64,000 nt of DNA from a virus. The DNA lies in the IMG/VR virus record IMGVR_UViG_3300020056_002227, positions 64,001 through 128,000 of that record. One strand, 5' to 3'. Shown in pieces: positions 1 to 64,000 of the stretch; positions within the stretch are counted from its first letter, which is position 1; each line of letters begins with the position of its first letter. Both the position numbers and the translations under genes were made by a program. The notes beneath the pieces were generated by a model. That model was not told the DNA's origin. It did no database searches and saw nothing but the letters and a program-made list of their open reading frames with translations.

Positions 1-2
1 CC

Positions 3-218
3 TCGTCTGGTACGAACAAGGGTGGCAACAATCTTACCGATTGGGCTACCATGGAAAAGAGAAAAGAATTCTATGATTACTTTGCCTCACTCTGGCCGGA
101 CAATTTTAGGGTCGTTGAGATAACAACCGAGAGTTCACGTAAGGGTTACAAGTTGGAACACAAGAGGCGCTTTTTCAATGACTACAAAAACCTAAAATTA
201 AAATTAAAAACCTCTTGA
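3..218 (+). CDS. C-terminal part (5'-truncated) of a possible GREB1/TET-associated-type glycosyltransferase
   Basis: Frame 3 is open from the window edge to TGA at 216-218 (SSGTNKGGNNLTDWATMEKRKEFYDYFASLWPDNF...); the T-x-KGGN...L-WPD pattern resembles C-termini of phage TAGT/GREB1-like glycosyltransferases. Fragment only. Confidence 0.4.
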   Translation, partial: SSGTNKGGNNLTDWATMEKRKEFYDYFASLWPDNFRVVEITTESSRKGYKLEHKRRFFNDYKNLKLKLKTS

Positions 219-243
219 CAAATAACACGAGGTGTATTATAAT
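215..243 (+). promoter_or_regulatory. sigma70-type early promoter
   Basis: Perfect TTGACA (215-220) - 17 bp - TATAAT (238-243) with upstream A-tracts, in front of dexA. Confidence 0.9.
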
Positions 244-270
244 GAACACTTACCTTAAAAGGATATCTCT

Positions 271-885
271 ATGAAGCACTGCATCATTGACTTTGAGACC
301 ATGGGCGTAGATGCAGGTAACTGTGTAGTTATCGACATGTCAGCATTTGTATTTGACTGGGATAGATTCACCTCAGCAAAGCCCTATGGTTTCGAAGACG
401 TTGCTGATGTTAGAAAATTCAAGTTTGATGTGAAAGAGCAGGTTACTAAATATAATTTTACAATCGACCCAGATACCGTAAAATTCTGGGAGAGTCAACC
501 TTCAGACGTTCGAAAGAATATTGCTCCGAAGAAAACAGACATAAGTATTGAACAGTTTACCGACGACTTCGTAGATTTCCTCATTCCGCATGGAAAGATT
601 TCTTATTGGTGGTCACGATCTAATACTTTCGACCCTGTTATTTTGTGGCGCTTATATAATGCTGTAGGTAAAAACAAGAAGATTCATGAGTATCTACCTC
701 ATTGGACTCTCCGTGATACGAGATCGTGGATAGATGCAAAATTAGATTTCCCAAAAAAGAATGGGTTCTGTCCAATTGAGGACGAACAATTGTGGGAATC
801 AACATTCAAGCATCATGATAGTGCTTGGGATGTATTGGCAGATGTAATGAGATTACAGCGCATTGATCGTGCCGAAAAACTTTGA
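271..885 (+). CDS. dexA: DexA-like DEDD 3'-5' exonuclease
   Basis: IIDFETMG, KFD.K.Q, TVKFWESQ..DVRKNIAP, FDPVIL, RDTR, HDSAWD match T4 DexA motifs. Confidence 0.85.
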   Translation: MKHCIIDFETMGVDAGNCVVIDMSAFVFDWDRFTSAKPYGFEDVADVRKFKFDVKEQVTKYNFTIDPDTVKFWESQPSDVRKNIAPKKTDISIEQFTDDFVDFLIPHGKISYWWSRSNTFDPVILWRLYNAVGKNKKIHEYLPHWTLRDTRSWIDAKLDFPKKNGFCPIEDEQLWESTFKHHDSAWDVLADVMRLQRIDRAEKL

Positions 886-908
886 CTATATACACTATGG
901 AGAAAAAA

Positions 909-1808
909 ATGTTCACACAGGCATCAATCGCTAAAGTAGATATGCCCCCAAACGGGATCAAATTAGATATGGACAATAATAAATTAGGGCTCGGTATTGT
1001 AGGTAAAGGCTTCGTTGGTGGGGCTGTTTCTGCTGGATTTGATACCAAGAATGTTAGACAACACGTGGTAGATCCCAGGCATTCGACACTGTCGCTTGAA
1101 GACCTGGCTGATATCAACCCAGATATTATCTTTATCTGTCTACCCACTCCCTGTCAGCTGAATGGTAAGGTAGATGCATCTCTGATTGCTAATACTCTAC
1201 ACAAATTTAACAGTGAGAAATATGAGGGTATTGTCGTTATCAAGAGTACCGTGGCTGCATCTGTACTAGATGCCTTTGTGAAGACATATGAAAATTTGAA
1301 TATCGTTTATAATCCAGAATTCTTGACCGAGGCAAATGCTAACGACGATTTCATTAACCCACCCTTTCAGATCTTTGGTGGTGAATGGGATCTATGTACA
1401 AAGGTCGAGCAGATGTACATTCAATACAGCAAGGTCAAGCCCGTACCGTCATTTAAGATGGATATCAAGGCTGCAAGTTTTCTTAAGTATACCGTCAACA
1501 GTTGGTTGGCAACCAAGGTCACTTTCTTCAATGAACTGAGACTCCTTTACGATACATATAATATGGAAACATCGTGGGAAGAGTTTGTTGGTGTTTTGGC
1601 ACACGAACCACGGATTGGTGCATCACATATGAATGTACCTGGCCCCGATGGTCAATACGGTTTCGGTGGGAATTGTTTCCCGAAAGATACCAAAGCCTTT
1701 GTAGAAGAATCCCGAAATTCTTCTATGCTGTCATTACTGGCAACGGCAATCGAACTAAATAATTCAATGAGAAACAGCGTGAAACTAGAAGAGGTAAAAA
1801 ATGGCTGA
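909..1808 (+). CDS. UDP-glucose/GDP-mannose dehydrogenase family protein (short, lacks C-terminal UDP-binding domain)
   Basis: GIVGKGFVG Rossmann motif, CLPTP, IKSTV, NPEFL, catalytic GFGGNCFPKD; ATG 909 follows GGAG (ORF track start 882). Confidence 0.85.
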   Translation: MFTQASIAKVDMPPNGIKLDMDNNKLGLGIVGKGFVGGAVSAGFDTKNVRQHVVDPRHSTLSLEDLADINPDIIFICLPTPCQLNGKVDASLIANTLHKFNSEKYEGIVVIKSTVAASVLDAFVKTYENLNIVYNPEFLTEANANDDFINPPFQIFGGEWDLCTKVEQMYIQYSKVKPVPSFKMDIKAASFLKYTVNSWLATKVTFFNELRLLYDTYNMETSWEEFVGVLAHEPRIGASHMNVPGPDGQYGFGGNCFPKDTKAFVEESRNSSMLSLLATAIELNNSMRNSVKLEEVKNG

Positions 1809-2013
1809 AAACAATTTGAAGCGTGAACTACTCGAAGCACTGAAAATGGGTTTCGAATCGAACATCCAACGGCATAAAGTAAATATTCAGGTGTTACTAA
1901 ATAATGCTGTTGGTGTTGCAGAGCACCCTGACGTTATGGAAACCGTCGAAGGTGAACTGTCGAAAATGGCTGAGTATGAAGATAAACTTGAAATGCTCCA
2001 AAAATACTTCTAA
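1801..2013 (+). CDS. conserved small hypothetical protein of marine T4-like phages
   Basis: GAGG SD; H..N..V.L.N.VG..EH.D....E.EL..MA.Y pattern recalled from cyanophage/pelagiphage hypotheticals. Confidence 0.7.
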   Translation: MAENNLKRELLEALKMGFESNIQRHKVNIQVLLNNAVGVAEHPDVMETVEGELSKMAEYEDKLEMLQKYF

Positions 2014-2028
2014 TCGGAATTTTTTATT

Positions 2029-2892
2029 ATGGACCTAAAAATCAGTACCGAAGATCTTAGAAAGTACAGTCTCTTTGTAGGTACACCCATGTATGGTGGT
2101 CAGTGTTCTGGTTTGTTCACTAAGGCATGTACAGACCTTTCCTTGGTTTGTGGTGCACACGGAATCCCACTTAAATTCTATTATCTTTTTAATGAGAGTT
2201 TGGTACAAAGAGCTCGTAACTATGTCGTAGATGAATTTCTTCGGTCTGATTGCACTCACCTTCTTTTCATTGATTCCGATATTGGGTTTCAGGCAAGAGA
2301 CGTTCTTGCACTTCTAGGGATTCAAACCTCTGACCCCGAAAAATATAATATCGTGACTGGCCCTTACCCCAAGAAAACAATTGCTTGGGAAAAAGTGTCG
2401 AAGGCAGCTGCAGAGGGTTTTGGCAAAGATGATCCTTTTCAACTGAATCAGTTCACTGCTGATTACGCATTCAATCCTGTTAAGGGTCAAACGAATCTTA
2501 AACTATCGGAGCCCATCGAAGTGGCAGAAGCAGGAACTGGATTCATGCTTATCCCTCGGGAAGTCTTAGAGAAATATAAAGAGGCTTATCCTGAACTCTC
2601 TTATAAGCCCGATCATGTTCGAACAGATAACTTTGATGGTAGCAGAGAGATCACAGCATTCTTTGATTGTGTGATTGACCCCGAAACCAAACGATATCTG
2701 TCTGAAGATTATTTCTTTTGTAAACAGGCCCGAGCTATTGGAATCTCTGTATGGATGTGTCCTTGGATGCAACTGAATCATGTAGGTTCTTATATCTTTA
2801 CTGGTAATATGGCTGCAATTAGTCGTATCGGTGCATCTGCTACGGCAGATAAAACGGCCAGTAGAAAAAACTACAAAAAGAAGAAAAAGTGA
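2029..2892 (+). CDS. GT-A fold glycosyltransferase (GT2-like)
   Basis: TPMYGG, NESLVQRARN, LLFIDSDI (DxD), GTGFMLI, YLSEDYFFC, HVG. Confidence 0.8.
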   Translation: MDLKISTEDLRKYSLFVGTPMYGGQCSGLFTKACTDLSLVCGAHGIPLKFYYLFNESLVQRARNYVVDEFLRSDCTHLLFIDSDIGFQARDVLALLGIQTSDPEKYNIVTGPYPKKTIAWEKVSKAAAEGFGKDDPFQLNQFTADYAFNPVKGQTNLKLSEPIEVAEAGTGFMLIPREVLEKYKEAYPELSYKPDHVRTDNFDGSREITAFFDCVIDPETKRYLSEDYFFCKQARAIGISVWMCPWMQLNHVGSYIFTGNMAAISRIGASATADKTASRKNYKKKKK

Positions 2893-2921
2893 TTGACATT
2901 TAACCCAACTTGTTATATAAT
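2893..2921 (+). promoter_or_regulatory. sigma70-type early promoter
   Basis: Perfect TTGACA (2893-2898) - 17 bp - TATAAT (2916-2921) upstream of gp45. Confidence 0.9.
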
Positions 2922-2954
2922 GACACCTAAATTTGAAATGGAGAAATCTATATT

Positions 2955-3617
2955 ATGAAATTTTCTGAACGTACACTAACCATTCTCAAGAGCTTTGCAG
3001 GAATTAACAAATCCATTCTCATGCGAGAAGGGAGTGTTCTTAAGACAATTACACCTGAAAAGACTCTCATTGCGATCGCTAATATCCCTGATGAGATCCC
3101 GTCAGAAGCATGTATCTATGATATGTCTCGTTTTCTGTCAATTTTATCGCTTTACGAGGATCCCGATGTTGAGTTTAATGATAAATACTTCATTATCTCA
3201 GAGGGTCGGCGTCGTACCAAGTACATCTACGCTGACATTTCAATGATTCATACTCCGCCTGAGAAAGAGATTTCGATCCCTTCCGAAGACGTTGTTGTTG
3301 ATGTGAAATGGGATGATTTACAGTCCGTACTGAAGGCTGCTGGCGTCCTTCAGTTTAGTGAGGTTGCATTTGTTGGCGAAAGCGGCAAGTGTTATCTCAA
3401 GGCAATCGACAGTTCTACCGAAAATGCTGACGACTTTGATGTTGAAATCGGAGACACTGACGATACGTTTAAGATTATCATTAAAACCGATAACCTTAAA
3501 CTGCTACCTCAAGACTATCGGGTTACGCTTTGCAGCAAAGGTATCTCAGAGTTTCGAGGCAAGGATGTCACGTACTTCGTGGCAATTGATTCTAAGTCGA
3601 CTTATAACAAAGGATGA
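2955..3617 (+). CDS. gp45: sliding clamp, DNA polymerase accessory protein
   Basis: MKFSERTLTILKSFAGINKSI, IYDMSRFLSILSL, NLKLLPQDY.V match T4 gp45; precedes clamp loader. Confidence 0.95.
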   Translation: MKFSERTLTILKSFAGINKSILMREGSVLKTITPEKTLIAIANIPDEIPSEACIYDMSRFLSILSLYEDPDVEFNDKYFIISEGRRRTKYIYADISMIHTPPEKEISIPSEDVVVDVKWDDLQSVLKAAGVLQFSEVAFVGESGKCYLKAIDSSTENADDFDVEIGDTDDTFKIIIKTDNLKLLPQDYRVTLCSKGISEFRGKDVTYFVAIDSKSTYNKG

Positions 3618-3622
3618 AAATT

Positions 3623-3883
3623 ATGAATGAGCAACAAGAACAGGTCACTATCCAATTGGGTGATATTGCAACTCTGGTACAGGTTATCGATGTTGTATCT
3701 CAACGTGGTGGCTTCCAAGGCCAAGAATTGGCAGGAGTAGGAATGCTACGTAACAAGCTCGAGATGTTTGTTCGTCAGAACAGCCCCGAGCAGGACGGTG
3801 AGGCTATGAAAGAAGCTGGTGCCGCTCCGGTCGATGTGGACGTTCCACCCGAAGGTCCGCTCGCAGACAAAGTGGTTGGCTAA
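3623..3883 (+). CDS. hypothetical protein
   Basis: AAGGA SD 8 nt before ATG 3623; IDVVSQRGGF.G.EL..VG.LRNK motif seen in T4-like phage hypotheticals. Confidence 0.7.
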   Translation: MNEQQEQVTIQLGDIATLVQVIDVVSQRGGFQGQELAGVGMLRNKLEMFVRQNSPEQDGEAMKEAGAAPVDVDVPPEGPLADKVVG

Positions 3884-3897
3884 CAATCACTTCTTAT

Positions 3898-3929
3898 AGA
3901 GGGATCTACGGGTCCCTCTTTTCTTTTTT
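3898..3929 (+). terminator. intrinsic terminator with C(UACG)G loop
   Basis: AGAGGGATC-TACG-GGTCCCTCT followed by T-rich tract. Confidence 0.85.
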
Positions 3930-3961
3930 ATTATGTTTTTATTTGATGAAGGTTTTATATT

Positions 3962-4915
3962 ATGTCCGTTGATGCAAAATCAAACGAAGTGTTATGGGTT
4001 GAAAAATATCGACCTCAAAAAATTAACGACACTATCCTCCCCGAAAAAACAAAGGCGATGTTTCGAAAATTTGTCGCCGATAACAATGTCCCAAATCTAC
4101 TACTAACCGGTGGCCCGGGTGTTGGAAAGACCACTATTGCTAAAGCTATGCTCGATGAGCTTGATTGCGATTACGTTGTCAAAAACGGTTCTCTTAATGT
4201 CAACATCGATACCCTACGATATGAAATCTCAACGTTTGCCTCTTCCGTTTCCCTCGCTGGTGGCCGGAAATATGTTATCTTTGACGAGGCAGACTACCTC
4301 AACGCTGCATCTGTACAACCCGCCCTCCGTAACTTTATAGAAGAATACTCTTCTAATTGTGGGTTCATCTTTACTTGCAATTTCAAAAATCGTATCATTG
4401 CTCCCCTCCGTTCTCGGTTATCTGAAATCGATTTCTCTATCGAACAAACCGAACGTCCTGCACTTGCTATGGAATTTTTCAAGCGCGTCAACACAATCTT
4501 GCAACAAGAGAATATCGACTACGACAAAAATGTAGTTGCCAAAGTAATCGAAAAACACTTTCCTGATTTTCGACGTGTTCTCACCGAACTGCAATCGTAT
4601 GCTGCATCCGGTAAAATTGATGAGGGTATCTTCGTCAATATCAAACAAGAATCGATTGATTCACTCTTTGCTCTGTTAAAGGCAAAAGACTTTACCTCGA
4701 TGCGCAAATGGGTTGCTAATAACTCTGATCAAGACATGAACGAGATGTTTCGTAGAATCTATGATGCTGCAACCGATCGAGTTGAATTTCGATCCTTGCC
4801 CGGATTCTGTGTGACCCTTGCTGATTATATGTACAAGGCAAATTTTGTTGCTGATCTAGAGGTGAACATGGTTGCATTCCTCACCGAGGTGATGATTGAG
4901 TGTGAATACAAGTAA
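3962..4915 (+). CDS. gp44: clamp loader large subunit (AAA+)
   Basis: LWVEKYRP, Walker A GGPGVGKT, Walker B IFDEAD, PLRSR. Confidence 0.97.
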   Translation: MSVDAKSNEVLWVEKYRPQKINDTILPEKTKAMFRKFVADNNVPNLLLTGGPGVGKTTIAKAMLDELDCDYVVKNGSLNVNIDTLRYEISTFASSVSLAGGRKYVIFDEADYLNAASVQPALRNFIEEYSSNCGFIFTCNFKNRIIAPLRSRLSEIDFSIEQTERPALAMEFFKRVNTILQQENIDYDKNVVAKVIEKHFPDFRRVLTELQSYAASGKIDEGIFVNIKQESIDSLFALLKAKDFTSMRKWVANNSDQDMNEMFRRIYDAATDRVEFRSLPGFCVTLADYMYKANFVADLEVNMVAFLTEVMIECEYK

Positions 4916-5106
4916 TGGTTTTTCGTAGAGGCATTGACCCATATCATGTTTCAAAAGAAAAGGCTACTGAACGCAAAGAAATTTGTAGATCTTGTGATTC
5001 ATATCTAAGCATGACCGACCAATGTAAAGAATGTTGGTGTTTCATTAGTCTTAAAACAAAATTGAAGAAACATCTAGGTGGTGAATGCCCGAAGGGGAAG
5101 TGGTAA
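4915..5106 (+). CDS. small Cys-rich protein (DUF6171-like)
   Basis: R..IC..C...C..CWC...K......CP.GKW; TAATG coupling to gp44. Confidence 0.7.
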   Translation: MVFRRGIDPYHVSKEKATERKEICRSCDSYLSMTDQCKECWCFISLKTKLKKHLGGECPKGKW

Positions 5107-5294
5107 TGTTAAAGAAAAAAGTAACTTGCTTTAATTGTGGTAATAAGGTTGCTTTCAAAAAGGCTTTCACAATTAAACTAAATACGTTAGAGGGTGCACA
5201 CGAGGTTAAGATGTGTGAACCTTGCTCAGAACAATTCGACGAGATAATGAAAGAGATAGAGGAGGTTCGCAGTGAAGGATATCAGTCCGTTTGA
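5106..5294 (+). CDS. small zinc-ribbon protein
   Basis: CFNC ... CEPC; TAATG coupling at 5104-5108. Confidence 0.65.
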   Translation: MLKKKVTCFNCGNKVAFKKAFTIKLNTLEGAHEVKMCEPCSEQFDEIMKEIEEVRSEGYQSV

Positions 5295-5673
5295 TTTTAT
5301 GAATGCAGCCTCTTTCTCTAAAGAGGACCTGATCGGCAACAACGAGAATCCAGAACTGATCGAAAAACAATATGCTGCTTATATTGTGAATCGAGGTTTT
5401 GCTAATTTTGACGATACGATCTTACACGCGAATGAAATGAACATGAGGCCCCATCTTTTCTATGCGGCTCAATTCGATTATTACCGTGGTGCTCTACGAA
5501 AACGCAAAAGATTTTCGAAATGGCCTAAACAGACCAAAGATGCAGATCTGGATGCAATACAAGAAGTATATCAGTGTAATAGGACTGTTGCCAAATTATA
5601 TCTTAAAGCCCTTTCAAAAGACGACATGAAGCGAGTGCATGACCGTCTAGTTGTTGGTGGAGTTGGAAAATGA
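5272..5673 (+). CDS. gp62: clamp loader small subunit
   Basis: GAGGAGG SD + GTG; Y.AYIVNRG, ANEMN, QFDYY, RKRKRFSKW. Confidence 0.92.
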   Translation: MKDISPFDFMNAASFSKEDLIGNNENPELIEKQYAAYIVNRGFANFDDTILHANEMNMRPHLFYAAQFDYYRGALRKRKRFSKWPKQTKDADLDAIQEVYQCNRTVAKLYLKALSKDDMKRVHDRLVVGGVGK

Positions 5674-5679
5674 TAAATA
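5672..5679 (+). promoter_or_regulatory. T4-type late promoter (GATAAATA)
   Basis: NATAAATA motif in the leader of regA. Confidence 0.5.
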
Positions 5680-5739
5680 GACAGAATGGTTTACCATTGA
5701 CGACACTACTAACAATTATTATAAAGGTGACTTTAAATC

Positions 5740-6144
5740 ATGGACAACGAGGATATTTTTAGAGGCGTGGGTGTAGAGGTCAAACTACCGACTGAAGATA
5801 GCTTCCTTAAGATTAAAGAGACACTTACTCGCATCGGTATCTCTTCTAGGAAGGAAAGGAAATTATATCAGTCCTGCCACATATTACACAAAAAGGGTAG
5901 ATATTCTATCCTACATTTCAAAGAGCTGTTTATCTTAGACGGCAAACATAATACATTCACAGAGGAAGATCAGGCGAGAAGAAACACCATCGTCAACCTA
6001 CTCGAAGAATGGGAACTGCTTGAGATAGTAGATAAAGAAAAGACCAAAGAGCCCGTTGCTGGACTCAATCAAATTAAGATTATTTCTTATAAAGATAAAG
6101 GTGACTGGGAGCTTGCTGTAAAGTATAACATTGGCAAAAAGTGA
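5740..6144 (+). CDS. regA: translational repressor RegA
   Basis: FLKIKETLTRIGISS, LYQSCHILHKKGRY.ILHFKELF.LDG, RRNTI. Confidence 0.97.
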   Translation: MDNEDIFRGVGVEVKLPTEDSFLKIKETLTRIGISSRKERKLYQSCHILHKKGRYSILHFKELFILDGKHNTFTEEDQARRNTIVNLLEEWELLEIVDKEKTKEPVAGLNQIKIISYKDKGDWELAVKYNIGKK

Positions 6145-6151
6145 GATTATT

Positions 6152-6664
6152 ATGAATGTCTATAAGGCATATGATGAGGCCGAAATTCCGGTCTTTGCTA
6201 CAGAAGGTTCGGCATGTTTTGATATCAAGGCAAATATCAAAAACGGCCAATATCTAAAATCTTATAACAATTGGAATAAAGAACAGAGTATTCTGGTAAA
6301 AGGAGTAGGGGGTCTACGAGACGCCTTTCAACTTCCACCAGGTATTCGATGTCTTGTACCTACCGGCTTAATCTTTGATATACCCGAAGGGCATGTACTA
6401 AAGATGTACATTCGTTCTGGTGTTGCACTAAAGAAAGGTTTGGTTCTTTCTAATGGTACAGGGATCATCGACTCTGATTATGTAGAACAGACGTTTATGA
6501 TGATATCGAACATGACCGATTGTCTGGTGACAATTGAAAACGGAGAAAGGTTAGCCCAAGGTATTCTCGAGCCAACCGTTCCTTATGATCTAGTAGAAAC
6601 CAACGAAAGACCGGTGCAGAAAACTGACCGAGATGGTGGTTTTGGTAGTACGGGTTCTAGCTAA
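6152..6664 (+). CDS. dut: trimeric dUTPase
   Basis: ATEGSACFD, RSG, GIIDSDY, ERLAQG, RDGGFGSTG motifs. Confidence 0.95.
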   Translation: MNVYKAYDEAEIPVFATEGSACFDIKANIKNGQYLKSYNNWNKEQSILVKGVGGLRDAFQLPPGIRCLVPTGLIFDIPEGHVLKMYIRSGVALKKGLVLSNGTGIIDSDYVEQTFMMISNMTDCLVTIENGERLAQGILEPTVPYDLVETNERPVQKTDRDGGFGSTGSS

Positions 6665-6950
6665 ACCTAGAAACCTTTTCTACTTTACAAGTATGACGGT
6701 TATCATCAATAAAGAAGATAACTCTTGTACCTTCTTTGAAGGTTCGAGCCTTAGTGGCAAATCGAACGTCAGAATTTTGTTCGATGGGTAGATTGCAGGC
6801 TGTTTCAATCTTCCAGTAATCACCTTGTCTCTTATCGTAGACAATCATACCAGTTTTGGTCATGAGAGTAGTATTTTTTGTGATATGAACTGGAACATCT
6901 GCAAACACAGATGTTGAAAACAACAAAGCCAATAGAGTTAGATATTTCAT
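6657..6950 (-). CDS. secreted/periplasmic protein with signal peptide (possibly DUF6491-like)
   Basis: AAGGA SD then MKYLTLLALLFSTSVFA-D (Sec signal, VFA cleavage), two Cys; true start 6950 rather than track start 7106. Confidence 0.7.
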   Translation of the reverse strand: MKYLTLLALLFSTSVFADVPVHITKNTTLMTKTGMIVYDKRQGDYWKIETACNLPIEQNSDVRFATKARTFKEGTRVIFFIDDNRHTCKVEKVSRFS

Positions 6951-6996
6951 AATGCTATCCTTTTGGTTGTATTTTTGATATATGACAGAAATATTA

Positions 6997-7017
6997 CATA
7001 TATACACCATATATATG
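6997..7017. promoter_or_regulatory. inverted repeat, candidate operator
   Basis: CATATATA-cacca-TATATATG between divergent genes; extra ATATATGA half-site at 6978-6985. Confidence 0.45.
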
Positions 7018-7035
7018 AATTTGAGGATCTTGGGT

Positions 7036-7191
7036 ATGAAGAAGAACGACACTCTCATTGTTAAAATTAATGATGCAGAGAAAAAGGAATTTCTTGAGTT
7101 GTGCAAGAATATTGATACTTCGGCGAGTCGCGAAGTACGTCATTTTATTCGAAAATTTATTGCAGAGCATACAGCACAACTGAATAAATAA
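7036..7191 (+). CDS. ribbon-helix-helix (CopG/Arc-like) DNA-binding protein
   Basis: GAGGA SD; 51 aa with beta-strand TLIVKIN followed by two helices (EKKEFLELC / SASREVRHFIRKFI). Confidence 0.7.
   Translation: MKKNDTLIVKINDAEKKEFLELCKNIDTSASREVRHFIRKFIAEHTAQLNK
7183..7190 (+). promoter_or_regulatory. T4-type late promoter (AATAAATA)
   Basis: NATAAATA about 6 nt upstream of the structured hsp20 leader. Confidence 0.6.
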
Positions 7192-7196
7192 ATTTT

Positions 7197-7283
7197 GTAG
7201 GATGCCAATTGGGTCCTACCAAATCGATGGGTATTTACCATCACTACAATTAAAACTCTTGCTTAAATAAGGAGAAACTTATG
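7197..7283 (+). promoter_or_regulatory. ROSE-like RNA thermometer in hsp20 5' UTR
   Basis: Three hairpins (7197-7219, 7226-7242, 7257-7275); the last is UCUU-G-CUUA-aa-UAAGGAGA, i.e. a UUGCU motif pairing with the SD with a bulged G. Confidence 0.75.
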
Positions 7284-7739
7284 ACTGGTTTAAATATTAA
7301 CCACCTCACCCCGTTCACTGTAGGTTTTGATAGAATGCTTGATCGACTCGAAACGATGTCTGATCACATGAATCGAAATAATACAGGATTCCCGCCCTAC
7401 AACATCCGTAAACAGGAAGATCATTTCTATATCGACTTGGCACTTGCTGGGCTCGATAAAGATGATGTTGAAATCGAAGTAGCAGATGGAAATCTCACCA
7501 TTCGTTCCACTTGGGACGAGCAAGGTGACTACTTCAATGCTGGTGGAGATATGCTCCACCGCGGTATCTCTTTCCGAAAGTTCACCCGTAATTTCTCTAT
7601 TGCGGAAGACATTCAGGTAGTAGATGCCGAATTTGTGAATGGTCTTTTAACGATTCATCTGGAACGCATTGTACCAGAAGAGAAAAAGCCCAAGAAAATT
7701 GAAATTGGTTTAGGTGAAAGGAAACTGTTAACCGAATAG
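7281..7739 (+). CDS. hsp20: small heat shock protein Hsp20 (IbpA-like)
   Basis: VGFDR, FPPYNI, LALAG, LHRGIS.RKF.R.F, NGLL.I.L...PEEKKPKKIEI. Confidence 0.95.
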   Translation: MTGLNINHLTPFTVGFDRMLDRLETMSDHMNRNNTGFPPYNIRKQEDHFYIDLALAGLDKDDVEIEVADGNLTIRSTWDEQGDYFNAGGDMLHRGISFRKFTRNFSIAEDIQVVDAEFVNGLLTIHLERIVPEEKKPKKIEIGLGERKLLTE

Positions 7740-7769
7740 TCTTCACCCCCTTTAATATGGAGATTAATT

Positions 7770-8324
7770 ATGAATAGAAATGGTAGACGCATCCCAGATG
7801 TGACCTTTCAAACACGTGTACGAGACGATTCTATCGATGGGCCAAATCCCTATCGATGGGAAGCCGTAACCACTGGTGACCTCTTTGATGGAAAGCGAGT
7901 GGTCGTATTTTCTTTGCCCGGTGCATTTACACCGACGTGTTCCACCTATCAGGTGCCAGGTTATGAAGAAAACTATAACCTGATTCGTGATCTAGGTGTT
8001 GACGAGGTATATTGTGCTTCTGTTAATGATTCATTTGTGATGAACAAGTGGGCAAAAGATCAATGTGTCGAAAAGGTAAAAATGATCCCAGATGGTACGG
8101 GATGCTTTACTCGACAAATGGGTATGCTTGTCGATAAGTCTAATCTTGGTTTTGGTTTGAGATCGTGGCGTTATGCTATGGTTGTGACTGATGGAAGAAT
8201 TGAGGCTTTCTTTGAAGAGCCAGGACTGAGAGATAATGCTTCTGATGATCCCTATGGAGAAACTGCTCCACAGATGATTATTGATTATTTGAGATCTGCA
8301 TCATCTCTACAACAGGCAAGCTAA
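7770..8324 (+). CDS. peroxiredoxin (Prx5/type II, Redoxin family)
   Basis: FSLPGAFTPTCS peroxidatic Cys, SVNDSFVM..W, PDG.G.FT, GFG.RSWRYAMVV. Confidence 0.93.
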   Translation: MNRNGRRIPDVTFQTRVRDDSIDGPNPYRWEAVTTGDLFDGKRVVVFSLPGAFTPTCSTYQVPGYEENYNLIRDLGVDEVYCASVNDSFVMNKWAKDQCVEKVKMIPDGTGCFTRQMGMLVDKSNLGFGLRSWRYAMVVTDGRIEAFFEEPGLRDNASDDPYGETAPQMIIDYLRSASSLQQAS

Positions 8325-8328
8325 AGAC

Positions 8329-8352
8329 AGAGGGGCTCCGGCCCCTCTTTTC
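8329..8352 (+). terminator. intrinsic terminator at convergent junction
   Basis: AGAGGGGC-TCCG-GCCCCTCT then TTTC; lies between the + strand and - strand operons. Confidence 0.85.
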
Positions 8353-10209
8353 TTATCCAGCAGGACTACCTAATGATCTCATAGGACCACCACTAAATAC
8401 TGTACTTACCTCTGTTTTAACATTATCACCTTGTTTGACAACGTGTGTGGTGACTGGTGCATTTGTGGTATTCTGATTAATAATAACAGGACCTTGCATA
8501 TTCGGTGCATTTTCTTCTACAGTACCCAAAACCCTTCCATTGGCATCAATAACACCTAGGTCTCTCATCATCTGGTCATTTAATGCTTTTGCCTCTTCTG
8601 CGGTGAGAGGATTCTCTAGACGTTCAAGGTATGATTGAATTCGCTCTTCATCAGCTCCTGCCAGTACTGCTGTTGCAATTGTCTGATCTTGTTGAGCCTG
8701 TAACCTTTGCAGTTCTGCTACTCTTTCTTTATCAAATTCTGCTTTGGCTCTTGCATATGCTTCGTCAGATTCACCTACATTTCGGCCTTTGCGTGCCCTT
8801 TGAGCTCTAAATTCTTTTTCTGCCAATTCATCAATTTTTTCTTGTATCTCTCTTGCAGATCTTTGTGCTGCAGCAGTAGCTTCCTCTCTGATTGCAGCAT
8901 TCTCAGCCTCTACAATATCTCTTTGGGCTTGAATTGCAGCATTACCGAGACCTATATTCTCTAATTGTTGTTCTGTCAAACTCTTAGAAAGTGCCTCTCG
9001 TTCTTCTAACATTTGCTCTAATTTTGATTCTGCATCTGTCTTGAGGTCTTCAATATTCTCAAGCGAATCTTCCATCACATTTGTAATGGCACCTTCATCA
9101 TATGCATCATCTCTTATTACGTCTGCAATTTTTTCACCGATACCGAGAGCCGCACCTACGGCTGCACCTACCACAGCACCCTTTGGTCCAAACATTAAAC
9201 CAATAGATGCGTATTTTAATACAGTACCACCAAAATCTACTGCATCGTATTTTCTGTTTTTAATCTCATTGGGAGTCATACCCATTACATTTTCGCGAAT
9301 GGCATCACCCATTGCAGGCATCAGAGTATCTAATGCCAACGTTGCCAGACCAGCAACACTAAGACTTCTGAGGTTCGGCATTCTCATGCCTTTTCCTATA
9401 TCCTTACCTCCGAGGCCTCCGCGACGACCGTCGGGATCCACATCTGGAGGAGCGGCACCACCTCTTCTTCTTAGCGCTTCAATTACACCGTAAGAAACTA
9501 AACCATCACGAATCATCTCGGTTACAGGGCCAGCAGCCAATGCGGCCGCACCAATTCCAAGACCTGCCACGGCAGCCGTTCCTGCTGTTGCAGCAAGTTT
9601 CTCTAAATTTTCAGGTGATAATGCTGCTTCCATTTGAGTTAAAATTAATGGAGTCTTCTCTGCTATCAGATTTAAAGATGTGGAAATCTTGTCCCATGCT
9701 GTTGTTGCAATGGAATCGACCATTCGATCTAATCCACCCTCAGTTCTGGAATTGAGATACCCATAACCTATTGTGGCTGCTCCAATACCAAAGGCACCAG
9801 CGGCAAGGAATTTCATATTCTGAAGACCCTTCAATTGCTCGAATAGCCCCTTTCCTTTGCCCTTATCTTTCTCTGCGGCAAGATCATTCTTTAATTTTTC
9901 TGTCTCAACTTTTTCACGCAAGGCCTTTAATTCTGCGGATTCTTGGTTTGCTTCAAGATCATCAAAAGCCCTATCTCGTGCAGCCTGCTCCCTTTCTCTC
10001 TCTGCAATATCTGCTTGAGCACCCATAGATGCTCTCATCGTATCAGTTTGTGCCGCAATATTATTTGAAATGGTATTAAAAATACCTTCAAATTTAGCCA
10101 ATTCGACCTTCACAGAGCGAATTGAATTAGAGCCTGTATTACGTAACAGCCTGCCTTCTGCTTGGAGCTTATCTATGATGGCCTGTGTTTCGGCCGAGAG
10201 TTCAGCCAT
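8353..10209 (-). CDS. probable tape measure / baseplate hub protein (gp29-like)
   Basis: 618 aa with coiled coils, Gly/Ala hydrophobic stretches (GPKGAVVGAAVGAALG) and a C-terminal 'PVIINQNTTNAP' tail; located after gp26/gp51; size similar to T4 gp29. Confidence 0.65.
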   Translation of the reverse strand: MAELSAETQAIIDKLQAEGRLLRNTGSNSIRSVKVELAKFEGIFNTISNNIAAQTDTMRASMGAQADIAEREREQAARDRAFDDLEANQESAELKALREKVETEKLKNDLAAEKDKGKGKGLFEQLKGLQNMKFLAAGAFGIGAATIGYGYLNSRTEGGLDRMVDSIATTAWDKISTSLNLIAEKTPLILTQMEAALSPENLEKLAATAGTAAVAGLGIGAAALAAGPVTEMIRDGLVSYGVIEALRRRGGAAPPDVDPDGRRGGLGGKDIGKGMRMPNLRSLSVAGLATLALDTLMPAMGDAIRENVMGMTPNEIKNRKYDAVDFGGTVLKYASIGLMFGPKGAVVGAAVGAALGIGEKIADVIRDDAYDEGAITNVMEDSLENIEDLKTDAESKLEQMLEEREALSKSLTEQQLENIGLGNAAIQAQRDIVEAENAAIREEATAAAQRSAREIQEKIDELAEKEFRAQRARKGRNVGESDEAYARAKAEFDKERVAELQRLQAQQDQTIATAVLAGADEERIQSYLERLENPLTAEEAKALNDQMMRDLGVIDANGRVLGTVEENAPNMQGPVIINQNTTNAPVTTHVVKQGDNVKTEVSTVFSGGPMRSLGSPAG

Positions 10210-10480
10210 TTACTTCGTTCTCCATGAAACAGTTACTGGGCTTGGGGTAATTGTCACTTAAAAGCATGTTTTCTGCCCACTCGAGTTCTTGAATAAGTCT
10301 GTTATACCAATGAGCATCATAGGCACTATTATTAGGGTTATCTCGCTCGATCTTCAGCATCGAAATGCGCATCTTAACGTATTCTTTTTTGGCCAGTGCC
10401 TTCTTCATTCTACGTTCTTCTCGCTGGAGCAGGCCTAATTTACCTACTGTTGCACATTCAAATTTTTGTTCTACCTTCAT
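10202..10480 (-). CDS. hypothetical protein
   Basis: ATGA-coupled to the gp51 frame; Y..RI..L......WYNRLIQEL.WA pattern. Confidence 0.6.
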   Translation of the reverse strand: MKVEQKFECATVGKLGLLQREERRMKKALAKKEYVKMRISMLKIERDNPNNSAYDAHWYNRLIQELEWAENMLLSDNYPKPSNCFMENEVNG

Positions 10481-10650
10481 TGGTTCTTTTCCTTTTGTTT
10501 TTCGATGTAGTTAATCAACATCTGGAAATATAAATCCCTTTCGTATGGCAACATGCCTTCAATATCTGATATCGAATATTTATGATGCTGTGCCAAAGAA
10601 AATATCATTTGATAATATTCACCGAGACTAACATGACACAGCGTCAGGAA
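10477..10650 (-). CDS. gp51: gp51-like baseplate hub assembly protein (probably C-terminal extension of gp26 via -1 frameshift; first in-frame ATG at 10608)
   Basis: Not in ORF track. Translates FLTLCHVSLGEYYQMIFSLAQHHKYSISDIEGMLPYERDLYFQMLINYIEKQKEKNQ, matching the gp51 pattern L..YY...F.L.QHHKYS...IE.M.P.ER..Y. Confidence 0.85.
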   Translation of the reverse strand, partial: FLTLCHVSLGEYYQMIFSLAQHHKYSISDIEGMLPYERDLYFQMLINYIEKQKEKNQ

Positions 10651-11345
10651 AAAAAACTGCGCATGCCCTCGACTACAAATGTTTTCTCTTTACCTTCCTT
10701 ATTCTTATATTTCATTTCGTGACGCAATTTAGGCATCGTTTCAAAAAATGCTTGAACACCTTTAATTACATCACCTGGCATATCTTCCATGAAAGCATCG
10801 ATCTCTTCTTGCGAGTATTCACTAAAATCGTGTATCTCATCTTCAGAGGCAATTCTATCCAAACATGCGACCATGATATAGTAATTAACTAGCGGATCTT
10901 TAGGATCCAGTTTAATAATCTGACCAAACTCATCGATGGTAGGATATCTTAAAAACAAAACGTAATCTTCGTTTACCCTAACCTCATTCGTGTGAGATTT
11001 ATCCCTCGTGACCTTTACCTTAGTAATATCAAGGTCTAACTGTACGGTTTCTTCTGTGTCTGGATCTTTAATAGTAAACGACACATTATTATCCACGGAT
11101 CTTGCACGTAACTGTAACAGTACATATTCAAGATCAAACATTGCAAGGGTAGAGATATCAATGTCTACCAAACAATTATTTACAATCTGCCTTGCAGCAA
11201 GTAGCTCTTGTTCTGCATCTCCAGATTCTTGTGCCACTAACAGAATTTTTTCTTCTTTAACTGTAAATGGTCTGTATTTTATTTTTCTACCTGTAGACGG
11301 CAACTCCATCTCAGATATTGGCAAATCAATTTTTGGTAAACTCAT
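10644..11345 (-). CDS. gp26: baseplate hub assembly chaperone gp26-like
   Basis: MSLPKI, LPSTG..IKYRPFTVKEEKILL, FDLEY.LL.LRARSV, FFETMPKL, EG..SFF. Confidence 0.9.
   Translation of the reverse strand: MSLPKIDLPISEMELPSTGRKIKYRPFTVKEEKILLVAQESGDAEQELLAARQIVNNCLVDIDISTLAMFDLEYVLLQLRARSVDNNVSFTIKDPDTEETVQLDLDITKVKVTRDKSHTNEVRVNEDYVLFLRYPTIDEFGQIIKLDPKDPLVNYYIMVACLDRIASEDEIHDFSEYSQEEIDAFMEDMPGDVIKGVQAFFETMPKLRHEMKYKNKEGKEKTFVVEGMRSFFS
10649..10656 (-). other. candidate -1 ribosomal frameshift slippery site (U8)
   Basis: Minus strand AGT TTT TTT TCC TGA at the end of gp26; a -1 shift enters the gp51 frame. Confidence 0.7.
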
Positions 11346-11366
11346 GGTATACTTACTCCCAATAAT

Positions 11367-12149
11367 TTAAATTCCTAATGTATTACTAATATTATCAAAC
11401 GAATTAGTTACTCTTGTCACTCTATTTACTGCATCTTGAATCGAGGTGGGTCTTCCAGCTCGAGTCGTTTGTCTCACAACATCTGCAAACCCGGCAACGG
11501 CACCAAGAATATCCAAGAGTCCAGTACCTCGATTCAGGCGAGATGTGGGTGATCCAGTCTTTTCACCAGAATATTCCAATCTCTTATAATTGAACGATAC
11601 TGGTAATGTCAGATAGCTGTCGTTATTCTCCCATGCCAGATCGATATCACCAACAATGGTGGGATAACACTTATCTAATATAACCTCATAATACTTGTCT
11701 GCGAAACTTTCTGTGCTGTAATGCCTAACGGTCATTCGACAAGCATATTCATCCCGGTAGCCTATTTCAAAAGGTAGTTTCTCATCTATCTGAGCAAACG
11801 GCCCACCCTTTGTTCCGTAATTCATAACGCTTTGAGCCCACTGGTGAAAGAAAGAAATAACCTGATGATCTGAATCACACATAAAAATTGTTTCCAATGG
11901 CCTCGCGGAGATTCCGGTTGGTAACAATGATGGCAATTGTCCTACCTGAGCATTTTCTGTCGTATTAAAAATGATGCCCGGCATGTTAACCGACTTACAG
12001 AAAAATGTAAATTCTCTGGTTCCAAATACTTTATTTTCAGCAAGAGTGCTATCCTTATAAGGAGTCATCGTAACTTCAAATAAAGATGATCGAGCCGGAC
12101 CTCCGAATCGATTCATTGTTGATTTGAATTGAGTTATATCGAATGGCAT
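11367..12149 (-). CDS. gp54: baseplate-tail tube initiator (tail-tube fold)
   Basis: GGPAR..LFEV, C.SV.MPG, FFHQW, Y.D.Y, CYP..VG...L.W, V.F.Y. Confidence 0.75.
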   Translation of the reverse strand: MPFDITQFKSTMNRFGGPARSSLFEVTMTPYKDSTLAENKVFGTREFTFFCKSVNMPGIIFNTTENAQVGQLPSLLPTGISARPLETIFMCDSDHQVISFFHQWAQSVMNYGTKGGPFAQIDEKLPFEIGYRDEYACRMTVRHYSTESFADKYYEVILDKCYPTIVGDIDLAWENNDSYLTLPVSFNYKRLEYSGEKTGSPTSRLNRGTGLLDILGAVAGFADVVRQTTRAGRPTSIQDAVNRVTRVTNSFDNISNTLGI

Positions 12150-12152
12150 TTA

Positions 12153-12764
12153 TTATCCTCTGATTATTCTTCTTGAGTCGGCATAAACTTTTTGTTTTGA
12201 TGCTCCGACAAATTTAGCCATTGGTAAGAAAAGAGCAATGTCCCATTCACTGGGATTGATATAAACAAACCTGGATCTCGTCTGTGCATTCAAATAATGT
12301 TTAATACAAGGTTTGAATTCTTTAAATTTTGCTGCGCTACTCAATAATTCATATGATATTCTTAATTTCGTTGTCTCGTCATATTTCTTATTAGTAAGAT
12401 TTCCATATAGTGCATCCATTAATTTTGCACGTAGCACAGGAGGTAGATAGTGTACGTTAATACCCATAAACCCACCTTTTGCTTTATTTATCGGAAAAAT
12501 CAGCGGAAATCGATCCCAATAGGGTAGTGTATCTTTGTGTTTGGCATCGTATTCGAAAAGATACATATTGCCAACAACCGGTGTACTGACCATTTCACTC
12601 TTAGATTGTTTAATTACATTCTCACCGGTGACTCCAGTCTTAGATCCAGATTTGGACATTGCTTGAGCCTGATTTCGATACCACTCCCTAGCCTTAGTAG
12701 TCCGTGCAGGGACATTACCAGCACGAATACCTTTAGCTAGAATCTTATCGAATATTTCTGCCAA
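12153..12764 (-). CDS. gp2: DNA end protector protein
   Basis: G.MYLF.YDAKHK.TLPYWDRFPL, GIN.HYLPP..RA, PCIKHYL, W.IA.FLP. Confidence 0.92.
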   Translation of the reverse strand: MAEIFDKILAKGIRAGNVPARTTKAREWYRNQAQAMSKSGSKTGVTGENVIKQSKSEMVSTPVVGNMYLFEYDAKHKDTLPYWDRFPLIFPINKAKGGFMGINVHYLPPVLRAKLMDALYGNLTNKKYDETTKLRISYELLSSAAKFKEFKPCIKHYLNAQTRSRFVYINPSEWDIALFLPMAKFVGASKQKVYADSRRIIRG

Positions 12765-12765
12765 T

Positions 12766-13221
12766 TTATACTCCTAATTCTTTTTCGGTCATGATGATAA
12801 AGTTCCAGCCCCTATCAGCACAAAAACTTCTTGCAGCCTTCCACTTTGCATCATTCACACCCCACGTCTTAACCTCATTTAGATACCGTCTTGATACTCT
12901 GCCAGTTTTTGTAGCATTTTTCTTTCGGGGGTCTGGTGGTAGAGTTTGTTTATATGGCTTTATCTCAATCATCGTTGTTTGCTTTGTACCGTCTGTCTTT
13001 TTCGTGTGAACAATCACATCGGGAAAATACCGATGGATTCTGCCGTCAATTGGAGATCTATAAGGTACGATTACCTCTTCAGATTGCCACCAAATTACAT
13101 CTGGGTGTGTGTCGCAATGTTTAAAAAACTTAAATTCCCACAAAGACCTATAAATAATCTTTGTAGGATCACCCTTGTATTTTCGGGGGTTCTTTGGTCT
13201 GAATCTCCCATTGTAAGCCAT
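12766..13221 (-). CDS. gp4: head completion nuclease (TnsA-like)
   Basis: MAY.G.F.PKNP.KYKGD, YRSLWE, W.SEE, HRYFPD, IEIKP, N.AKW.AA, TEKEL. Confidence 0.95.
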   Translation of the reverse strand: MAYNGRFRPKNPRKYKGDPTKIIYRSLWEFKFFKHCDTHPDVIWWQSEEVIVPYRSPIDGRIHRYFPDVIVHTKKTDGTKQTTMIEIKPYKQTLPPDPRKKNATKTGRVSRRYLNEVKTWGVNDAKWKAARSFCADRGWNFIIMTEKELGV

Positions 13222-13242
13222 CTTTCTCTCTTCACATTTCCA

Positions 13243-13274
13243 TATAAATAAACTCTATACTCATTGTATTTATT
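13243..13274. promoter_or_regulatory. pair of opposed late promoters for the divergent tail operons
   Basis: TATAAATA on + (13243-13250) and AATAAATA on - (13267-13274) in the 75-bp gp4/gp48 intergenic region. Confidence 0.75.
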
Positions 13275-13296
13275 CAAAAAAACAGGTAACCAATAA

Positions 13297-14334
13297 ATGG
13301 CCAATTTTACTCGACCCGAGAGGCTAAAACAAGCAGAGTATTCTAAAAAGCACTCTCTACTCTCGTTTCCAAGTACACCATTGCCGCACGGAATTCTTCT
13401 ACTCTTTAAAGAATATGATTATGCAGCAGTAGGTGGAGAAGGTGGTGATGACTATAATAGCCTAACGAGTGGTCTTTTTGCTGGACTGTCTGGTGGAACT
13501 GATAAGCCACCACCGTCGAATGTTTCTTCAATTGAATTGCCGTTTCCAAAAACCCTTACGGACCAACACGGTATCAAGGTAAATGGTTTTGACAGAAGTT
13601 TTCTATCAGAAAGACTTTCCTCATTTGCCGCAAGTGCACTAGGTGGAAGTATTGCTGAAGGTGGTGATAGGGTGGCAGGTGCAGTGTCTGATGCTGCTGG
13701 CATGGGAAAGGATGTTCTTTCCAAATTAAAGACCATCGGCGAGAGATTAAATACAGATCCCTCTGGTGTAAAGGAAGACCTCAGATCTCTTTTAGGTAGT
13801 TCGGGGCAACAAGCCAAACAGGTAATGACATATTTGCTACAGAATTATTCTGGTGATATAGGAAGAGCAATGAGTGCTGCAACTGGTGCAGCAATCAACC
13901 CAAATGAAACCCTTGCGTTTGAAGGTGTTGATCTAAAAACATTTTCATTTACATGGGATCTGTTCCCAGAAAACGAACAAGATTCTGAAAATATCAAAAA
14001 GATAGTTCAATTAATACGACAAAACATACTGCCCGATTATGGTGCGTTTGAAGGACTCAGTGTTGAGAGAGCATTGCTTACTTATCCATCCGTTTGTTTT
14101 ATTGAATTGCTTGGAGTAGACAATTCCCACTGGCCTAAATTTAAACCTTGTTTGGTATCGAACGTCTCACTTGACTATGGTGCCGGTGGTATGATAGGCA
14201 TCTTAAAGGGAGGTCGTCCTGTTGCTGTTCAACTCCAAATGACATTTAATGAATTGACAATCCACACGAGACAGGATTACCCAGGTGATACAGCGACGGC
14301 ACCTCAAGCGGAGGCAGAGAACACTGAAGGATAA
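13297..14334 (+). CDS. gp48: baseplate tail tube cap
   Basis: IELPFP, NPN..LAFEGVDLKTFSF.W.L.P.N..DS..I..I, LTYP, KFKPC....V..DY, F.E. Confidence 0.88.
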   Translation: MANFTRPERLKQAEYSKKHSLLSFPSTPLPHGILLLFKEYDYAAVGGEGGDDYNSLTSGLFAGLSGGTDKPPPSNVSSIELPFPKTLTDQHGIKVNGFDRSFLSERLSSFAASALGGSIAEGGDRVAGAVSDAAGMGKDVLSKLKTIGERLNTDPSGVKEDLRSLLGSSGQQAKQVMTYLLQNYSGDIGRAMSAATGAAINPNETLAFEGVDLKTFSFTWDLFPENEQDSENIKKIVQLIRQNILPDYGAFEGLSVERALLTYPSVCFIELLGVDNSHWPKFKPCLVSNVSLDYGAGGMIGILKGGRPVAVQLQMTFNELTIHTRQDYPGDTATAPQAEAENTEG

Positions 14335-14337
14335 GAT

Positions 14338-14715
14338 ATGACAAAATATTTTGAGCCCTTTCCGACAATAGAATATCAAGGTAGATTGGTAAAAGATATT
14401 ACTCGCAGAAATAATTTCATGCGCAGTATTACGAACAACCCATATCTATTTTTACCCTACACTGTTTCCGAAGGCGAGAGACCAGAAGATGTCGCACAAT
14501 TTTATTATGGGTCAGTCGATTATGTTTGGTTAATTTATCTTGCAAATAATATCATTGATCCCTATCACGCATGGCCTATGGATGAATTTACATTCAATAA
14601 CTACATAATTAACAAGTATCAAGAACAGTCTGGCCTTGAAGGTGATGATGTGGTTGCTTGGACACAGAGTGATACAGATGAAAATATTGTCTACTATGTA
14701 AGAGAGATTAACTAA
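14338..14715 (+). CDS. gp53: baseplate wedge gp53, N-terminal part
   Basis: YF..FP.I.Y, Y.V.EGERPE.VA..YYG...Y.WLI.LANNIIDPY..WP. Confidence 0.85.
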   Translation: MTKYFEPFPTIEYQGRLVKDITRRNNFMRSITNNPYLFLPYTVSEGERPEDVAQFYYGSVDYVWLIYLANNIIDPYHAWPMDEFTFNNYIINKYQEQSGLEGDDVVAWTQSDTDENIVYYVREIN

Positions 14716-14978
14716 TGGCAGTCGACGAGATCATCCTAGCTCCAGAATCGTTTCAAACGATTTATCTCCGAAGGGAAGATAGAGTAATTCTACGAACGGA
14801 GCAAGGTAGAAAAATTATTATCAAAAGAATTGTACCGGAAGAATGGAAACCTTACCGCATCTACGATTATGAAAGGGATTTGAACGAAAACAAGAAAGAG
14901 ATTTTCTTATTCGATAAAAGATTCTTATCGCAACTATCAAAAGAGTATGTTGATGCCCTGCGTAATTCTAGCGAGTAA
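14715..14978 (+). CDS. baseplate wedge gp53, C-terminal part (separate gene)
   Basis: YDYE..LNENKKEI.L matches the gp53 C-terminal motif; TAATG coupling. Confidence 0.7.
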   Translation: MAVDEIILAPESFQTIYLRREDRVILRTEQGRKIIIKRIVPEEWKPYRIYDYERDLNENKKEIFLFDKRFLSQLSKEYVDALRNSSE

Positions 14979-14980
14979 AT

Positions 14981-16342
14981 ATGTCAGGTAATTTCAACCC
15001 ATCAAAAGCCTTAATTACAAAGGCCTTGCTTAAAAATCTTTCGGGTGCTACCGAAGAGATTACTGCACTCATTGGTGGCTTTGAAATTAAACAGTCAATT
15101 GCAAGTACCGCTTGGAATATTGTGTTGTCAGTTGGAGACTCTATAGGTTTACTCGAAGGGGCCAGAGAATTTGGTGAACTAAAAGGTGAAGAAGAGATAG
15201 AATTAGAAATTCAATGCATGGACTTTGAACCTCCTACAAAGGTGATATTGAATGCATATGTAATTCGAATCGATAACGTACAGCCAATGGGTAGTGGTAG
15301 AGGTTTGTTTTATGATATGCACCTCATTTCTAAAACTACCTTTGAGGCGTCAACAAAAAGAGTGACTAGTGCATTTAAAGAAAGAACAGCTAGTAAAGTA
15401 GCGCAAGAAATATTCAGTCAATATTATGGTAAAATGGGTGGGACCAGTAATATGGCAGCACAACAATTACCCTACCCAAAAGATGTTAGGAAAAGTCTAG
15501 GGTTGAAGGCTGTCTATTTCGAAGAGTCTGCTGATACATTGAGCCTTGCAACAATCATACCGAATCTACCTGCTGCCAGCGCAATGGAATTTGTAGCAAA
15601 TCGCTCTTATAGTGAAAAGAGTAAATCGTCATCATTTAGATTTTTCGAAACATTGACTAGCTACTTTTGGGTATCAGATGAGTGGTTAATTGAGTTTGGT
15701 AATAGAAATCCAGGCCGAAATATGCCACTCGTTTATAACCCTATCTCATCCTTAGATCCAAGAGATAAAGATTTAATGAGAAAGACTATTGAAAATATGT
15801 ACAATGATAAACGTGTAAGTGATATGGATGATATTCATTCTGGTGGATATAAAAATAGAGCTTTTATCATTGACCTTCTAAGAGGTAAGGTTGAAGATAA
15901 GACCTTTGAATATAAACCAGGCGAATTTGTCGAGATGGGTGGTGGTTCAATAACGAACGATACCCATACCAATCAATGGATCAATAAGTACACTACAAAA
16001 AATAATGCTCAACGGTTTTTCGTTTATAAAGACTACAAAGAAAAAAATCCTGGTGTTAATAGACCAAATCAATTCCATGCAGAAATTGTTTCTCAGCGAT
16101 TGAAGCACGAACACCACATTAATTATATGACGGCAACTGCAAAATTAAAAGGTAGATTAGATATTGAGCCGGGAATGATTGTAGATATAAAAGCATCGAA
16201 AATGAGTAATGTTGGAACCAAAGAAGGGGAAGAGAATAAAAGGCTATCAGGTAACTATCTGGTTCACTCTACCAACCATACGATGACGAATAATGTTTTA
16301 GAAACACAATTGACATTAATTAGATATATGAGTGAGAAGTGA
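14981..16342 (+). CDS. baseplate hub protein (gp27-like)
   Basis: Between gp53 and gp5; D..GL......GEE.I, F.FFET...Y, G...I.PG..V.I, LSG.YLV....H. Confidence 0.65.
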   Translation: MSGNFNPSKALITKALLKNLSGATEEITALIGGFEIKQSIASTAWNIVLSVGDSIGLLEGAREFGELKGEEEIELEIQCMDFEPPTKVILNAYVIRIDNVQPMGSGRGLFYDMHLISKTTFEASTKRVTSAFKERTASKVAQEIFSQYYGKMGGTSNMAAQQLPYPKDVRKSLGLKAVYFEESADTLSLATIIPNLPAASAMEFVANRSYSEKSKSSSFRFFETLTSYFWVSDEWLIEFGNRNPGRNMPLVYNPISSLDPRDKDLMRKTIENMYNDKRVSDMDDIHSGGYKNRAFIIDLLRGKVEDKTFEYKPGEFVEMGGGSITNDTHTNQWINKYTTKNNAQRFFVYKDYKEKNPGVNRPNQFHAEIVSQRLKHEHHINYMTATAKLKGRLDIEPGMIVDIKASKMSNVGTKEGEENKRLSGNYLVHSTNHTMTNNVLETQLTLIRYMSEK

Positions 16343-16349
16343 GGGATTT

Positions 16350-17816
16350 ATGTCATTTGAATTAGGTGTAGGAATACGAGAACCACTTTTCTTTTTAGGT
16401 ATCATCGAAGATAATGATGATCCTACACTGATGGGTCGGGTTAAGGTACGTGCATTTAGTATCCACGGAACAAAAGAGGAAGTAAAAACAGAAGACTTAC
16501 CTTGGGCAATGGTGGCACACGGTAATTATGACCCGAATAATTTCTTGCCCTCGATCAACTCTTTTGTTTACGGCATGTTCTTAGATGGTCGATCCGCGCA
16601 GGTACCAGTTGTTCTGGGATTGCTTCCAACCCAATTCGTCGAGCCTGTAGATGACACGAAGATGGGCAGTATTCCAAAAAGAGATGGTAAATTACTAGCA
16701 AAAGGTTTTTCTCCAAGAGATGCTGGACAAGCTCAAATGTCTCGTTTGGCTCGTGGTGAAAATATCGAAGAGACTGGAGTCGCATCACAGGAAGTAAATC
16801 GAATCGAAGGCTTTAGAATTGGTGGTACAGATAAGAAATGGAGTGAACCCCAGACTGCATATGCTACCAAATATCCACACAATCGTGTTATCGAAACGGT
16901 ACACCATTCAATCGAACTAGATGATTCACCAGGTGGTGAACGAATTACGATTCGACACAAAGAAGGTTCATATATTCAAATTGATTCGATGGGTAATGTT
17001 GCAGAAAAATCCAAAGGAGCAAGACACGAGGTTACTACGAAAAACAGATATGAAGGTACTGGTGCTAACCACGTAGTGACGATCGGTGGTGATGCGCACG
17101 TTTATGTGAAAGGTAATAAGACCGAAGAGATTGAAGGAAATTATAATCTACTGGTGCACGGAAATGCTCAATTTGGTGTTGGTGGCCAGATGAATTTGAA
17201 TGGTGGTGATCAGATACAAATGAGAGCCGCAGATGTGAAGATTCAAGCCAACGTCGGTACTATGGCAATCAACGCAGAGAAAGAATTGCAGATACAGGGC
17301 AAGACTCGACTTAATATTAAATCAAATAACATTTATTTCCATGCAAATCTGAATCCGTTAAGCCCACTGAGTGGTAAATTTGAGGTGTTTGCAGACACAA
17401 GTACAAAACTTTTCTCTGGCACCGATGTACATATTAGATCGTCAAATATGTTTATTGATAATCATGGTCTCATCCCTTCACTCAACGGTACAGGATTTAA
17501 TGTCAGGAGCAATACTGGATTATTCATGGAATCGACTGTTGGGCCGGCTCATATCAAATCAAATACCCAAATGTCTTTACAAAGCATTGCAAATGTAAGT
17601 ATTTCGGGTCTCAGTGTATTCATTGATGATACCATCTCTATGGCAATGGGACTAGCAATCCCTGCAGCATCACCTGGAGTTCCATCATTTGCACTACCCA
17701 CCATCGATGCGGCAGAGTGTTCAATGCCGGAACCTCCTTCAAGGTCTTCGGCCCTTTCTTATATCAAATTCGAAAATACCCAATCTACCGGTGGGTATGT
17801 TTCGGCTGAGGAATAA
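16350..17816 (+). CDS. gp5: baseplate hub/spike protein gp5 (OB-fold + beta-helix, no lysozyme domain)
   Basis: G.IED..DP..MGRVKVR...H, LPWA, YPHNRV.ET..H.IE.DDSPG.ERI...H..G, V.G repeats; ATG 16350 after GAGGGA. Confidence 0.88.
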   Translation: MSFELGVGIREPLFFLGIIEDNDDPTLMGRVKVRAFSIHGTKEEVKTEDLPWAMVAHGNYDPNNFLPSINSFVYGMFLDGRSAQVPVVLGLLPTQFVEPVDDTKMGSIPKRDGKLLAKGFSPRDAGQAQMSRLARGENIEETGVASQEVNRIEGFRIGGTDKKWSEPQTAYATKYPHNRVIETVHHSIELDDSPGGERITIRHKEGSYIQIDSMGNVAEKSKGARHEVTTKNRYEGTGANHVVTIGGDAHVYVKGNKTEEIEGNYNLLVHGNAQFGVGGQMNLNGGDQIQMRAADVKIQANVGTMAINAEKELQIQGKTRLNIKSNNIYFHANLNPLSPLSGKFEVFADTSTKLFSGTDVHIRSSNMFIDNHGLIPSLNGTGFNVRSNTGLFMESTVGPAHIKSNTQMSLQSIANVSISGLSVFIDDTISMAMGLAIPAASPGVPSFALPTIDAAECSMPEPPSRSSALSYIKFENTQSTGGYVSAEE

Positions 17817-17818
17817 AA

Positions 17819-19351
17819 ATGGCATCTAATTGTATAGACATAACTGATCAATCAAGAATGGCCTCAGTGGCTCTGAAAGGTGGGCCTGGAGTAGATGCAA
17901 ACGGTGAATACACCCTCAGTCAAGTAAAAATATTTTCACAGGAATATGCAAACAACATATTACGAGATATTGAGAAGAACCCTCTTGCTAGAATTACTGA
18001 GCTATATGGTGATTCGATCTATGACACCACAGATTACATTAATGGTATTTTTCTCAAAAAAGATTATGTAGAAGATGCGCTAGAGAATTATCCCGGCTTG
18101 AGTCGTAGATGGGAGAAAGGCAATCTATCAAATATAGAAATTGCTGATTTCTTGAATGACTATAATCTAACTCCAAACGGTATGATTAATAAGAGTAATT
18201 TTAATTATAACGGTTTGCTACGAGATATGGATTCATACTATCAAGCATCTTTTTCTGATAGTATTTTAGGTGGCTTCTGTAAATTAATACCTCAAGTATT
18301 CGGTGCGATTGATGCCTTCTTTGATACGCTTGTTGCAATCGAAAACGCAATTGCTAATATTCTTACCAAATTAAGAAATCTGGATGATGCTTTAAATGCC
18401 CTTGCACAAAAAGCAACGATAGAGTTCTTAATCGGTGAAATCAAAAAACTAATAACTGAACTAATTACTCAGGTTTTTGCTGAAGTGATGTCTATCGTTG
18501 AGAATTTTAATATCCAAGATGTGATAGGTGATATTAATACTTTCATTCGGGAAGATATAGTAAAAGGCATTGTGATGCAAAAAGAGAGGGCATGCTTACT
18601 TCTTAATGATGATAAACAAAAATCTGTAAAAGAAGAAGCAGAGAGTTTGATCGACTATATTACAGGTCTTTTCGAAAACCCTCAGCTAGAAGAAATCGAA
18701 TTCATGGTAATGAGATTTTGTGCTTTTGCAACCAATATCGAAGCATTAATTAAAGAAGTAAATAGACCCTTAGATGATTACACCAACCGATATCGAAGAA
18801 TAGTAGGAAGATTGAAAGCCGTTTCTAATTTGAATACTTCAACAGCAGTACGAAATGGAGGTATCCGTTTATCGGATGAGCGTAAGAAAGAGATAATAAA
18901 TAGTATGGAACAGAAATGGGATTCTGCTGAAGGGACAAATAATCCACCACCTCCCACCGTTGCAGAATATTTCGGTTTACCCAGTTGTAAGGCAGTAAAA
19001 AATGGTAGCGATCCAAGAGTTAAGATATCGGGTGATTGGGTAGATCCAGAAGTATTGGGACTCGAAGGTTGGGTGAACATAGATTTGGACGCAAAGGTAT
19101 ATCTGATGCGTTTTCAAAAGAAGGTTGGTGGACAGTTGGATGTAGTCAACGGATGGAGAACCGAAGAATATAACGAAGAAGTAGGTGGATCTCCAGAATC
19201 GTCTTATTTAAGTGGTATTGCTTTAGACGTAAAACTTGCAGGCGATTCTGATGATTGGATTCAATCAGCATATGAAAGTGGTTTTGGTTATGCAAATGTT
19301 AAGGGCAGTAATATCCACCTAGATCTGACACGAAGACCGAGGCCAGAATAA
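17819..19351 (+). CDS. baseplate-associated protein with C-terminal peptidase M15A-like domain
   Basis: Helical N-terminal region; C-terminal NGWR...YN..VGG...SSY..G.ALDV...IHLD. Confidence 0.7.
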   Translation: MASNCIDITDQSRMASVALKGGPGVDANGEYTLSQVKIFSQEYANNILRDIEKNPLARITELYGDSIYDTTDYINGIFLKKDYVEDALENYPGLSRRWEKGNLSNIEIADFLNDYNLTPNGMINKSNFNYNGLLRDMDSYYQASFSDSILGGFCKLIPQVFGAIDAFFDTLVAIENAIANILTKLRNLDDALNALAQKATIEFLIGEIKKLITELITQVFAEVMSIVENFNIQDVIGDINTFIREDIVKGIVMQKERACLLLNDDKQKSVKEEAESLIDYITGLFENPQLEEIEFMVMRFCAFATNIEALIKEVNRPLDDYTNRYRRIVGRLKAVSNLNTSTAVRNGGIRLSDERKKEIINSMEQKWDSAEGTNNPPPPTVAEYFGLPSCKAVKNGSDPRVKISGDWVDPEVLGLEGWVNIDLDAKVYLMRFQKKVGGQLDVVNGWRTEEYNEEVGGSPESSYLSGIALDVKLAGDSDDWIQSAYESGFGYANVKGSNIHLDLTRRPRPE

Positions 19352-19768
19352 ATGACCGTACAGGTATACACACCGAGAACTAAGAAGCCGGTTCTCTACT
19401 CTGATATCCGAAAGGATTTGGCGCTTAGCCCTATCAGTTCGGATATTGCTGTATTGAAGGACGAAGATTCTGTAAAAGAAGCAATCAAGAATCTAATCCT
19501 TACAGACCCGGGTGAGAGACTCATGCAACCATTCATTGGTGGAGGTATTAGAGCTCTACTGTTCGAAAATATAACGCCTGCGGTCATCAAATTAATCGAA
19601 GATAGAGTAACTACTTGCATTGAAACGTATGAACCTAGAGCAGAATTGATTGATGTAACTGTGTCTTCAAATATCGATGATAATAAAGTGGGTGTACTGA
19701 TAAGATTTTTTATTCAAAGCAGACAACAGCCAATCACGCTCAACGTTATTTTAGAAAGGATAAGATAA
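19352..19768 (+). CDS. gp25: baseplate wedge subunit gp25
   Basis: YSD, D..SVK.AIKNLILT..GER...P..G, LLFE, YEPR. Confidence 0.92.
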   Translation: MTVQVYTPRTKKPVLYSDIRKDLALSPISSDIAVLKDEDSVKEAIKNLILTDPGERLMQPFIGGGIRALLFENITPAVIKLIEDRVTTCIETYEPRAELIDVTVSSNIDDNKVGVLIRFFIQSRQQPITLNVILERIR

Positions 19769-19769
19769 G

Positions 19770-21650
19770 ATGGCAAATCCTAAAACACCAATAACAGAAC
19801 TCGATTTTGGTGCGGCCAAACAACAACTCAAACAATATTTGAGAACGCAAACACAATTCAAAGACTATGACTTTGAAGGCTCGAATATGAGTGTGCTGCT
19901 TGATGTTCTGGCGTATAATACGTTTCAAAACAATTTTTATACGAACATGGCAATCAACGAAATGTTTCTTGATTCTGCCGTTCTTAAGAATTCGATTGTT
20001 TCTCATGCAAAGGAATTGAATTACCTACCGAGATCTCGTAAATCAGCAAAGGCTGTTGTAAATGTAACCATCGTAGATCCCACAGAAACATCACAGACAA
20101 TTGAGATCCCGAGATTCACAGATTTCTCGTCTAATTATCTGGGTGAGAATTTTAACTTTGTGACAGATCAGACCTACGTTGCTAGAAGGGTATCTGTTGA
20201 CGAGGCTGCTGGCATTTTTGCTGGTACATTTATTGCTGAAGATGTCGAACTCTTTGAAGGTCAGACACTTACAAGTTTTCAGAGAGAAGGTTTCATTATT
20301 GACGCAGATGGAAAATTAAGGGTACAGCTGACCAATGACAATGCTGATATCGATTCTCTGGTAGTGTACGTTGATGCAGAAGAGACTGAAGATAAAAATA
20401 TCTTTACCCGAGCAAATTCAATCTTTGGTGTACGGCCTGATGATAAGGTATTTTATGTCGAAGCATATTTTGACAATTCCTACGCCATCTATTTCGGTGG
20501 TAATAATTATGGCTTGCAGCCAGAACCATTCGAAGATGTAAGAGTTCAATATAGAGTAACATCTGGTGAAGAGGGTAATGGAGCATTTAGTTTTAGTACC
20601 GGATTTAGAGAGGGTGAAATTTCTGTAGAAACCGTCTCTCCAGCACAAGGCGGTTTAGAAAGAGAATCACTTGACAGCATTCGTTATTTTGCACCCAAAT
20701 CATTGCAGATCCAAGACAGAGCAGTAACGACAAAAGATTATGAAATTCTGTTGCAACAAAGATTCCCAGAAATCACAGCAGTATCTGCATATGGTGGTGA
20801 AGACTTAGATCCACCTCAATTTGGTAGAGTTGCAATCTCTGTATTCTTGCAAGATGATGCACAGCTAATTTCAACGACACTTGCAAATACATTTATCGAA
20901 TATCTAAAAGAAAGAAGCCCTCTTAGTATTGAGCCTATTTTCGTACAGACACAATTCTTATATGCTGATATTCACGCGAAGATTAACTATACTGGTAAAT
21001 TATCTCAGAAAACACCACAAGAATTTGAGGTTATGGTTAGAAACGCGATTCAAGCATATTCTGATAATAATTTGGAACAATTCAATGCGACATTAAGATC
21101 ATCCAAGCTTGCCTCTTCTATTGATGCACTAGACACAGCAATTCAAAGTTGTCAGCTTGATATTATGCCAATCATTCAATACTCTCCGGTGTTGAATGTG
21201 GCAGCTAATCCAAGATTTAGATTTGAAACAGAATTGGTAAAACCATACCCATTCAGATTAACGAACGGATTTAATGATTACAAACCTGCAATTAAGAGTA
21301 GTGTATTCGATACCACTGGTGGTGTTTGTGTATTCATCCAAGATGATGGTGAAGGTAAATTGCAGCTTGTTACAGATAATCTTACAAATCCGCAGATTGT
21401 AAATCCAAATGCTGGAACTGTGGATTATGAAACCGGTGATGTTCGTTTATCAAAATTGATTGTAGAGGATTATCCGGGCCAAGCAATTAAGATTATGGCA
21501 AAGACAGCATCCGACGATATTAAATCTCCCACAGGCCGAGTTTTCATTATTCGTGATTCTGATGTTAGATTTAGTGCAATTCGTGAGGATAGTGATGCTT
21601 ATGGTAACCTCGATGGAAATATTAGTAGAACATCAACAACTACGTACTAG
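19770..21650 (+). CDS. gp6: baseplate wedge subunit gp6
   Basis: ELDF, F.DYDFEGSNMSVLLDVLAYNT, EMFLDSA, GG...ES..SIR..AP, QDRAVT..DY, G.VDY.TG. Confidence 0.95.
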   Translation: MANPKTPITELDFGAAKQQLKQYLRTQTQFKDYDFEGSNMSVLLDVLAYNTFQNNFYTNMAINEMFLDSAVLKNSIVSHAKELNYLPRSRKSAKAVVNVTIVDPTETSQTIEIPRFTDFSSNYLGENFNFVTDQTYVARRVSVDEAAGIFAGTFIAEDVELFEGQTLTSFQREGFIIDADGKLRVQLTNDNADIDSLVVYVDAEETEDKNIFTRANSIFGVRPDDKVFYVEAYFDNSYAIYFGGNNYGLQPEPFEDVRVQYRVTSGEEGNGAFSFSTGFREGEISVETVSPAQGGLERESLDSIRYFAPKSLQIQDRAVTTKDYEILLQQRFPEITAVSAYGGEDLDPPQFGRVAISVFLQDDAQLISTTLANTFIEYLKERSPLSIEPIFVQTQFLYADIHAKINYTGKLSQKTPQEFEVMVRNAIQAYSDNNLEQFNATLRSSKLASSIDALDTAIQSCQLDIMPIIQYSPVLNVAANPRFRFETELVKPYPFRLTNGFNDYKPAIKSSVFDTTGGVCVFIQDDGEGKLQLVTDNLTNPQIVNPNAGTVDYETGDVRLSKLIVEDYPGQAIKIMAKTASDDIKSPTGRVFIIRDSDVRFSAIREDSDAYGNLDGNISRTSTTTY

Positions 21651-21662
21651 GGACACTCCCAG

Positions 21663-24353
21663 ATGGCGGTAATAGAAAATAACATATCGTTCTTTATCCA
21701 GTCTCATTTTCCTGCTATCTATAGGGAGAACGGCGAAGAGCTCGTTGAGCTTGTAGAAGAATATTATAAGTGGTTGGAATCGACGGACAACCAATCGATT
21801 TATAATGCAAGAAGAATGTTTGAATATCGGGATATTGATACTACTCTCGAAAAAATGCTTATCTTCTTCCAGAAAAAATTCTTAGCAGATTTACCTCTGA
21901 AAGAAGAAACAATCAGATTTGTTACTAAAAATATTCTTGACCTTTACCGAAGAAAGGGAACACCAGCAGGTATTGAACTTTTCTTTGCTTTATTCTATGA
22001 TGAATTTGATGCTGAAATTACTTATCCAGCTAGGTTTATGTTTAAGGTTTCCGATTCCAATTGGAAAAATGGCATATACCTACAGATGTTCCCTAACAAG
22101 AATAAATTTGTTTCTAAAACAGATGTTATATACACCTACAAAGATCTCCTTAGCAGAAATATATTAGGCTCTTCTTCAGGTGCAGTTGCAGCTGTCGATA
22201 AAATCAATTTTATCATTTTAAATAATATTTTGACACCCATCATTTATATTGATGAGGTGTTGGGTGTATTCGAAAAATACGATGACCTAATTACTACCAT
22301 TAACGGCGAAGAAATTTCTTTTGGTCGTGTTGCTGGATCTTTAAGCGCAGTTGAGATTGATACTGGTAATAAAGATGCTAGTACTGGCCACAAGATTGGT
22401 GACATATACAATATAAGAACCACTACTGGTAAGGGCGGAGAGGTGATGGTGACTGAGGTCACTGATGATCTATCTGGTAGTATTAATTATGAAGTAGAAA
22501 ATGGTGGTTTCGGTTACACGATTGAAAATACCAGGCTGATTGTTTCAAATCAATCGATTCTATTCAATCAAGCAGAATATGATGCAAACAAAGATGACTT
22601 GACATTTACTCCGTTTGAAAGATTAAGAGATTTTGCTGGAAATGAAGCAATTGTTGTAGGACAAGCAGATAATGTTGTAGGTATTGAGTGTGATGCTAGT
22701 GCTGGACTTCATGGTGAATTTAGTATTAACAGAGTAATCCTTACCGTAGATCGATCTCCGAATATAACAATTAATCCTAGCTGGGTTGGACTTGTTACAC
22801 CTAAGAATATAACATCACCTGGTGATATGTACGTTGATACCGGATTAGAAAGTGATGTGAAAGTCTTGAGTCTTGACAATGCAACAAACATCAATATTAT
22901 TACCGATCCGATTGCTAATTTTATTGAGAATACCGAACCCGGTGGTCTTGCGTCTGCTCCTGTTTTCCTTAATTCAACTAATTATAATGATGTACCACCT
23001 GCTGCGGCACCAATGTCAGGTACAGCAGATCCGGTAACGCTAGCAACACCATTGAATCAGGCTTTCAATATCGAAACACTTACCATTGGTTCGATACGAG
23101 AATTTGAGAATATCGACCCTGGCAGAGATTACACATTTGATGTATTTGCTCGAGCAAAAGATGATGTGTTTTCAACACTTTCTAGGAGGCCTCAGATTAT
23201 CAGTTTCGATGATCCTGCTTCTGCTGGTGTATTTGATGTTGGAGAAATCGTTGAAGAAACTAATTCGGGCCGCACCGGTATTGTTACAAAAACTAATACA
23301 CAGCAAGGCTATATTGGATTAATACCTTACGACTATTATGGGTTCTCAGCAGAGAACGAAATTATAAGAGCAAATGGTAATATACCTATATCTCAAGCAG
23401 GAGATGATCTTACTGAAGAAATTTTAGGATTAAACGCCATTATAGATGCAGAGACACAATTTTCTATAGGTAAGATTTCGAAGGTTGCAGTAATCGATTC
23501 TGGTTTTGGCTATGTTACTGGCCAACTTGGTGAAATATTTGATGACGACAATGATATTAAAGCAATAGGTACAGTATTTGCCGAGACACAAGGTAGTACC
23601 AGTGGATTCTGGTCTGAATTTAATTCTCATATAAATGGGTATCAGGATCTTCCAGTCGATCTGAACACTCCAATATTACCCACAGAAAAACTCGTAGAAC
23701 AGCTTGAGGTATTTGTCGCGGGAGTAGAACCTACAGTTCCCCCAGAGCTTGGATTGTGGGCAAACACAGTACATTCAGATGGGTATTCATATTTTGATTA
23801 TACACTGAATGGGGAAATCAATGCAGCAGATATAACACAGCTGAGAAAACTTTCTGACGGTGCTGAAGACGTTGCTCAAGACACAATTGATAGATGGAAT
23901 AATGTAGTTGCACCGAGTCTTAAATCTCAAGTTTGGTACAAGACGTATCCAGAATACTATGTGGTCTTACCAGAAAAAATATATTATGATTCTGCAATGA
24001 AGATTCAAGATAGTGATTTCTATCAGGAATATTCATATCAAATTAAATCGACTCTTGCTAAGCAAGAATATGAGAAATTGCTAAAAGAGAATGTTCACCT
24101 TGCTGGAACGAAGATGTTCGGTGACTTTATCTTTAAGGCATTAATAGGTTCACCTCAAGAAATGAGGTTTAGAAGAAACTTTAATACACCGGGGCCCACA
24201 TATAATAATGATGGTACCGTCGATGATGGTGCACCACCTGGGTCATTACCGGTGCTTATTGATTCACCAGATTTGGAGACACTTACAGTAGATGTAATCA
24301 ATCTAAGAGTCGATAGAGACGATGTAACCGTAGATAATGATTCTACAGTTTAA
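21663..24353 (+). CDS. gp7: baseplate wedge initiator gp7-like
   Basis: FP..YRE, YY.WLE, RDID.T, LYRRKGT, IQDSDFYQEYSY.IKS, H.AGTKMFG; follows gp6. Confidence 0.8.
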   Translation: MAVIENNISFFIQSHFPAIYRENGEELVELVEEYYKWLESTDNQSIYNARRMFEYRDIDTTLEKMLIFFQKKFLADLPLKEETIRFVTKNILDLYRRKGTPAGIELFFALFYDEFDAEITYPARFMFKVSDSNWKNGIYLQMFPNKNKFVSKTDVIYTYKDLLSRNILGSSSGAVAAVDKINFIILNNILTPIIYIDEVLGVFEKYDDLITTINGEEISFGRVAGSLSAVEIDTGNKDASTGHKIGDIYNIRTTTGKGGEVMVTEVTDDLSGSINYEVENGGFGYTIENTRLIVSNQSILFNQAEYDANKDDLTFTPFERLRDFAGNEAIVVGQADNVVGIECDASAGLHGEFSINRVILTVDRSPNITINPSWVGLVTPKNITSPGDMYVDTGLESDVKVLSLDNATNINIITDPIANFIENTEPGGLASAPVFLNSTNYNDVPPAAAPMSGTADPVTLATPLNQAFNIETLTIGSIREFENIDPGRDYTFDVFARAKDDVFSTLSRRPQIISFDDPASAGVFDVGEIVEETNSGRTGIVTKTNTQQGYIGLIPYDYYGFSAENEIIRANGNIPISQAGDDLTEEILGLNAIIDAETQFSIGKISKVAVIDSGFGYVTGQLGEIFDDDNDIKAIGTVFAETQGSTSGFWSEFNSHINGYQDLPVDLNTPILPTEKLVEQLEVFVAGVEPTVPPELGLWANTVHSDGYSYFDYTLNGEINAADITQLRKLSDGAEDVAQDTIDRWNNVVAPSLKSQVWYKTYPEYYVVLPEKIYYDSAMKIQDSDFYQEYSYQIKSTLAKQEYEKLLKENVHLAGTKMFGDFIFKALIGSPQEMRFRRNFNTPGPTYNNDGTVDDGAPPGSLPVLIDSPDLETLTVDVINLRVDRDDVTVDNDSTV

Positions 24354-24361
24354 GATAAATA
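24354..24361 (+). promoter_or_regulatory. late promoter (GATAAATA)
   Basis: NATAAATA 25 nt before the gp9-like start. Confidence 0.65.
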
Positions 24362-24386
24362 GTTTAAAAATCTTTTAGGAGAAATC

Positions 24387-25604
24387 ATGTCAAAACAAAC
24401 TGTCAATATTGGTACTTCTGCCAACGACGGTACCGGCGATCCTCTCCGCACAGCATTTGATAAGACCAATGATAATTTCGTAGAATTATATAATGCGCTG
24501 GGTGGAAACGATATCGTAAACCTCATTAATAATGATGAGGAAATTGAGCTCTTATCTACAGCAAATAAAATTTCGTTTTTATACAATACAGAGGCTCAGC
24601 TACTTGACGTAGATCCTACCTCACATCACGGTTGTATTGCTCATGCCCACGATACCGGTGCACTGTATTATGCTCATCAAGGTGAGTGGAGAAAGTTACT
24701 AACTGATAATGCAAATACGGCCGCACCAGTACCAAGTTATACTGATCCTTTGGCAAGGCATTCTTATGGTGAAGCAATTACAGGTTCAGAAACTGATGGG
24801 TATATCTTACAGACAAATGCTGACGGCACCTATCAATGGGCAGCTCCAGGTGATGTAACAGGTGCAGTTAGAAATATCTCAGAATTAGACGATGTTGTTC
24901 TAATCAACCTGAACGCAGGTCAGACTTTGAAGTGGAATGGTTCTAATTGGATCAACGATTCAGATTTAACTGGAAGTGGTGGTTCTGCTAGTTTTACAGG
25001 GCTGACCGATACACCGGCTTCACTTGGAAGTGCTGGTCAATTTATCAGAGTTAATTCTTCTGGTAATGCGCTAGAATTTACTGCTGCTCCCTCTGGTGGA
25101 GGTGGTGCAAGTGTATTGAATGATTTGACCGATGTTTCTACAGCAGGGGCATCTAGTGGACAAGTATTAAAATACAACGGTAGTAGTTGGGCCCCCGCAG
25201 CAGATGCAACTGGAAGTGGTGGCGGTACTCTCAGTAGAACAACAGAGACTGTGACTACAAGTGGATTAATTGGTAACCAGCAAGATGTGGTGATGAATTT
25301 CAACAATGTAGGTTCTTCATTTATGCTAATGAAGGTTCAGGTAAGCCATGCAGTTTGGTTCAGAATATATGTTGATGATGCTGCTAGAGCAGCAGACATA
25401 TCAAGAGTACAGGGTGATGATATTGCTGATGGTGAAGGTCTTATTGCTGAATTCATTTCAAATGGAGCAGAAACTTTTGATATTACACCAGCCATATTAG
25501 CATATTCTAATTCCGGCTCGAGTCTTAGGTGTGCAATAAAAAATGACTCTGGTGGTGCTCAAACACTATCAGTTACCCTTACCGGAATTATCTTAGAGGC
25601 ATAA
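24387..25604 (+). CDS. gp9/gp10-like baseplate-fibre connector with fibre repeats
   Basis: KQTVNIGT.ANDGTGDPLR.AF.K.N.NF.ELY N-terminus; L.DL.DV...GQVLK.NG..W repeats. Confidence 0.75.
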   Translation: MSKQTVNIGTSANDGTGDPLRTAFDKTNDNFVELYNALGGNDIVNLINNDEEIELLSTANKISFLYNTEAQLLDVDPTSHHGCIAHAHDTGALYYAHQGEWRKLLTDNANTAAPVPSYTDPLARHSYGEAITGSETDGYILQTNADGTYQWAAPGDVTGAVRNISELDDVVLINLNAGQTLKWNGSNWINDSDLTGSGGSASFTGLTDTPASLGSAGQFIRVNSSGNALEFTAAPSGGGGASVLNDLTDVSTAGASSGQVLKYNGSSWAPAADATGSGGGTLSRTTETVTTSGLIGNQQDVVMNFNNVGSSFMLMKVQVSHAVWFRIYVDDAARAADISRVQGDDIADGEGLIAEFISNGAETFDITPAILAYSNSGSSLRCAIKNDSGGAQTLSVTLTGIILEA

Positions 25605-25608
25605 TTTT

Positions 25609-27951
25609 ATGTCAAAGGAAGCATATACAGTCGTCTTTGAATCTGGAGTTGATGAAAATCTATTTTTCGATTCGGGCGACGGCCGAGATATTGAGGTCAT
25701 AAGTAGACTATCGTCGATACCCGGTGTTGCTAGTGTTAAGCTTGACGAAGAAGAAAAAACATCTCTTTTAGAAAGTGCAGAAGTAAAAAATCTTGAAAAG
25801 GCAAAAATGCCGGTGAAGTTTTCTACTGCTTTCTATGATGGACCATGGCCATCCACAGTTGTTAATACCGATTTGGTTGGAGGTGCTGATCTTACAGCAC
25901 CCCCAGTAAGTAATGGTAATTCTTATGATTATCAACCTCTCGGCAAGGCTCTTATGTCATCCGTAAACATCACCGCATCTTCAGGTCCAGCTGGATTTCA
26001 TTCCTACCAAGGTGAAGATAATTTAGTCACTGCAAACTGGGAACAAGTACCTGTAGGACGATATGTTGATATCGTTTGTATTGAAGCTGGTGTACCACCA
26101 GACACTTCATATAATAGTAGAGAATACTATTTTGATTTTGCTGAATATGATCCTCGAACATGGAATCTCACATTAACTCCAAATGGCTCATCAAATTGGA
26201 TTGTAAGTGGTACACACAGAGGTGGTACACTTTCCAGTGCCAATAATCCAACACTAATATTTCATCCAGGCGATACAGTTAATTTTACCAATAATGCTAG
26301 TAGTTCTCACCCACTAGAATTGGTAGATGGTTCGGGCAATCAATTGCCCTTGGTAGATAACCAAGGTGCGGCAAATGGCGAGACACTCACATATAAAATT
26401 TCTAAATGGGGCAACGGTGGAATTCAATTCTACTACAGATGTACAATACACACCGGCTCGATGGTCGGAGGTGTAAACCTTAGCTTAGGTGCGAATTCAA
26501 AAATTGTTAAAATGGATTGGAGCAATTATGATTCTGCGATGAATGAACCGGGCAATAACCAGATCTCAAATCCATCAGCTGGATGGCTAGATGAACATGG
26601 TATCGGTGTAATGAGTGCTGCAGCAGGGAGAATAAACAGCTGGGCAATAGGTTCCGATGTTCGAGTAATATACATTCAGGATTATGATACCTTGGTCGCC
26701 TACAATGCAGTATTAGAGTGGCATAAAGCTAAAGCTGTAAATTCAGAAACTGGTAAAAGAAATGCTACAATTTGTACCGGGGCCTGGGGATTTTCGGACG
26801 AATATTATGATAAGGCAGTACCCATTGATAATATTACAACTCTCACTTATTACAGTGATGGTGGTGGAGCTACTACAGTCAATAGACCTGGTGGTGGCTG
26901 GGGAAATGATTATTCAGCATTTGAAGCTGCACACATGGCACCAAAGCAATTCCAAGACCCATTTGACAATGTAAAAAAATGGTGTATCATAGTACCAAAT
27001 TCTACTCAAAATAGTGCTCTTAAGGCAGCCAATGTAGCATTTGACAATGTTACCACTGCCGGCCATAGCCCAATTTATCACTTTCGATCAATAGGTAATG
27101 CTGGCAATGTTTTTGCCAAAGAAGGTACTCCACAGTGGGATAATGAATTTACTGCGAATGGTCGAATTATCAATATTTCTACCTCAGGTTTATCCGTGAG
27201 TGGAGGTAGTAGTTCTTCCGTATCCAATGTAGTATATTATCCACTGCGCGTTGGAGACAATGGTATGGAAGAAGAGATTAGTATCGGAGCATATCAATGC
27301 AGCCAATTAAAGCCTTATGTTGATTTTTATAGCACGAGGGGCCCGATTGTAGATCTATTTGCTCCGGGCAATCATTGGTATGGGCCATATCATAGGTATG
27401 GTAATCCAACTGACCTTTTTAACCAGTCAGGTACTACCAGCATTAATGGTGAACTAATGGGTTATTTCATTGGAACTAGTTGTGCCGCACCAGTTGCTGC
27501 TGGAGCTGGAGCTCTATTTGTTGAAGATTATTACTCTAAGACGAGAAGCTATCCCTCAATAGCAAAGCTGAGAGAAATAATGCAAAATTATGCAGCGCAC
27601 AGATTAGAAAGTATGAATCAGATTGACTGGTCAAACGCGCCTACTGCTACCCAAACAATCATAAGCCCAGCAGGTGAACTAGCTTGGCCCGGGCCGACAG
27701 TAACATATTCAGACCCAGGATCGGCTTTTCAACCTGTACATGCTACGTATCTTGGTTACAATTTAAGCACGGGTGGTTCCATGATTATGCAAGATTTATT
27801 CGGTTCAAAGAATCTTTGTACTTTCTTGCCCAAGGCAATCTTACAAAGTAATGGAAAATTCATTAACTCTAATGGTACTGGAATAAGGCGACCAAAGCCA
27901 GGAAGAACCGGCATGATGTATCCTCGTCGTCGACTTTCAATACAGAAATAA
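25609..27951 (+). CDS. subtilisin-like (S8) serine protease with inserted cupredoxin-like domain
   Basis: HG..V.S.AAG, SIGN oxyanion Asn, VDLFAPG, GTSCAAP.AAG; insert HPL...YYRCTIHTGSM. Confidence 0.8.
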   Translation: MSKEAYTVVFESGVDENLFFDSGDGRDIEVISRLSSIPGVASVKLDEEEKTSLLESAEVKNLEKAKMPVKFSTAFYDGPWPSTVVNTDLVGGADLTAPPVSNGNSYDYQPLGKALMSSVNITASSGPAGFHSYQGEDNLVTANWEQVPVGRYVDIVCIEAGVPPDTSYNSREYYFDFAEYDPRTWNLTLTPNGSSNWIVSGTHRGGTLSSANNPTLIFHPGDTVNFTNNASSSHPLELVDGSGNQLPLVDNQGAANGETLTYKISKWGNGGIQFYYRCTIHTGSMVGGVNLSLGANSKIVKMDWSNYDSAMNEPGNNQISNPSAGWLDEHGIGVMSAAAGRINSWAIGSDVRVIYIQDYDTLVAYNAVLEWHKAKAVNSETGKRNATICTGAWGFSDEYYDKAVPIDNITTLTYYSDGGGATTVNRPGGGWGNDYSAFEAAHMAPKQFQDPFDNVKKWCIIVPNSTQNSALKAANVAFDNVTTAGHSPIYHFRSIGNAGNVFAKEGTPQWDNEFTANGRIINISTSGLSVSGGSSSSVSNVVYYPLRVGDNGMEEEISIGAYQCSQLKPYVDFYSTRGPIVDLFAPGNHWYGPYHRYGNPTDLFNQSGTTSINGELMGYFIGTSCAAPVAAGAGALFVEDYYSKTRSYPSIAKLREIMQNYAAHRLESMNQIDWSNAPTATQTIISPAGELAWPGPTVTYSDPGSAFQPVHATYLGYNLSTGGSMIMQDLFGSKNLCTFLPKAILQSNGKFINSNGTGIRRPKPGRTGMMYPRRRLSIQK

Positions 27952-27953
27952 AA

Positions 27954-27961
27954 TATAAATA
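27954..27961 (+). promoter_or_regulatory. late promoter (TATAAATA)
   Basis: Exact T4 late consensus 30 nt before gp8. Confidence 0.8.
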
Positions 27962-27991
27962 ACCAATATCGTTTGGGATTGAGATGGTAAC

Positions 27992-29614
27992 ATGCCAGAG
28001 ATTTTAACTTCAGAATATAAGACAGATGCAACACGACGGTTTGCACAAGACGTGCAGACAAATAACTACTATGTGTTCGTATCTTCTATTAATGAATTTG
28101 TACCTGATGATACACAGGTAGCTAAGAATACGTTCTTGGAGCGAGTAATTTTTGGCAAAAAAATAAGACCAGAAGATACTCATTTCATGATTAAATATTA
28201 TCCTTGGCAGAGAGATGAAGTATTTGTACAATATGATGATACAGTACCTCTAGACTCCCAGAGATTCTATTGTGTTGTGGGCCCAAATGATAATGATACC
28301 GGAGATTATCGTGTTTATAAGTGCCTGTTTAACAATTATGGAGCAGGTGTACAAAGCCCCCCGGCATTCAACGAATCTTCAGATGACCAGATATACCGAA
28401 CAGCAGATGGTTACATTTGGAAATTCATGTATGTTGTATCTGCACTAGAAGAAGACGCATACAGTCATATTGGATATCTACCGCTGGTTGGTACATATGA
28501 CCAAGACCCGTCACCATCACCCAACGGAGGTGGAGGTGTTTCTGATATTGTCGTGGAAAATAACGAAGATAATTTTGGTTATGTGGAAGAAACCGGTAGG
28601 GTAACAGAAAGAGCAATAACAAACAGTACAATACAATATGTTCCAGAGAGTACATTCAACCCTCGTGGTAATTATTATAACGGTCAGTCGATATACTTTA
28701 CAAACCCAGATGGATCGACTTATCTTTACAGAATTACTGGATATAATTACGACGATACAATTAATAAGGGATTCATTACTCTCGACCAAGATCCCGTGGT
28801 ACAAGGTGGTGGAACTTCAGTAATTAAAGAAGCTGCAACCTTCAGCATCTTCCCTACGGTTGATATTAAAGGTGATGGTACCGGTGCTGTTGCTATTCCA
28901 AATATCATCGATAATACAATTGCGTCAATTATCGTACTTGATCCAGGTACTGGTTATAATAATGCAACTGCTACAGTTGTTGATCCAGAGAATGATTTCA
29001 ATCCAGAGGGAACCAACAGTACCGATGTAAGAGCTCAGATTCGTGCAATATTGACACCAAACGGTGATCACGGATACAATTTAATCGATGAATTTAAGTG
29101 TAGACATTATTCTTTATATGCGTATATTACAGGAGATGATAATAATCAAATCGGTGCCACCAATACTTACGGCTGTGTAGGTATCGTAAAGAATCCAGAA
29201 TTCTCCTCGGTATCGCCTCCTATCGTATTCGATAACAGGATTGGGGTTGTTAGTGAAAATATAGATAGAATAGTGGCCAACACATCGGTGGTACAGATAA
29301 ACTCTGATAACGATATTACATTCTCTGGTAGAATTCACGAAATTGATGAATCAGCAAATACATTTTATATTGCTGAATATATGGGACCATATGTAAATGG
29401 AACTGATGGTAATGGCGATACATCGCTTGATCTGTCACTAACATTTAGAAATGATACAGGCCAGATAATTGAAATAAACACACCTCAAGTAGATAATGTG
29501 ACCTTCTCCCCTTATGTACAAAGAAGCGGAAAGATTTATTTTATGGAGAACTTTAAGCCATTACCGAGAACAGAAGGGTCAAGAGAAGAATTTAAGTTCG
29601 TACTAGAATTTTAA
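27992..29614 (+). CDS. gp8: baseplate wedge subunit gp8-like
   Basis: KKI, W......QYDD, YRVYKCL.NN.G..S..P, T.DGYIWKFMY, SG.I...EN..P..R...RE.FK.VLEF. Confidence 0.85.
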   Translation: MPEILTSEYKTDATRRFAQDVQTNNYYVFVSSINEFVPDDTQVAKNTFLERVIFGKKIRPEDTHFMIKYYPWQRDEVFVQYDDTVPLDSQRFYCVVGPNDNDTGDYRVYKCLFNNYGAGVQSPPAFNESSDDQIYRTADGYIWKFMYVVSALEEDAYSHIGYLPLVGTYDQDPSPSPNGGGGVSDIVVENNEDNFGYVEETGRVTERAITNSTIQYVPESTFNPRGNYYNGQSIYFTNPDGSTYLYRITGYNYDDTINKGFITLDQDPVVQGGGTSVIKEAATFSIFPTVDIKGDGTGAVAIPNIIDNTIASIIVLDPGTGYNNATATVVDPENDFNPEGTNSTDVRAQIRAILTPNGDHGYNLIDEFKCRHYSLYAYITGDDNNQIGATNTYGCVGIVKNPEFSSVSPPIVFDNRIGVVSENIDRIVANTSVVQINSDNDITFSGRIHEIDESANTFYIAEYMGPYVNGTDGNGDTSLDLSLTFRNDTGQIIEINTPQVDNVTFSPYVQRSGKIYFMENFKPLPRTEGSREEFKFVLEF

Positions 29615-29629
29615 GGAATCGGATTAAAA

Positions 29630-32600
29630 ATGCCAATTAATACAGATCTCAATGCAGCACCATATTTTGATGATTTTGATTTAGAAAATCAATATCACCG
29701 TGTGCTGTTTAAACCGGGCTATGCCGTTCAAGCAAGAGAGCTGACACAGCTGCAAACAATGTTGCAGAGTCAGATTGAACAGTTTGGCGATAATATCTTT
29801 AAAGAAGGATCTATCGTTAAAGGTTGTAACTTTACCGAATTAGATGATCTTCAGTATGTACGACTTCAAGATACGTGGATCCCATATGATGCTAATGGTG
29901 TTGCCCAAGCTCAAACTGGTTTTGATCCTAGAGCATATGTGCCACAAAGAGTAACTGTAGTAGCAGAAGGTGTAGAAACAGAGTTTGATGAAATTTATCA
30001 GTTGACTGGTGAAACGTCTGGTCTTCGCGCAAATGTAATTGCAGCTGATCAAGGAGTTGAGGTTCGAACTCCAGACCTCAACACATTCTATATCAACTAC
30101 CTAAATTCGAACGAAACAAATAACTATCGTGTTTTCCAGCCTGGTGAAGTTCTGACACTTTCTTTGCTGAGATTCAAAGCAGGAACACAAGATCCTGCCG
30201 CAGGCCAAGGACAAGCAGTAATACAGGGTAAAGTAACGACAACCAATGTCGTAACCACTACTGGCAAATCTTTTGGTATTCAATCTGCTCCTGGTATTAT
30301 TTTCCAAAAAGGTCATTTCCTTTTTGCTGATGCTCAAACACTTGTCGTTTCGAAATATAATAATTTACCAAATGATGTTAACGTAGGTTATAACGTACAA
30401 GAATCTACGATTGCCGCAATTAATGATGGTTCTTTGTATGATAATGCAAATGGCTCTAGGAATGAGAACGCACCAGGCGCTGACAGATTAAAACTGGTTC
30501 CATCTCTCACAGTTCTAACCTCATCCGAAGCAGAAACTGCTGCTGATTTCTTTACACTGGTCCGCTACCAAAACGGTAATGCAATCACACTAAGAGACGT
30601 TTCTCAATATAACGTATTAGGTGATGAGCTTGCCAGAAGAACATATGAAGAATCTGGTAACTATGTACTAGAGAAATTTCCATTAGGTACAGATGATCGT
30701 ATTCCTGCCGGTGCTTCAAATACTGAAGTTTATGCGGTTCTAGGATCTGGTATTGCATATGTTAAAGGCTATAGGGTAGAAAATTCTGCTGACAGATCAT
30801 TTAAGATTGATCAGATCGTTGAAACTGAAACTGTTTCAAACCAATCGATCTCTTTTAATTACGGTGGTGGCTATCCCATAGACTATAATAATGGTACGAA
30901 TTGGGTTTCTTCAGGAACAACCGATATAGATTGGCACTCGGTTATTTTACGAGATCCATTATCATCAAATATGGGCTCTGCAGTTGTATATAATATTACA
31001 CCCACAGAAGTTTATATGACAGGTGTTGAAGTGAATGGTGGAGAATTTGGCAACGATATTCATGAAATTTTTGATAGTAATGGTGCCATTGTTTTTGATG
31101 GTGATTTCGGTGTAACACCGGGTGAAGGTGGAACTTATCAAAAACAATCTGGAAATGAAGCACTCATTTTTCCCACTGGTCATCGCAGTCTTTTCTCAAC
31201 CGAAAAAATGGCCATCCCCGTTAGAGTTCGTGAAAATGTAAGCGGCATTACAGGTAATACAATCACAATTAACGCGAACCCCGGCGAAGATTTCAATTGT
31301 AATAATGATGAAGTCCTAGTTGTAGGTAGTGGTCCTTCACAAGTACGGGTTATCAGTGTTGCAACAGCTTCTAATAACAGCCAATTAATTATTGGTTGTA
31401 ATCCTGCAGATTCAGTTGGCTCACAAGCAACAGTATATTTCAATAAGAGACTTGTTGGTAGTACCGTAGACGGTGTATCTCCATTTGATAAAGTGGTTCG
31501 AACACCATATATCAGACAGACTTGGAACGCAAGCCAATCAAAATATTCTTTAGGATTCCCAGACGTATTTGATATTATCAGTATTACAGACGCAAACGGT
31601 GTTGATGTAACTGAAAGTTTCAGATTGATTTCTAACCAGAAAGATACCTACTATGATATTTCATATATGGAATATATTCCTGGTCGACCGCAGCCTACAG
31701 GCTCAATGTTAATTCAATTAAAAGTATTTGAAATTAGTCAAGGCTCTGGAGAATATTTCTTCACGATTAATAGTTATCCATCAACATTAGATCTATACGA
31801 TATTCCGGTCTATAAAGCCAAGAATGGATCATCATATAATCTGCGAGAATGTCTTGACTTTAGACCCTACGTAGATAAAGATTCGAATGTAGATTATACC
31901 GATGATGTTGCTGCAGCATCTGTTCCTTCTTCTGCTGTTGGTGACAACTCAAAAGTATTCACTACAATAACTCCAATAACCCCAGCTAGAAATGCCTCTG
32001 CCACCGCAGAGATAACATATTATCTTCAAAGGGTAGATACGGTTGCTTGTGACTCTTATGGGGGAATTAAATTAATTAAAGGAAGGGAAGAAAAGCTTGC
32101 GGCACCTCCAACACTAGATCCCGATCAGATGGCTCTCGGCCACGTGTTTGTACCCGGCTATCCTGCTCTTTCGGAGAGAGAAGCAAGTAGAACAGGAAGA
32201 AAGGCTTACGGTGTCCACACAAAAACTAGTGGAATCAAAGCATTTACCATGAAAGATATGCACAGTCTGAGTAAACAGATTGATCGACTATCTTACTACG
32301 TTTCTTTGAGCCAACTTGAATCTTCTACACAAAATATGTTTATTCCAGACGAGCTTGGCCTAAACAGATTTAAGAATGGTTTCATCGTAGATCCTTTCAA
32401 CGATCTTACCGTTGCTGATGTATCGGACCCATTCTTCAAAGCAGCAGTACCTTTTAATCAAAAGATATTGACACCTGCCTTGAAAACATTTCCAATTGAT
32501 TTGGTTTATAAAACAAGCTCTGGTGCTTCTATTTTCCCGGCACCAAGTAATCCCAAGGCAGCAACTCTGGGTAGAGATGCTAGTGTAGAAATTCTTTCTC

Positions 32601-35200
32601 AAACTTATGCAACTGGATTTAGAAACTGCGTAAGTAATGCTTACAGTTACAGAGGTGTTGGTGAAATTTCACCTCCATACGATGCGGCGTATGATACTAC
32701 AGTGAATCCAGCAGAAATCAATATTGATATGACCGCTGCATTCACGGATTTCGTCGATAATCTCCAAGAGTTTATTCCTCTTACCGATGTGACCACAGAA
32801 AGAGTTGTGGGGCCGTTAGAGACTTGGAATGATGTCGGACCTGGTTGGGCTCCCCCAAGAATGGCTAATTGGGGTAACTGGGGTGATTTCCAATTCCCAG
32901 GTGCTGGAAACACATTCACCCAGAGAATTGAAACGACAACCAGAAGCATCGAATTGAATCAAGCTGCACAAGTTCAGAATATTCAGGTTGGAGAATTCGT
33001 ACGGAATTTCAATTTTGAACCTTATATGGCTGGCCGAGACGTTAAGATTTATATGTCGGGTTTGAGACCAGATGCAAGACACTGGTTCTTCTTTGATGGA
33101 GTAGATGTTAATCCTCATGTGTTCCCAGGTACAGAAGCAGACAGAGCACAAGACGTGGAGAGAACAAAAGCCGGTGGTGTTGAGGTTACCACAGATTCTA
33201 ATGGCGTATTAAGAGCGGTCTTTGCTATTCCACCAGAGACGTTCTTCGTCGGTGATCGTGTCCTTGAAATTGTAGATGTCGACACATATGATCAGATAGA
33301 TTCTGCTGCAATTTCGAAAGGATTTGTCACATATCGAGCCTATAACTTCTCCGTAGAAAAGACCTCTGTCGGTGTATCTACAAGAGCACCAGATTTCGAT
33401 ATCAACACATCATCTTCTTTCAGAAATGTGGTAAGACGTATTCCTGCTGGAGATCCTCTTGCTCAAACATTCTTTATTAAGAAAGGTATGGGTCAAGGTA
33501 GTAACAGTATATACATTTCCAATATTGACTTGTTCTTTAAGCGTAAGAGTACAACCAATGGAGTTACTGTTGAACTGAGAGAGGTGGTCAACGGCTATCC
33601 TTCTGGTCAAGTTCTTCCATTCGGAAAGGTCCATAAGTTACCTGGTGATGTAAATGTGTCAGACGATGCTTCTGTAGCAACAACATTCTCATTTGATGCA
33701 CCCGTGAGAATGGATGTTGAAAAAGAATATGCAGTATCAATTAAACCTGATGCTCAAGATCCTAATTATTTGGCATTCATCTCTCAAGTCGGTGGTGTTG
33801 ATTTGACACCAGGTGATACCCAAGGATCTGCAATTGTTCAAGACTGGGGTGACGGTGTTCTCTTCAGTTCTACTAATAACAGTGCTTGGAGATCTTATCA
33901 AGACGAAGATCTGAAATTCACTCTGCGTAGACATAATTTTAATCAGTCTACCGGTAGTGTAACACTCACAAATAATAAGAATGAATTCTTTACACTATCC
34001 GGTGGTAATGGCAGATTCAAGTTGGGAGAAAAAATCTATCAGACAAAGTCGAGAGATTCAGCAACAACCGGTAACCTTGGACTTTCTGATTCAGGTGGTG
34101 CAAGAGTTACACTAACTGGTACAGCACTTGATCAAACCTATTTCGATGGTGATTATATTATCCTAGAGGTAGGAGGTGATAAAGACATCTTTAGAGTTGA
34201 GAGTGTACCTGGAGCCACTTCCATCATTGTGAACAAACCAGTAAACCTTGGTGCAGGGCCGACATTTATAGATACTGGAATTCAACACTCTCCGGTGGTT
34301 GTGGGTGAGATTTCTTTCTGGGATCGTAATGATCCTACTAAGATGCATCTAGAGGCAAGCACTGCTAATTCTACACGATTCTTTACCACTGGTACCATCA
34401 ACGGCTTGGATAGTGGATTTACTGCAACAATCGATTCGGTAGATAATATTAATCTAAGTTATTTCCAGCCCATGATAATGAAGGCTTCTGATTCATCATC
34501 TAAGACCAGTGGCTTCGGAACATTCAACCCTTATGATGATGGTAGTACAACTTATTCGATGCCGATTAGATTCAATGATAATAACCACTTCAATGTAAGA
34601 GGTACTATATTATCAAGTGCAAGTAATATTGTAACGAATCCAAACAGTACTGCTGAGTTTTCATTGACTATAGAGATGGAAAATTCGGGTGATGTTACTT
34701 CCACACCTTTCGTAGATGTGGAAGTTTCGAAAATGATTGCATATCAATATCAATTAAAAGATACAAGTGCACCGGGTTACAGCCCTCTTTCCAACCCGAC
34801 CTCGATGTATATTTCAAAAGTAATCGAATTAGCACCAGAACTGGATGCTGAAGATATTTACGTAGCAACAACGGAATATAGACCACCTGGTTCCACAGTC
34901 AAAGTTTATATGAGAGCACAAAATCAATATGACAGCCAATCATTCAAAGAAGTACCTTGGGTAGAACTTGAATGCTTTGAAGGTTCCGATGTAAATTCTT
35001 CTATATCCGACATTAATGATTATAGGGAATTTGGCTACAGGCTTCCAGAAAATTATTCGGGGTTGTATCAATATGCAAGCAATGCCGGACTTAAGAATTT
35101 TTCTGGGTTCCGTAGATTTGCTATAAAGATTGAATTGATTTCACCAAACGTACATACTGCACCAACACTAAGAGATTATAGAGCGATTGCAGTTACATAA
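29630..35200 (+). CDS. large virion structural protein (DUF4815/VrlC-like)
   Basis: N..PYFDDFD, RVLFKPG.AVQARELTQLQ, APGADRLK, LARRTYEESGNY, FKNGF.VD.F, DPLAQTF, EDLKF. Confidence 0.85.
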   Translation: MPINTDLNAAPYFDDFDLENQYHRVLFKPGYAVQARELTQLQTMLQSQIEQFGDNIFKEGSIVKGCNFTELDDLQYVRLQDTWIPYDANGVAQAQTGFDPRAYVPQRVTVVAEGVETEFDEIYQLTGETSGLRANVIAADQGVEVRTPDLNTFYINYLNSNETNNYRVFQPGEVLTLSLLRFKAGTQDPAAGQGQAVIQGKVTTTNVVTTTGKSFGIQSAPGIIFQKGHFLFADAQTLVVSKYNNLPNDVNVGYNVQESTIAAINDGSLYDNANGSRNENAPGADRLKLVPSLTVLTSSEAETAADFFTLVRYQNGNAITLRDVSQYNVLGDELARRTYEESGNYVLEKFPLGTDDRIPAGASNTEVYAVLGSGIAYVKGYRVENSADRSFKIDQIVETETVSNQSISFNYGGGYPIDYNNGTNWVSSGTTDIDWHSVILRDPLSSNMGSAVVYNITPTEVYMTGVEVNGGEFGNDIHEIFDSNGAIVFDGDFGVTPGEGGTYQKQSGNEALIFPTGHRSLFSTEKMAIPVRVRENVSGITGNTITINANPGEDFNCNNDEVLVVGSGPSQVRVISVATASNNSQLIIGCNPADSVGSQATVYFNKRLVGSTVDGVSPFDKVVRTPYIRQTWNASQSKYSLGFPDVFDIISITDANGVDVTESFRLISNQKDTYYDISYMEYIPGRPQPTGSMLIQLKVFEISQGSGEYFFTINSYPSTLDLYDIPVYKAKNGSSYNLRECLDFRPYVDKDSNVDYTDDVAAASVPSSAVGDNSKVFTTITPITPARNASATAEITYYLQRVDTVACDSYGGIKLIKGREEKLAAPPTLDPDQMALGHVFVPGYPALSEREASRTGRKAYGVHTKTSGIKAFTMKDMHSLSKQIDRLSYYVSLSQLESSTQNMFIPDELGLNRFKNGFIVDPFNDLTVADVSDPFFKAAVPFNQKILTPALKTFPIDLVYKTSSGASIFPAPSNPKAATLGRDASVEILSQTYATGFRNCVSNAYSYRGVGEISPPYDAAYDTTVNPAEINIDMTAAFTDFVDNLQEFIPLTDVTTERVVGPLETWNDVGPGWAPPRMANWGNWGDFQFPGAGNTFTQRIETTTRSIELNQAAQVQNIQVGEFVRNFNFEPYMAGRDVKIYMSGLRPDARHWFFFDGVDVNPHVFPGTEADRAQDVERTKAGGVEVTTDSNGVLRAVFAIPPETFFVGDRVLEIVDVDTYDQIDSAAISKGFVTYRAYNFSVEKTSVGVSTRAPDFDINTSSSFRNVVRRIPAGDPLAQTFFIKKGMGQGSNSIYISNIDLFFKRKSTTNGVTVELREVVNGYPSGQVLPFGKVHKLPGDVNVSDDASVATTFSFDAPVRMDVEKEYAVSIKPDAQDPNYLAFISQVGGVDLTPGDTQGSAIVQDWGDGVLFSSTNNSAWRSYQDEDLKFTLRRHNFNQSTGSVTLTNNKNEFFTLSGGNGRFKLGEKIYQTKSRDSATTGNLGLSDSGGARVTLTGTALDQTYFDGDYIILEVGGDKDIFRVESVPGATSIIVNKPVNLGAGPTFIDTGIQHSPVVVGEISFWDRNDPTKMHLEASTANSTRFFTTGTINGLDSGFTATIDSVDNINLSYFQPMIMKASDSSSKTSGFGTFNPYDDGSTTYSMPIRFNDNNHFNVRGTILSSASNIVTNPNSTAEFSLTIEMENSGDVTSTPFVDVEVSKMIAYQYQLKDTSAPGYSPLSNPTSMYISKVIELAPELDAEDIYVATTEYRPPGSTVKVYMRAQNQYDSQSFKEVPWVELECFEGSDVNSSISDINDYREFGYRLPENYSGLYQYASNAGLKNFSGFRRFAIKIELISPNVHTAPTLRDYRAIAVT

Positions 35201-35212
35201 GGCTTTTAAATT

Positions 35213-35395
35213 ATGCAAAATAGAAGAGATTCCGAAACACAAGCAGTTTTGAATACAGATGCACATGCTTTTAATAAATACAAAAGGGAAAGAGAATACT
35301 ACCGAAAAGTCACTCAAATGGAAAAAGACATTGTTGAAATTAGAACTTGTCTGGTATCTATTTGTCAACGTATGGAAAAATTAGAAAGTAGATAA
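35213..35395 (+). CDS. small coiled-coil hypothetical protein
   Basis: RD..T.AVLNTD...F..YK pattern, commonly found after DUF4815-type genes. Confidence 0.65.
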   Translation: MQNRRDSETQAVLNTDAHAFNKYKREREYYRKVTQMEKDIVEIRTCLVSICQRMEKLESR

Positions 35396-35397
35396 CA

Positions 35398-36540
35398 ATG
35401 GCCAGAAATATAGTAAATATCGAAACTACACAGACGTTTCAGAATTGGTTAGATAAGACCAATGAAATGGCCGCGGCATTCCGTACCAACGCGGTAACAG
35501 CATCACCGACCGGAGATACAACTGCAGGTAATGCTACTCTTCAAGGAATCTTTAGTGCAGAAAGTTTGGTTGCAACTAGCGGGGCATTATCTGCGGATGA
35601 AATCAGATCTGCTACTGCAAATGAAACAATTGAATTTACCTCCGTTGTTGATTTTAATTCCGGCGATCAAGTCACTGCTATTTTCACCAATAATAATGGT
35701 GGCAGAACTCGATATACAGATACGACCATTGCTTGGGACGTAGGTCTTAAGGACAGCGGTGGTAATTTTATCATCGATACTGGCTCCGCACCAATCAAGT
35801 TCGAACTGACTACTGCTGGTGTTCTTTCAGTACCTGTATTCCGATCAGATAATTATCAGAATGCTGATGGGTCTCCATTCGAGCCAGGTACAACCATTAA
35901 CGAATTATCTGATATCGGTGATGTATCAACCACGACACCTGCGAATGGTCAAGTACTCAAGTGGGATGGATCTGAATGGGCACCGGCAAATGATTTGGTC
36001 GGTACTGCTACAAGTGGTATTCAAAATGTTGTTGAAGATTCTACCCCTCAGTTGGGTGGTAATCTAGACCTGAATGGCAGAAGTATTGTAGGTTCGGGTG
36101 CCATGCAGATTACCGGTAATATTATCACCACCGGTGGTGTCCTGAGAGCCGACGGTACCGGAACTCACACTATAGGTGGTGCGATGAATGTGGGTGATAC
36201 GGTTACGGTCACAGGAGATGTACATGCGACAGGTAACGTAAGATCAGCCCACAGCACATCAGATATTCGTTTAAAAGAAAATTTAATAAGAATTCACAGT
36301 CCTTTAGATAAGGTAATGAGCCTTAATGGATATACCTTCAATTATAAGAACAACGAAGAAAGATCTGCTGGTCTTATCGCGCAAGAGGTTGAGAAGGTAT
36401 TGCCTGAAGTTGTTTATGAATTTGAAGAAGAGGGTACCCAGTATAAAGCCCTACGCTATGAGAATATGGTATCGCTTTTAGTTGAAGCAATTAAAGAATT
36501 AAAAGAAGAGATTGAAGAGTTAAAATCTGGGCGCAATTAA
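35398..36540 (+). CDS. tail fibre/whisker-like protein with C-terminal intramolecular chaperone (peptidase S74)
   Basis: TF..W..KTNE N-terminus; D.TPQLGGNLDLNG; SDIRLKEN...G.IAQEVEKVLPE...LLVEAIKEL. Confidence 0.85.
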   Translation: MARNIVNIETTQTFQNWLDKTNEMAAAFRTNAVTASPTGDTTAGNATLQGIFSAESLVATSGALSADEIRSATANETIEFTSVVDFNSGDQVTAIFTNNNGGRTRYTDTTIAWDVGLKDSGGNFIIDTGSAPIKFELTTAGVLSVPVFRSDNYQNADGSPFEPGTTINELSDIGDVSTTTPANGQVLKWDGSEWAPANDLVGTATSGIQNVVEDSTPQLGGNLDLNGRSIVGSGAMQITGNIITTGGVLRADGTGTHTIGGAMNVGDTVTVTGDVHATGNVRSAHSTSDIRLKENLIRIHSPLDKVMSLNGYTFNYKNNEERSAGLIAQEVEKVLPEVVYEFEEEGTQYKALRYENMVSLLVEAIKELKEEIEELKSGRN

Positions 36541-36549
36541 TTTGGTTTG

Positions 36550-36557
36550 AATAAATA
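36550..36557 (+). promoter_or_regulatory. late promoter (AATAAATA)
   Basis: NATAAATA in the intergenic region before the 3162-aa gene. Confidence 0.65.
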
Positions 36558-36609
36558 TACCATTGATATGTATCCGTCTAAATATAAGAAGAAAAAGGGT
36601 AAAGACTAA

Positions 36610-39600
36610 ATGTCTAAGATTTCAGAACTCGGGCCGATTACAGGTGCCAATACTAGGTCAGAAGATTTATTTGTTATCGTAAACCTAGTACAGGGCGACG
36701 ACGGTACTAAAAATATTACTCGAAAAGAGCTCGTAGAAGCACTACAGTACGAGATTTTCAGTAGAATCCGAATCACTGGTGAATCGATCACCACTACCTT
36801 CATTTCGAACTCGGATCTTGACAACGTTAGAATCGATAATTCTACGATGGAAGATTCCGATATTTCTCGTAGTGATTTCAATAACGGTACACTCAGAAAT
36901 TCATCTGGTGACAATCTTGTAATCATCAACTCTCAATTCAATGACGGTACTGCTGATAACATCGTTATTACAAATTCCCAATTCAATCAAGGGGATATGG
37001 AAGATGTTGATGGCGATAATGTTCGCTTAATCAATTCGACGATTGATGACAGTGCCATCAGTGATTCAACTGCCAATAACATTAGCATCACAGATTCTAC
37101 ATTTAATAATGGTGCTCTATCTAACAGTACAGCAAATAATTTAGCCATTACCGCATCTACATTCGATAATGGTGAATTAACTAACAGCACTGGTGATAAC
37201 CTAGACATCACAAATTCTAATTTCGAAAATGGTACCATTGCCAATACTCAAATCGAAACCTCGGTATTCCAGAATGGTGTTGTTAGAGATTCAGATCTTA
37301 TTAATGTTGATATTACTGACTCGACATTTGATAATGGTGACCTAACAAATTCATCCGGCGACAATCTGACGATTGTAAATTCTGATTTCTCCGATGGTAC
37401 TGGTAATAATAATGTCTTTACCAATACCACAGTAGATAGAAGTTTAATTACAAATTCTGAAATTGCAAACACATCATTCACAGGTACGATGGATGGTGTA
37501 GTTGCTACTAACATGACCATTACCAGTTCTACTGCTGATGGTTTCAGCCAGAAGAATTCTACATTCGAAGACGGTGGTATTGACCGTTCGACTTTCGAAA
37601 ATGGTGTTATCGACAAATCTAAGCTTGTTGATTTCGATATGGAGATCAACGATGAGTTCGAACCACATATCGACGAGAACAGCTGGTTTGCACTCAAGAA
37701 TGAAAAGACTGGAGAGGTTGAGAGAATTACCTATGCTCAATTCTTCAGCGAGATTTCGAAGACCACTGAATCCGACCTGAAGATTTATGTGGATGCTGCA
37801 AAGGGTGATGATGATAATCCCGGCACGGTACTTCAACCAATCAGAACTCTTGAACGTGCTTCTGAATTGGCAAAAGAAAAGGCTGGTGGTTCTTTCGACC
37901 GAAATGCGATCAACAACGCCATTCATATCACGGTAGGCCCGGGTACATATTACACGAAAGGTAACATTGCATTACCAGATGATTGTGCCATGACCTCTAC
38001 TGCTGGTCAGTATGCTACAGTAATCGAGGCTTTGCCAGGATATGAACAGAACAACGCAATTCTTGTCGGTTCTGGTAACTACGTACAGGGTTTCGCATTC
38101 CAGAATTGGAAGATCGATAACTTCGATTTCCCAGAAGGTGGCTTTGCTTGTGCTTATAGACCCGGTGCTAAACTACTCCGATCTCCATATATCAGAGACA
38201 GCTCCCAGTTGTCTAACTTCCTACGAGAAGACGTAGAACCACCACTCCAGCCGTTCAATACCAAGGGCAATGTACTTGACCTCGGTAGAGAGTTTATTCT
38301 GGAAGTCGGCCATACAGGTGCCTTCTTACAAGACGACGAGATTACATTCTCCAGTGGTGCGAAAGGCTATATCTCATGGGATGATACAAATGATGCAGAT
38401 GCTGGTTTAACCCCAGACCTTGCTACAAACCGAAAAATCTTCGTCCGTAACCTGAAAAATAATAAAGGTTTTGCTGTAGGCGATACGGTTCGTTCTGAAT
38501 CTGGTGGTCTTGGTGTTATTCAAGAAATTGGCATCGATAACTTCCCGAACCCACTTGTCGGTAGAGGTGGTGGATGTATGTTGGCAGATAGAAGAGTCCT
38601 AGACCCCGACTCTCTCTACACATATGTTCTCTGCTTTGGTTTTACCCCTCGTTCTCAAAACGGTATGGGTTATGTAGCAAGAGACGGTGCTGGTGTTAAC
38701 GGAATTGGTTCTCTGTCTATCTTCGTTCGGGTGGCATTCTATGCTCTGAACGGTGGGCAGATGACTCTGAACAACTCTGGTACTCAGTTCGGTGATATCT
38801 CAATGAGAGCAAAAGGTAGTACCAAGATCTTTGCTCCGAAAGACACCACAGCCAATATGCTTGGTAACAGTGCCTTTGCAGATGTAATTACAGATAACGA
38901 AGATTTGATCATACAAGATATGGTCGAATACCTCACAGCAAATACAGCATCTGGTGGTCTTGGTTATACTGGCTACGATGCTGCTAAGTGTGAAAGAGAT
39001 TCTAAAATTATCATTGATGGTCTTGGATATGATATGTCGCTCGACACCAACTACTGGGGTCGACTTGCAGGCATTACATATCGTTCACCCATTTCTAGTA
39101 AGGTTGTTGGTGAACAGCTCGAAGCAACACTTGGAGCTAACAGATATTTGCAAGACAGAATCAATGATGTATTCCAAGGTTCAAACACGGAAATCTTTAC
39201 AAGAGCAAACACCTCTTGGAATGAACTCTACAATGTAGTAGAATACGGTGAAGAGAATATGAATCCAATCATATTCGCTGACACTGGTAATTCTGCTAGA
39301 ACATCTGCAAGAGAAATCATTCAAGACAATAGATCGTTTATCCAAGACGAATTGCTCGACTGGATCGATGACAATGACCAATTCTACGCTTATGATAGCG
39401 TCAAGTGCCGAAGAGACACAACAGAATATATTCTTCCAGCAGTAAAATATGATATGCTACTCGACACCAACTACAACTCGGTGAGAGCAGGTGGTGCATA
39501 TTACATGAAGTCTGCTGAGAAGGTTGTCGGCCAACAAAGAAATGAAACGATTGCAGCATATAAGAGACTGAAAGAACAGACCAATGAGTTGATTGATGCT

Positions 39601-42600
39601 AATTCTTTCATTGGAACAACGCGTGTTGATGAAGGTTTTGATGAGATCATTGCTGCCCTTGATAACCGAGGCACATTATATACACCTACAGATGCGACAT
39701 ATGACCCAGATACTGGTCTCATGGTTGCAACAATCGGTGCTCATACACTCACCGTTGGAAGAAAGATTCTTATCGGTGAAGGTGGAATCACATTTAGTTG
39801 CGGCACAGATGGTAACGTAACTCAAATTTCTCACCCAAGACCAACAGATCCTGCATTCAACAGCCCGTTGGAAATCTTGGCCGTTACAGCAACCACGATT
39901 ACAGTTGACGTTGGAACATCTTTCTATAAAGGTGTACACACATTCGTATCGGCACTAGATAACTCAATCATCGAATTGGGCTCTGAAATTACTTTCTCAG
40001 ACGATGCAGCAATCCCTGCTGACAGACGTAATGCAAGAAAGCAACTGCAGGCTAACAGAGGTTTCTTGCAGGATATGGTTATAGGATATATCGACAATAA
40101 CTATTTCCTATACGACTCTGAAAAGTGTGAGCGTGATATGACTCAATACATTCTACCTGCGGTAGAAAGAGACGTTATCACTGGATCCAATTTCAATGCT
40201 CGTCAAACAGGTATTGCTTACAGAGCCGGCACGATGGGTGCCGAGACAGTGGTCAGACAGCAATTACCAGAGACTGTTGGCGCAATCGAACATCTGAAAG
40301 GTTTAACCACTGCTGGGGTAAATGATCCAGCTGCATCTCACAGAGCAGAAGAATCGTTTAATCAGATTATTGATATTGTTAATAGCAATGGTAAGACATA
40401 TACTCCTACGTCTGGAACAACATATGATCCTGATACTGGTCAAATGATATTAGAGATTGGCTCTCATGATCTGCAAGAAGGTCAATCTATTATCATTGCA
40501 GACGAGAGTGTTACCTTTACCTGTGCCTTAGATTCTAATGTGACACAACATTCTTACCCACAGAAAGGTCATCCTGCATATAGAACTCCTGTAACAATTA
40601 ACAAAGTTACAGCAACCACTATATCCGTCAATGTTGGTGGATATGAGAATGGTACGGTTCACACATTTGTAAGTGCAACTGCTGATTGTATTAAGGCTGG
40701 TTCTTATATCAGTACATATACTCCATCTGATGCTCAATACGATCCAACTAATGGCGTAATGGTTGCAGTTATAGGCAAACACAATTTGGTCAAGGGAGAT
40801 TACATTCAATTCAAACCTTTGAGTATTACGTTTGAATGTAACGGAGATCAGATTACACACCCAAGACCTACTGATCCATTCTATAATAAGCAAATTAAAG
40901 TTGATGCAGTAACAGCAACATCGATCACAATGAATGTTGGTGATGCTGGTGGTTATACGGGTGCCCATACATTTGTAAGTGCAGAAGTTGGTGCGATCGA
41001 AGCAGATCCTATCATTTGGACAGATCCTGCAACATATCTGGATTACTATACACCGACGGATGCTACATATGATCCTAGCACGGGTATCAGTACGGTCACA
41101 TTACCAGGTCATGATATTGAAATTGGTGATTATGTTGAATTTGCTCCTTATAGTTTCACATTTACTTGTGCGGATGATGGCAATGCTACTGAGCATTCTT
41201 ATCCTCGTAAGGGTGACAGTAATTATCGTGAAACAATGGAAGTCACCAACGTCGCTGGAGATGTTATCACGGTTAATGTTGGTGGAACCGGTGGTGGTGG
41301 GTTACACACATTTGTAAGTGCATCAGATGCTGCCGTTGCTAAGACAACTTATAATTCTCAGGGTCAAAGAGCAAGAGAACAATTACAAGCTAACAGAACA
41401 TTCCTCCAAGAAGAGGTAATGGCCTTCCTCGATACGCAATACTTTGTCTTTGATGGCGATAAGTGTTCAAGAGACACAGGATATATTCTTGAAGCTGTCA
41501 GACGTGACGTATCTACTGGGTCGAATTATAATTCGGTCTATGCTGGTCTTGCATATCGTGCAGGAACTACCAGTGGAGATTATGTCATTTCAGACCAACT
41601 TCCACAAACCGTTGCTGCAATAGGTTATCTGAAAGATGAAATTGCAAGCAGAGTAACTGGTTCAGAGTTGACTGCCGCTAATGCAGGATTCGATGAGATT
41701 ATCGATATCTTGAGTAATGGTACAGGAAATGCAGATACCTTGAATTTTGGAACTGCAACTGTTGGTATTACTGGTCAAAACGGCAGATTACATTTACAAG
41801 CAAATAAGACATTCTTGCAAGAAGAAGCAATTGCGTACATTGCACAAGAATTCCCCGGCTTTGTTTATGATCAAGCCAAGTGCAGAAGAGATATTGGTTA
41901 TCTAGTAGATGCAATTTCTTTCGATATTTCTCATGGGTCTAATACCTCTGCAATCAATTTTGCTAGATTGTATTTCGATAAGGGTATTAGTACACTGCCT
42001 GAAAATCAAAAGGCTAAGACCGCAGAGGTTTATGAACACCTTGCAAATGTTGCTTCTAATATTGTACAAGCAATTGGTGTTACACCCACCACAGGCAATG
42101 CACAAAGTCAAGATATTGCAAATGCCGATGCTGGAATTGAAATTGCTAAGAGAACATATGATCTGATGGATCTTACTGCTAAGGTGATCAGAGAGGATAC
42201 TCTTGATTGGTTGCCAACAGCAATTGAACCCGGTTACAACACCGTGGCTCAGATGACAGCATCTAATACAATTGATGGAATTACAGAATCACTTCAGGGT
42301 GGTGTAATTAAGTACCTCAGAGAATTCCACAACGGTCTTCCTTATAATAAAGAAAAGTGCTACAGAGATGTCGGTCTCATTACCGATGCAATTTCTAAGG
42401 ATATCGAATACGGTGGAAATGCATCCACAATCGAAGCTGCAAAATATTACTTCACTGTCGATGAAAGACTTGCATCTTCTTATGAAGAACTCAGAACCAA
42501 GAACGTTCTTTCTATTCCAGTAACAGGTCAGTTCTCTGTGCTGGATGATCTGGCTGCAGTATCTGGTCTTAGAGAGGCTACAAATATTCTGCCTCAAGAA

Positions 42601-45600
42601 CAGCGTATTCCTACCAAGAGAGCGTTCGAACATCTGGCTGCAACCGCGGCCTCTATCGTTCAAGAAGTTGCAGTAACACCTACCACAGGTAATGCTCAAG
42701 TACAGGACGTATCTGGTACAGCCGCAGATGCTGCTACAGGTACAGCAGTGGCAAACCTGTTTAATATTATTTCTGGTGTTGTCGATGATAATGATCTCGA
42801 CAATCTGACCACTACCGAAGTCAAGCCACTTGCTGATCCTAATAGAACAGTTGCTCGTCAGCAGATCCAAATGAACAAAGAGTTCATTATTGATGAGGTT
42901 GTTGCTTATCTCAACGATGAGTTCTTCACCTTTGACGGTGAGAAATGTAAGAGAGATTTGGGCCTGATCATAGATGCAGTAAGACGAGACGTACTGACTG
43001 GTTCTGATTTCAATTCAAACTTTAACGGTCAGGCTTATAGGTCTGGAACTGTAGGTTCGAATTTGGTCATTGATGAACAGCTCACAGAAACCGTTTCTGC
43101 TATCAGATATGCAAAAGACCTTTGCGTGAATTCGATCGTCGATCCTGCTACGGCAACAATTGCTGCAGCAAGATTCGACAAGATTATCGATATCATGGGT
43201 AATGGTACTGCATATTCTAACGTAATTGAATACGGTTTTGATTCTGTCACGGCTGAAAGAATTAATGCAAGATCACAGTTACAGCTCAATAGAGCGTTCA
43301 TCCAGGCAGAAATAACTGCATGGATTGCACTGAATTACGGATCACTCACATATGATGTTGCTAAGTGTGAAAGAGACGTTGGCTATCTGGTAGATTCTGT
43401 GTCTTGGGATATTCAACACGGTGGTAATACAGCTTCGAGAAATAATGCAACACTGTATTTTGAGAATGCTGTAAGCACTCTACCTGAAGATCAACGTGCT
43501 CCTACTGCAGCCGCATTTGTTCACCTTGCTGCAGTTGCTAGATTAATTGCTAATGGTGATCCTGTCACACCTACAACTGGTAATGCCCAGACACAGAATA
43601 CTGCTTCTGGTAACTCCGGTGGACCAATTGCAAGTGTTGTAGAGTCTCTATTCACAATTGTCGCAAATGCAATTCAGCAAAATGGAATCGACGGATTACC
43701 TGCTCTTGAAGAGCCTATTGTAACTGCTTATAATCCAGAATTGCAAGCCGCATATAATTCTATGGGCACAGCAAAGATAACTGCCCAAGACGGCGTATTG
43801 CAACACCTTTCTACTTACTTCAATACTCTTTACTACAATGAAGATAAGTGCAGAAGAGATACCGGCTACATTATCGATGCCGTATCACACGATATTCAAT
43901 ACGGTGGTAATGCTGCTACTGTAAATGCTGCTCACAACTACTTCCAAAATGCTGTAAGTACATTGCCTCTCAATCAGAGAGAACCTACCAGAAAGGCATT
44001 CTTACGCTTGGGTATGGTGATGAATCATATTACCCGCGAGATGGAAGTAACACCGACTGTTGGAAACACACAGACTCAATTCTATAACCATGTTGCTGCA
44101 AATCCTGCAACAGGCATGTTGGTTGAAGATCTGGTTAAGATTGTTGCTAATTCGGTTGATGATGCAACTCCGGCAACTACAGCAATTCCTGCAATTGTTG
44201 AACCTTCTCAGACATGGGTTTCTGGCAATTACACCAGTGCTGTAGATGTGATAGAGAGTTCTTCTAAGACATGGGCAGACGGTGTGATCAGTCACATTAG
44301 TACCACTTACAACGGATTGAGCTTCCCACGAGGTAAGTGCAGAAGAGATGTTGGATATCTTGTTGATGCCGTTTCTCACGATGTTCAATACGGTGGAAAC
44401 TATGCTAGTAGAATTGCGGCAGGAATTTATTTTGAGAATGGAATTTCTGTACTCCCAGCAGACACTAGAGTACAAACCGCTGACATTTATAATTTCCTAG
44501 GTGTTCTATTGGCTGGTGTTGTGCAAGAGACTGATGTTTCTAATACTACACTAACAGATACAGCACAAGATACAAGTGGTACTCCTGCTACTCTAACCGA
44601 AGGTACAAGAGTTGCAGAGTTGATATCGATAGTAGAAACCGTAATTAGAGATGACGATTTAGATGCTCTGCCAATTATGGAAGAGCCAGATACATCTTGG
44701 GTTGCGGCAGATCTCATTGCAACAGCAGAGATGATCGATGACAATACCGAAGAGCTGTCAATTGATCTGGTCGAATTCTTAAGAAGAGAATTTGATGTTC
44801 TGGATTACAACCGAGATAAGTGTCGACGAGACACTGGATATCTACTTGATGCATTTAGCTATGATCTGAACTATGGAGGTAATACTGCATCTCGCTGGAA
44901 TGCTGACTTCTACTTCTGGAATCAGATTTACAGAATCCCAGAAGATCAGAGAGTACCTACTGCTAGATCTTATCAGCAACTCGGTCGAATCTGTAAAGAT
45001 GTTGTCCTTGGTAAATACCCAGGTCAGGTCGTCAAGAGTGGAACTGGAACCGAGGTAGAATCTAAAAAGGTTCAGGACCTTGCAAACATCTTCTACCTGA
45101 CTCAAATAAATAACGATACAACATATCTACCCGTAAAAGAAGAGCCAGATTATAGCTGGATTCCAGATATTGTATCTGATGTGTCATCGATTCTGGAGTT
45201 TAATAAGATTGATCTAGCTTTCGATACAGTAAGATATGTAAATGCGACATATAAATACATTGATATTAATCTCACACGTAGAGATGGTTTGAATTTGTTG
45301 AAGGCCATTGAGCAAGACTTTAAGACGCTCAACCCACAGGGGCCACCTGCTTCAGATGATTACCTAGAGAACGGAGATAGACAAAGAACCAGAGCATATA
45401 CAGCTGCATTGTTTGATTTCAATGGTAATCAGGCATTCCCTGTATTCAATGCTACAACACCTGGTTTGAGGTATCAAAGTTCTGTACAAAGAAGTGCTGG
45501 TGATGCAACTGATGTTGATGGTGCAATCCCTCTGGCAGACCGCAAACCATATTATGCATATATTGTGGCAACAGACTTGAATACAAGTTTCTACGCTGGA

Positions 45601-46098
45601 GATATATACTATTGGGATGGAACACAATGGATATTTGATGGGCCAAACAATACCGATCTACTAGATGCCTTTACTGGTGCTTGGGAGAGAATGAGAGATT
45701 ATCTAGTTACTCTTTCACCAGATGCAGATCACACTGCAATGATTAATGGCTTGATCGATGATTGTTTGATCGATAACGTACTAAGACCAGAAACATTGAC
45801 ATTCGGGTCTCTAGTTGAATCGATTGCTCACCAGTTTAACGGTGCCTCTGCTGGTGTAAACAGAAACGCACTTCCATTGAACTTCCGAAACCTTGGTCTG
45901 CCAATCTCGGCACTGGCCTCGGTTCTCTCAGAAGATGGAGGACGTGTGAGATGGTCTGGTGCTGATGAATTGAATAACCAGTACTTTGCAAGGGGTTTGA
46001 GAATCAACGGTAGAACAGGAAGAATTGAAGGTAGACCATTTACCTCATCGGTAAGAAAACTTGCAAGAAGAGCTTCTAACAGCAGAGCTTCAGTATAA
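36610..46098 (+). CDS. giant virion-cluster protein: beta-solenoid N-terminus, pectin-lyase-like region, 11 phycobiliprotein-like KCxRD domains and 4 beta modules
   Basis: KISEL N-terminal motif; S/N/D-rich 5-residue periodicity; IYVD..KGDD.NPG...P..T; repeated KCxRD domains; late promoter and fibre-gene context. Confidence 0.85.
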   Translation: MSKISELGPITGANTRSEDLFVIVNLVQGDDGTKNITRKELVEALQYEIFSRIRITGESITTTFISNSDLDNVRIDNSTMEDSDISRSDFNNGTLRNSSGDNLVIINSQFNDGTADNIVITNSQFNQGDMEDVDGDNVRLINSTIDDSAISDSTANNISITDSTFNNGALSNSTANNLAITASTFDNGELTNSTGDNLDITNSNFENGTIANTQIETSVFQNGVVRDSDLINVDITDSTFDNGDLTNSSGDNLTIVNSDFSDGTGNNNVFTNTTVDRSLITNSEIANTSFTGTMDGVVATNMTITSSTADGFSQKNSTFEDGGIDRSTFENGVIDKSKLVDFDMEINDEFEPHIDENSWFALKNEKTGEVERITYAQFFSEISKTTESDLKIYVDAAKGDDDNPGTVLQPIRTLERASELAKEKAGGSFDRNAINNAIHITVGPGTYYTKGNIALPDDCAMTSTAGQYATVIEALPGYEQNNAILVGSGNYVQGFAFQNWKIDNFDFPEGGFACAYRPGAKLLRSPYIRDSSQLSNFLREDVEPPLQPFNTKGNVLDLGREFILEVGHTGAFLQDDEITFSSGAKGYISWDDTNDADAGLTPDLATNRKIFVRNLKNNKGFAVGDTVRSESGGLGVIQEIGIDNFPNPLVGRGGGCMLADRRVLDPDSLYTYVLCFGFTPRSQNGMGYVARDGAGVNGIGSLSIFVRVAFYALNGGQMTLNNSGTQFGDISMRAKGSTKIFAPKDTTANMLGNSAFADVITDNEDLIIQDMVEYLTANTASGGLGYTGYDAAKCERDSKIIIDGLGYDMSLDTNYWGRLAGITYRSPISSKVVGEQLEATLGANRYLQDRINDVFQGSNTEIFTRANTSWNELYNVVEYGEENMNPIIFADTGNSARTSAREIIQDNRSFIQDELLDWIDDNDQFYAYDSVKCRRDTTEYILPAVKYDMLLDTNYNSVRAGGAYYMKSAEKVVGQQRNETIAAYKRLKEQTNELIDANSFIGTTRVDEGFDEIIAALDNRGTLYTPTDATYDPDTGLMVATIGAHTLTVGRKILIGEGGITFSCGTDGNVTQISHPRPTDPAFNSPLEILAVTATTITVDVGTSFYKGVHTFVSALDNSIIELGSEITFSDDAAIPADRRNARKQLQANRGFLQDMVIGYIDNNYFLYDSEKCERDMTQYILPAVERDVITGSNFNARQTGIAYRAGTMGAETVVRQQLPETVGAIEHLKGLTTAGVNDPAASHRAEESFNQIIDIVNSNGKTYTPTSGTTYDPDTGQMILEIGSHDLQEGQSIIIADESVTFTCALDSNVTQHSYPQKGHPAYRTPVTINKVTATTISVNVGGYENGTVHTFVSATADCIKAGSYISTYTPSDAQYDPTNGVMVAVIGKHNLVKGDYIQFKPLSITFECNGDQITHPRPTDPFYNKQIKVDAVTATSITMNVGDAGGYTGAHTFVSAEVGAIEADPIIWTDPATYLDYYTPTDATYDPSTGISTVTLPGHDIEIGDYVEFAPYSFTFTCADDGNATEHSYPRKGDSNYRETMEVTNVAGDVITVNVGGTGGGGLHTFVSASDAAVAKTTYNSQGQRAREQLQANRTFLQEEVMAFLDTQYFVFDGDKCSRDTGYILEAVRRDVSTGSNYNSVYAGLAYRAGTTSGDYVISDQLPQTVAAIGYLKDEIASRVTGSELTAANAGFDEIIDILSNGTGNADTLNFGTATVGITGQNGRLHLQANKTFLQEEAIAYIAQEFPGFVYDQAKCRRDIGYLVDAISFDISHGSNTSAINFARLYFDKGISTLPENQKAKTAEVYEHLANVASNIVQAIGVTPTTGNAQSQDIANADAGIEIAKRTYDLMDLTAKVIREDTLDWLPTAIEPGYNTVAQMTASNTIDGITESLQGGVIKYLREFHNGLPYNKEKCYRDVGLITDAISKDIEYGGNASTIEAAKYYFTVDERLASSYEELRTKNVLSIPVTGQFSVLDDLAAVSGLREATNILPQEQRIPTKRAFEHLAATAASIVQEVAVTPTTGNAQVQDVSGTAADAATGTAVANLFNIISGVVDDNDLDNLTTTEVKPLADPNRTVARQQIQMNKEFIIDEVVAYLNDEFFTFDGEKCKRDLGLIIDAVRRDVLTGSDFNSNFNGQAYRSGTVGSNLVIDEQLTETVSAIRYAKDLCVNSIVDPATATIAAARFDKIIDIMGNGTAYSNVIEYGFDSVTAERINARSQLQLNRAFIQAEITAWIALNYGSLTYDVAKCERDVGYLVDSVSWDIQHGGNTASRNNATLYFENAVSTLPEDQRAPTAAAFVHLAAVARLIANGDPVTPTTGNAQTQNTASGNSGGPIASVVESLFTIVANAIQQNGIDGLPALEEPIVTAYNPELQAAYNSMGTAKITAQDGVLQHLSTYFNTLYYNEDKCRRDTGYIIDAVSHDIQYGGNAATVNAAHNYFQNAVSTLPLNQREPTRKAFLRLGMVMNHITREMEVTPTVGNTQTQFYNHVAANPATGMLVEDLVKIVANSVDDATPATTAIPAIVEPSQTWVSGNYTSAVDVIESSSKTWADGVISHISTTYNGLSFPRGKCRRDVGYLVDAVSHDVQYGGNYASRIAAGIYFENGISVLPADTRVQTADIYNFLGVLLAGVVQETDVSNTTLTDTAQDTSGTPATLTEGTRVAELISIVETVIRDDDLDALPIMEEPDTSWVAADLIATAEMIDDNTEELSIDLVEFLRREFDVLDYNRDKCRRDTGYLLDAFSYDLNYGGNTASRWNADFYFWNQIYRIPEDQRVPTARSYQQLGRICKDVVLGKYPGQVVKSGTGTEVESKKVQDLANIFYLTQINNDTTYLPVKEEPDYSWIPDIVSDVSSILEFNKIDLAFDTVRYVNATYKYIDINLTRRDGLNLLKAIEQDFKTLNPQGPPASDDYLENGDRQRTRAYTAALFDFNGNQAFPVFNATTPGLRYQSSVQRSAGDATDVDGAIPLADRKPYYAYIVATDLNTSFYAGDIYYWDGTQWIFDGPNNTDLLDAFTGAWERMRDYLVTLSPDADHTAMINGLIDDCLIDNVLRPETLTFGSLVESIAHQFNGASAGVNRNALPLNFRNLGLPISALASVLSEDGGRVRWSGADELNNQYFARGLRINGRTGRIEGRPFTSSVRKLARRASNSRASV
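38860..45420 (+). repeat. 11 KCxRD helical repeat domains (plus one degenerate)
   Basis: Lys codons of KCxRD at 38986, 39403, 40123, 41461, 41878, 42355, 42943, 43363, 43846, 44335, 44818; degenerate LTRRD near 45270. Confidence 0.9.
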
Positions 46099-46113
46099 AG
46101 GATAGAGAAATAA

Positions 46114-46584
46114 ATGTCATATACAACTAAAATAGATCCAGTAGACGGTACTACGATTATCGTTACTACCCAGGCTCCGGATGCACTACCAATTGGAAAG
46201 ACCCTGGAGTTGAGTACAGAATGGCAGGTACTTATTGATGTTCCAAAATTTGAAGTTCCTGAGCTTGTATTCGGTGGTTCTACCACTATCGAACCTGGAA
46301 TTGGTGAGGTAATTTCTCCTCTCATTGTTGCAAATAAAACAAGTAATACTGTTGCAATTGATGTGAGAACGCACCGATTCATAGAGCCGGTGCCAGGCCA
46401 AGGAAATGAATTTTATCTTATTAGAAACCTTAGGATACCTGCTTATGATACCATACCAATTCCGCTTAATGGACAGTTTTTTGCTACAGGTGACACATTA
46501 GAGGCCAAGGCCAGTGCAAACTTAGCAATTGACTCAACTATATCATATACCTTAGGACAAGCGGAAGAGTACGATGTCGACTAG
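46114..46584 (+). CDS. hypothetical beta-rich virion protein
   Basis: AAGGA SD; beta-sandwich-like pattern ending GDTL.A.AS; lies between two giant structural genes. Confidence 0.75.
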   Translation: MSYTTKIDPVDGTTIIVTTQAPDALPIGKTLELSTEWQVLIDVPKFEVPELVFGGSTTIEPGIGEVISPLIVANKTSNTVAIDVRTHRFIEPVPGQGNEFYLIRNLRIPAYDTIPIPLNGQFFATGDTLEAKASANLAIDSTISYTLGQAEEYDVD

Positions 46585-49500
46585 ATTTAGATCCATTGGC
46601 TCCAAGACCATTACTCTTGGGCAGGGAATACCACAACAGTTTCCCATTCAATTAGATCCAGCCCCATTTGAGGGTGCCATTGTTTATGCAGATAATGGTA
46701 CAATTAAACTCTCGAATGGTACGGCGTGGGTTGATGTTGGAGCAGGGCCTCAAGGTGTCCAAGGTTTTACAGGTACCCAAGGTGTCCAAGGTATCCAAGG
46801 TGAGTATGGGCCAGGATTTACAATCATCGGTTCGGTACCAGATGTAGACGCAGGTGGTGATCCACAAGCAACTTTAAATGCAGCATTCCCCAGTCCAAAT
46901 ATAGGTGAAGGTGTCATCGATGATACCGACGACGAGCTTTGGATTTGGGATGGTACCAATTGGATTAATATCGGTTCATTCCGTGGTGTTCAAGGTCTTC
47001 AAGGCACTCAGGGTGTTCAAGGTCTTCAAGGCACACTCGGAGAAAAAGGTATTCAAGGTACCCGTGGTTATAGAGGACCACAGGGAACCCAAGGTACTCA
47101 AGGTTTCCAAGGTGTTCAAGGCTTCCAAGGCAATCAGGGCATACAAGGTGTCCAAGGGCCTCAGGCCTCACAGGGTACCCAAGGTATTCAAGGTAATCAA
47201 GGACTTCAGGGTCTTCAAGGTGTTCAAGGACCGCAAGCTTCACAAGGAACTCAAGGCTTCCAAGGCAATCAAGGGATGCAGGGTTTCAACGGTGATGATG
47301 CTGGATCGGTATATGAATATCGACTACTAAATTCTAATATTGAGGCTGACCCAGGTAGTGGTCAGATGATTTGGAATTTACCTAGCAACCCAACCGATAC
47401 TTTCTCCACAACTACAAGAATTTGGATTGACGATGAAGCCTTCTATGGCGTAAACATGGAAGGAATTTATTCGGCAATCGCAGCAGCAGACTCTGTTAAT
47501 AAAGCCTACATGAAGGTAACAAAGCGTGGGCAACCAGATGATTATGTTGTATTTACTATTCAGGCAATTTCTGATAGTACCGGTTACTGGCAATTAGATG
47601 TAACATTTATAGCCGGTAATGCAATCAGAGAGAATTTCGTTGAAGAAACATCACCTGGTGTTTTTACTTCTTATCCTCTACTCGTAGATTTTTCTATCAG
47701 TGGTGATAAGGGAATTCAAGGTGATCAAGGCACCCAAGGTTTCCAAGGACTACAAGGACCTCAAGGTCCACAAGGAATGCAGGGAACACAAGGTGTTCAA
47801 GGTGTCCAAGGCCCACAAGGGCTTACCGGTAATCAAGGTACCGTTGGTGCTTACGGCGGTGTAACATTTAGATACGAGTATAATGCTCTCGATGTAACTA
47901 ATACAGACCCCACACCCGGATTCTTAAAGGGTGATAATGCAATATTAGGTAATGCTACTGAATTATACATTGACGTCACTGATGCTGATGGTGTTACCAT
48001 TAGTGCAATGCTTGCAGATTTCTATGCGTCTTCAAATCCAAATAGTAAGGGCTATTTGAAACTGGCAGATGCATCCAACGTCTATAATTATGCTCTCTTT
48101 GAGGTGACAGGTGGTAACCTTGTAGGTACTGCTGGAACTGGATATCACGCAGTAGCAGTAAATAGTCTTGTTACAGGTCAAACCTATTCTAACGGTACAG
48201 ATTTCCGAATCTCATTTATAAGAACTGGTGATCAAGGCATACAGGGCAATCAAGGTACTCAGGGTATTCAAGGTTTCCAAGGTTCACAGGGTACTCAAGG
48301 CTTCCAAGGATCTCAAGGGACTCAGGGTATCCAAGGTGTTCAAGGACCACAAGGTCTTCAAGGTACTCAAGGTTTCCAAGGAACACAAGGCACACAGGGC
48401 ATTCAAGGATTACAGGGTGTACAAGGTTCCGTTGGTGATTTCGGTGGCCTTACATTTGATTATACATTCGATTCTGCGACCACTGATGCAGATCCTGGTC
48501 AAGGTAATTTAAGGTTTGATAATGCTGCATTTGATTCAGCAACTAAAATGTATATCGATGACCTCGATGATGCAGCTAATGATCTTTCTCCACTCTTCAC
48601 GGAACTTGACATTAATGCAAGTGGTGTAAAAGGCCTGTTTAGAATTATTAATGCAGCCGATGTTACCGAGTTTGCTACATTCAATTATACAGAAATCACA
48701 GATTCTACCGGTTATCATACCTTTGATGTAGCCCACATTGCTGGTGTAACCTCGTTCACAAATGGCGCAGATATTAGAATTACATTTGTTCGAACTGGAG
48801 ACCCAGGCCCTCAGGGTGCTCAAGGTTCTCAAGGACCTCAGGGTACCCAAGGTTTCCAAGGTGTTCAAGGGCTACAAGGTATCCAAGGTACACAGGGCAT
48901 CCAAGGCACACAGGGCATCCAAGGTATGCAAGGTACCGTAGGAGATCACGGTGGACTTTCTTGGAATTATCTCTTTGATTCAAATACAAGTTCTGGATCG
49001 GCCCCAGTTGCAAATAGCTGGAAGATTGATAACTCCAATATAACGCTTGCAACGAAGCTTGTCATCGATGATATTCCAGATGATGCATACAGCAACGAAT
49101 TAGATGACTTCTTTACCTATCTTGGTGCAATACCCGGTTCTCCAAAGGGTCATATTCTTATTGAGAGCACAGCGGATAACGATGGACCTGCAGGTCATCA
49201 CTTTGTTGTCTACGAGTTTACTGCATTTAACTGGGATAGTGCATCTGAATTATACGGTATCTTTGATGTAAACTACATTGCATCAGGAGCTGTAACAAGT
49301 AATAACTGGAATAACGTAGAGTCCGATCACGGCCCAGATACACTGGTTCACTTTATTCCGGCTGGACCACAAGGTACTCAGGGACCACAAGGTACTCAAG
49401 GATTTACTGGTATTCAAGGTGGTGCAGGTGCCTCCGGTGGTGTAACATTCGAATATGAGTTCGATACAGATACTGGCACTTCTCTCTTAGGTGCACCTGG

Positions 49501-52027
49501 ATTATTGAAGTTCAACAATGCTTCTCTATCTTCAGCCACTGAAATGAGAATCAGTGATACTACTCAGAATGGTGCAAACCTTGATACACTTCTGAATAAT
49601 TATATTCTGAACAACCCAGGGCCCATCAAAGGCTTTTATAAGATCATTTCAATTAATGATCCTACGAAATATGTTGTTTATTCTATTACTGGTGGATCAA
49701 GCACTCTCACACAATTTGTAATAAACAGTACATATGTTACAGCCTCTACCGGTGCTGATGCTACATATTTTGGAAACAACCCAGCGCTATTCATTACCTT
49801 CAGTAGAAATGGAGATGACGGGCCACAAGGTGTTCAAGGTTATCAAGGTACTCAGGGCATTCAAGGTATTCAAGGTATTCCCGGCCAAGGCACACAAGGT
49901 TTCCAAGGTACTCAGGGTATTCAAGGTGGCCAAGGTGATCAGGGTGAAGCTGGTGCCTTCGGCGGTGTAACATTTGACTATACATTCAGAACTGATACGA
50001 ATCTAACTTCGGTCGCCCCCGGCGAAATAGAGCTCAACAATGCAGCTGCAAATATTGCCACACAGATGGCAATTCACCACAGGGACGATAACTTTATTGA
50101 TATCAGTCAATATTTAGCTACGATTGATGATTCTACAAGCCCCATTAAAGGACACTTTAGAATCTCAGAAGTAGGCACACCATCTAATTTCGTTCTCTTC
50201 ACAATAAGTTCGATGACCGTTGGTGGTAGCTTCAATACCATAACCTGTTCATATGTTGACGGGTCTCTTGGTTCCGGCACATTTACAGACCAGGCAGATG
50301 TTGTAATTACATTTGCTCGAACAGGTGATCAAGGGCCTCCTGGTGCTCAAGGAGCTCAAGGACCTCAGGGTACCCAAGGTTTCCAAGGTAACCAAGGTAT
50401 TGCTGGAGACGGTAATCAAGGTACTCAGGGACCTCAAGGTTTCCAAGGTACCCAAGGCTTTACTGGTGGCCCAGGTGACGAAGGGCCACAAGGACCACAA
50501 GGCCCTCAAGGATTCCAAGGTATTCAAGGTTTTGAAGGTAGCCAAGGGCCTTCGGGTGCTGGTTCTCAAGGCCCACAGGGAATGCAAGGAATGCAGGGTG
50601 TTCAAGGCTTTGTAGGATCTGGTGGTGATGGTAACCAAGGACCTCAAGGTTTCCAAGGAATGCAGGGAACACAAGGGGTTCAAGGTTTCCAAGGTATTTC
50701 TGGTGGTGATGGACAACCAGGTGGCCCAGGTTCTCAAGGGCCTCAGGGCACCCAAGGTATCCAAGGTACTCAAGGTATCAGTGGTGATGGAGGCGATGGA
50801 TCACAGGGTGCTCAGGGACCACAAGGTTTCCAAGGTATTCAAGGTATTCAAGGTATTACTGCGTCAGGTGGTGTAGGGCCGCAGGGACCACAAGGTACTC
50901 AAGGTGTTCAAGGTATACAAGGATTTGGCCAAGAAGGTGGTCAGGGTACTCAGGGTTTACAAGGACTACAAGGTATACAGGGGCCCCTTGGTACTGCAAG
51001 TACCGGCGCACAAGGTATGCAGGGTACTCAGGGCTGGGAGGGCCCTCAGGGTTCTATAGGGATCGGTGATCCCGGTACACAAGGCCCTCAGGGTATTCAA
51101 GGTATCCAAGGTTCACAAGGTACTACAGGCTCCGGTGCAGATGGTTCTCAAGGCTTCCAAGGGACACAAGGTACCCAAGGCTTTACGGGTGCTCAAGGTA
51201 ATCAAGGTTTTACCGGAGCAGGAGATGTTGGAGCTCAAGGTGCTCAAGGCCCTCAAGGTACTATTGGTCTCACTGGCTCACAGGGTGCTCAAGGATTTGA
51301 AGGCGCAGGTGATGAAGGCGCTCAGGGACCACAAGGTACTCAGGGCATACAAGGTGACTTTGGACCACAAGGTACTACTGGTGCGGGTGCTCAGGGTGCT
51401 ATTGGTTTCCAAGGATTCACTGGTTTCCAAGGTACTCAGGGCTTTACAGGTAGTGCAGGTGCTTCAACATCTATTGATGTACAAGATGTTCATACCTCTG
51501 GTCTTCAAAGTACCGACCTACTCGTAACCTTTGTTCAAGGCGGAACCGGTAATAGACCTTTGTATGCTACACTGACACCCAACCCAGCACCAAGTGCCGG
51601 TGCTCAGAATTTCCTATACAGAGCTGACCAAGATAAACTATCAGTAGAGAATATCTTTGTTGGAGGCACAATTACTCAAGATACTGGTGCTTCATGGACT
51701 GCTTCAGATGGTACTTTAAATATAACCGGAAGTCTTGAAGCTTCAAATGATTTGATTACAGCTTCTGATGCAAGATATAAAGAAAATGTTATTGATATCG
51801 AAAATGCCCTAAGCAAGGTCTTGGCAATGAGAGGTGTCAATTATAACATGATAGGTGATGATACACAGAAAATTGGTTTGATCGCACAAGAAGTGCAAGA
51901 GGTCATACCAGAAGTTGTATCTAATAATAATGATAGACTTGGGGTTTCATACGGTAATATAGTCGCACTATTGATCGAAGCCATTAAGGAGCAACAGGCA
52001 CAGCTTGACGATTTGAGAGGTAAGTAA
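46574..52027 (+). CDS. collagen-like (Gly-X-Gln) fibre with six globular beads and C-terminal S74 chaperone
   Basis: Long GxQ triplet runs; repeated GG.TF.Y.F...TF.RTGD domains; SDARYKEN...GLIAQEV...LLIEAIKEQ. Confidence 0.9.
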   Translation: MSTRFRSIGSKTITLGQGIPQQFPIQLDPAPFEGAIVYADNGTIKLSNGTAWVDVGAGPQGVQGFTGTQGVQGIQGEYGPGFTIIGSVPDVDAGGDPQATLNAAFPSPNIGEGVIDDTDDELWIWDGTNWINIGSFRGVQGLQGTQGVQGLQGTLGEKGIQGTRGYRGPQGTQGTQGFQGVQGFQGNQGIQGVQGPQASQGTQGIQGNQGLQGLQGVQGPQASQGTQGFQGNQGMQGFNGDDAGSVYEYRLLNSNIEADPGSGQMIWNLPSNPTDTFSTTTRIWIDDEAFYGVNMEGIYSAIAAADSVNKAYMKVTKRGQPDDYVVFTIQAISDSTGYWQLDVTFIAGNAIRENFVEETSPGVFTSYPLLVDFSISGDKGIQGDQGTQGFQGLQGPQGPQGMQGTQGVQGVQGPQGLTGNQGTVGAYGGVTFRYEYNALDVTNTDPTPGFLKGDNAILGNATELYIDVTDADGVTISAMLADFYASSNPNSKGYLKLADASNVYNYALFEVTGGNLVGTAGTGYHAVAVNSLVTGQTYSNGTDFRISFIRTGDQGIQGNQGTQGIQGFQGSQGTQGFQGSQGTQGIQGVQGPQGLQGTQGFQGTQGTQGIQGLQGVQGSVGDFGGLTFDYTFDSATTDADPGQGNLRFDNAAFDSATKMYIDDLDDAANDLSPLFTELDINASGVKGLFRIINAADVTEFATFNYTEITDSTGYHTFDVAHIAGVTSFTNGADIRITFVRTGDPGPQGAQGSQGPQGTQGFQGVQGLQGIQGTQGIQGTQGIQGMQGTVGDHGGLSWNYLFDSNTSSGSAPVANSWKIDNSNITLATKLVIDDIPDDAYSNELDDFFTYLGAIPGSPKGHILIESTADNDGPAGHHFVVYEFTAFNWDSASELYGIFDVNYIASGAVTSNNWNNVESDHGPDTLVHFIPAGPQGTQGPQGTQGFTGIQGGAGASGGVTFEYEFDTDTGTSLLGAPGLLKFNNASLSSATEMRISDTTQNGANLDTLLNNYILNNPGPIKGFYKIISINDPTKYVVYSITGGSSTLTQFVINSTYVTASTGADATYFGNNPALFITFSRNGDDGPQGVQGYQGTQGIQGIQGIPGQGTQGFQGTQGIQGGQGDQGEAGAFGGVTFDYTFRTDTNLTSVAPGEIELNNAAANIATQMAIHHRDDNFIDISQYLATIDDSTSPIKGHFRISEVGTPSNFVLFTISSMTVGGSFNTITCSYVDGSLGSGTFTDQADVVITFARTGDQGPPGAQGAQGPQGTQGFQGNQGIAGDGNQGTQGPQGFQGTQGFTGGPGDEGPQGPQGPQGFQGIQGFEGSQGPSGAGSQGPQGMQGMQGVQGFVGSGGDGNQGPQGFQGMQGTQGVQGFQGISGGDGQPGGPGSQGPQGTQGIQGTQGISGDGGDGSQGAQGPQGFQGIQGIQGITASGGVGPQGPQGTQGVQGIQGFGQEGGQGTQGLQGLQGIQGPLGTASTGAQGMQGTQGWEGPQGSIGIGDPGTQGPQGIQGIQGSQGTTGSGADGSQGFQGTQGTQGFTGAQGNQGFTGAGDVGAQGAQGPQGTIGLTGSQGAQGFEGAGDEGAQGPQGTQGIQGDFGPQGTTGAGAQGAIGFQGFTGFQGTQGFTGSAGASTSIDVQDVHTSGLQSTDLLVTFVQGGTGNRPLYATLTPNPAPSAGAQNFLYRADQDKLSVENIFVGGTITQDTGASWTASDGTLNITGSLEASNDLITASDARYKENVIDIENALSKVLAMRGVNYNMIGDDTQKIGLIAQEVQEVIPEVVSNNNDRLGVSYGNIVALLIEAIKEQQAQLDDLRGK
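46745..51460 (+). repeat. 9-bp periodic collagen-coding repeats (CAAGGT/CAGGGT)
   Basis: Numerous imperfect GGNNNNCAR units in blocks separated by non-repetitive domains. Confidence 0.9.
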
Positions 52028-52030
52028 ATA

Positions 52031-52720
52031 ATGGCTCTACAGACTAGTGGCGCGATTAGTATCAATGATTTAAGAAATGAATTTGGTCTCGGCGGAACTC
52101 GAGGCCTTAATTCATTTTATGCTGATTCTTCAGACCCTTGGATCGGTACAATTCCCACCAGCGGCACCATTGCCATGAATGATTTCTATGGTTCTAGTGT
52201 TAGAACTGCACGGCTGGGAAGGCCGGGGTTTGGTGACGCAGCAACTTCTACTGGTTATCTTAATCGCAGAATAGGATGGTCGCGACAAGATGGAAGCCAA
52301 TTCTATCTTTATGAATATGGTAGTACGAATGCAGCATTCGGTAGTATTACGAGATCCACAAGCTTATCTACTACTGCACAGCTTGGTGGTATTTGGATAA
52401 CTCAATATTGGTACGGTTCCGGCCCGTCCCGGCCGATCTTTAGTATCTCCCATAGAAGTAGCTCGGACAGTGGATGGACTACCGTACGGTTAAAAGGACC
52501 TTCATTTCCTAGCGGTGGCCAGGTGCAATTCTCACTTAACAGAACATCGAGATATACTTTTGCCCGACACTCATACGGTACTACTGAACAAAGAAATTAT
52601 TATGCTTGGCGATATGTTTGGTGGCAGAGTAGCGGCATGAGCTCTTTACTCACTTCTATTGCTAATTTGTTTGTATATTGCAGAATATATAATAGATCCC
52701 TTTATGTAAAATTTGAATGA
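52031..52720 (+). CDS. putative fibre-tip adhesin
   Basis: MALQTSGAISINDLRNEFG...IP.SG.I...DFYG N-terminus typical of small adhesins that follow S74 fibres; aromatic/Gly/Ser-rich C-terminus. Confidence 0.65.
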   Translation: MALQTSGAISINDLRNEFGLGGTRGLNSFYADSSDPWIGTIPTSGTIAMNDFYGSSVRTARLGRPGFGDAATSTGYLNRRIGWSRQDGSQFYLYEYGSTNAAFGSITRSTSLSTTAQLGGIWITQYWYGSGPSRPIFSISHRSSSDSGWTTVRLKGPSFPSGGQVQFSLNRTSRYTFARHSYGTTEQRNYYAWRYVWWQSSGMSSLLTSIANLFVYCRIYNRSLYVKFE

Positions 52721-52728
52721 GGCTATAG

Positions 52729-53259
52729 ATGATTACTTACAAAATATTAAGAGTGAATACCGCAACTCAAACTGTTCAGATTCGTTATTCGAAAGATAAC
52801 TATGATGATTTCTATGCGCAATACACTTACGATATTCCTTTCACCGAAGAAAAATTGCACCAATTGGCAAAAACTCAAATAGAGGAAGCAGCACATCATT
52901 GGCAATTGGCTGATGATGCACAAGATTTTCAAATAGAACAGGATACAGGTGTAGTCAAGGATAGAATTTATGAAGCCACACCTGATTATGATCACCTAAC
53001 ACATACAATAGAACCTGTTATTACGGAAACGGAAACCACCGAAACATACGGCTACAGGGTAGTAGAGTTAAGCTCTGATCAAAAGGCATTTAATATTAGA
53101 AATCAGAGAGATGGTTTTCTTTTTGAAACTGATATCTATGCACTTTCTGATAGAACAATGTCAGATGAGATGATTGCTTATCGACAAGGATTAAGAGATA
53201 TGACAGATCAAGAAGGGTTTCCCGATAACGTTATTTGGCCGGTTCGTCCGATAGATTAA
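52729..53259 (+). CDS. tail fibre assembly chaperone
   Basis: R..RD..L..TD......YRQ.LRD.T.Q.GFP..V.WP..P C-terminal motif. Confidence 0.8.
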   Translation: MITYKILRVNTATQTVQIRYSKDNYDDFYAQYTYDIPFTEEKLHQLAKTQIEEAAHHWQLADDAQDFQIEQDTGVVKDRIYEATPDYDHLTHTIEPVITETETTETYGYRVVELSSDQKAFNIRNQRDGFLFETDIYALSDRTMSDEMIAYRQGLRDMTDQEGFPDNVIWPVRPID

Positions 53260-53260
53260 A

Positions 53261-54319
53261 ATGAGCTCCCTTAAGTTTTATGTCTTAACATGCAGGAATT
53301 TATTTGCCTTAAAAAGACATGAAAAAACTATTCCAAAAGAAGATTTGTGTATTATCATTAATACACAAAATTCTACCTACGAAGCTGAAGCAGTTTCTTA
53401 TTGCCAAACTGCTGGAATCGAATATCACGTAACTGCCAGTGACGGTACTGCTGCTACTGGTAAAAACTTTTTCTGCGACATATTCGAAGCCTCTACCAAT
53501 GATTATGCTGTTTTAATTGACGGTGATGATTTCATCACACCACATGGTGTATGGACATATAAGCAGGTTGCGGCAATGCCCACACCACCGGATGTTGTAG
53601 CACTTGAATATCAATATGCATTCTATAGGGCTTGGGGTTATACTCCAGTTATTCCAGCACAGGTAGAAGATTGGAGCATATATGACCCGGATCGTGTACC
53701 AGCATGGGGTACACGATGTTTCACTAAACCAAAAGTTTGGTGGGAAGAAGCACTGTCAGGAGATCTCATTAAAGTTGGAGAAAATGAACCAGACGATTTT
53801 GCTCAAACTCTTCATGACATTCATAAAGCATGGGCAATTCACTGTCACAAATATATCAATGAATGGGAAACACATTGTAGGCTGGTATTTTTCTCTAAGA
53901 AGGCTGTCGATGGCTTCAGATTCGATAATCAATACAGGGTGGGCGAAGATACATTAATGTATTTTGAATTAAAACATGCACACATGCAGGGTAATCTTGT
54001 AATGAAACACCTATTCGATAGATATCCTACTTATGTGTATGACACAAGAATAGGTGGTGTGGTAGAAGAAGCCAGAGATGAAGCCGGTACTGATCGTGGC
54101 TTTGTTCAATGGCTTACACTTCTAGTTCAAGGTTATGATGAATTGGAATTGGCTGGTAAAATGCACGAAGAAAAATTGCCAGAATTAAAGGTACACACTT
54201 ACACTGCACCAGAAGATACTTTTAATGCAGATGACTGGGATATAATTTGGCCAGAAGGTTACAGACCAGATGTAATGGGTCTCGTTAACTATCCAGGTAA
54301 AAGATTCATCAAACTATAA
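53261..54319 (+). CDS. GT-A fold glycosyltransferase-like protein
   Basis: SDGT...GKN, YAVLIDGDDF (DxDD), F......VGED. Confidence 0.6.
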   Translation: MSSLKFYVLTCRNLFALKRHEKTIPKEDLCIIINTQNSTYEAEAVSYCQTAGIEYHVTASDGTAATGKNFFCDIFEASTNDYAVLIDGDDFITPHGVWTYKQVAAMPTPPDVVALEYQYAFYRAWGYTPVIPAQVEDWSIYDPDRVPAWGTRCFTKPKVWWEEALSGDLIKVGENEPDDFAQTLHDIHKAWAIHCHKYINEWETHCRLVFFSKKAVDGFRFDNQYRVGEDTLMYFELKHAHMQGNLVMKHLFDRYPTYVYDTRIGGVVEEARDEAGTDRGFVQWLTLLVQGYDELELAGKMHEEKLPELKVHTYTAPEDTFNADDWDIIWPEGYRPDVMGLVNYPGKRFIKL

Positions 54320-54333
54320 TCCTCCTAGTCTTT

Positions 54334-54378
54334 CAGTTCCTTTATTCTAGTAATTATAAATACACTAAAAAGGAATTG
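54334..54378 (+). promoter_or_regulatory. late promoter TATAAATA (54355-54362) inside an RBS-sequestering hairpin
   Basis: CAGTTCCTTT (54334-43) pairs with AAAGGAATTG (54369-78); TAGT/ACTA inner stem; promoter in the loop. Confidence 0.65.
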
Positions 54379-54380
54379 TC

Positions 54381-54776
54381 ATGTCCTCAAGAGCAAATAT
54401 TTACATTGATCAAGCAGCAGACTTTCGTGTCAGCCTCGAGTTATTCGATGCAGATGACGACGAGCTGGTGATCGATAGCTATAATTTCTTTGCAAGTATG
54501 AGAAAAACCTACGGTACTACTAAAATATGTGATTTCGATGTTGAAAAGAATGGTAATGATATAACCTTGGTGCTTGCAGATGAACTTACAAAAACTCTCA
54601 AGCCCGGTAAATATCAGTATGATGTATTGATGGAAAAGCCAACCGGTGAGATCTCAAAGATTGCGGAAGGTCTTGCAATCGTGGTGGACACAATAACAGA
54701 CACAACAACATACACACCCAGTTCAACCAATACACCTCCTACTGGAGATGGTGTGGCTGATGGTGGATCATTCTAA
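54381..54776 (+). CDS. small Ig-like/BppU-like virion protein
   Basis: ANIYIDQ.ADF, A.MRK.Y, T..LKPG.Y.YDV, I.EG...V; ends DGGSF. Confidence 0.7.
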   Translation: MSSRANIYIDQAADFRVSLELFDADDDELVIDSYNFFASMRKTYGTTKICDFDVEKNGNDITLVLADELTKTLKPGKYQYDVLMEKPTGEISKIAEGLAIVVDTITDTTTYTPSSTNTPPTGDGVADGGSF

Positions 54777-54793
54777 TATAGAGGAATACGTAG

Positions 54794-57178
54794 ATGGCTT
54801 TCATAACGATTCTACACAAAAGAAGCAATGTAGAAGATAGACGCCCGACGACAGAGGATTTATTTGAGGGCGAACTTGCACTCAACACTTTTGACGGAAA
54901 ATTATTTTTTAAGACTGTTAAAAATGGGGTAGAGAATGTCATCGAAATTGGTGAGAATTTTGATGGTCAATATTCTAATCTTACAGGTGCACCTACATTA
55001 TTGAGTTCATTCACCAATGACCCTGGTTATATTACAGATTACACAGTCACACTTGCGGATGTAACACAACACGAATCCGGCATCACGATCACAGAATCAC
55101 AGATCAGTGATCTACAAAATTACCTCACGGCTGTTTCTTTTGGACAAGTTACTGACAAGCCTACTACATTGGCAGGATATGGAATTACAGATGCAGCCAC
55201 AGCTGCACAGGGTGCTCTAGCAGATACTGCACTTCAACCAGGTAGAAATATTAGCACATTGCAAAACAATGTAGGATATCTCACCTCGGTTTCGAATACA
55301 GACGTTACTCAACACCAGACAGATATTATCATCACGGAATCTCAAATTAGTGATTTACGACCATATCTCTTATCTGTATCGAGCAGTGACGTTACTCAAC
55401 ATCAAGCTGATCTTCAGCTAACACAGTCTCAGATTACTGATTTCTATGTATCAAATAACGATGTAACACAACATCAGTCGGAGATTCGAATTACTGAATC
55501 TCAAATTACAGACTTAAAGACATATGCCACTGCTGATAATGCAATGAATTTTACCAATAAGACTGGTAATATTACACAGTGGACCAATGATGCCAATTAT
55601 ATCACAAATGCTCAAGAAATCAATGATCTAACTGCAAATGTTACTTGGACCACGGTACCGGATCCTTACATATCTCAGTCTGCTGTCGTACAGCATGAAC
55701 GTCAATTAATTATCTTTGAGAATCAGATTGGTGATTTACAGGATTATCTGACAGCAGTTTCTAATACTGATGTAACTCAACATCAATCTGATATTCGATT
55801 AAATCAGTCTCAAATCGTTGATTTTGCTGTAACCAATACAGACGTTACTCAACACCAAACGGACATTAGAATCACTGAGTCTCAGATTACAGATTTACAA
55901 GCATATCTGACTTCTGAAACGACAACATCACTGGTTGCAAATACTGTAAGTCAAGAATTACTCTTCACAGATGAAACCGGTGCAGTCAATTCAGTTGATC
56001 TAAGTTGGGCTGTAGATGATACAAATCTTGCAAGATTGGTTTCGGGTACATTAGATGCCAATACAGGTATTGCTACATTTACAAGAGATGATGCCAGCAC
56101 ATTCACGGTTAATTTCAATCCGTTATTCGATGATACCAATTTGACCAGAATTAATGCTGCTTCTTTCGATACAGCAAATGGTGTATTGACTCTTACAAGA
56201 ACTGATGCCACAGAAGTTACCGTAGACCTCGATGGAAGATTTTTGACAGAGGTTACAAATACAGCAGTAACAGCTCATCAGTCTGATCTTCAAATTACCG
56301 AATCTCAGATTACAGACCTGCAAGCTTATATCACAGATTACACGGTCACGGTTGGTGATGTAACTCAACACCAAGGTGCTCTTCAGATTCTAGAGTCACA
56401 GGTCGTTGGTCTTGGGCCATATGCTCCATTATCTAATGGTGTGGTACCAGATGCTAATATTTCAAACACATCGATCATTCAGCACCAATCGGAACTGACA
56501 ATTACAGAAAGTCAGATTTCAGATTTGGGTTCTTATCTCACTGCTGAGGCAGATACGCTGGACGATGTAATTGGTAGGGGTGCAACCACAACCACTACGG
56601 CTGTGATCCCATTCCTTTATGCTAATCAAGCAGCATTCCCTGACGCATCTACATATCACGGTGCAATTGCTCACAGTCATGCCGATGGTGCAATGTATTT
56701 TGCTCATAGCGGCTCTTGGAATTTGTTGGCGAATGACACATCTAATCGTAGGGTTGATATCGGCCGAGACAGAGACGATAGTTTTGCAAGGTCATTGAAT
56801 GTAACCGGTCCTATTACATGGGCTGGAAGTCTTGATACCATGGTTGGTCGTGGTGTTACTGGTGCAACAACCTATACGGATAGATTCTCAATTAAGCATA
56901 GTATTACTGGTGCTACTGACGATATCCAAATTGAACTTGTCCCAGGCAATGGTGCTGGTGGTAGAGGCAGTGTGGGTGTTATTGGTGGTTTGAAGGTCAC
57001 AGACGAGATCGAAACTGCTTCAACCTTAAATCTAACTCCATTATCTGCTGCACCTTCAAGTCCGGTGGCAGGAATGTTTGCTGTTGCGGATTATACTAAC
57101 TGGGATCCGGCATCATCATCTACACCAAGGCCATATCCAGTATTTTATGATGGAGCGGTCTGGAATCCGCTGTATTAA
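54794..57178 (+). CDS. tail fibre with Mtd-N-like anchor and QH...ITESQI.DL repeats
   Basis: I.HKRS....RPT...L..GELALNT.DGKLF; KPTTLAGYGITDA; ten VTQHQ.D..ITESQI.DL-type repeats. Confidence 0.8.
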   Translation: MAFITILHKRSNVEDRRPTTEDLFEGELALNTFDGKLFFKTVKNGVENVIEIGENFDGQYSNLTGAPTLLSSFTNDPGYITDYTVTLADVTQHESGITITESQISDLQNYLTAVSFGQVTDKPTTLAGYGITDAATAAQGALADTALQPGRNISTLQNNVGYLTSVSNTDVTQHQTDIIITESQISDLRPYLLSVSSSDVTQHQADLQLTQSQITDFYVSNNDVTQHQSEIRITESQITDLKTYATADNAMNFTNKTGNITQWTNDANYITNAQEINDLTANVTWTTVPDPYISQSAVVQHERQLIIFENQIGDLQDYLTAVSNTDVTQHQSDIRLNQSQIVDFAVTNTDVTQHQTDIRITESQITDLQAYLTSETTTSLVANTVSQELLFTDETGAVNSVDLSWAVDDTNLARLVSGTLDANTGIATFTRDDASTFTVNFNPLFDDTNLTRINAASFDTANGVLTLTRTDATEVTVDLDGRFLTEVTNTAVTAHQSDLQITESQITDLQAYITDYTVTVGDVTQHQGALQILESQVVGLGPYAPLSNGVVPDANISNTSIIQHQSELTITESQISDLGSYLTAEADTLDDVIGRGATTTTTAVIPFLYANQAAFPDASTYHGAIAHSHADGAMYFAHSGSWNLLANDTSNRRVDIGRDRDDSFARSLNVTGPITWAGSLDTMVGRGVTGATTYTDRFSIKHSITGATDDIQIELVPGNGAGGRGSVGVIGGLKVTDEIETASTLNLTPLSAAPSSPVAGMFAVADYTNWDPASSSTPRPYPVFYDGAVWNPLY

Positions 57179-57192
57179 GATCAGGCTAAAAC

Positions 57193-57200
57193 CATAAATA
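57193..57200 (+). promoter_or_regulatory. late promoter (CATAAATA)
   Basis: NATAAATA in the intergenic region before the 1533-aa gene. Confidence 0.6.
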
Positions 57201-57251
57201 GCTCAGGTACTTCTATGACTAAAGCTATATAAGAATAACAGGACATAAGGG

Positions 57252-60200
57252 ATGAGCATCAAGATAAAGGTTGGCGGATCTAAATCGATTCGATCTGTAC
57301 CTAAACAAGATTCGACTCGTACAGTTGTTGCCGCAGGTGAGAAAAAGCCTGTAATTACCCCAGATTCTATCGCCCTTGGTGTAGATACTGTTGGTGCTTA
57401 TGTTCGTAGCATCCAAGAAGGTATTGGGCTTGATGTAACTCTTAATAATAGAGAAGATGCAGAAGTAACGATTTCACACGAAATCACAACTGCCGAAGTT
57501 AGTTCCAATAATTCGATTTTAGGGTTCACACGAAATGTAGATATTGATCAGTTTGGTCATGTCACTGCGTTCTACAATTCTTCACTCAATCCTGATAATT
57601 TTACCTCTGATGGTACCATCATTACTGCCAAAGATATCGTCTTTGGTAATACTGCCATCACAATCGGTGAATCTACTGATACAATAGAAGGTCTATCGTC
57701 ATTTAATGTGGGTAATCTTACACTCACTGGTAGTACGATTTCATCTCCAGCGACAATCAATTTCAATTCAAATACATCGCTGATTAATGTCGGTGGAGCA
57801 ACCATCACTGGTCTCGGTACACCTACAGGGCCGTCTGATGCAGTAACAGTAGACTACTTAAGCAATTCTCTTACGACTGTACCAGATCCAGTAGACCCCA
57901 CCGACGCTGCAAATAAGAGATACGTAGATCTTCAAAGAGATAATATTCTTTCTAGGATGACTGCTCTTGCAGCAACCACTGCTGATCTGGGTTCGAACTA
58001 CACGTTCTCGGGTAATACAATTACTAGAATACCCGGGCCGAGTTTTCAGATTGATGCTGTAACCGTATGGGAAGTTGGTGACGGTCTCTTAGTAAAAGAT
58101 CAGAATGACCCTACACAAAATGGTCACTACCAGTTAACACAGAAAGGTGATGCTACAACACCTTGGATCTTAGAGAGATCGACACTCACAAATGAATCTG
58201 GTGAGATTGCTGGCAATGCAGTATTTGTAACCGATGGTTTTGCTAATAAGCATACAGGGTGGGTTGCAACTGTAGAGGATGATGAGAGGTTTATTCTAGG
58301 TACGGATGATATCACCTATGTTCAATTCCAAGGTGAGGGTCTTTATACAGCTGGTCGAGGGCTTACACTACTCAATAATACAGAATTTGAGGTCGACCAT
58401 ACCCAAACCTTCTCTACTATTAATGGTCTTGGTGATAATCTGATTATATCATCTACTTTGGTAGATGTCAATAGTAATGGCGGATTAATTTTACCAGTTG
58501 GTACAACACTTCAGAGACCAACACCACAGCAAGGAATGATTCGGTATAATACTACCGATTCCAGATTTGAAGCATATAATGGTGTTACATGGTCTGGGTT
58601 AGGTGGTGTAGTTGATGCTGACCAAGACACATACATTCGAGCAGAAACTTCTGCTGGTGCTGATGGTGATGACCTTGAGTTCTTTACTGCAAATGTTCGT
58701 AGATTAACCATTGATGATCAAGGTGATTTAAAATACGGTGTTGCCAGTAACCGATTTACAGTAGATTTTAATACTGGTGATGCAATATTCAAAGGTGCTG
58801 TAGATTTTCAGGCCAGATCAGCAATAACAATTCCTCGTGGATTCACGATAGAAAGACCAAGCACTCCTGTTGCTGGTATGATTCGCTTCAATGATACTAC
58901 GGATTCTTTCGAGGGATACAATGGAAATAACTGGGGTACCCTAGGTGGTCTGGTAGATTCTGACCAAGACACCTATATTCGGGTAGAAGCTTCACCCGGC
59001 ACAGATAATGATGATATCGAATTCTATACTCGAGGCACAAGAAGGTTAACAATTGACCAAGACGGCAATATCAATATTGGTGCCGCAAGCAACAAAATAA
59101 CAATTGATTATCTGACGGGTGATACCGTATTTGCCGGCAGTGTTGACTTTAATTCTGTAGGTGCAATTACGGTTCCAAATGGTGCAACCGTTCAAAGACC
59201 ATTAACACCCGACGAAGGGATGCTTCGTTTCAATAGCACAGATGGCAGATTTGAAGGCTATGACGGCACAAACTGGGCTGGACTTGGTGGTGTTTCAGAC
59301 CTAGATAATGATACCTATATCAAGGCAGAAACAAATCCTGGTGATGACAATGATCGACTTGATTTCTATACTGCTGGTGTTGAAAGAATCCGTCTTAACA
59401 GTCTCGGTAATTTCAGATTCGGTCAAAATTTTGACAAGTTCACAGTTGACTATGCTACTGGCCACGGTTCATTTGCAGGTACTCTGGATGTAGGAAATCA
59501 ATTAACTGCCGCAAGTGCTGCAGTACAAGATCTCACGATTGCTAGAGTTGTCCACGTTGGTAATAACGGTGAATTGATCGACGATGATGGATTTACATTC
59601 TTCAATGATGAACTGACAGTACCAGATCTTCATGCGACTGGTGATTTAACCGTTGATGGTGATACGTCATTTGGTCAATTATCAGTTGGTGATCTCACAC
59701 CAAATCGTGTTATATTTGCAGGACCAGATGGTAGATTAACAACCGACACAACACTTAGATTCAGCACCACCGGGCCTCGTATGGTGGTCAAGGGCTTCCT
59801 TGACGTAGAAAAAGATCTTACTATCGGTGGTAATTTAATTATTGGTGATGCTGCTACTGATACAGTTACAGTCGTTTCAGATTTTGATAGTAACTTGGTG
59901 CCAGATGAATTTGGTAATTACACACTCGGTACAATCGGTAAGAACTGGCATAGAGTCTTCACTCCCACAATTTTAAGTGATACTGAAATAGTCACGATTG
60001 ATGGTGCTGGTGCTCTTAAACTGCCTGTAGGTACACGTGCTGAAGGACCTGATGCCTCTACCCGTCAAGCAGGTATGATTCGATTTAATTCACAGGATAA
60101 TCGATTCGAAGGTTATGATGGGACACGATGGTCTGGTCTTGCAGGTTCGGTTGTAGATATTGACCAAGATACAAAGATTCTTGCTGAATCTACCTCTGAT

Positions 60201-61853
60201 GTAGATAGACTAGAATTCTTCACTCAGGGTGTTCGAAGATTCTTCATTGAAAATGATGGAAAGATTACCACCGATAGTGGTGTCGACCTTGTCTTTGATG
60301 TATCTGGTAATATCAATGTTGGTAATAGTATTATAACAGGTTTAGCCAAACCTGTCAACCCCACAGACGCAGTTAGTAAAGAATATTTGGAAGATGATTT
60401 TACGTCGACAATGACGTTCAATCAGGAGAACGGCCCTCTCACCGGAATTACTAGAACGGTAGATGCAGTTGCTGATCCCACAATTAATCTTGTAAATGGA
60501 TTAGAAATTAAGGCATTCGATACTGCCAATAACTCAATCGATCTTGGTCTTACGTCTCCAATGGCTGGTAGTACGGGGATATACGGTAATGATGGCTTTA
60601 CACCAAGAATCAGAATTACCGAAGATGGTCGAATTGATTTTGCTACCGAGATTCCAGTAGAACTCCAAGCCAACGCAATTCCAGACTTTACAGAAACTGC
60701 CCGTGACATTATTGCTCTGATGCTTGAAGAAGGTATTCAGAGAGGTATTGCTGTTACCAACGATGATGCCAATGATACAATGGATTTTATCGTCGATGAT
60801 TTTGATATCATATTGACAGGTGATGTTACAGGTACAGGTCGGGTTACAGCAGCGTCGAATACTACAATCAGTACGAGCTTTGATACAGTAGTTCTTGATC
60901 AACGATATCTCAACACGACTGGAGATACTGCAACAGGAAACCTTGCTGCTCCTAGATTTGTAGATTCTGGTAATACAGTATTTTATGTTGAACCGGCAGA
61001 TGTTTCAAGGATTAAAGATTTACACGTTGGATATCTAAACCAGTCTGCTAGAATTGATCTTTCAGATGGTATTGGTACTGTATCCACGATCTTTGCTCTT
61101 GGTGGAAAAATAGGTTTCTTAAATAGTGCTGCAAATTGGTCTTTAAATGTCGATAAGACTACGGGGCAATTATCGGCATTTGGGGATACTCATTCATATA
61201 AATTTGTAGATTTAGATGCCCCCACATATTTCTTGCATCCAGGTGATACCGATTCTGTATTCAAGCAATTGGCACTGGATAATCAACTTGATGTTGGTTC
61301 TAATTTAACGGTTGATTCATTAGGGCTTTCTACTGTAGCAGGTGATTTGATTCTTCGGCCTCAAAGTGGCACGATAGATGCAAACACATCAATTATTTCA
61401 AATCTGTCAGACCCGATTGCAAACCTTGATGCTGTCAATAAACAATATCTTGACGGGCAATTATCAACAAGTATTAATAATCTGGTCGGCGGTGCTGGTC
61501 TTACATATAATGCCAACACCACGACATTTGATGCAAACGTCGATAATATCACATTAGAAATTGTCGGCGATATTATAAGAGTAAAAGATAGCGGTATTGC
61601 AAATGCTAAGATCGCTAATCCCTTTATATCTTTTGCAGCCGAAACAGGGAATACAGATATTGTTTCTCTGGGTGAGGTAATTACCTTTGCAGCTGGAGAG
61701 GGTATTGATACACAGGTAAGTAATAACCAGATATTGATTGCTGGAGAATTGGCAACCACCACAAATGTAGGTGTTGCTTCTTTTGCCGCAGCCAATTTTA
61801 ACGTAAATTCAGGAGAGGTTACCGTCGCCGAAATAGACGGTGGTACTTTTTAA
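57252..61853 (+). CDS. long tail fibre-like protein
   Basis: DAA.K.YVD motifs, LLVKDQ..P.QNG.Y, four P.G....RP....GMIRFN....FEGY.G..W..LGG..D.D.DT repeats; ends IDGGTF. Confidence 0.82.
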   Translation: MSIKIKVGGSKSIRSVPKQDSTRTVVAAGEKKPVITPDSIALGVDTVGAYVRSIQEGIGLDVTLNNREDAEVTISHEITTAEVSSNNSILGFTRNVDIDQFGHVTAFYNSSLNPDNFTSDGTIITAKDIVFGNTAITIGESTDTIEGLSSFNVGNLTLTGSTISSPATINFNSNTSLINVGGATITGLGTPTGPSDAVTVDYLSNSLTTVPDPVDPTDAANKRYVDLQRDNILSRMTALAATTADLGSNYTFSGNTITRIPGPSFQIDAVTVWEVGDGLLVKDQNDPTQNGHYQLTQKGDATTPWILERSTLTNESGEIAGNAVFVTDGFANKHTGWVATVEDDERFILGTDDITYVQFQGEGLYTAGRGLTLLNNTEFEVDHTQTFSTINGLGDNLIISSTLVDVNSNGGLILPVGTTLQRPTPQQGMIRYNTTDSRFEAYNGVTWSGLGGVVDADQDTYIRAETSAGADGDDLEFFTANVRRLTIDDQGDLKYGVASNRFTVDFNTGDAIFKGAVDFQARSAITIPRGFTIERPSTPVAGMIRFNDTTDSFEGYNGNNWGTLGGLVDSDQDTYIRVEASPGTDNDDIEFYTRGTRRLTIDQDGNINIGAASNKITIDYLTGDTVFAGSVDFNSVGAITVPNGATVQRPLTPDEGMLRFNSTDGRFEGYDGTNWAGLGGVSDLDNDTYIKAETNPGDDNDRLDFYTAGVERIRLNSLGNFRFGQNFDKFTVDYATGHGSFAGTLDVGNQLTAASAAVQDLTIARVVHVGNNGELIDDDGFTFFNDELTVPDLHATGDLTVDGDTSFGQLSVGDLTPNRVIFAGPDGRLTTDTTLRFSTTGPRMVVKGFLDVEKDLTIGGNLIIGDAATDTVTVVSDFDSNLVPDEFGNYTLGTIGKNWHRVFTPTILSDTEIVTIDGAGALKLPVGTRAEGPDASTRQAGMIRFNSQDNRFEGYDGTRWSGLAGSVVDIDQDTKILAESTSDVDRLEFFTQGVRRFFIENDGKITTDSGVDLVFDVSGNINVGNSIITGLAKPVNPTDAVSKEYLEDDFTSTMTFNQENGPLTGITRTVDAVADPTINLVNGLEIKAFDTANNSIDLGLTSPMAGSTGIYGNDGFTPRIRITEDGRIDFATEIPVELQANAIPDFTETARDIIALMLEEGIQRGIAVTNDDANDTMDFIVDDFDIILTGDVTGTGRVTAASNTTISTSFDTVVLDQRYLNTTGDTATGNLAAPRFVDSGNTVFYVEPADVSRIKDLHVGYLNQSARIDLSDGIGTVSTIFALGGKIGFLNSAANWSLNVDKTTGQLSAFGDTHSYKFVDLDAPTYFLHPGDTDSVFKQLALDNQLDVGSNLTVDSLGLSTVAGDLILRPQSGTIDANTSIISNLSDPIANLDAVNKQYLDGQLSTSINNLVGGAGLTYNANTTTFDANVDNITLEIVGDIIRVKDSGIANAKIANPFISFAAETGNTDIVSLGEVITFAAGEGIDTQVSNNQILIAGELATTTNVGVASFAAANFNVNSGEVTVAEIDGGTF

Positions 61854-61895
61854 AAACTAGATCTATATAGATCGTGAAATGGAAAGGGCATTTAT

Positions 61896-64000
61896 ATGTC
61901 GACATTAATTAGGCTTCGCAGAAGTGCTGTCCCCGGCCGTGCACCGACTACTGCACAACTTGAATTGGGTGAGATCGCACTTAATACTGCTGACGGCAAA
62001 ATTTATATTAAGAAATACGATGCTGTTGCAAATACAGAAAGCATCGTAGAGTTCAGCGCTGATCCTAATGATATCTTGGCGCTGATCAAAACTGTCGATG
62101 GTGCCAACTCTGGACTAGATGCAGATTTACTTGATGGTTTAGATTCTACTCAATTCCTCCGTTCAGACCAAGACGATACCTTACAGGGTAGTCTAGTTAT
62201 TACTGGTGATCTTACTGTATCAGGAAATACGACATATGTCAATACAGAAACTATTAATCTTTCTGATAACATTATCACTCTTAATGCTAATCACACAGGC
62301 AGTCCGACTCAAAATGCTGGTCTCGAAGTTGAAAGAGGAACATCAAATACAGTAACACTTCAATGGAATGAAACTGGTGATTACTGGGAAATTGCTTCTG
62401 GTGGTATCACTGGCAGAATTCTTACTACTGGAGATGAGGGTGCTGGAAACGGTTTAGATTCCGACACACTCGATGGCCAAGAAGGCACATACTACCTAGA
62501 CTATAATAACTTCTTTAATGTACCCCCTGCAACACTTGACTTGACCTTAAACGGTAAAGTTACGGGTACTGCATTCTCTAATACCGGGGTGATGACCCTT
62601 ACCACAGAATTAGCAAATACTGGTGTGGTACCCGGTACTTATGGAACACCTTCACAGATCCCTGTCATTACAATAGATGAAGATGGTCGTATCACCTCCG
62701 CGGGTAATACCGCTGTAGCGGGGGTTGACAATTTTACATGGGATTCTTCGAATAACCAGTTAGTGTTGACTACGGGTGATGGTTCGATCTACAACATCTA
62801 CCTGAATCAATTCAAAGATATTACGGTAGAAGATCTTACAGCCAATTCGGTCAATATCACCAATCTAGGCTTCGATACACTCGATGTTGAAGGTGATATC
62901 AGCGCAAACAATATTCACGTTACTGGAACAATTGACGGTAGAGACATTGCAGCAGATGGTATTGTATTAGATGGTCTGGCTGCCGCAACCACTACACTCA
63001 ATATCTCTGGTAAAGTCACAGGATCTGCGGTATCAAATAATAATGTCATTGATATCGTTACCGAACTTGCAAATACTGGTGTTGTATCAGGAACCTATGG
63101 TACATCTTCACAAATACCTATCGTCACAGTTGATGAAGACGGCCGAATTACAGCAATGTCGAATACAGCCGTTGCTGGGGTTGATGCAGTTGAGTGGTAT
63201 AGTGCAAACAGTACCCTATCGATTCAGACCGGTGACGGTTCGGTTTTCAAGAATGCGATTGATCAATTCGACGAAATTACCGTTACTGGTGATATCATCG
63301 TCAATGGTACGGTTGATGGCAGAGACGTTGCATTAGATGGTGCAAAGCTTGATCGATTAGAAGAAGATTTAACTGTCACGTTAACCGGAAAGGTGACAGG
63401 AAGCGTGACATCAAACACAGGTATTGTGGCAATTCCCACCGAATTAGCAAATACTGGTGTTACTGCTGGAACATACGGTTCGGCAATAAGGGTACCAATT
63501 TTCACGGTTGATGAAGACGGTCGAATTACCAGTGCGACTGATGTTTCTTCCCCTTCTGGAACCACAGTACAGAATGTCGATTGGTTGGTTGCGAATAATA
63601 CCCTTCAAGTTTATTTGACAAACGGCACGCTGTTCAATACTCTGATAGATCAATTTACAGGTCTTGATGCAGATACTCTTGATGGTCTTCATGCAGCAGA
63701 TATCACAGCAATTGCGGCAAACAATGTTGGAAATGGTACAATTTCCATTGAGGCAAATACTGGTCTTACTGGTAGTGGCGTATTCACACTTAACCAATAC
63801 ACTGATCTTTCGATTGATATTGCTCATGCTGATACATCCTCAGTCACAGATACGAACAATGCTGATGGAAATGTTTTAAGAAACATCACCTTTGATACAT
63901 TCGGTCACGTTCAGACGATCAGTTCATTCGACCTCGATACCAGATATTATACCATCAATCAGTTAGATGGTGGTCAATTAGATAATCGTTATTATACTGA
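61896..64000 (+). CDS. tail fibre protein (3'-truncated by window end)
   Basis: Not in ORF track. MSTLIRLRRSAVPGRAPTTAQLELGEIALNTADGKIYIK, DGANSGLDADLLDG, three TELANTGV..GTYG....P..T.DEDGRIT repeats; appears open to the window end. Confidence 0.85.
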   Translation, partial: MSTLIRLRRSAVPGRAPTTAQLELGEIALNTADGKIYIKKYDAVANTESIVEFSADPNDILALIKTVDGANSGLDADLLDGLDSTQFLRSDQDDTLQGSLVITGDLTVSGNTTYVNTETINLSDNIITLNANHTGSPTQNAGLEVERGTSNTVTLQWNETGDYWEIASGGITGRILTTGDEGAGNGLDSDTLDGQEGTYYLDYNNFFNVPPATLDLTLNGKVTGTAFSNTGVMTLTTELANTGVVPGTYGTPSQIPVITIDEDGRITSAGNTAVAGVDNFTWDSSNNQLVLTTGDGSIYNIYLNQFKDITVEDLTANSVNITNLGFDTLDVEGDISANNIHVTGTIDGRDIAADGIVLDGLAAATTTLNISGKVTGSAVSNNNVIDIVTELANTGVVSGTYGTSSQIPIVTVDEDGRITAMSNTAVAGVDAVEWYSANSTLSIQTGDGSVFKNAIDQFDEITVTGDIIVNGTVDGRDVALDGAKLDRLEEDLTVTLTGKVTGSVTSNTGIVAIPTELANTGVTAGTYGSAIRVPIFTVDEDGRITSATDVSSPSGTTVQNVDWLVANNTLQVYLTNGTLFNTLIDQFTGLDADTLDGLHAADITAIAANNVGNGTISIEANTGLTGSGVFTLNQYTDLSIDIAHADTSSVTDTNNADGNVLRNITFDTFGHVQTISSFDLDTRYYTINQLDGGQLDNRYYT

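Follow-up and report, generated by a model that had tools for sequence, protein, structure and literature searches.

A giant tail-fibre-type phage protein with eleven phycobiliprotein-like domains: a candidate pigment-carrying part of the virion

The eleven repeats of a 3162-aa protein encoded in the phage record IMGVR_UViG_3300020056_002227 are true, divergent homologues of phycobiliproteins, a conclusion on fold and homology that we hold with high confidence. The window analyzed here is a stretch of 64,000 nt (positions 64,001 to 128,000 of that record), and nucleotide coordinates refer to it throughout. Judged by its sequence and its genomic setting, the giant fibre protein is a strong candidate for a pigment-carrying virion part. 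The best explanation, in which we place moderate confidence, is that bilin-binding globin beads are strung along a baseplate-attached fibre of a T4-like marine phage.

The giant gene and its repeats

A single ORF occupies 36610..46098 on the + strand. A motif scan of its product found eleven exact matches to K-C-x-R-D, as the earlier note had reported, against about 0.003 expected by chance (mean 0.0026, maximum 1, when the 3162-aa protein was shuffled 20,000 times). Motif cysteines make up 11 of the 23 cysteines of the protein, with successive spacings of 139, 240, 446, 139, 159, 196, 140, 161, 163 and 161 aa, and the repeats are pairwise 17–44% identical. The GG that the same note had placed 18–19 residues past the Cys in several copies is present at Cys+18/+19 in repeats 6 and 8–11. 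When the entire phage record was searched by profile, all eleven phycobiliprotein-like domains fell in this one ORF, at 38845–45156. The features are listed below, with the motif Cys of each domain given by its residue number in the protein.

27954..27961 (+): T4-type late-promoter motif TATAAATA before a gp8-like gene, from the motif search
36610..46098 (+): giant ORF (P0001), predicted baseplate/tail-fibre-type virion protein, from PHROG tail-fibre and virion-structural matches
36790..37630 (+): N-terminal pentapeptide-repeat (beta-helix) region, Pfam PF13599 Pentapeptide_4, E 8e-13, 48.7 bits against a cut-off of 38
38845..39270 (+): phycobiliprotein-like domain 1 (Cys794), from motif, alignment and profile; AF2 pLDDT 71, Foldseek best matches mostly phycobiliproteins
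39283..39699 (+): phycobiliprotein-like domain 2 (Cys933), from motif and profile
39988..40413 (+): phycobiliprotein-like domain 3 (Cys1173), from motif and profile
40414..41343 (+): beta-rich repeat block (TYTPTDATYDP...HPRPTDP...HTFVSA) that breaks up the globin array, from the translation; phrog_1276 and phrog_18802 at aa 1242–1465
41344..41742 (+): phycobiliprotein-like domain 4 (Cys1619), from motif and profile; alone matches Pfam PF00502, E 0.015
41752..42240 (+): phycobiliprotein-like domain 5 (Cys1758), from motif and profile
42238..42816 (+): phycobiliprotein-like domain 6 (Cys1917) with an insert of ~38 aa, from two profile matches (42238–42456 and 42571–42816) and an alignment gap
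42829..43227 (+): phycobiliprotein-like domain 7 (Cys2113), from motif and profile
43225..43713 (+): phycobiliprotein-like domain 8 (Cys2253), from motif and profile
43708..44196 (+): phycobiliprotein-like domain 9 (Cys2414), from motif and profile; high-confidence AF2 model
44191..44691 (+): phycobiliprotein-like domain 10 (Cys2577), from motif and profile
44680..45156 (+): phycobiliprotein-like domain 11 (Cys2738), from motif and profile
45157..46098 (+): C-terminal region of ~310 aa, no family match

One more copy of the beta-rich repeat is seen in the translation between domains 2 and 3. The C-terminal region, for which Pfam returned no match, is a possible distal or receptor-binding end.

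Conservation was assessed on 151 representative giant proteins, which together supply 1650 copies of the domain; members of the family carry from 2 to 36 domains per protein. At an overall column identity of about 18–33%, the motif residues are kept in nearly every copy (C 95%, R 96%, D 99%). The family also has invariant residues of its own, namely Asp at Cys+14, Tyr at Cys+30 and Thr at Cys+46, and in the family profile alignment an Asp stands where phycobiliproteins have Arg93. No proximal His for heme is found among the conserved columns of the family alignment.

Relationship to phycobiliproteins

On the whole giant protein the Pfam Phycobilisome family (PF00502) scored 20.2 bits, under its gathering threshold of 22.2, with the best stretch at aa 900–1017 on profile positions 42–155 (domain 2); among single repeats the best E-value was the 0.015 of domain 4. 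Across the domain family PF00502 was matched by 28 of 147 single domains, sub-threshold or weakly (best 6e-5), and any other family by at most 2. Profile–profile alignment of the domain family to CpcA/CpcB/Apc with hhalign gave a probability of 91.6% (E 8e-7), and 82% when the window's eleven repeats were used alone.

The hhalign columns place C, R, D, G and GG of the family, ungapped, on C84, R86, D87, G89 and G102–103 of phycobiliproteins, and the family Tyr on the Tyr74 and Tyr117 columns. Cys-x-Arg-Asp stands at the Cys84 position of helix E in all eleven repeats, and the PDB sequence profile likewise aligns their KCxRD to KC(V/A)RD, which bears out the earlier note's comparison of the motif to a bilin-attachment site. 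The phycocyanin-alpha sequence quoted there matches real CpcA sequences (KCVRDIGYYLRM.TYC..VGG). The further claim that the repeat ends resemble the allophycocyanin-beta C-terminus found no support: the profile alignment ends near phycobiliprotein residue 143.

Structural comparison leads to the same family. With an AF2 model of domain 9 (pLDDT 92.3, pTM 0.88), Foldseek returned phycoerythrin and phycocyanin chains on top and then globins, at E-values that are weak (0.04–0.3 for the models of domains 1 and 9). With VIA-align, in which helical folds reach middling Z-scores by chance, the best 8 of 48,161 chains for the domain 9 model each belonged to a phycobiliprotein or to the bilin-binding domain of ApcE (Z 14.8–11.6, rmsd 2.2–2.8 over 118–139 residues); the highest score, 14.8, was to a phycoerythrin, and the first match outside this group was a globin sensor at Z 10.8. 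In the ESM Atlas, domain 9 reached a TM of 0.77 to a C-phycoerythrin beta cluster, and its matches there include B12-binding globin fusions. The Foldseek comparison of single repeats, suggested beforehand as a check, came out globin-like with phycobiliproteins as the nearest structures, and the all-alpha core of the domain 9 model superimposes on solved phycobiliproteins.

Unlike phycobiliproteins, the phage domains have no N-terminal X-Y helix hairpin, the element that builds alpha-beta pairs. The structural alignments begin at phycobiliprotein residues ~29–47, hhalign begins at template column 36, and the repeat period of 139–163 aa leaves no room for a hairpin. Phycobiliproteins form alpha-beta trimers, whereas the phage domains are fused head to tail and are encoded within baseplate/tail-fibre proteins.

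Virion module and bilin genes

The giant protein is very probably located in the virion, judging from its sequence matches and its neighbours. It matches tail-fibre and virion-structural PHROGs (phrog_5342, 1e-106; phrog_701, 8e-97; phrog_4527, 2e-72), its gene is flanked on both sides by baseplate wedge and tail-fibre genes with gp6/7/8/9-like PHROG matches, and its homologues carry the annotations 'virion structural protein' or 'tail fiber protein'; the original description as a virion-cluster protein thus agrees with the module in which the gene lies. The late-promoter motif at 27954..27961 is the closest one upstream of the giant ORF on the + strand, so the ORF may be co-transcribed from there.

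The same domain family occurs in the giant gp7-like baseplate wedge/tail-fibre proteins of T4-like cyanophages (P-SSM4 PSSM4_080, S-PM2p091), in P-SSM4 inside the gp7 baseplate protein, and was found in 14 of 17 isolates with 2–12 profile matches per genome. In contrast to these gp7-like proteins, the array studied here is a separate gene downstream of the gp6–gp9 block, with its own pentapeptide-repeat N-terminus. Annotations of the cyanophage carriers make no mention of a phycobiliprotein-like domain, and our literature search found neither a paper describing a phage phycobiliprotein-like fibre array nor a report of coloured phage preparations.

The window holds no bilin genes, as the earlier note stated; they sit elsewhere in the genome. 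Outside the window, the same record encodes a heme oxygenase (hemO) with an adjoining PcyA/PcyX-like reductase, whose nearest relative is the reductase of Pelagibacter phage Mosig (35.5%), and an ALA synthase (566 bits). By these predicted enzymes, a route from glycine to bilin is encoded in the same phage genome as the array. The hemO-reductase cassette and the domain array lie ~65 kb apart rather than in one cluster, and TATAAATA, the motif that also precedes structural genes, stands ~25 nt upstream of hemO. In this 77%-complete record we found no psbA, and because psbA is absent the host may be a heterotroph. Neither CpeT nor CpeS lyase genes were found in the record; phycobiliproteins normally need lyases, and this absence was counted against bilin binding.

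Of the bilin genes described from phages (ho1/hemO, pebS, pcyA, pcyX, cpeT and vAlaS), this genome has the vAlaS + hemO + pcyA/X combination known from uncultured aquatic phages (PMC3037559, PMC11480375). The same studies state the purpose of phage bilin genes as unknown and name no phage-encoded acceptor (PMC3037559, PMC11480375); phytochromes or the bilin biosynthesis-associated globins (BBAGs) of heterotrophic bacteria are mentioned as a mere possibility (PMC11480375). The array is a candidate for such an acceptor.

Co-occurrence of the domain with bilin genes, also proposed as a check, is seen in this genome (with hemO, a PcyX-like reductase and ALA synthase) and does not hold in general, since each occurs without the other. 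Mosig has bilin genes and, unlike this phage, lacks the domain; P-SSM2 and S-SSM7 likewise have a bilin reductase and no domain, and many cyanophages have the domain and no phage reductase, in which case their hosts could supply the bilin. Reductase and domain occur together in two further psbA-less phage contigs (G001:C57 and G021). An association of CpeT with the domain across phages was apparent only, and reduced to one clade.

Possible functions of the array

The domains may well bind bilin. A phycobiliprotein ancestor would have lost its X-Y hairpin, and its domains would have been strung as beads in a fibre protein, each taking up one bilin through a thioether link to the motif Cys, possibly with no need of a lyase, in the manner reported for BBAGs with CXRD. 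Loading would take place late in infection, with the hemO-reductase cassette behind its late-promoter motif expressed together with the virion genes, and virions would be released with an array of bound pigments. Speculatively, such an array would most likely serve either as a light sensor gating adsorption or to photoprotect the fibre.

BBAGs, like the phage domains, are phycobiliprotein paralogues outside light harvesting, some of them with CXRD; their genomes also encode heme oxygenase and a PcyA-type reductase (Rockwell, Martin and Lagarias 2023, PMC10151467). The CXRD-bearing BBAG-1 and BBAG-3 are reported to self-attach bilins without a lyase and to fluoresce weakly; BBAG-2 shows specificity for biliverdin, and both BBAG-2 and the photoglobins lack CXRD (PMC10151467). 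Likened by description, the phage repeats share the BBAG-1/-3 feature of a phycobiliprotein-paralogous globin with CXRD (PMC10151467). BBAGs, however, are single-domain cellular proteins from small gene clusters, whereas the phage domains form tandem arrays in giant, predicted virion proteins.

It is possible, if somewhat unlikely, that phages instead turned a captured phycobiliprotein-type globin into a rigid, helical building block of long fibres, one that holds no bilin. The string of such beads would then be stabilised by the motif Cys, Arg and Asp together with Asp(+14) and Tyr(+30), either as a buried network of polar residues or through contacts between domains or chains, for example a disulfide. 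Unrelated folds are often reused as repeated spacers in phage fibre and decoration proteins, and the domain number varies as freely as that of a length-setting module. None of the three invariant residues Asp(+14), Tyr(+30) and Thr(+46) is a chromophore residue in phycobiliproteins, and given these residues and the replacement of Arg93 by Asp, the motif site may serve another purpose. The missing lyase, and the phages with bilin genes or domain alone, also fit a scaffold. However, we know of no structural role for Cys, Arg and Asp in phycobiliproteins or BBAGs, and globins that lost their ligand, such as RsbR, lost the ligand residues too. A scaffold would leave unexplained why a psbA-less phage has, downstream of a late-promoter motif, a full pathway to bilin, and the residues kept at 95–99% against ~20% overall identity are precisely the chromophore-holding ones of phycobiliproteins and BBAGs (PMC10151467).

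A different ligand, whether non-covalent biliverdin, heme or a host-surface molecule, would make the domains modules for receptor binding or for sensing, with no connection to light, which we regard as improbable. The structural runners-up suggest it: heme globin sensors (Z 10.8), the photoglobins/photocobilins (globin-B12 fusions binding biliverdin; PDB 8j2w and 8j2y, Z 10.7 and 10.2) and non-heme RsbR, as do the B12-binding fusions in the Atlas and the biliverdin specificity of BBAG-2 (PMC10151467). Photocobilins belong, like the repeats, to the globin superfamily and bind a tetrapyrrole connected with light, as the repeats may also do, but they are less similar to the repeats than phycobiliproteins are, are unrepeated and fused to B12-binding domains, and, like BBAG-2, have no CXRD (PMC10151467). 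The conserved columns lack the proximal heme His, and the reductase encoded beside hemO acts past biliverdin.

That the repeats are unrelated helical bundles, likened to phycobiliproteins by convergence or a modelling artefact, is very improbable: the weak Foldseek E-values, the chance Z-scores of helical folds and the sub-threshold Pfam score would allow it, but four independent lines give the same family in the same register, with phycobiliproteins on top in structure searches with two models and three libraries, Pfam matches without a competing family, the pairing of KCxRD with KC(V/A)RD in the PDB sequence profile, and the hhalign result.

Returning to bilin binding, adsorption is light-dependent in P-HM1, P-HM2 and S-PM2 and proceeds in the dark in P-SSM2 and P-SSP7 (PMC6628666); the domain is present in the first three and absent from the other two. 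Its presence thus tracks light-dependent adsorption among phages with published data, a tiny sample of 2–3 independent contrasts. A covalent bilin array on the baseplate fibre would in that case be the phage's own photoreceptor, light absorption by the bilin would alter the fibre and restrict adsorption to daylight, and the bilin genes would partly serve to load the array. We consider this photoreceptor reading unlikely, and the light-gating role of the array equally doubtful. If it is true, hemO, pcyX/pebS, ALA synthase and perhaps CpeT would exist at least partly for loading the array, which would explain why phages make phycobilins, including phages of non-photosynthetic hosts, and would explain light-dependent adsorption that is independent of host photosynthesis.

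The repeats of the giant ORF and their gene neighbourhood

The 3162-aa giant ORF contains 11 exact K-C-x-R-D motifs, of which only 0.0026 are expected by chance (mean over 20,000 shuffled versions). The earlier reading of 11 repeats with an invariant K-C-x-R-D, mostly 139-163 aa apart, stands: this is the distance between motifs in neighbouring intact copies, and the wider gaps are the sites of beta-rich repeats or of an insert. The motif accounts for 11 of the 23 cysteines in the protein, in repeats that are merely 17-44% identical pairwise. When the full phage record is searched with the domain profile, all 11 domains fall within the giant ORF (window 38845-45156) and none outside it. A megablast search of phages returned no match.

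Giant ORF and downstream genes (window coordinates)
36610-46098, + strand: giant ORF, 3162 aa, 11 exact K-C-x-R-D motifs from aa 794 to aa 2738
46114-46584: 156-aa ORF without family match, directly downstream of the giant ORF
46574-52027: collagen-like tail fibre, 1817 aa, many PHROG fibre matches, directly downstream

Two further features of the ORF were seen. An insert of about 38 aa (window 42457-42570) separates the Cys helix of domain 6 from the next helix and splits the profile match of that domain in two. A second repeat family, at window 39700-39987 and 40414-41343, is interspersed among the globin domains; its beta-rich modules measure about 95-110 aa and share the pattern TYTPTDATYDP...FxC...HPRPTDP...VTATTITVNVG...HTFVSA and one conserved Cys plus conserved His residues per module.

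The genes upstream of the giant ORF match baseplate wedge subunits (gp6/7/8-like), a gp9-type fibre connector and tail-fibre families, and the giant protein itself, which begins with a pentapeptide-repeat beta-helix, matches PHROG tail-fibre and virion-structural families. In P-SSM4 the domains are part of the gp7 baseplate protein (7312 aa, flanked by gp6 and gp9); S-PM2 has them in two ORFs, the "tail fiber protein" p091 of 3340 aa and another of 3792 aa. Judged from these neighbours, family matches and homologues, the giant protein is thus likely to be located in the virion. The baseplate block also contains a 780-aa protein (window 25609-27951) with a tail-fibre PHROG match and a weak match to a protease PHROG (phrog_3677).

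Kinship with bilin-binding globins

Foldseek searches with modelled repeats, proposed earlier as a check, return a globin-like fold with phycobiliproteins first. For a first AlphaFold model, built from an alignment of the 11 repeats only (pLDDT 71), the PDB matches are nearly all phycobiliproteins. A second model, of domain 9 (aa 2372-2530) with an alignment of 147 diverse copies, has six helices, pLDDT 92.3 and pTM 0.88, and its Foldseek matches run from phycoerythrin, phycocyanin and cryptophyte biliprotein chains to haemoglobins and myoglobins. In an exhaustive VIA-align comparison of domain 9 with 48,161 chains, the top eight matches are phycobiliproteins and the ApcE bilin-binding domain (Z 14.8-11.6, rmsd 2.2-2.8, 118-139 residues), followed by a globin-coupled sensor (Z 10.8), photocobilins (10.7) and then RsbR-type non-heme globins. 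The best ESM Atlas match of the same model is a C-phycoerythrin beta cluster (TM 0.77); searching the ESM Atlas by features gave no usable match. The structural alignments all start near phycobiliprotein residue 30, so the phage domains lack the X-Y hairpin through which alpha-beta monomers form.

The sequences point the same way. The whole giant protein scores 20.2 bits against Pfam PF00502, just below the cut-off of 22.2 bits, and so falls short of formal membership of that family. When the 147 single domains are scanned individually, 28 match PF00502 (best 6e-5) and every other family is matched by at most two. Searched against PDB sequences, the repeat profile finds C-phycocyanin alpha chains with weak E-values, aligning KCxRD to KC(V/A)RD. 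Using hhalign against seven CpcA, CpcB and allophycocyanin genes taken from cyanobacterial plasmids, the phage family aligns over 94 columns with Prob 91.6% and E 8e-7 (Prob 82% for the window's own repeats alone). This alignment places Cys, Arg, Asp, Gly and Gly-Gly, ungapped, on Cys84, Arg86, Asp87, Gly89 and Gly102-103, while the family's conserved Tyr residues occupy the Tyr74 and Tyr117 columns and its conserved Pro that of Pro64. Structure and sequence together therefore give good support for homology with bilin-binding globins, which we regard as close to certain.

Other relatives were considered. Pfam YvfG (PF09628) is matched by two copies in the 147-copy set, at best with 1.3e-5, and B. 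subtilis YvfG (PDB 2gsv) is a weak match of the repeat profile in the region after the Cys helix; these weak matches, like that to coronavirus S2, are probably helical noise.

Conservation was measured over 1650 domain copies drawn from 151 representative proteins. Three columns stand highest, at 99% each: the motif Asp, the Asp at Cys+14 and the Tyr at Cys+30 (positions counted from the motif Cys). The motif Arg (96%) and Cys (95%) come next. Averaged over all columns, identity is only about 18% for the 147-copy alignment and 33% for the repeats of the window. CXRD is a chromophore motif, in which Cys links ring A while Arg and Asp hydrogen-bond the bilin, and the CXRD-bearing globins BBAG-1 and BBAG-3 of heterotrophs attach bilins without lyases (Rockwell et al. 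2023, PMC10151467). The role of the motif, this lyase-free attachment and the conserved triad form the main, though indirect, argument for bilin binding by the phage domains, which on this analysis appears plausible, with the balance about level. The phage family differs from phycobiliproteins, however, in having extra invariant residues that they lack and an Asp at the position of their invariant Arg93, and because of these differences the site could have been retooled.

Pigment genes and distribution of the domain

The window contains no bilin genes, as the earlier note said, but the same record, a 169.7-kb IMG/VR contig that is 77% complete and has the window as its bases 64001-128000, encodes hemO, a bilin reductase and ALA synthase beyond it.

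Pigment genes and late-promoter motifs (G000:C1, the whole record of the source phage; L002, its locus with hemO)
G000:C1:8092-9276, - strand: ALA synthase, 566 bits, well over the family cut-off; outside the window
G000:C1:37908-38459 and 38763-39149, - strand: heme oxygenase and adjoining PcyA/X-like ferredoxin-dependent bilin reductase; outside the window
G000:C1:39234-39241 (L002:1972-1979), - strand: TATAAATA before hemO
Window 13243, 27954 and 54355, + strand: TATAAATA, each copy 23-46 nt before the start of an ORF; the three ORFs include at least one baseplate gene

No psbA/psbD, CpeT or CpeS was found in this 77% complete record. The closest match to the reductase is the enzyme of Pelagibacter phage Mosig (35.5%); cyanophage PcyA reaches about 28%. 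The major capsid protein, gp23, is about as similar to those of OM43 and Sinorhizobium phages (66-67%) as to those of Synechococcus phages (64%), and Melnitz and phiM12 match it no less well than the Synechococcus phages do. The source phage corresponds to the vAlaS-hemO-pcyA/X type, which has been placed near the pelagimyophages and whose cassette is described as of unknown purpose, BBAGs being raised only as a possibility (PMC11480375). Given this placement, the host may be a heterotroph making no phycobilin; any pigment would then have to come from the phage's own pathway.

Just ahead of the hemO ORF, about 25 nt away on its strand, there is a T4-type late-promoter motif, TATAAATA, with a GC-rich leader after it. 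In the window the same motif precedes ORFs that include a baseplate gene, an arrangement suggestive of late transcription of the bilin cassette along with virion genes.

The family has 1422 members at E <= 0.001 among 1.84 billion representative proteins searched by profile, with up to 36 domain copies per protein in the best 150 of the 1422. Among 50,697 named-phage records, 185 carry the domain at E up to 0.01, all of them Synechococcus and Prochlorococcus phages apart from one single-cell-associated marine virus. Restriction to cyanophages thus holds only for named isolates at BLAST level, and we dropped it as a general claim because psbA is absent from the source phage, from the 335-kb contig G001:C57 and from eleven long IMG/VR contigs, and because the source gp23 is also near those of Melnitz and phiM12. 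Specifically, the 11 domain-bearing IMG/VR contigs, all fragments (23-64% complete), have psbA in none and a reductase in one.

Domain matches also occur in two cellular assemblies, Rhodobacteraceae Water_Bin34 and Neomarinimicrobiota MAG RS350, as giant domain-bearing ORFs on contigs. Both contain T4-type gp23 (nine matches in Water_Bin34; one unique copy on two contigs in RS350, where it shares the 335-kb contig G001:C57 with the domain ORFs), and these look like mis-binned phage DNA rather than cellular genes.

The proposed co-occurrence of the repeats with bilin genes fares less simply. It is seen in the source phage and in two further psbA-less phage contigs with both reductase and domain: G001:C57, with three domain-bearing ORFs, and an IMG/VR contig in which the two are about 69 kb apart, the same spacing as in the source phage. 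It is not strict, as reductases are also found in Mosig and in two domain-free cyanomyoviruses. A profile search of phage records found the domain in none of Mosig (hemO and pcyX), HTVC008M and Melnitz, and it was not found in 11 pcyX-bearing IMG/VR contigs either, though fragments of 11-42% completeness could well miss it. Of 80 gp23-based loci from IMG/VR, only two lie on contigs above 100 kb, most contigs being below 20 kb.

Among 17 classic cyanomyovirus isolates, 14 have the domain and seven a bilin reductase, two of the seven being domain-free. CpeT is present in 12 of the 14 domain-bearing and none of the three domain-free phages (Fisher p 0.015). We reject this association as evidence, since the domain-free P-SSM2 (NC_006883), S-SSM7 (NC_015287) and S-SM2 (NC_015279) form a single gp23 clade (SH-aLRT 99), so that it amounts to one event and one independent contrast. 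This clade lacks CpeT too, with a reductase still in two of the three, and it is unaffected by the long branches of the window, Syn9 and Syn19, which had been entered into the tree in the wrong frame. Bilin genes, then, serve more than this domain, and the domain can go without phage bilin genes where the host can supply the bilin. A sharper prediction would be that every carrier of the domain whose host is not a cyanobacterium makes its own bilin.

Light-dependent adsorption and the meaning of the family

In darkness, P-SSM2 and the podovirus P-SSP7 adsorb whereas P-HM1 and P-HM2 fail to; adsorption of S-PM2 requires light but not host photosynthesis, and light-sensitive receptors or tail fibres were proposed as the cause (Liu et al. 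2019, PMC6628666). By profile search the domain is present in P-HM1, P-HM2 and S-PM2 and absent from P-SSM2 and P-SSP7, a pattern concordant with light-dependent adsorption but comprising only two or three independent contrasts.

Phycobiliprotein-type globins are antenna proteins of cyanobacteria and algae and, since 2023, are also represented by the BBAGs of some heterotrophs. Our full-text literature searches found no report of phage or virion proteins with phycobiliprotein-like or bilin-binding globin domains, and the public annotations of the homologues examined make no mention of such a domain; the phage family of 1422 representatives seems never to have been named before. Within the bilin-binding globin superfamily it forms a real new branch, widespread and built as tandem modules into baseplate and fibre proteins, so that an antenna fold with an intact chromophore triad is a widespread building block of these phage structures. 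If the domains bind bilin, the "mystery" of phage pebS, pcyA, pcyX and hemO (PMC3037559, PMC11480375) would gain a phage-encoded acceptor, light-dependent adsorption a candidate phage-side sensor, and the particles would be the first known pigmented phages; cultured carriers exist in S-PM2, P-HM2 and Syn9. By our estimate some 100 bilins per virion would give an absorbance of only about 0.01-0.02 at 1e12 particles per ml, so that a colour may easily have gone unnoticed. If no bilin is bound, the family would still be a clear recruitment of a photosynthetic-antenna fold as a structural module.
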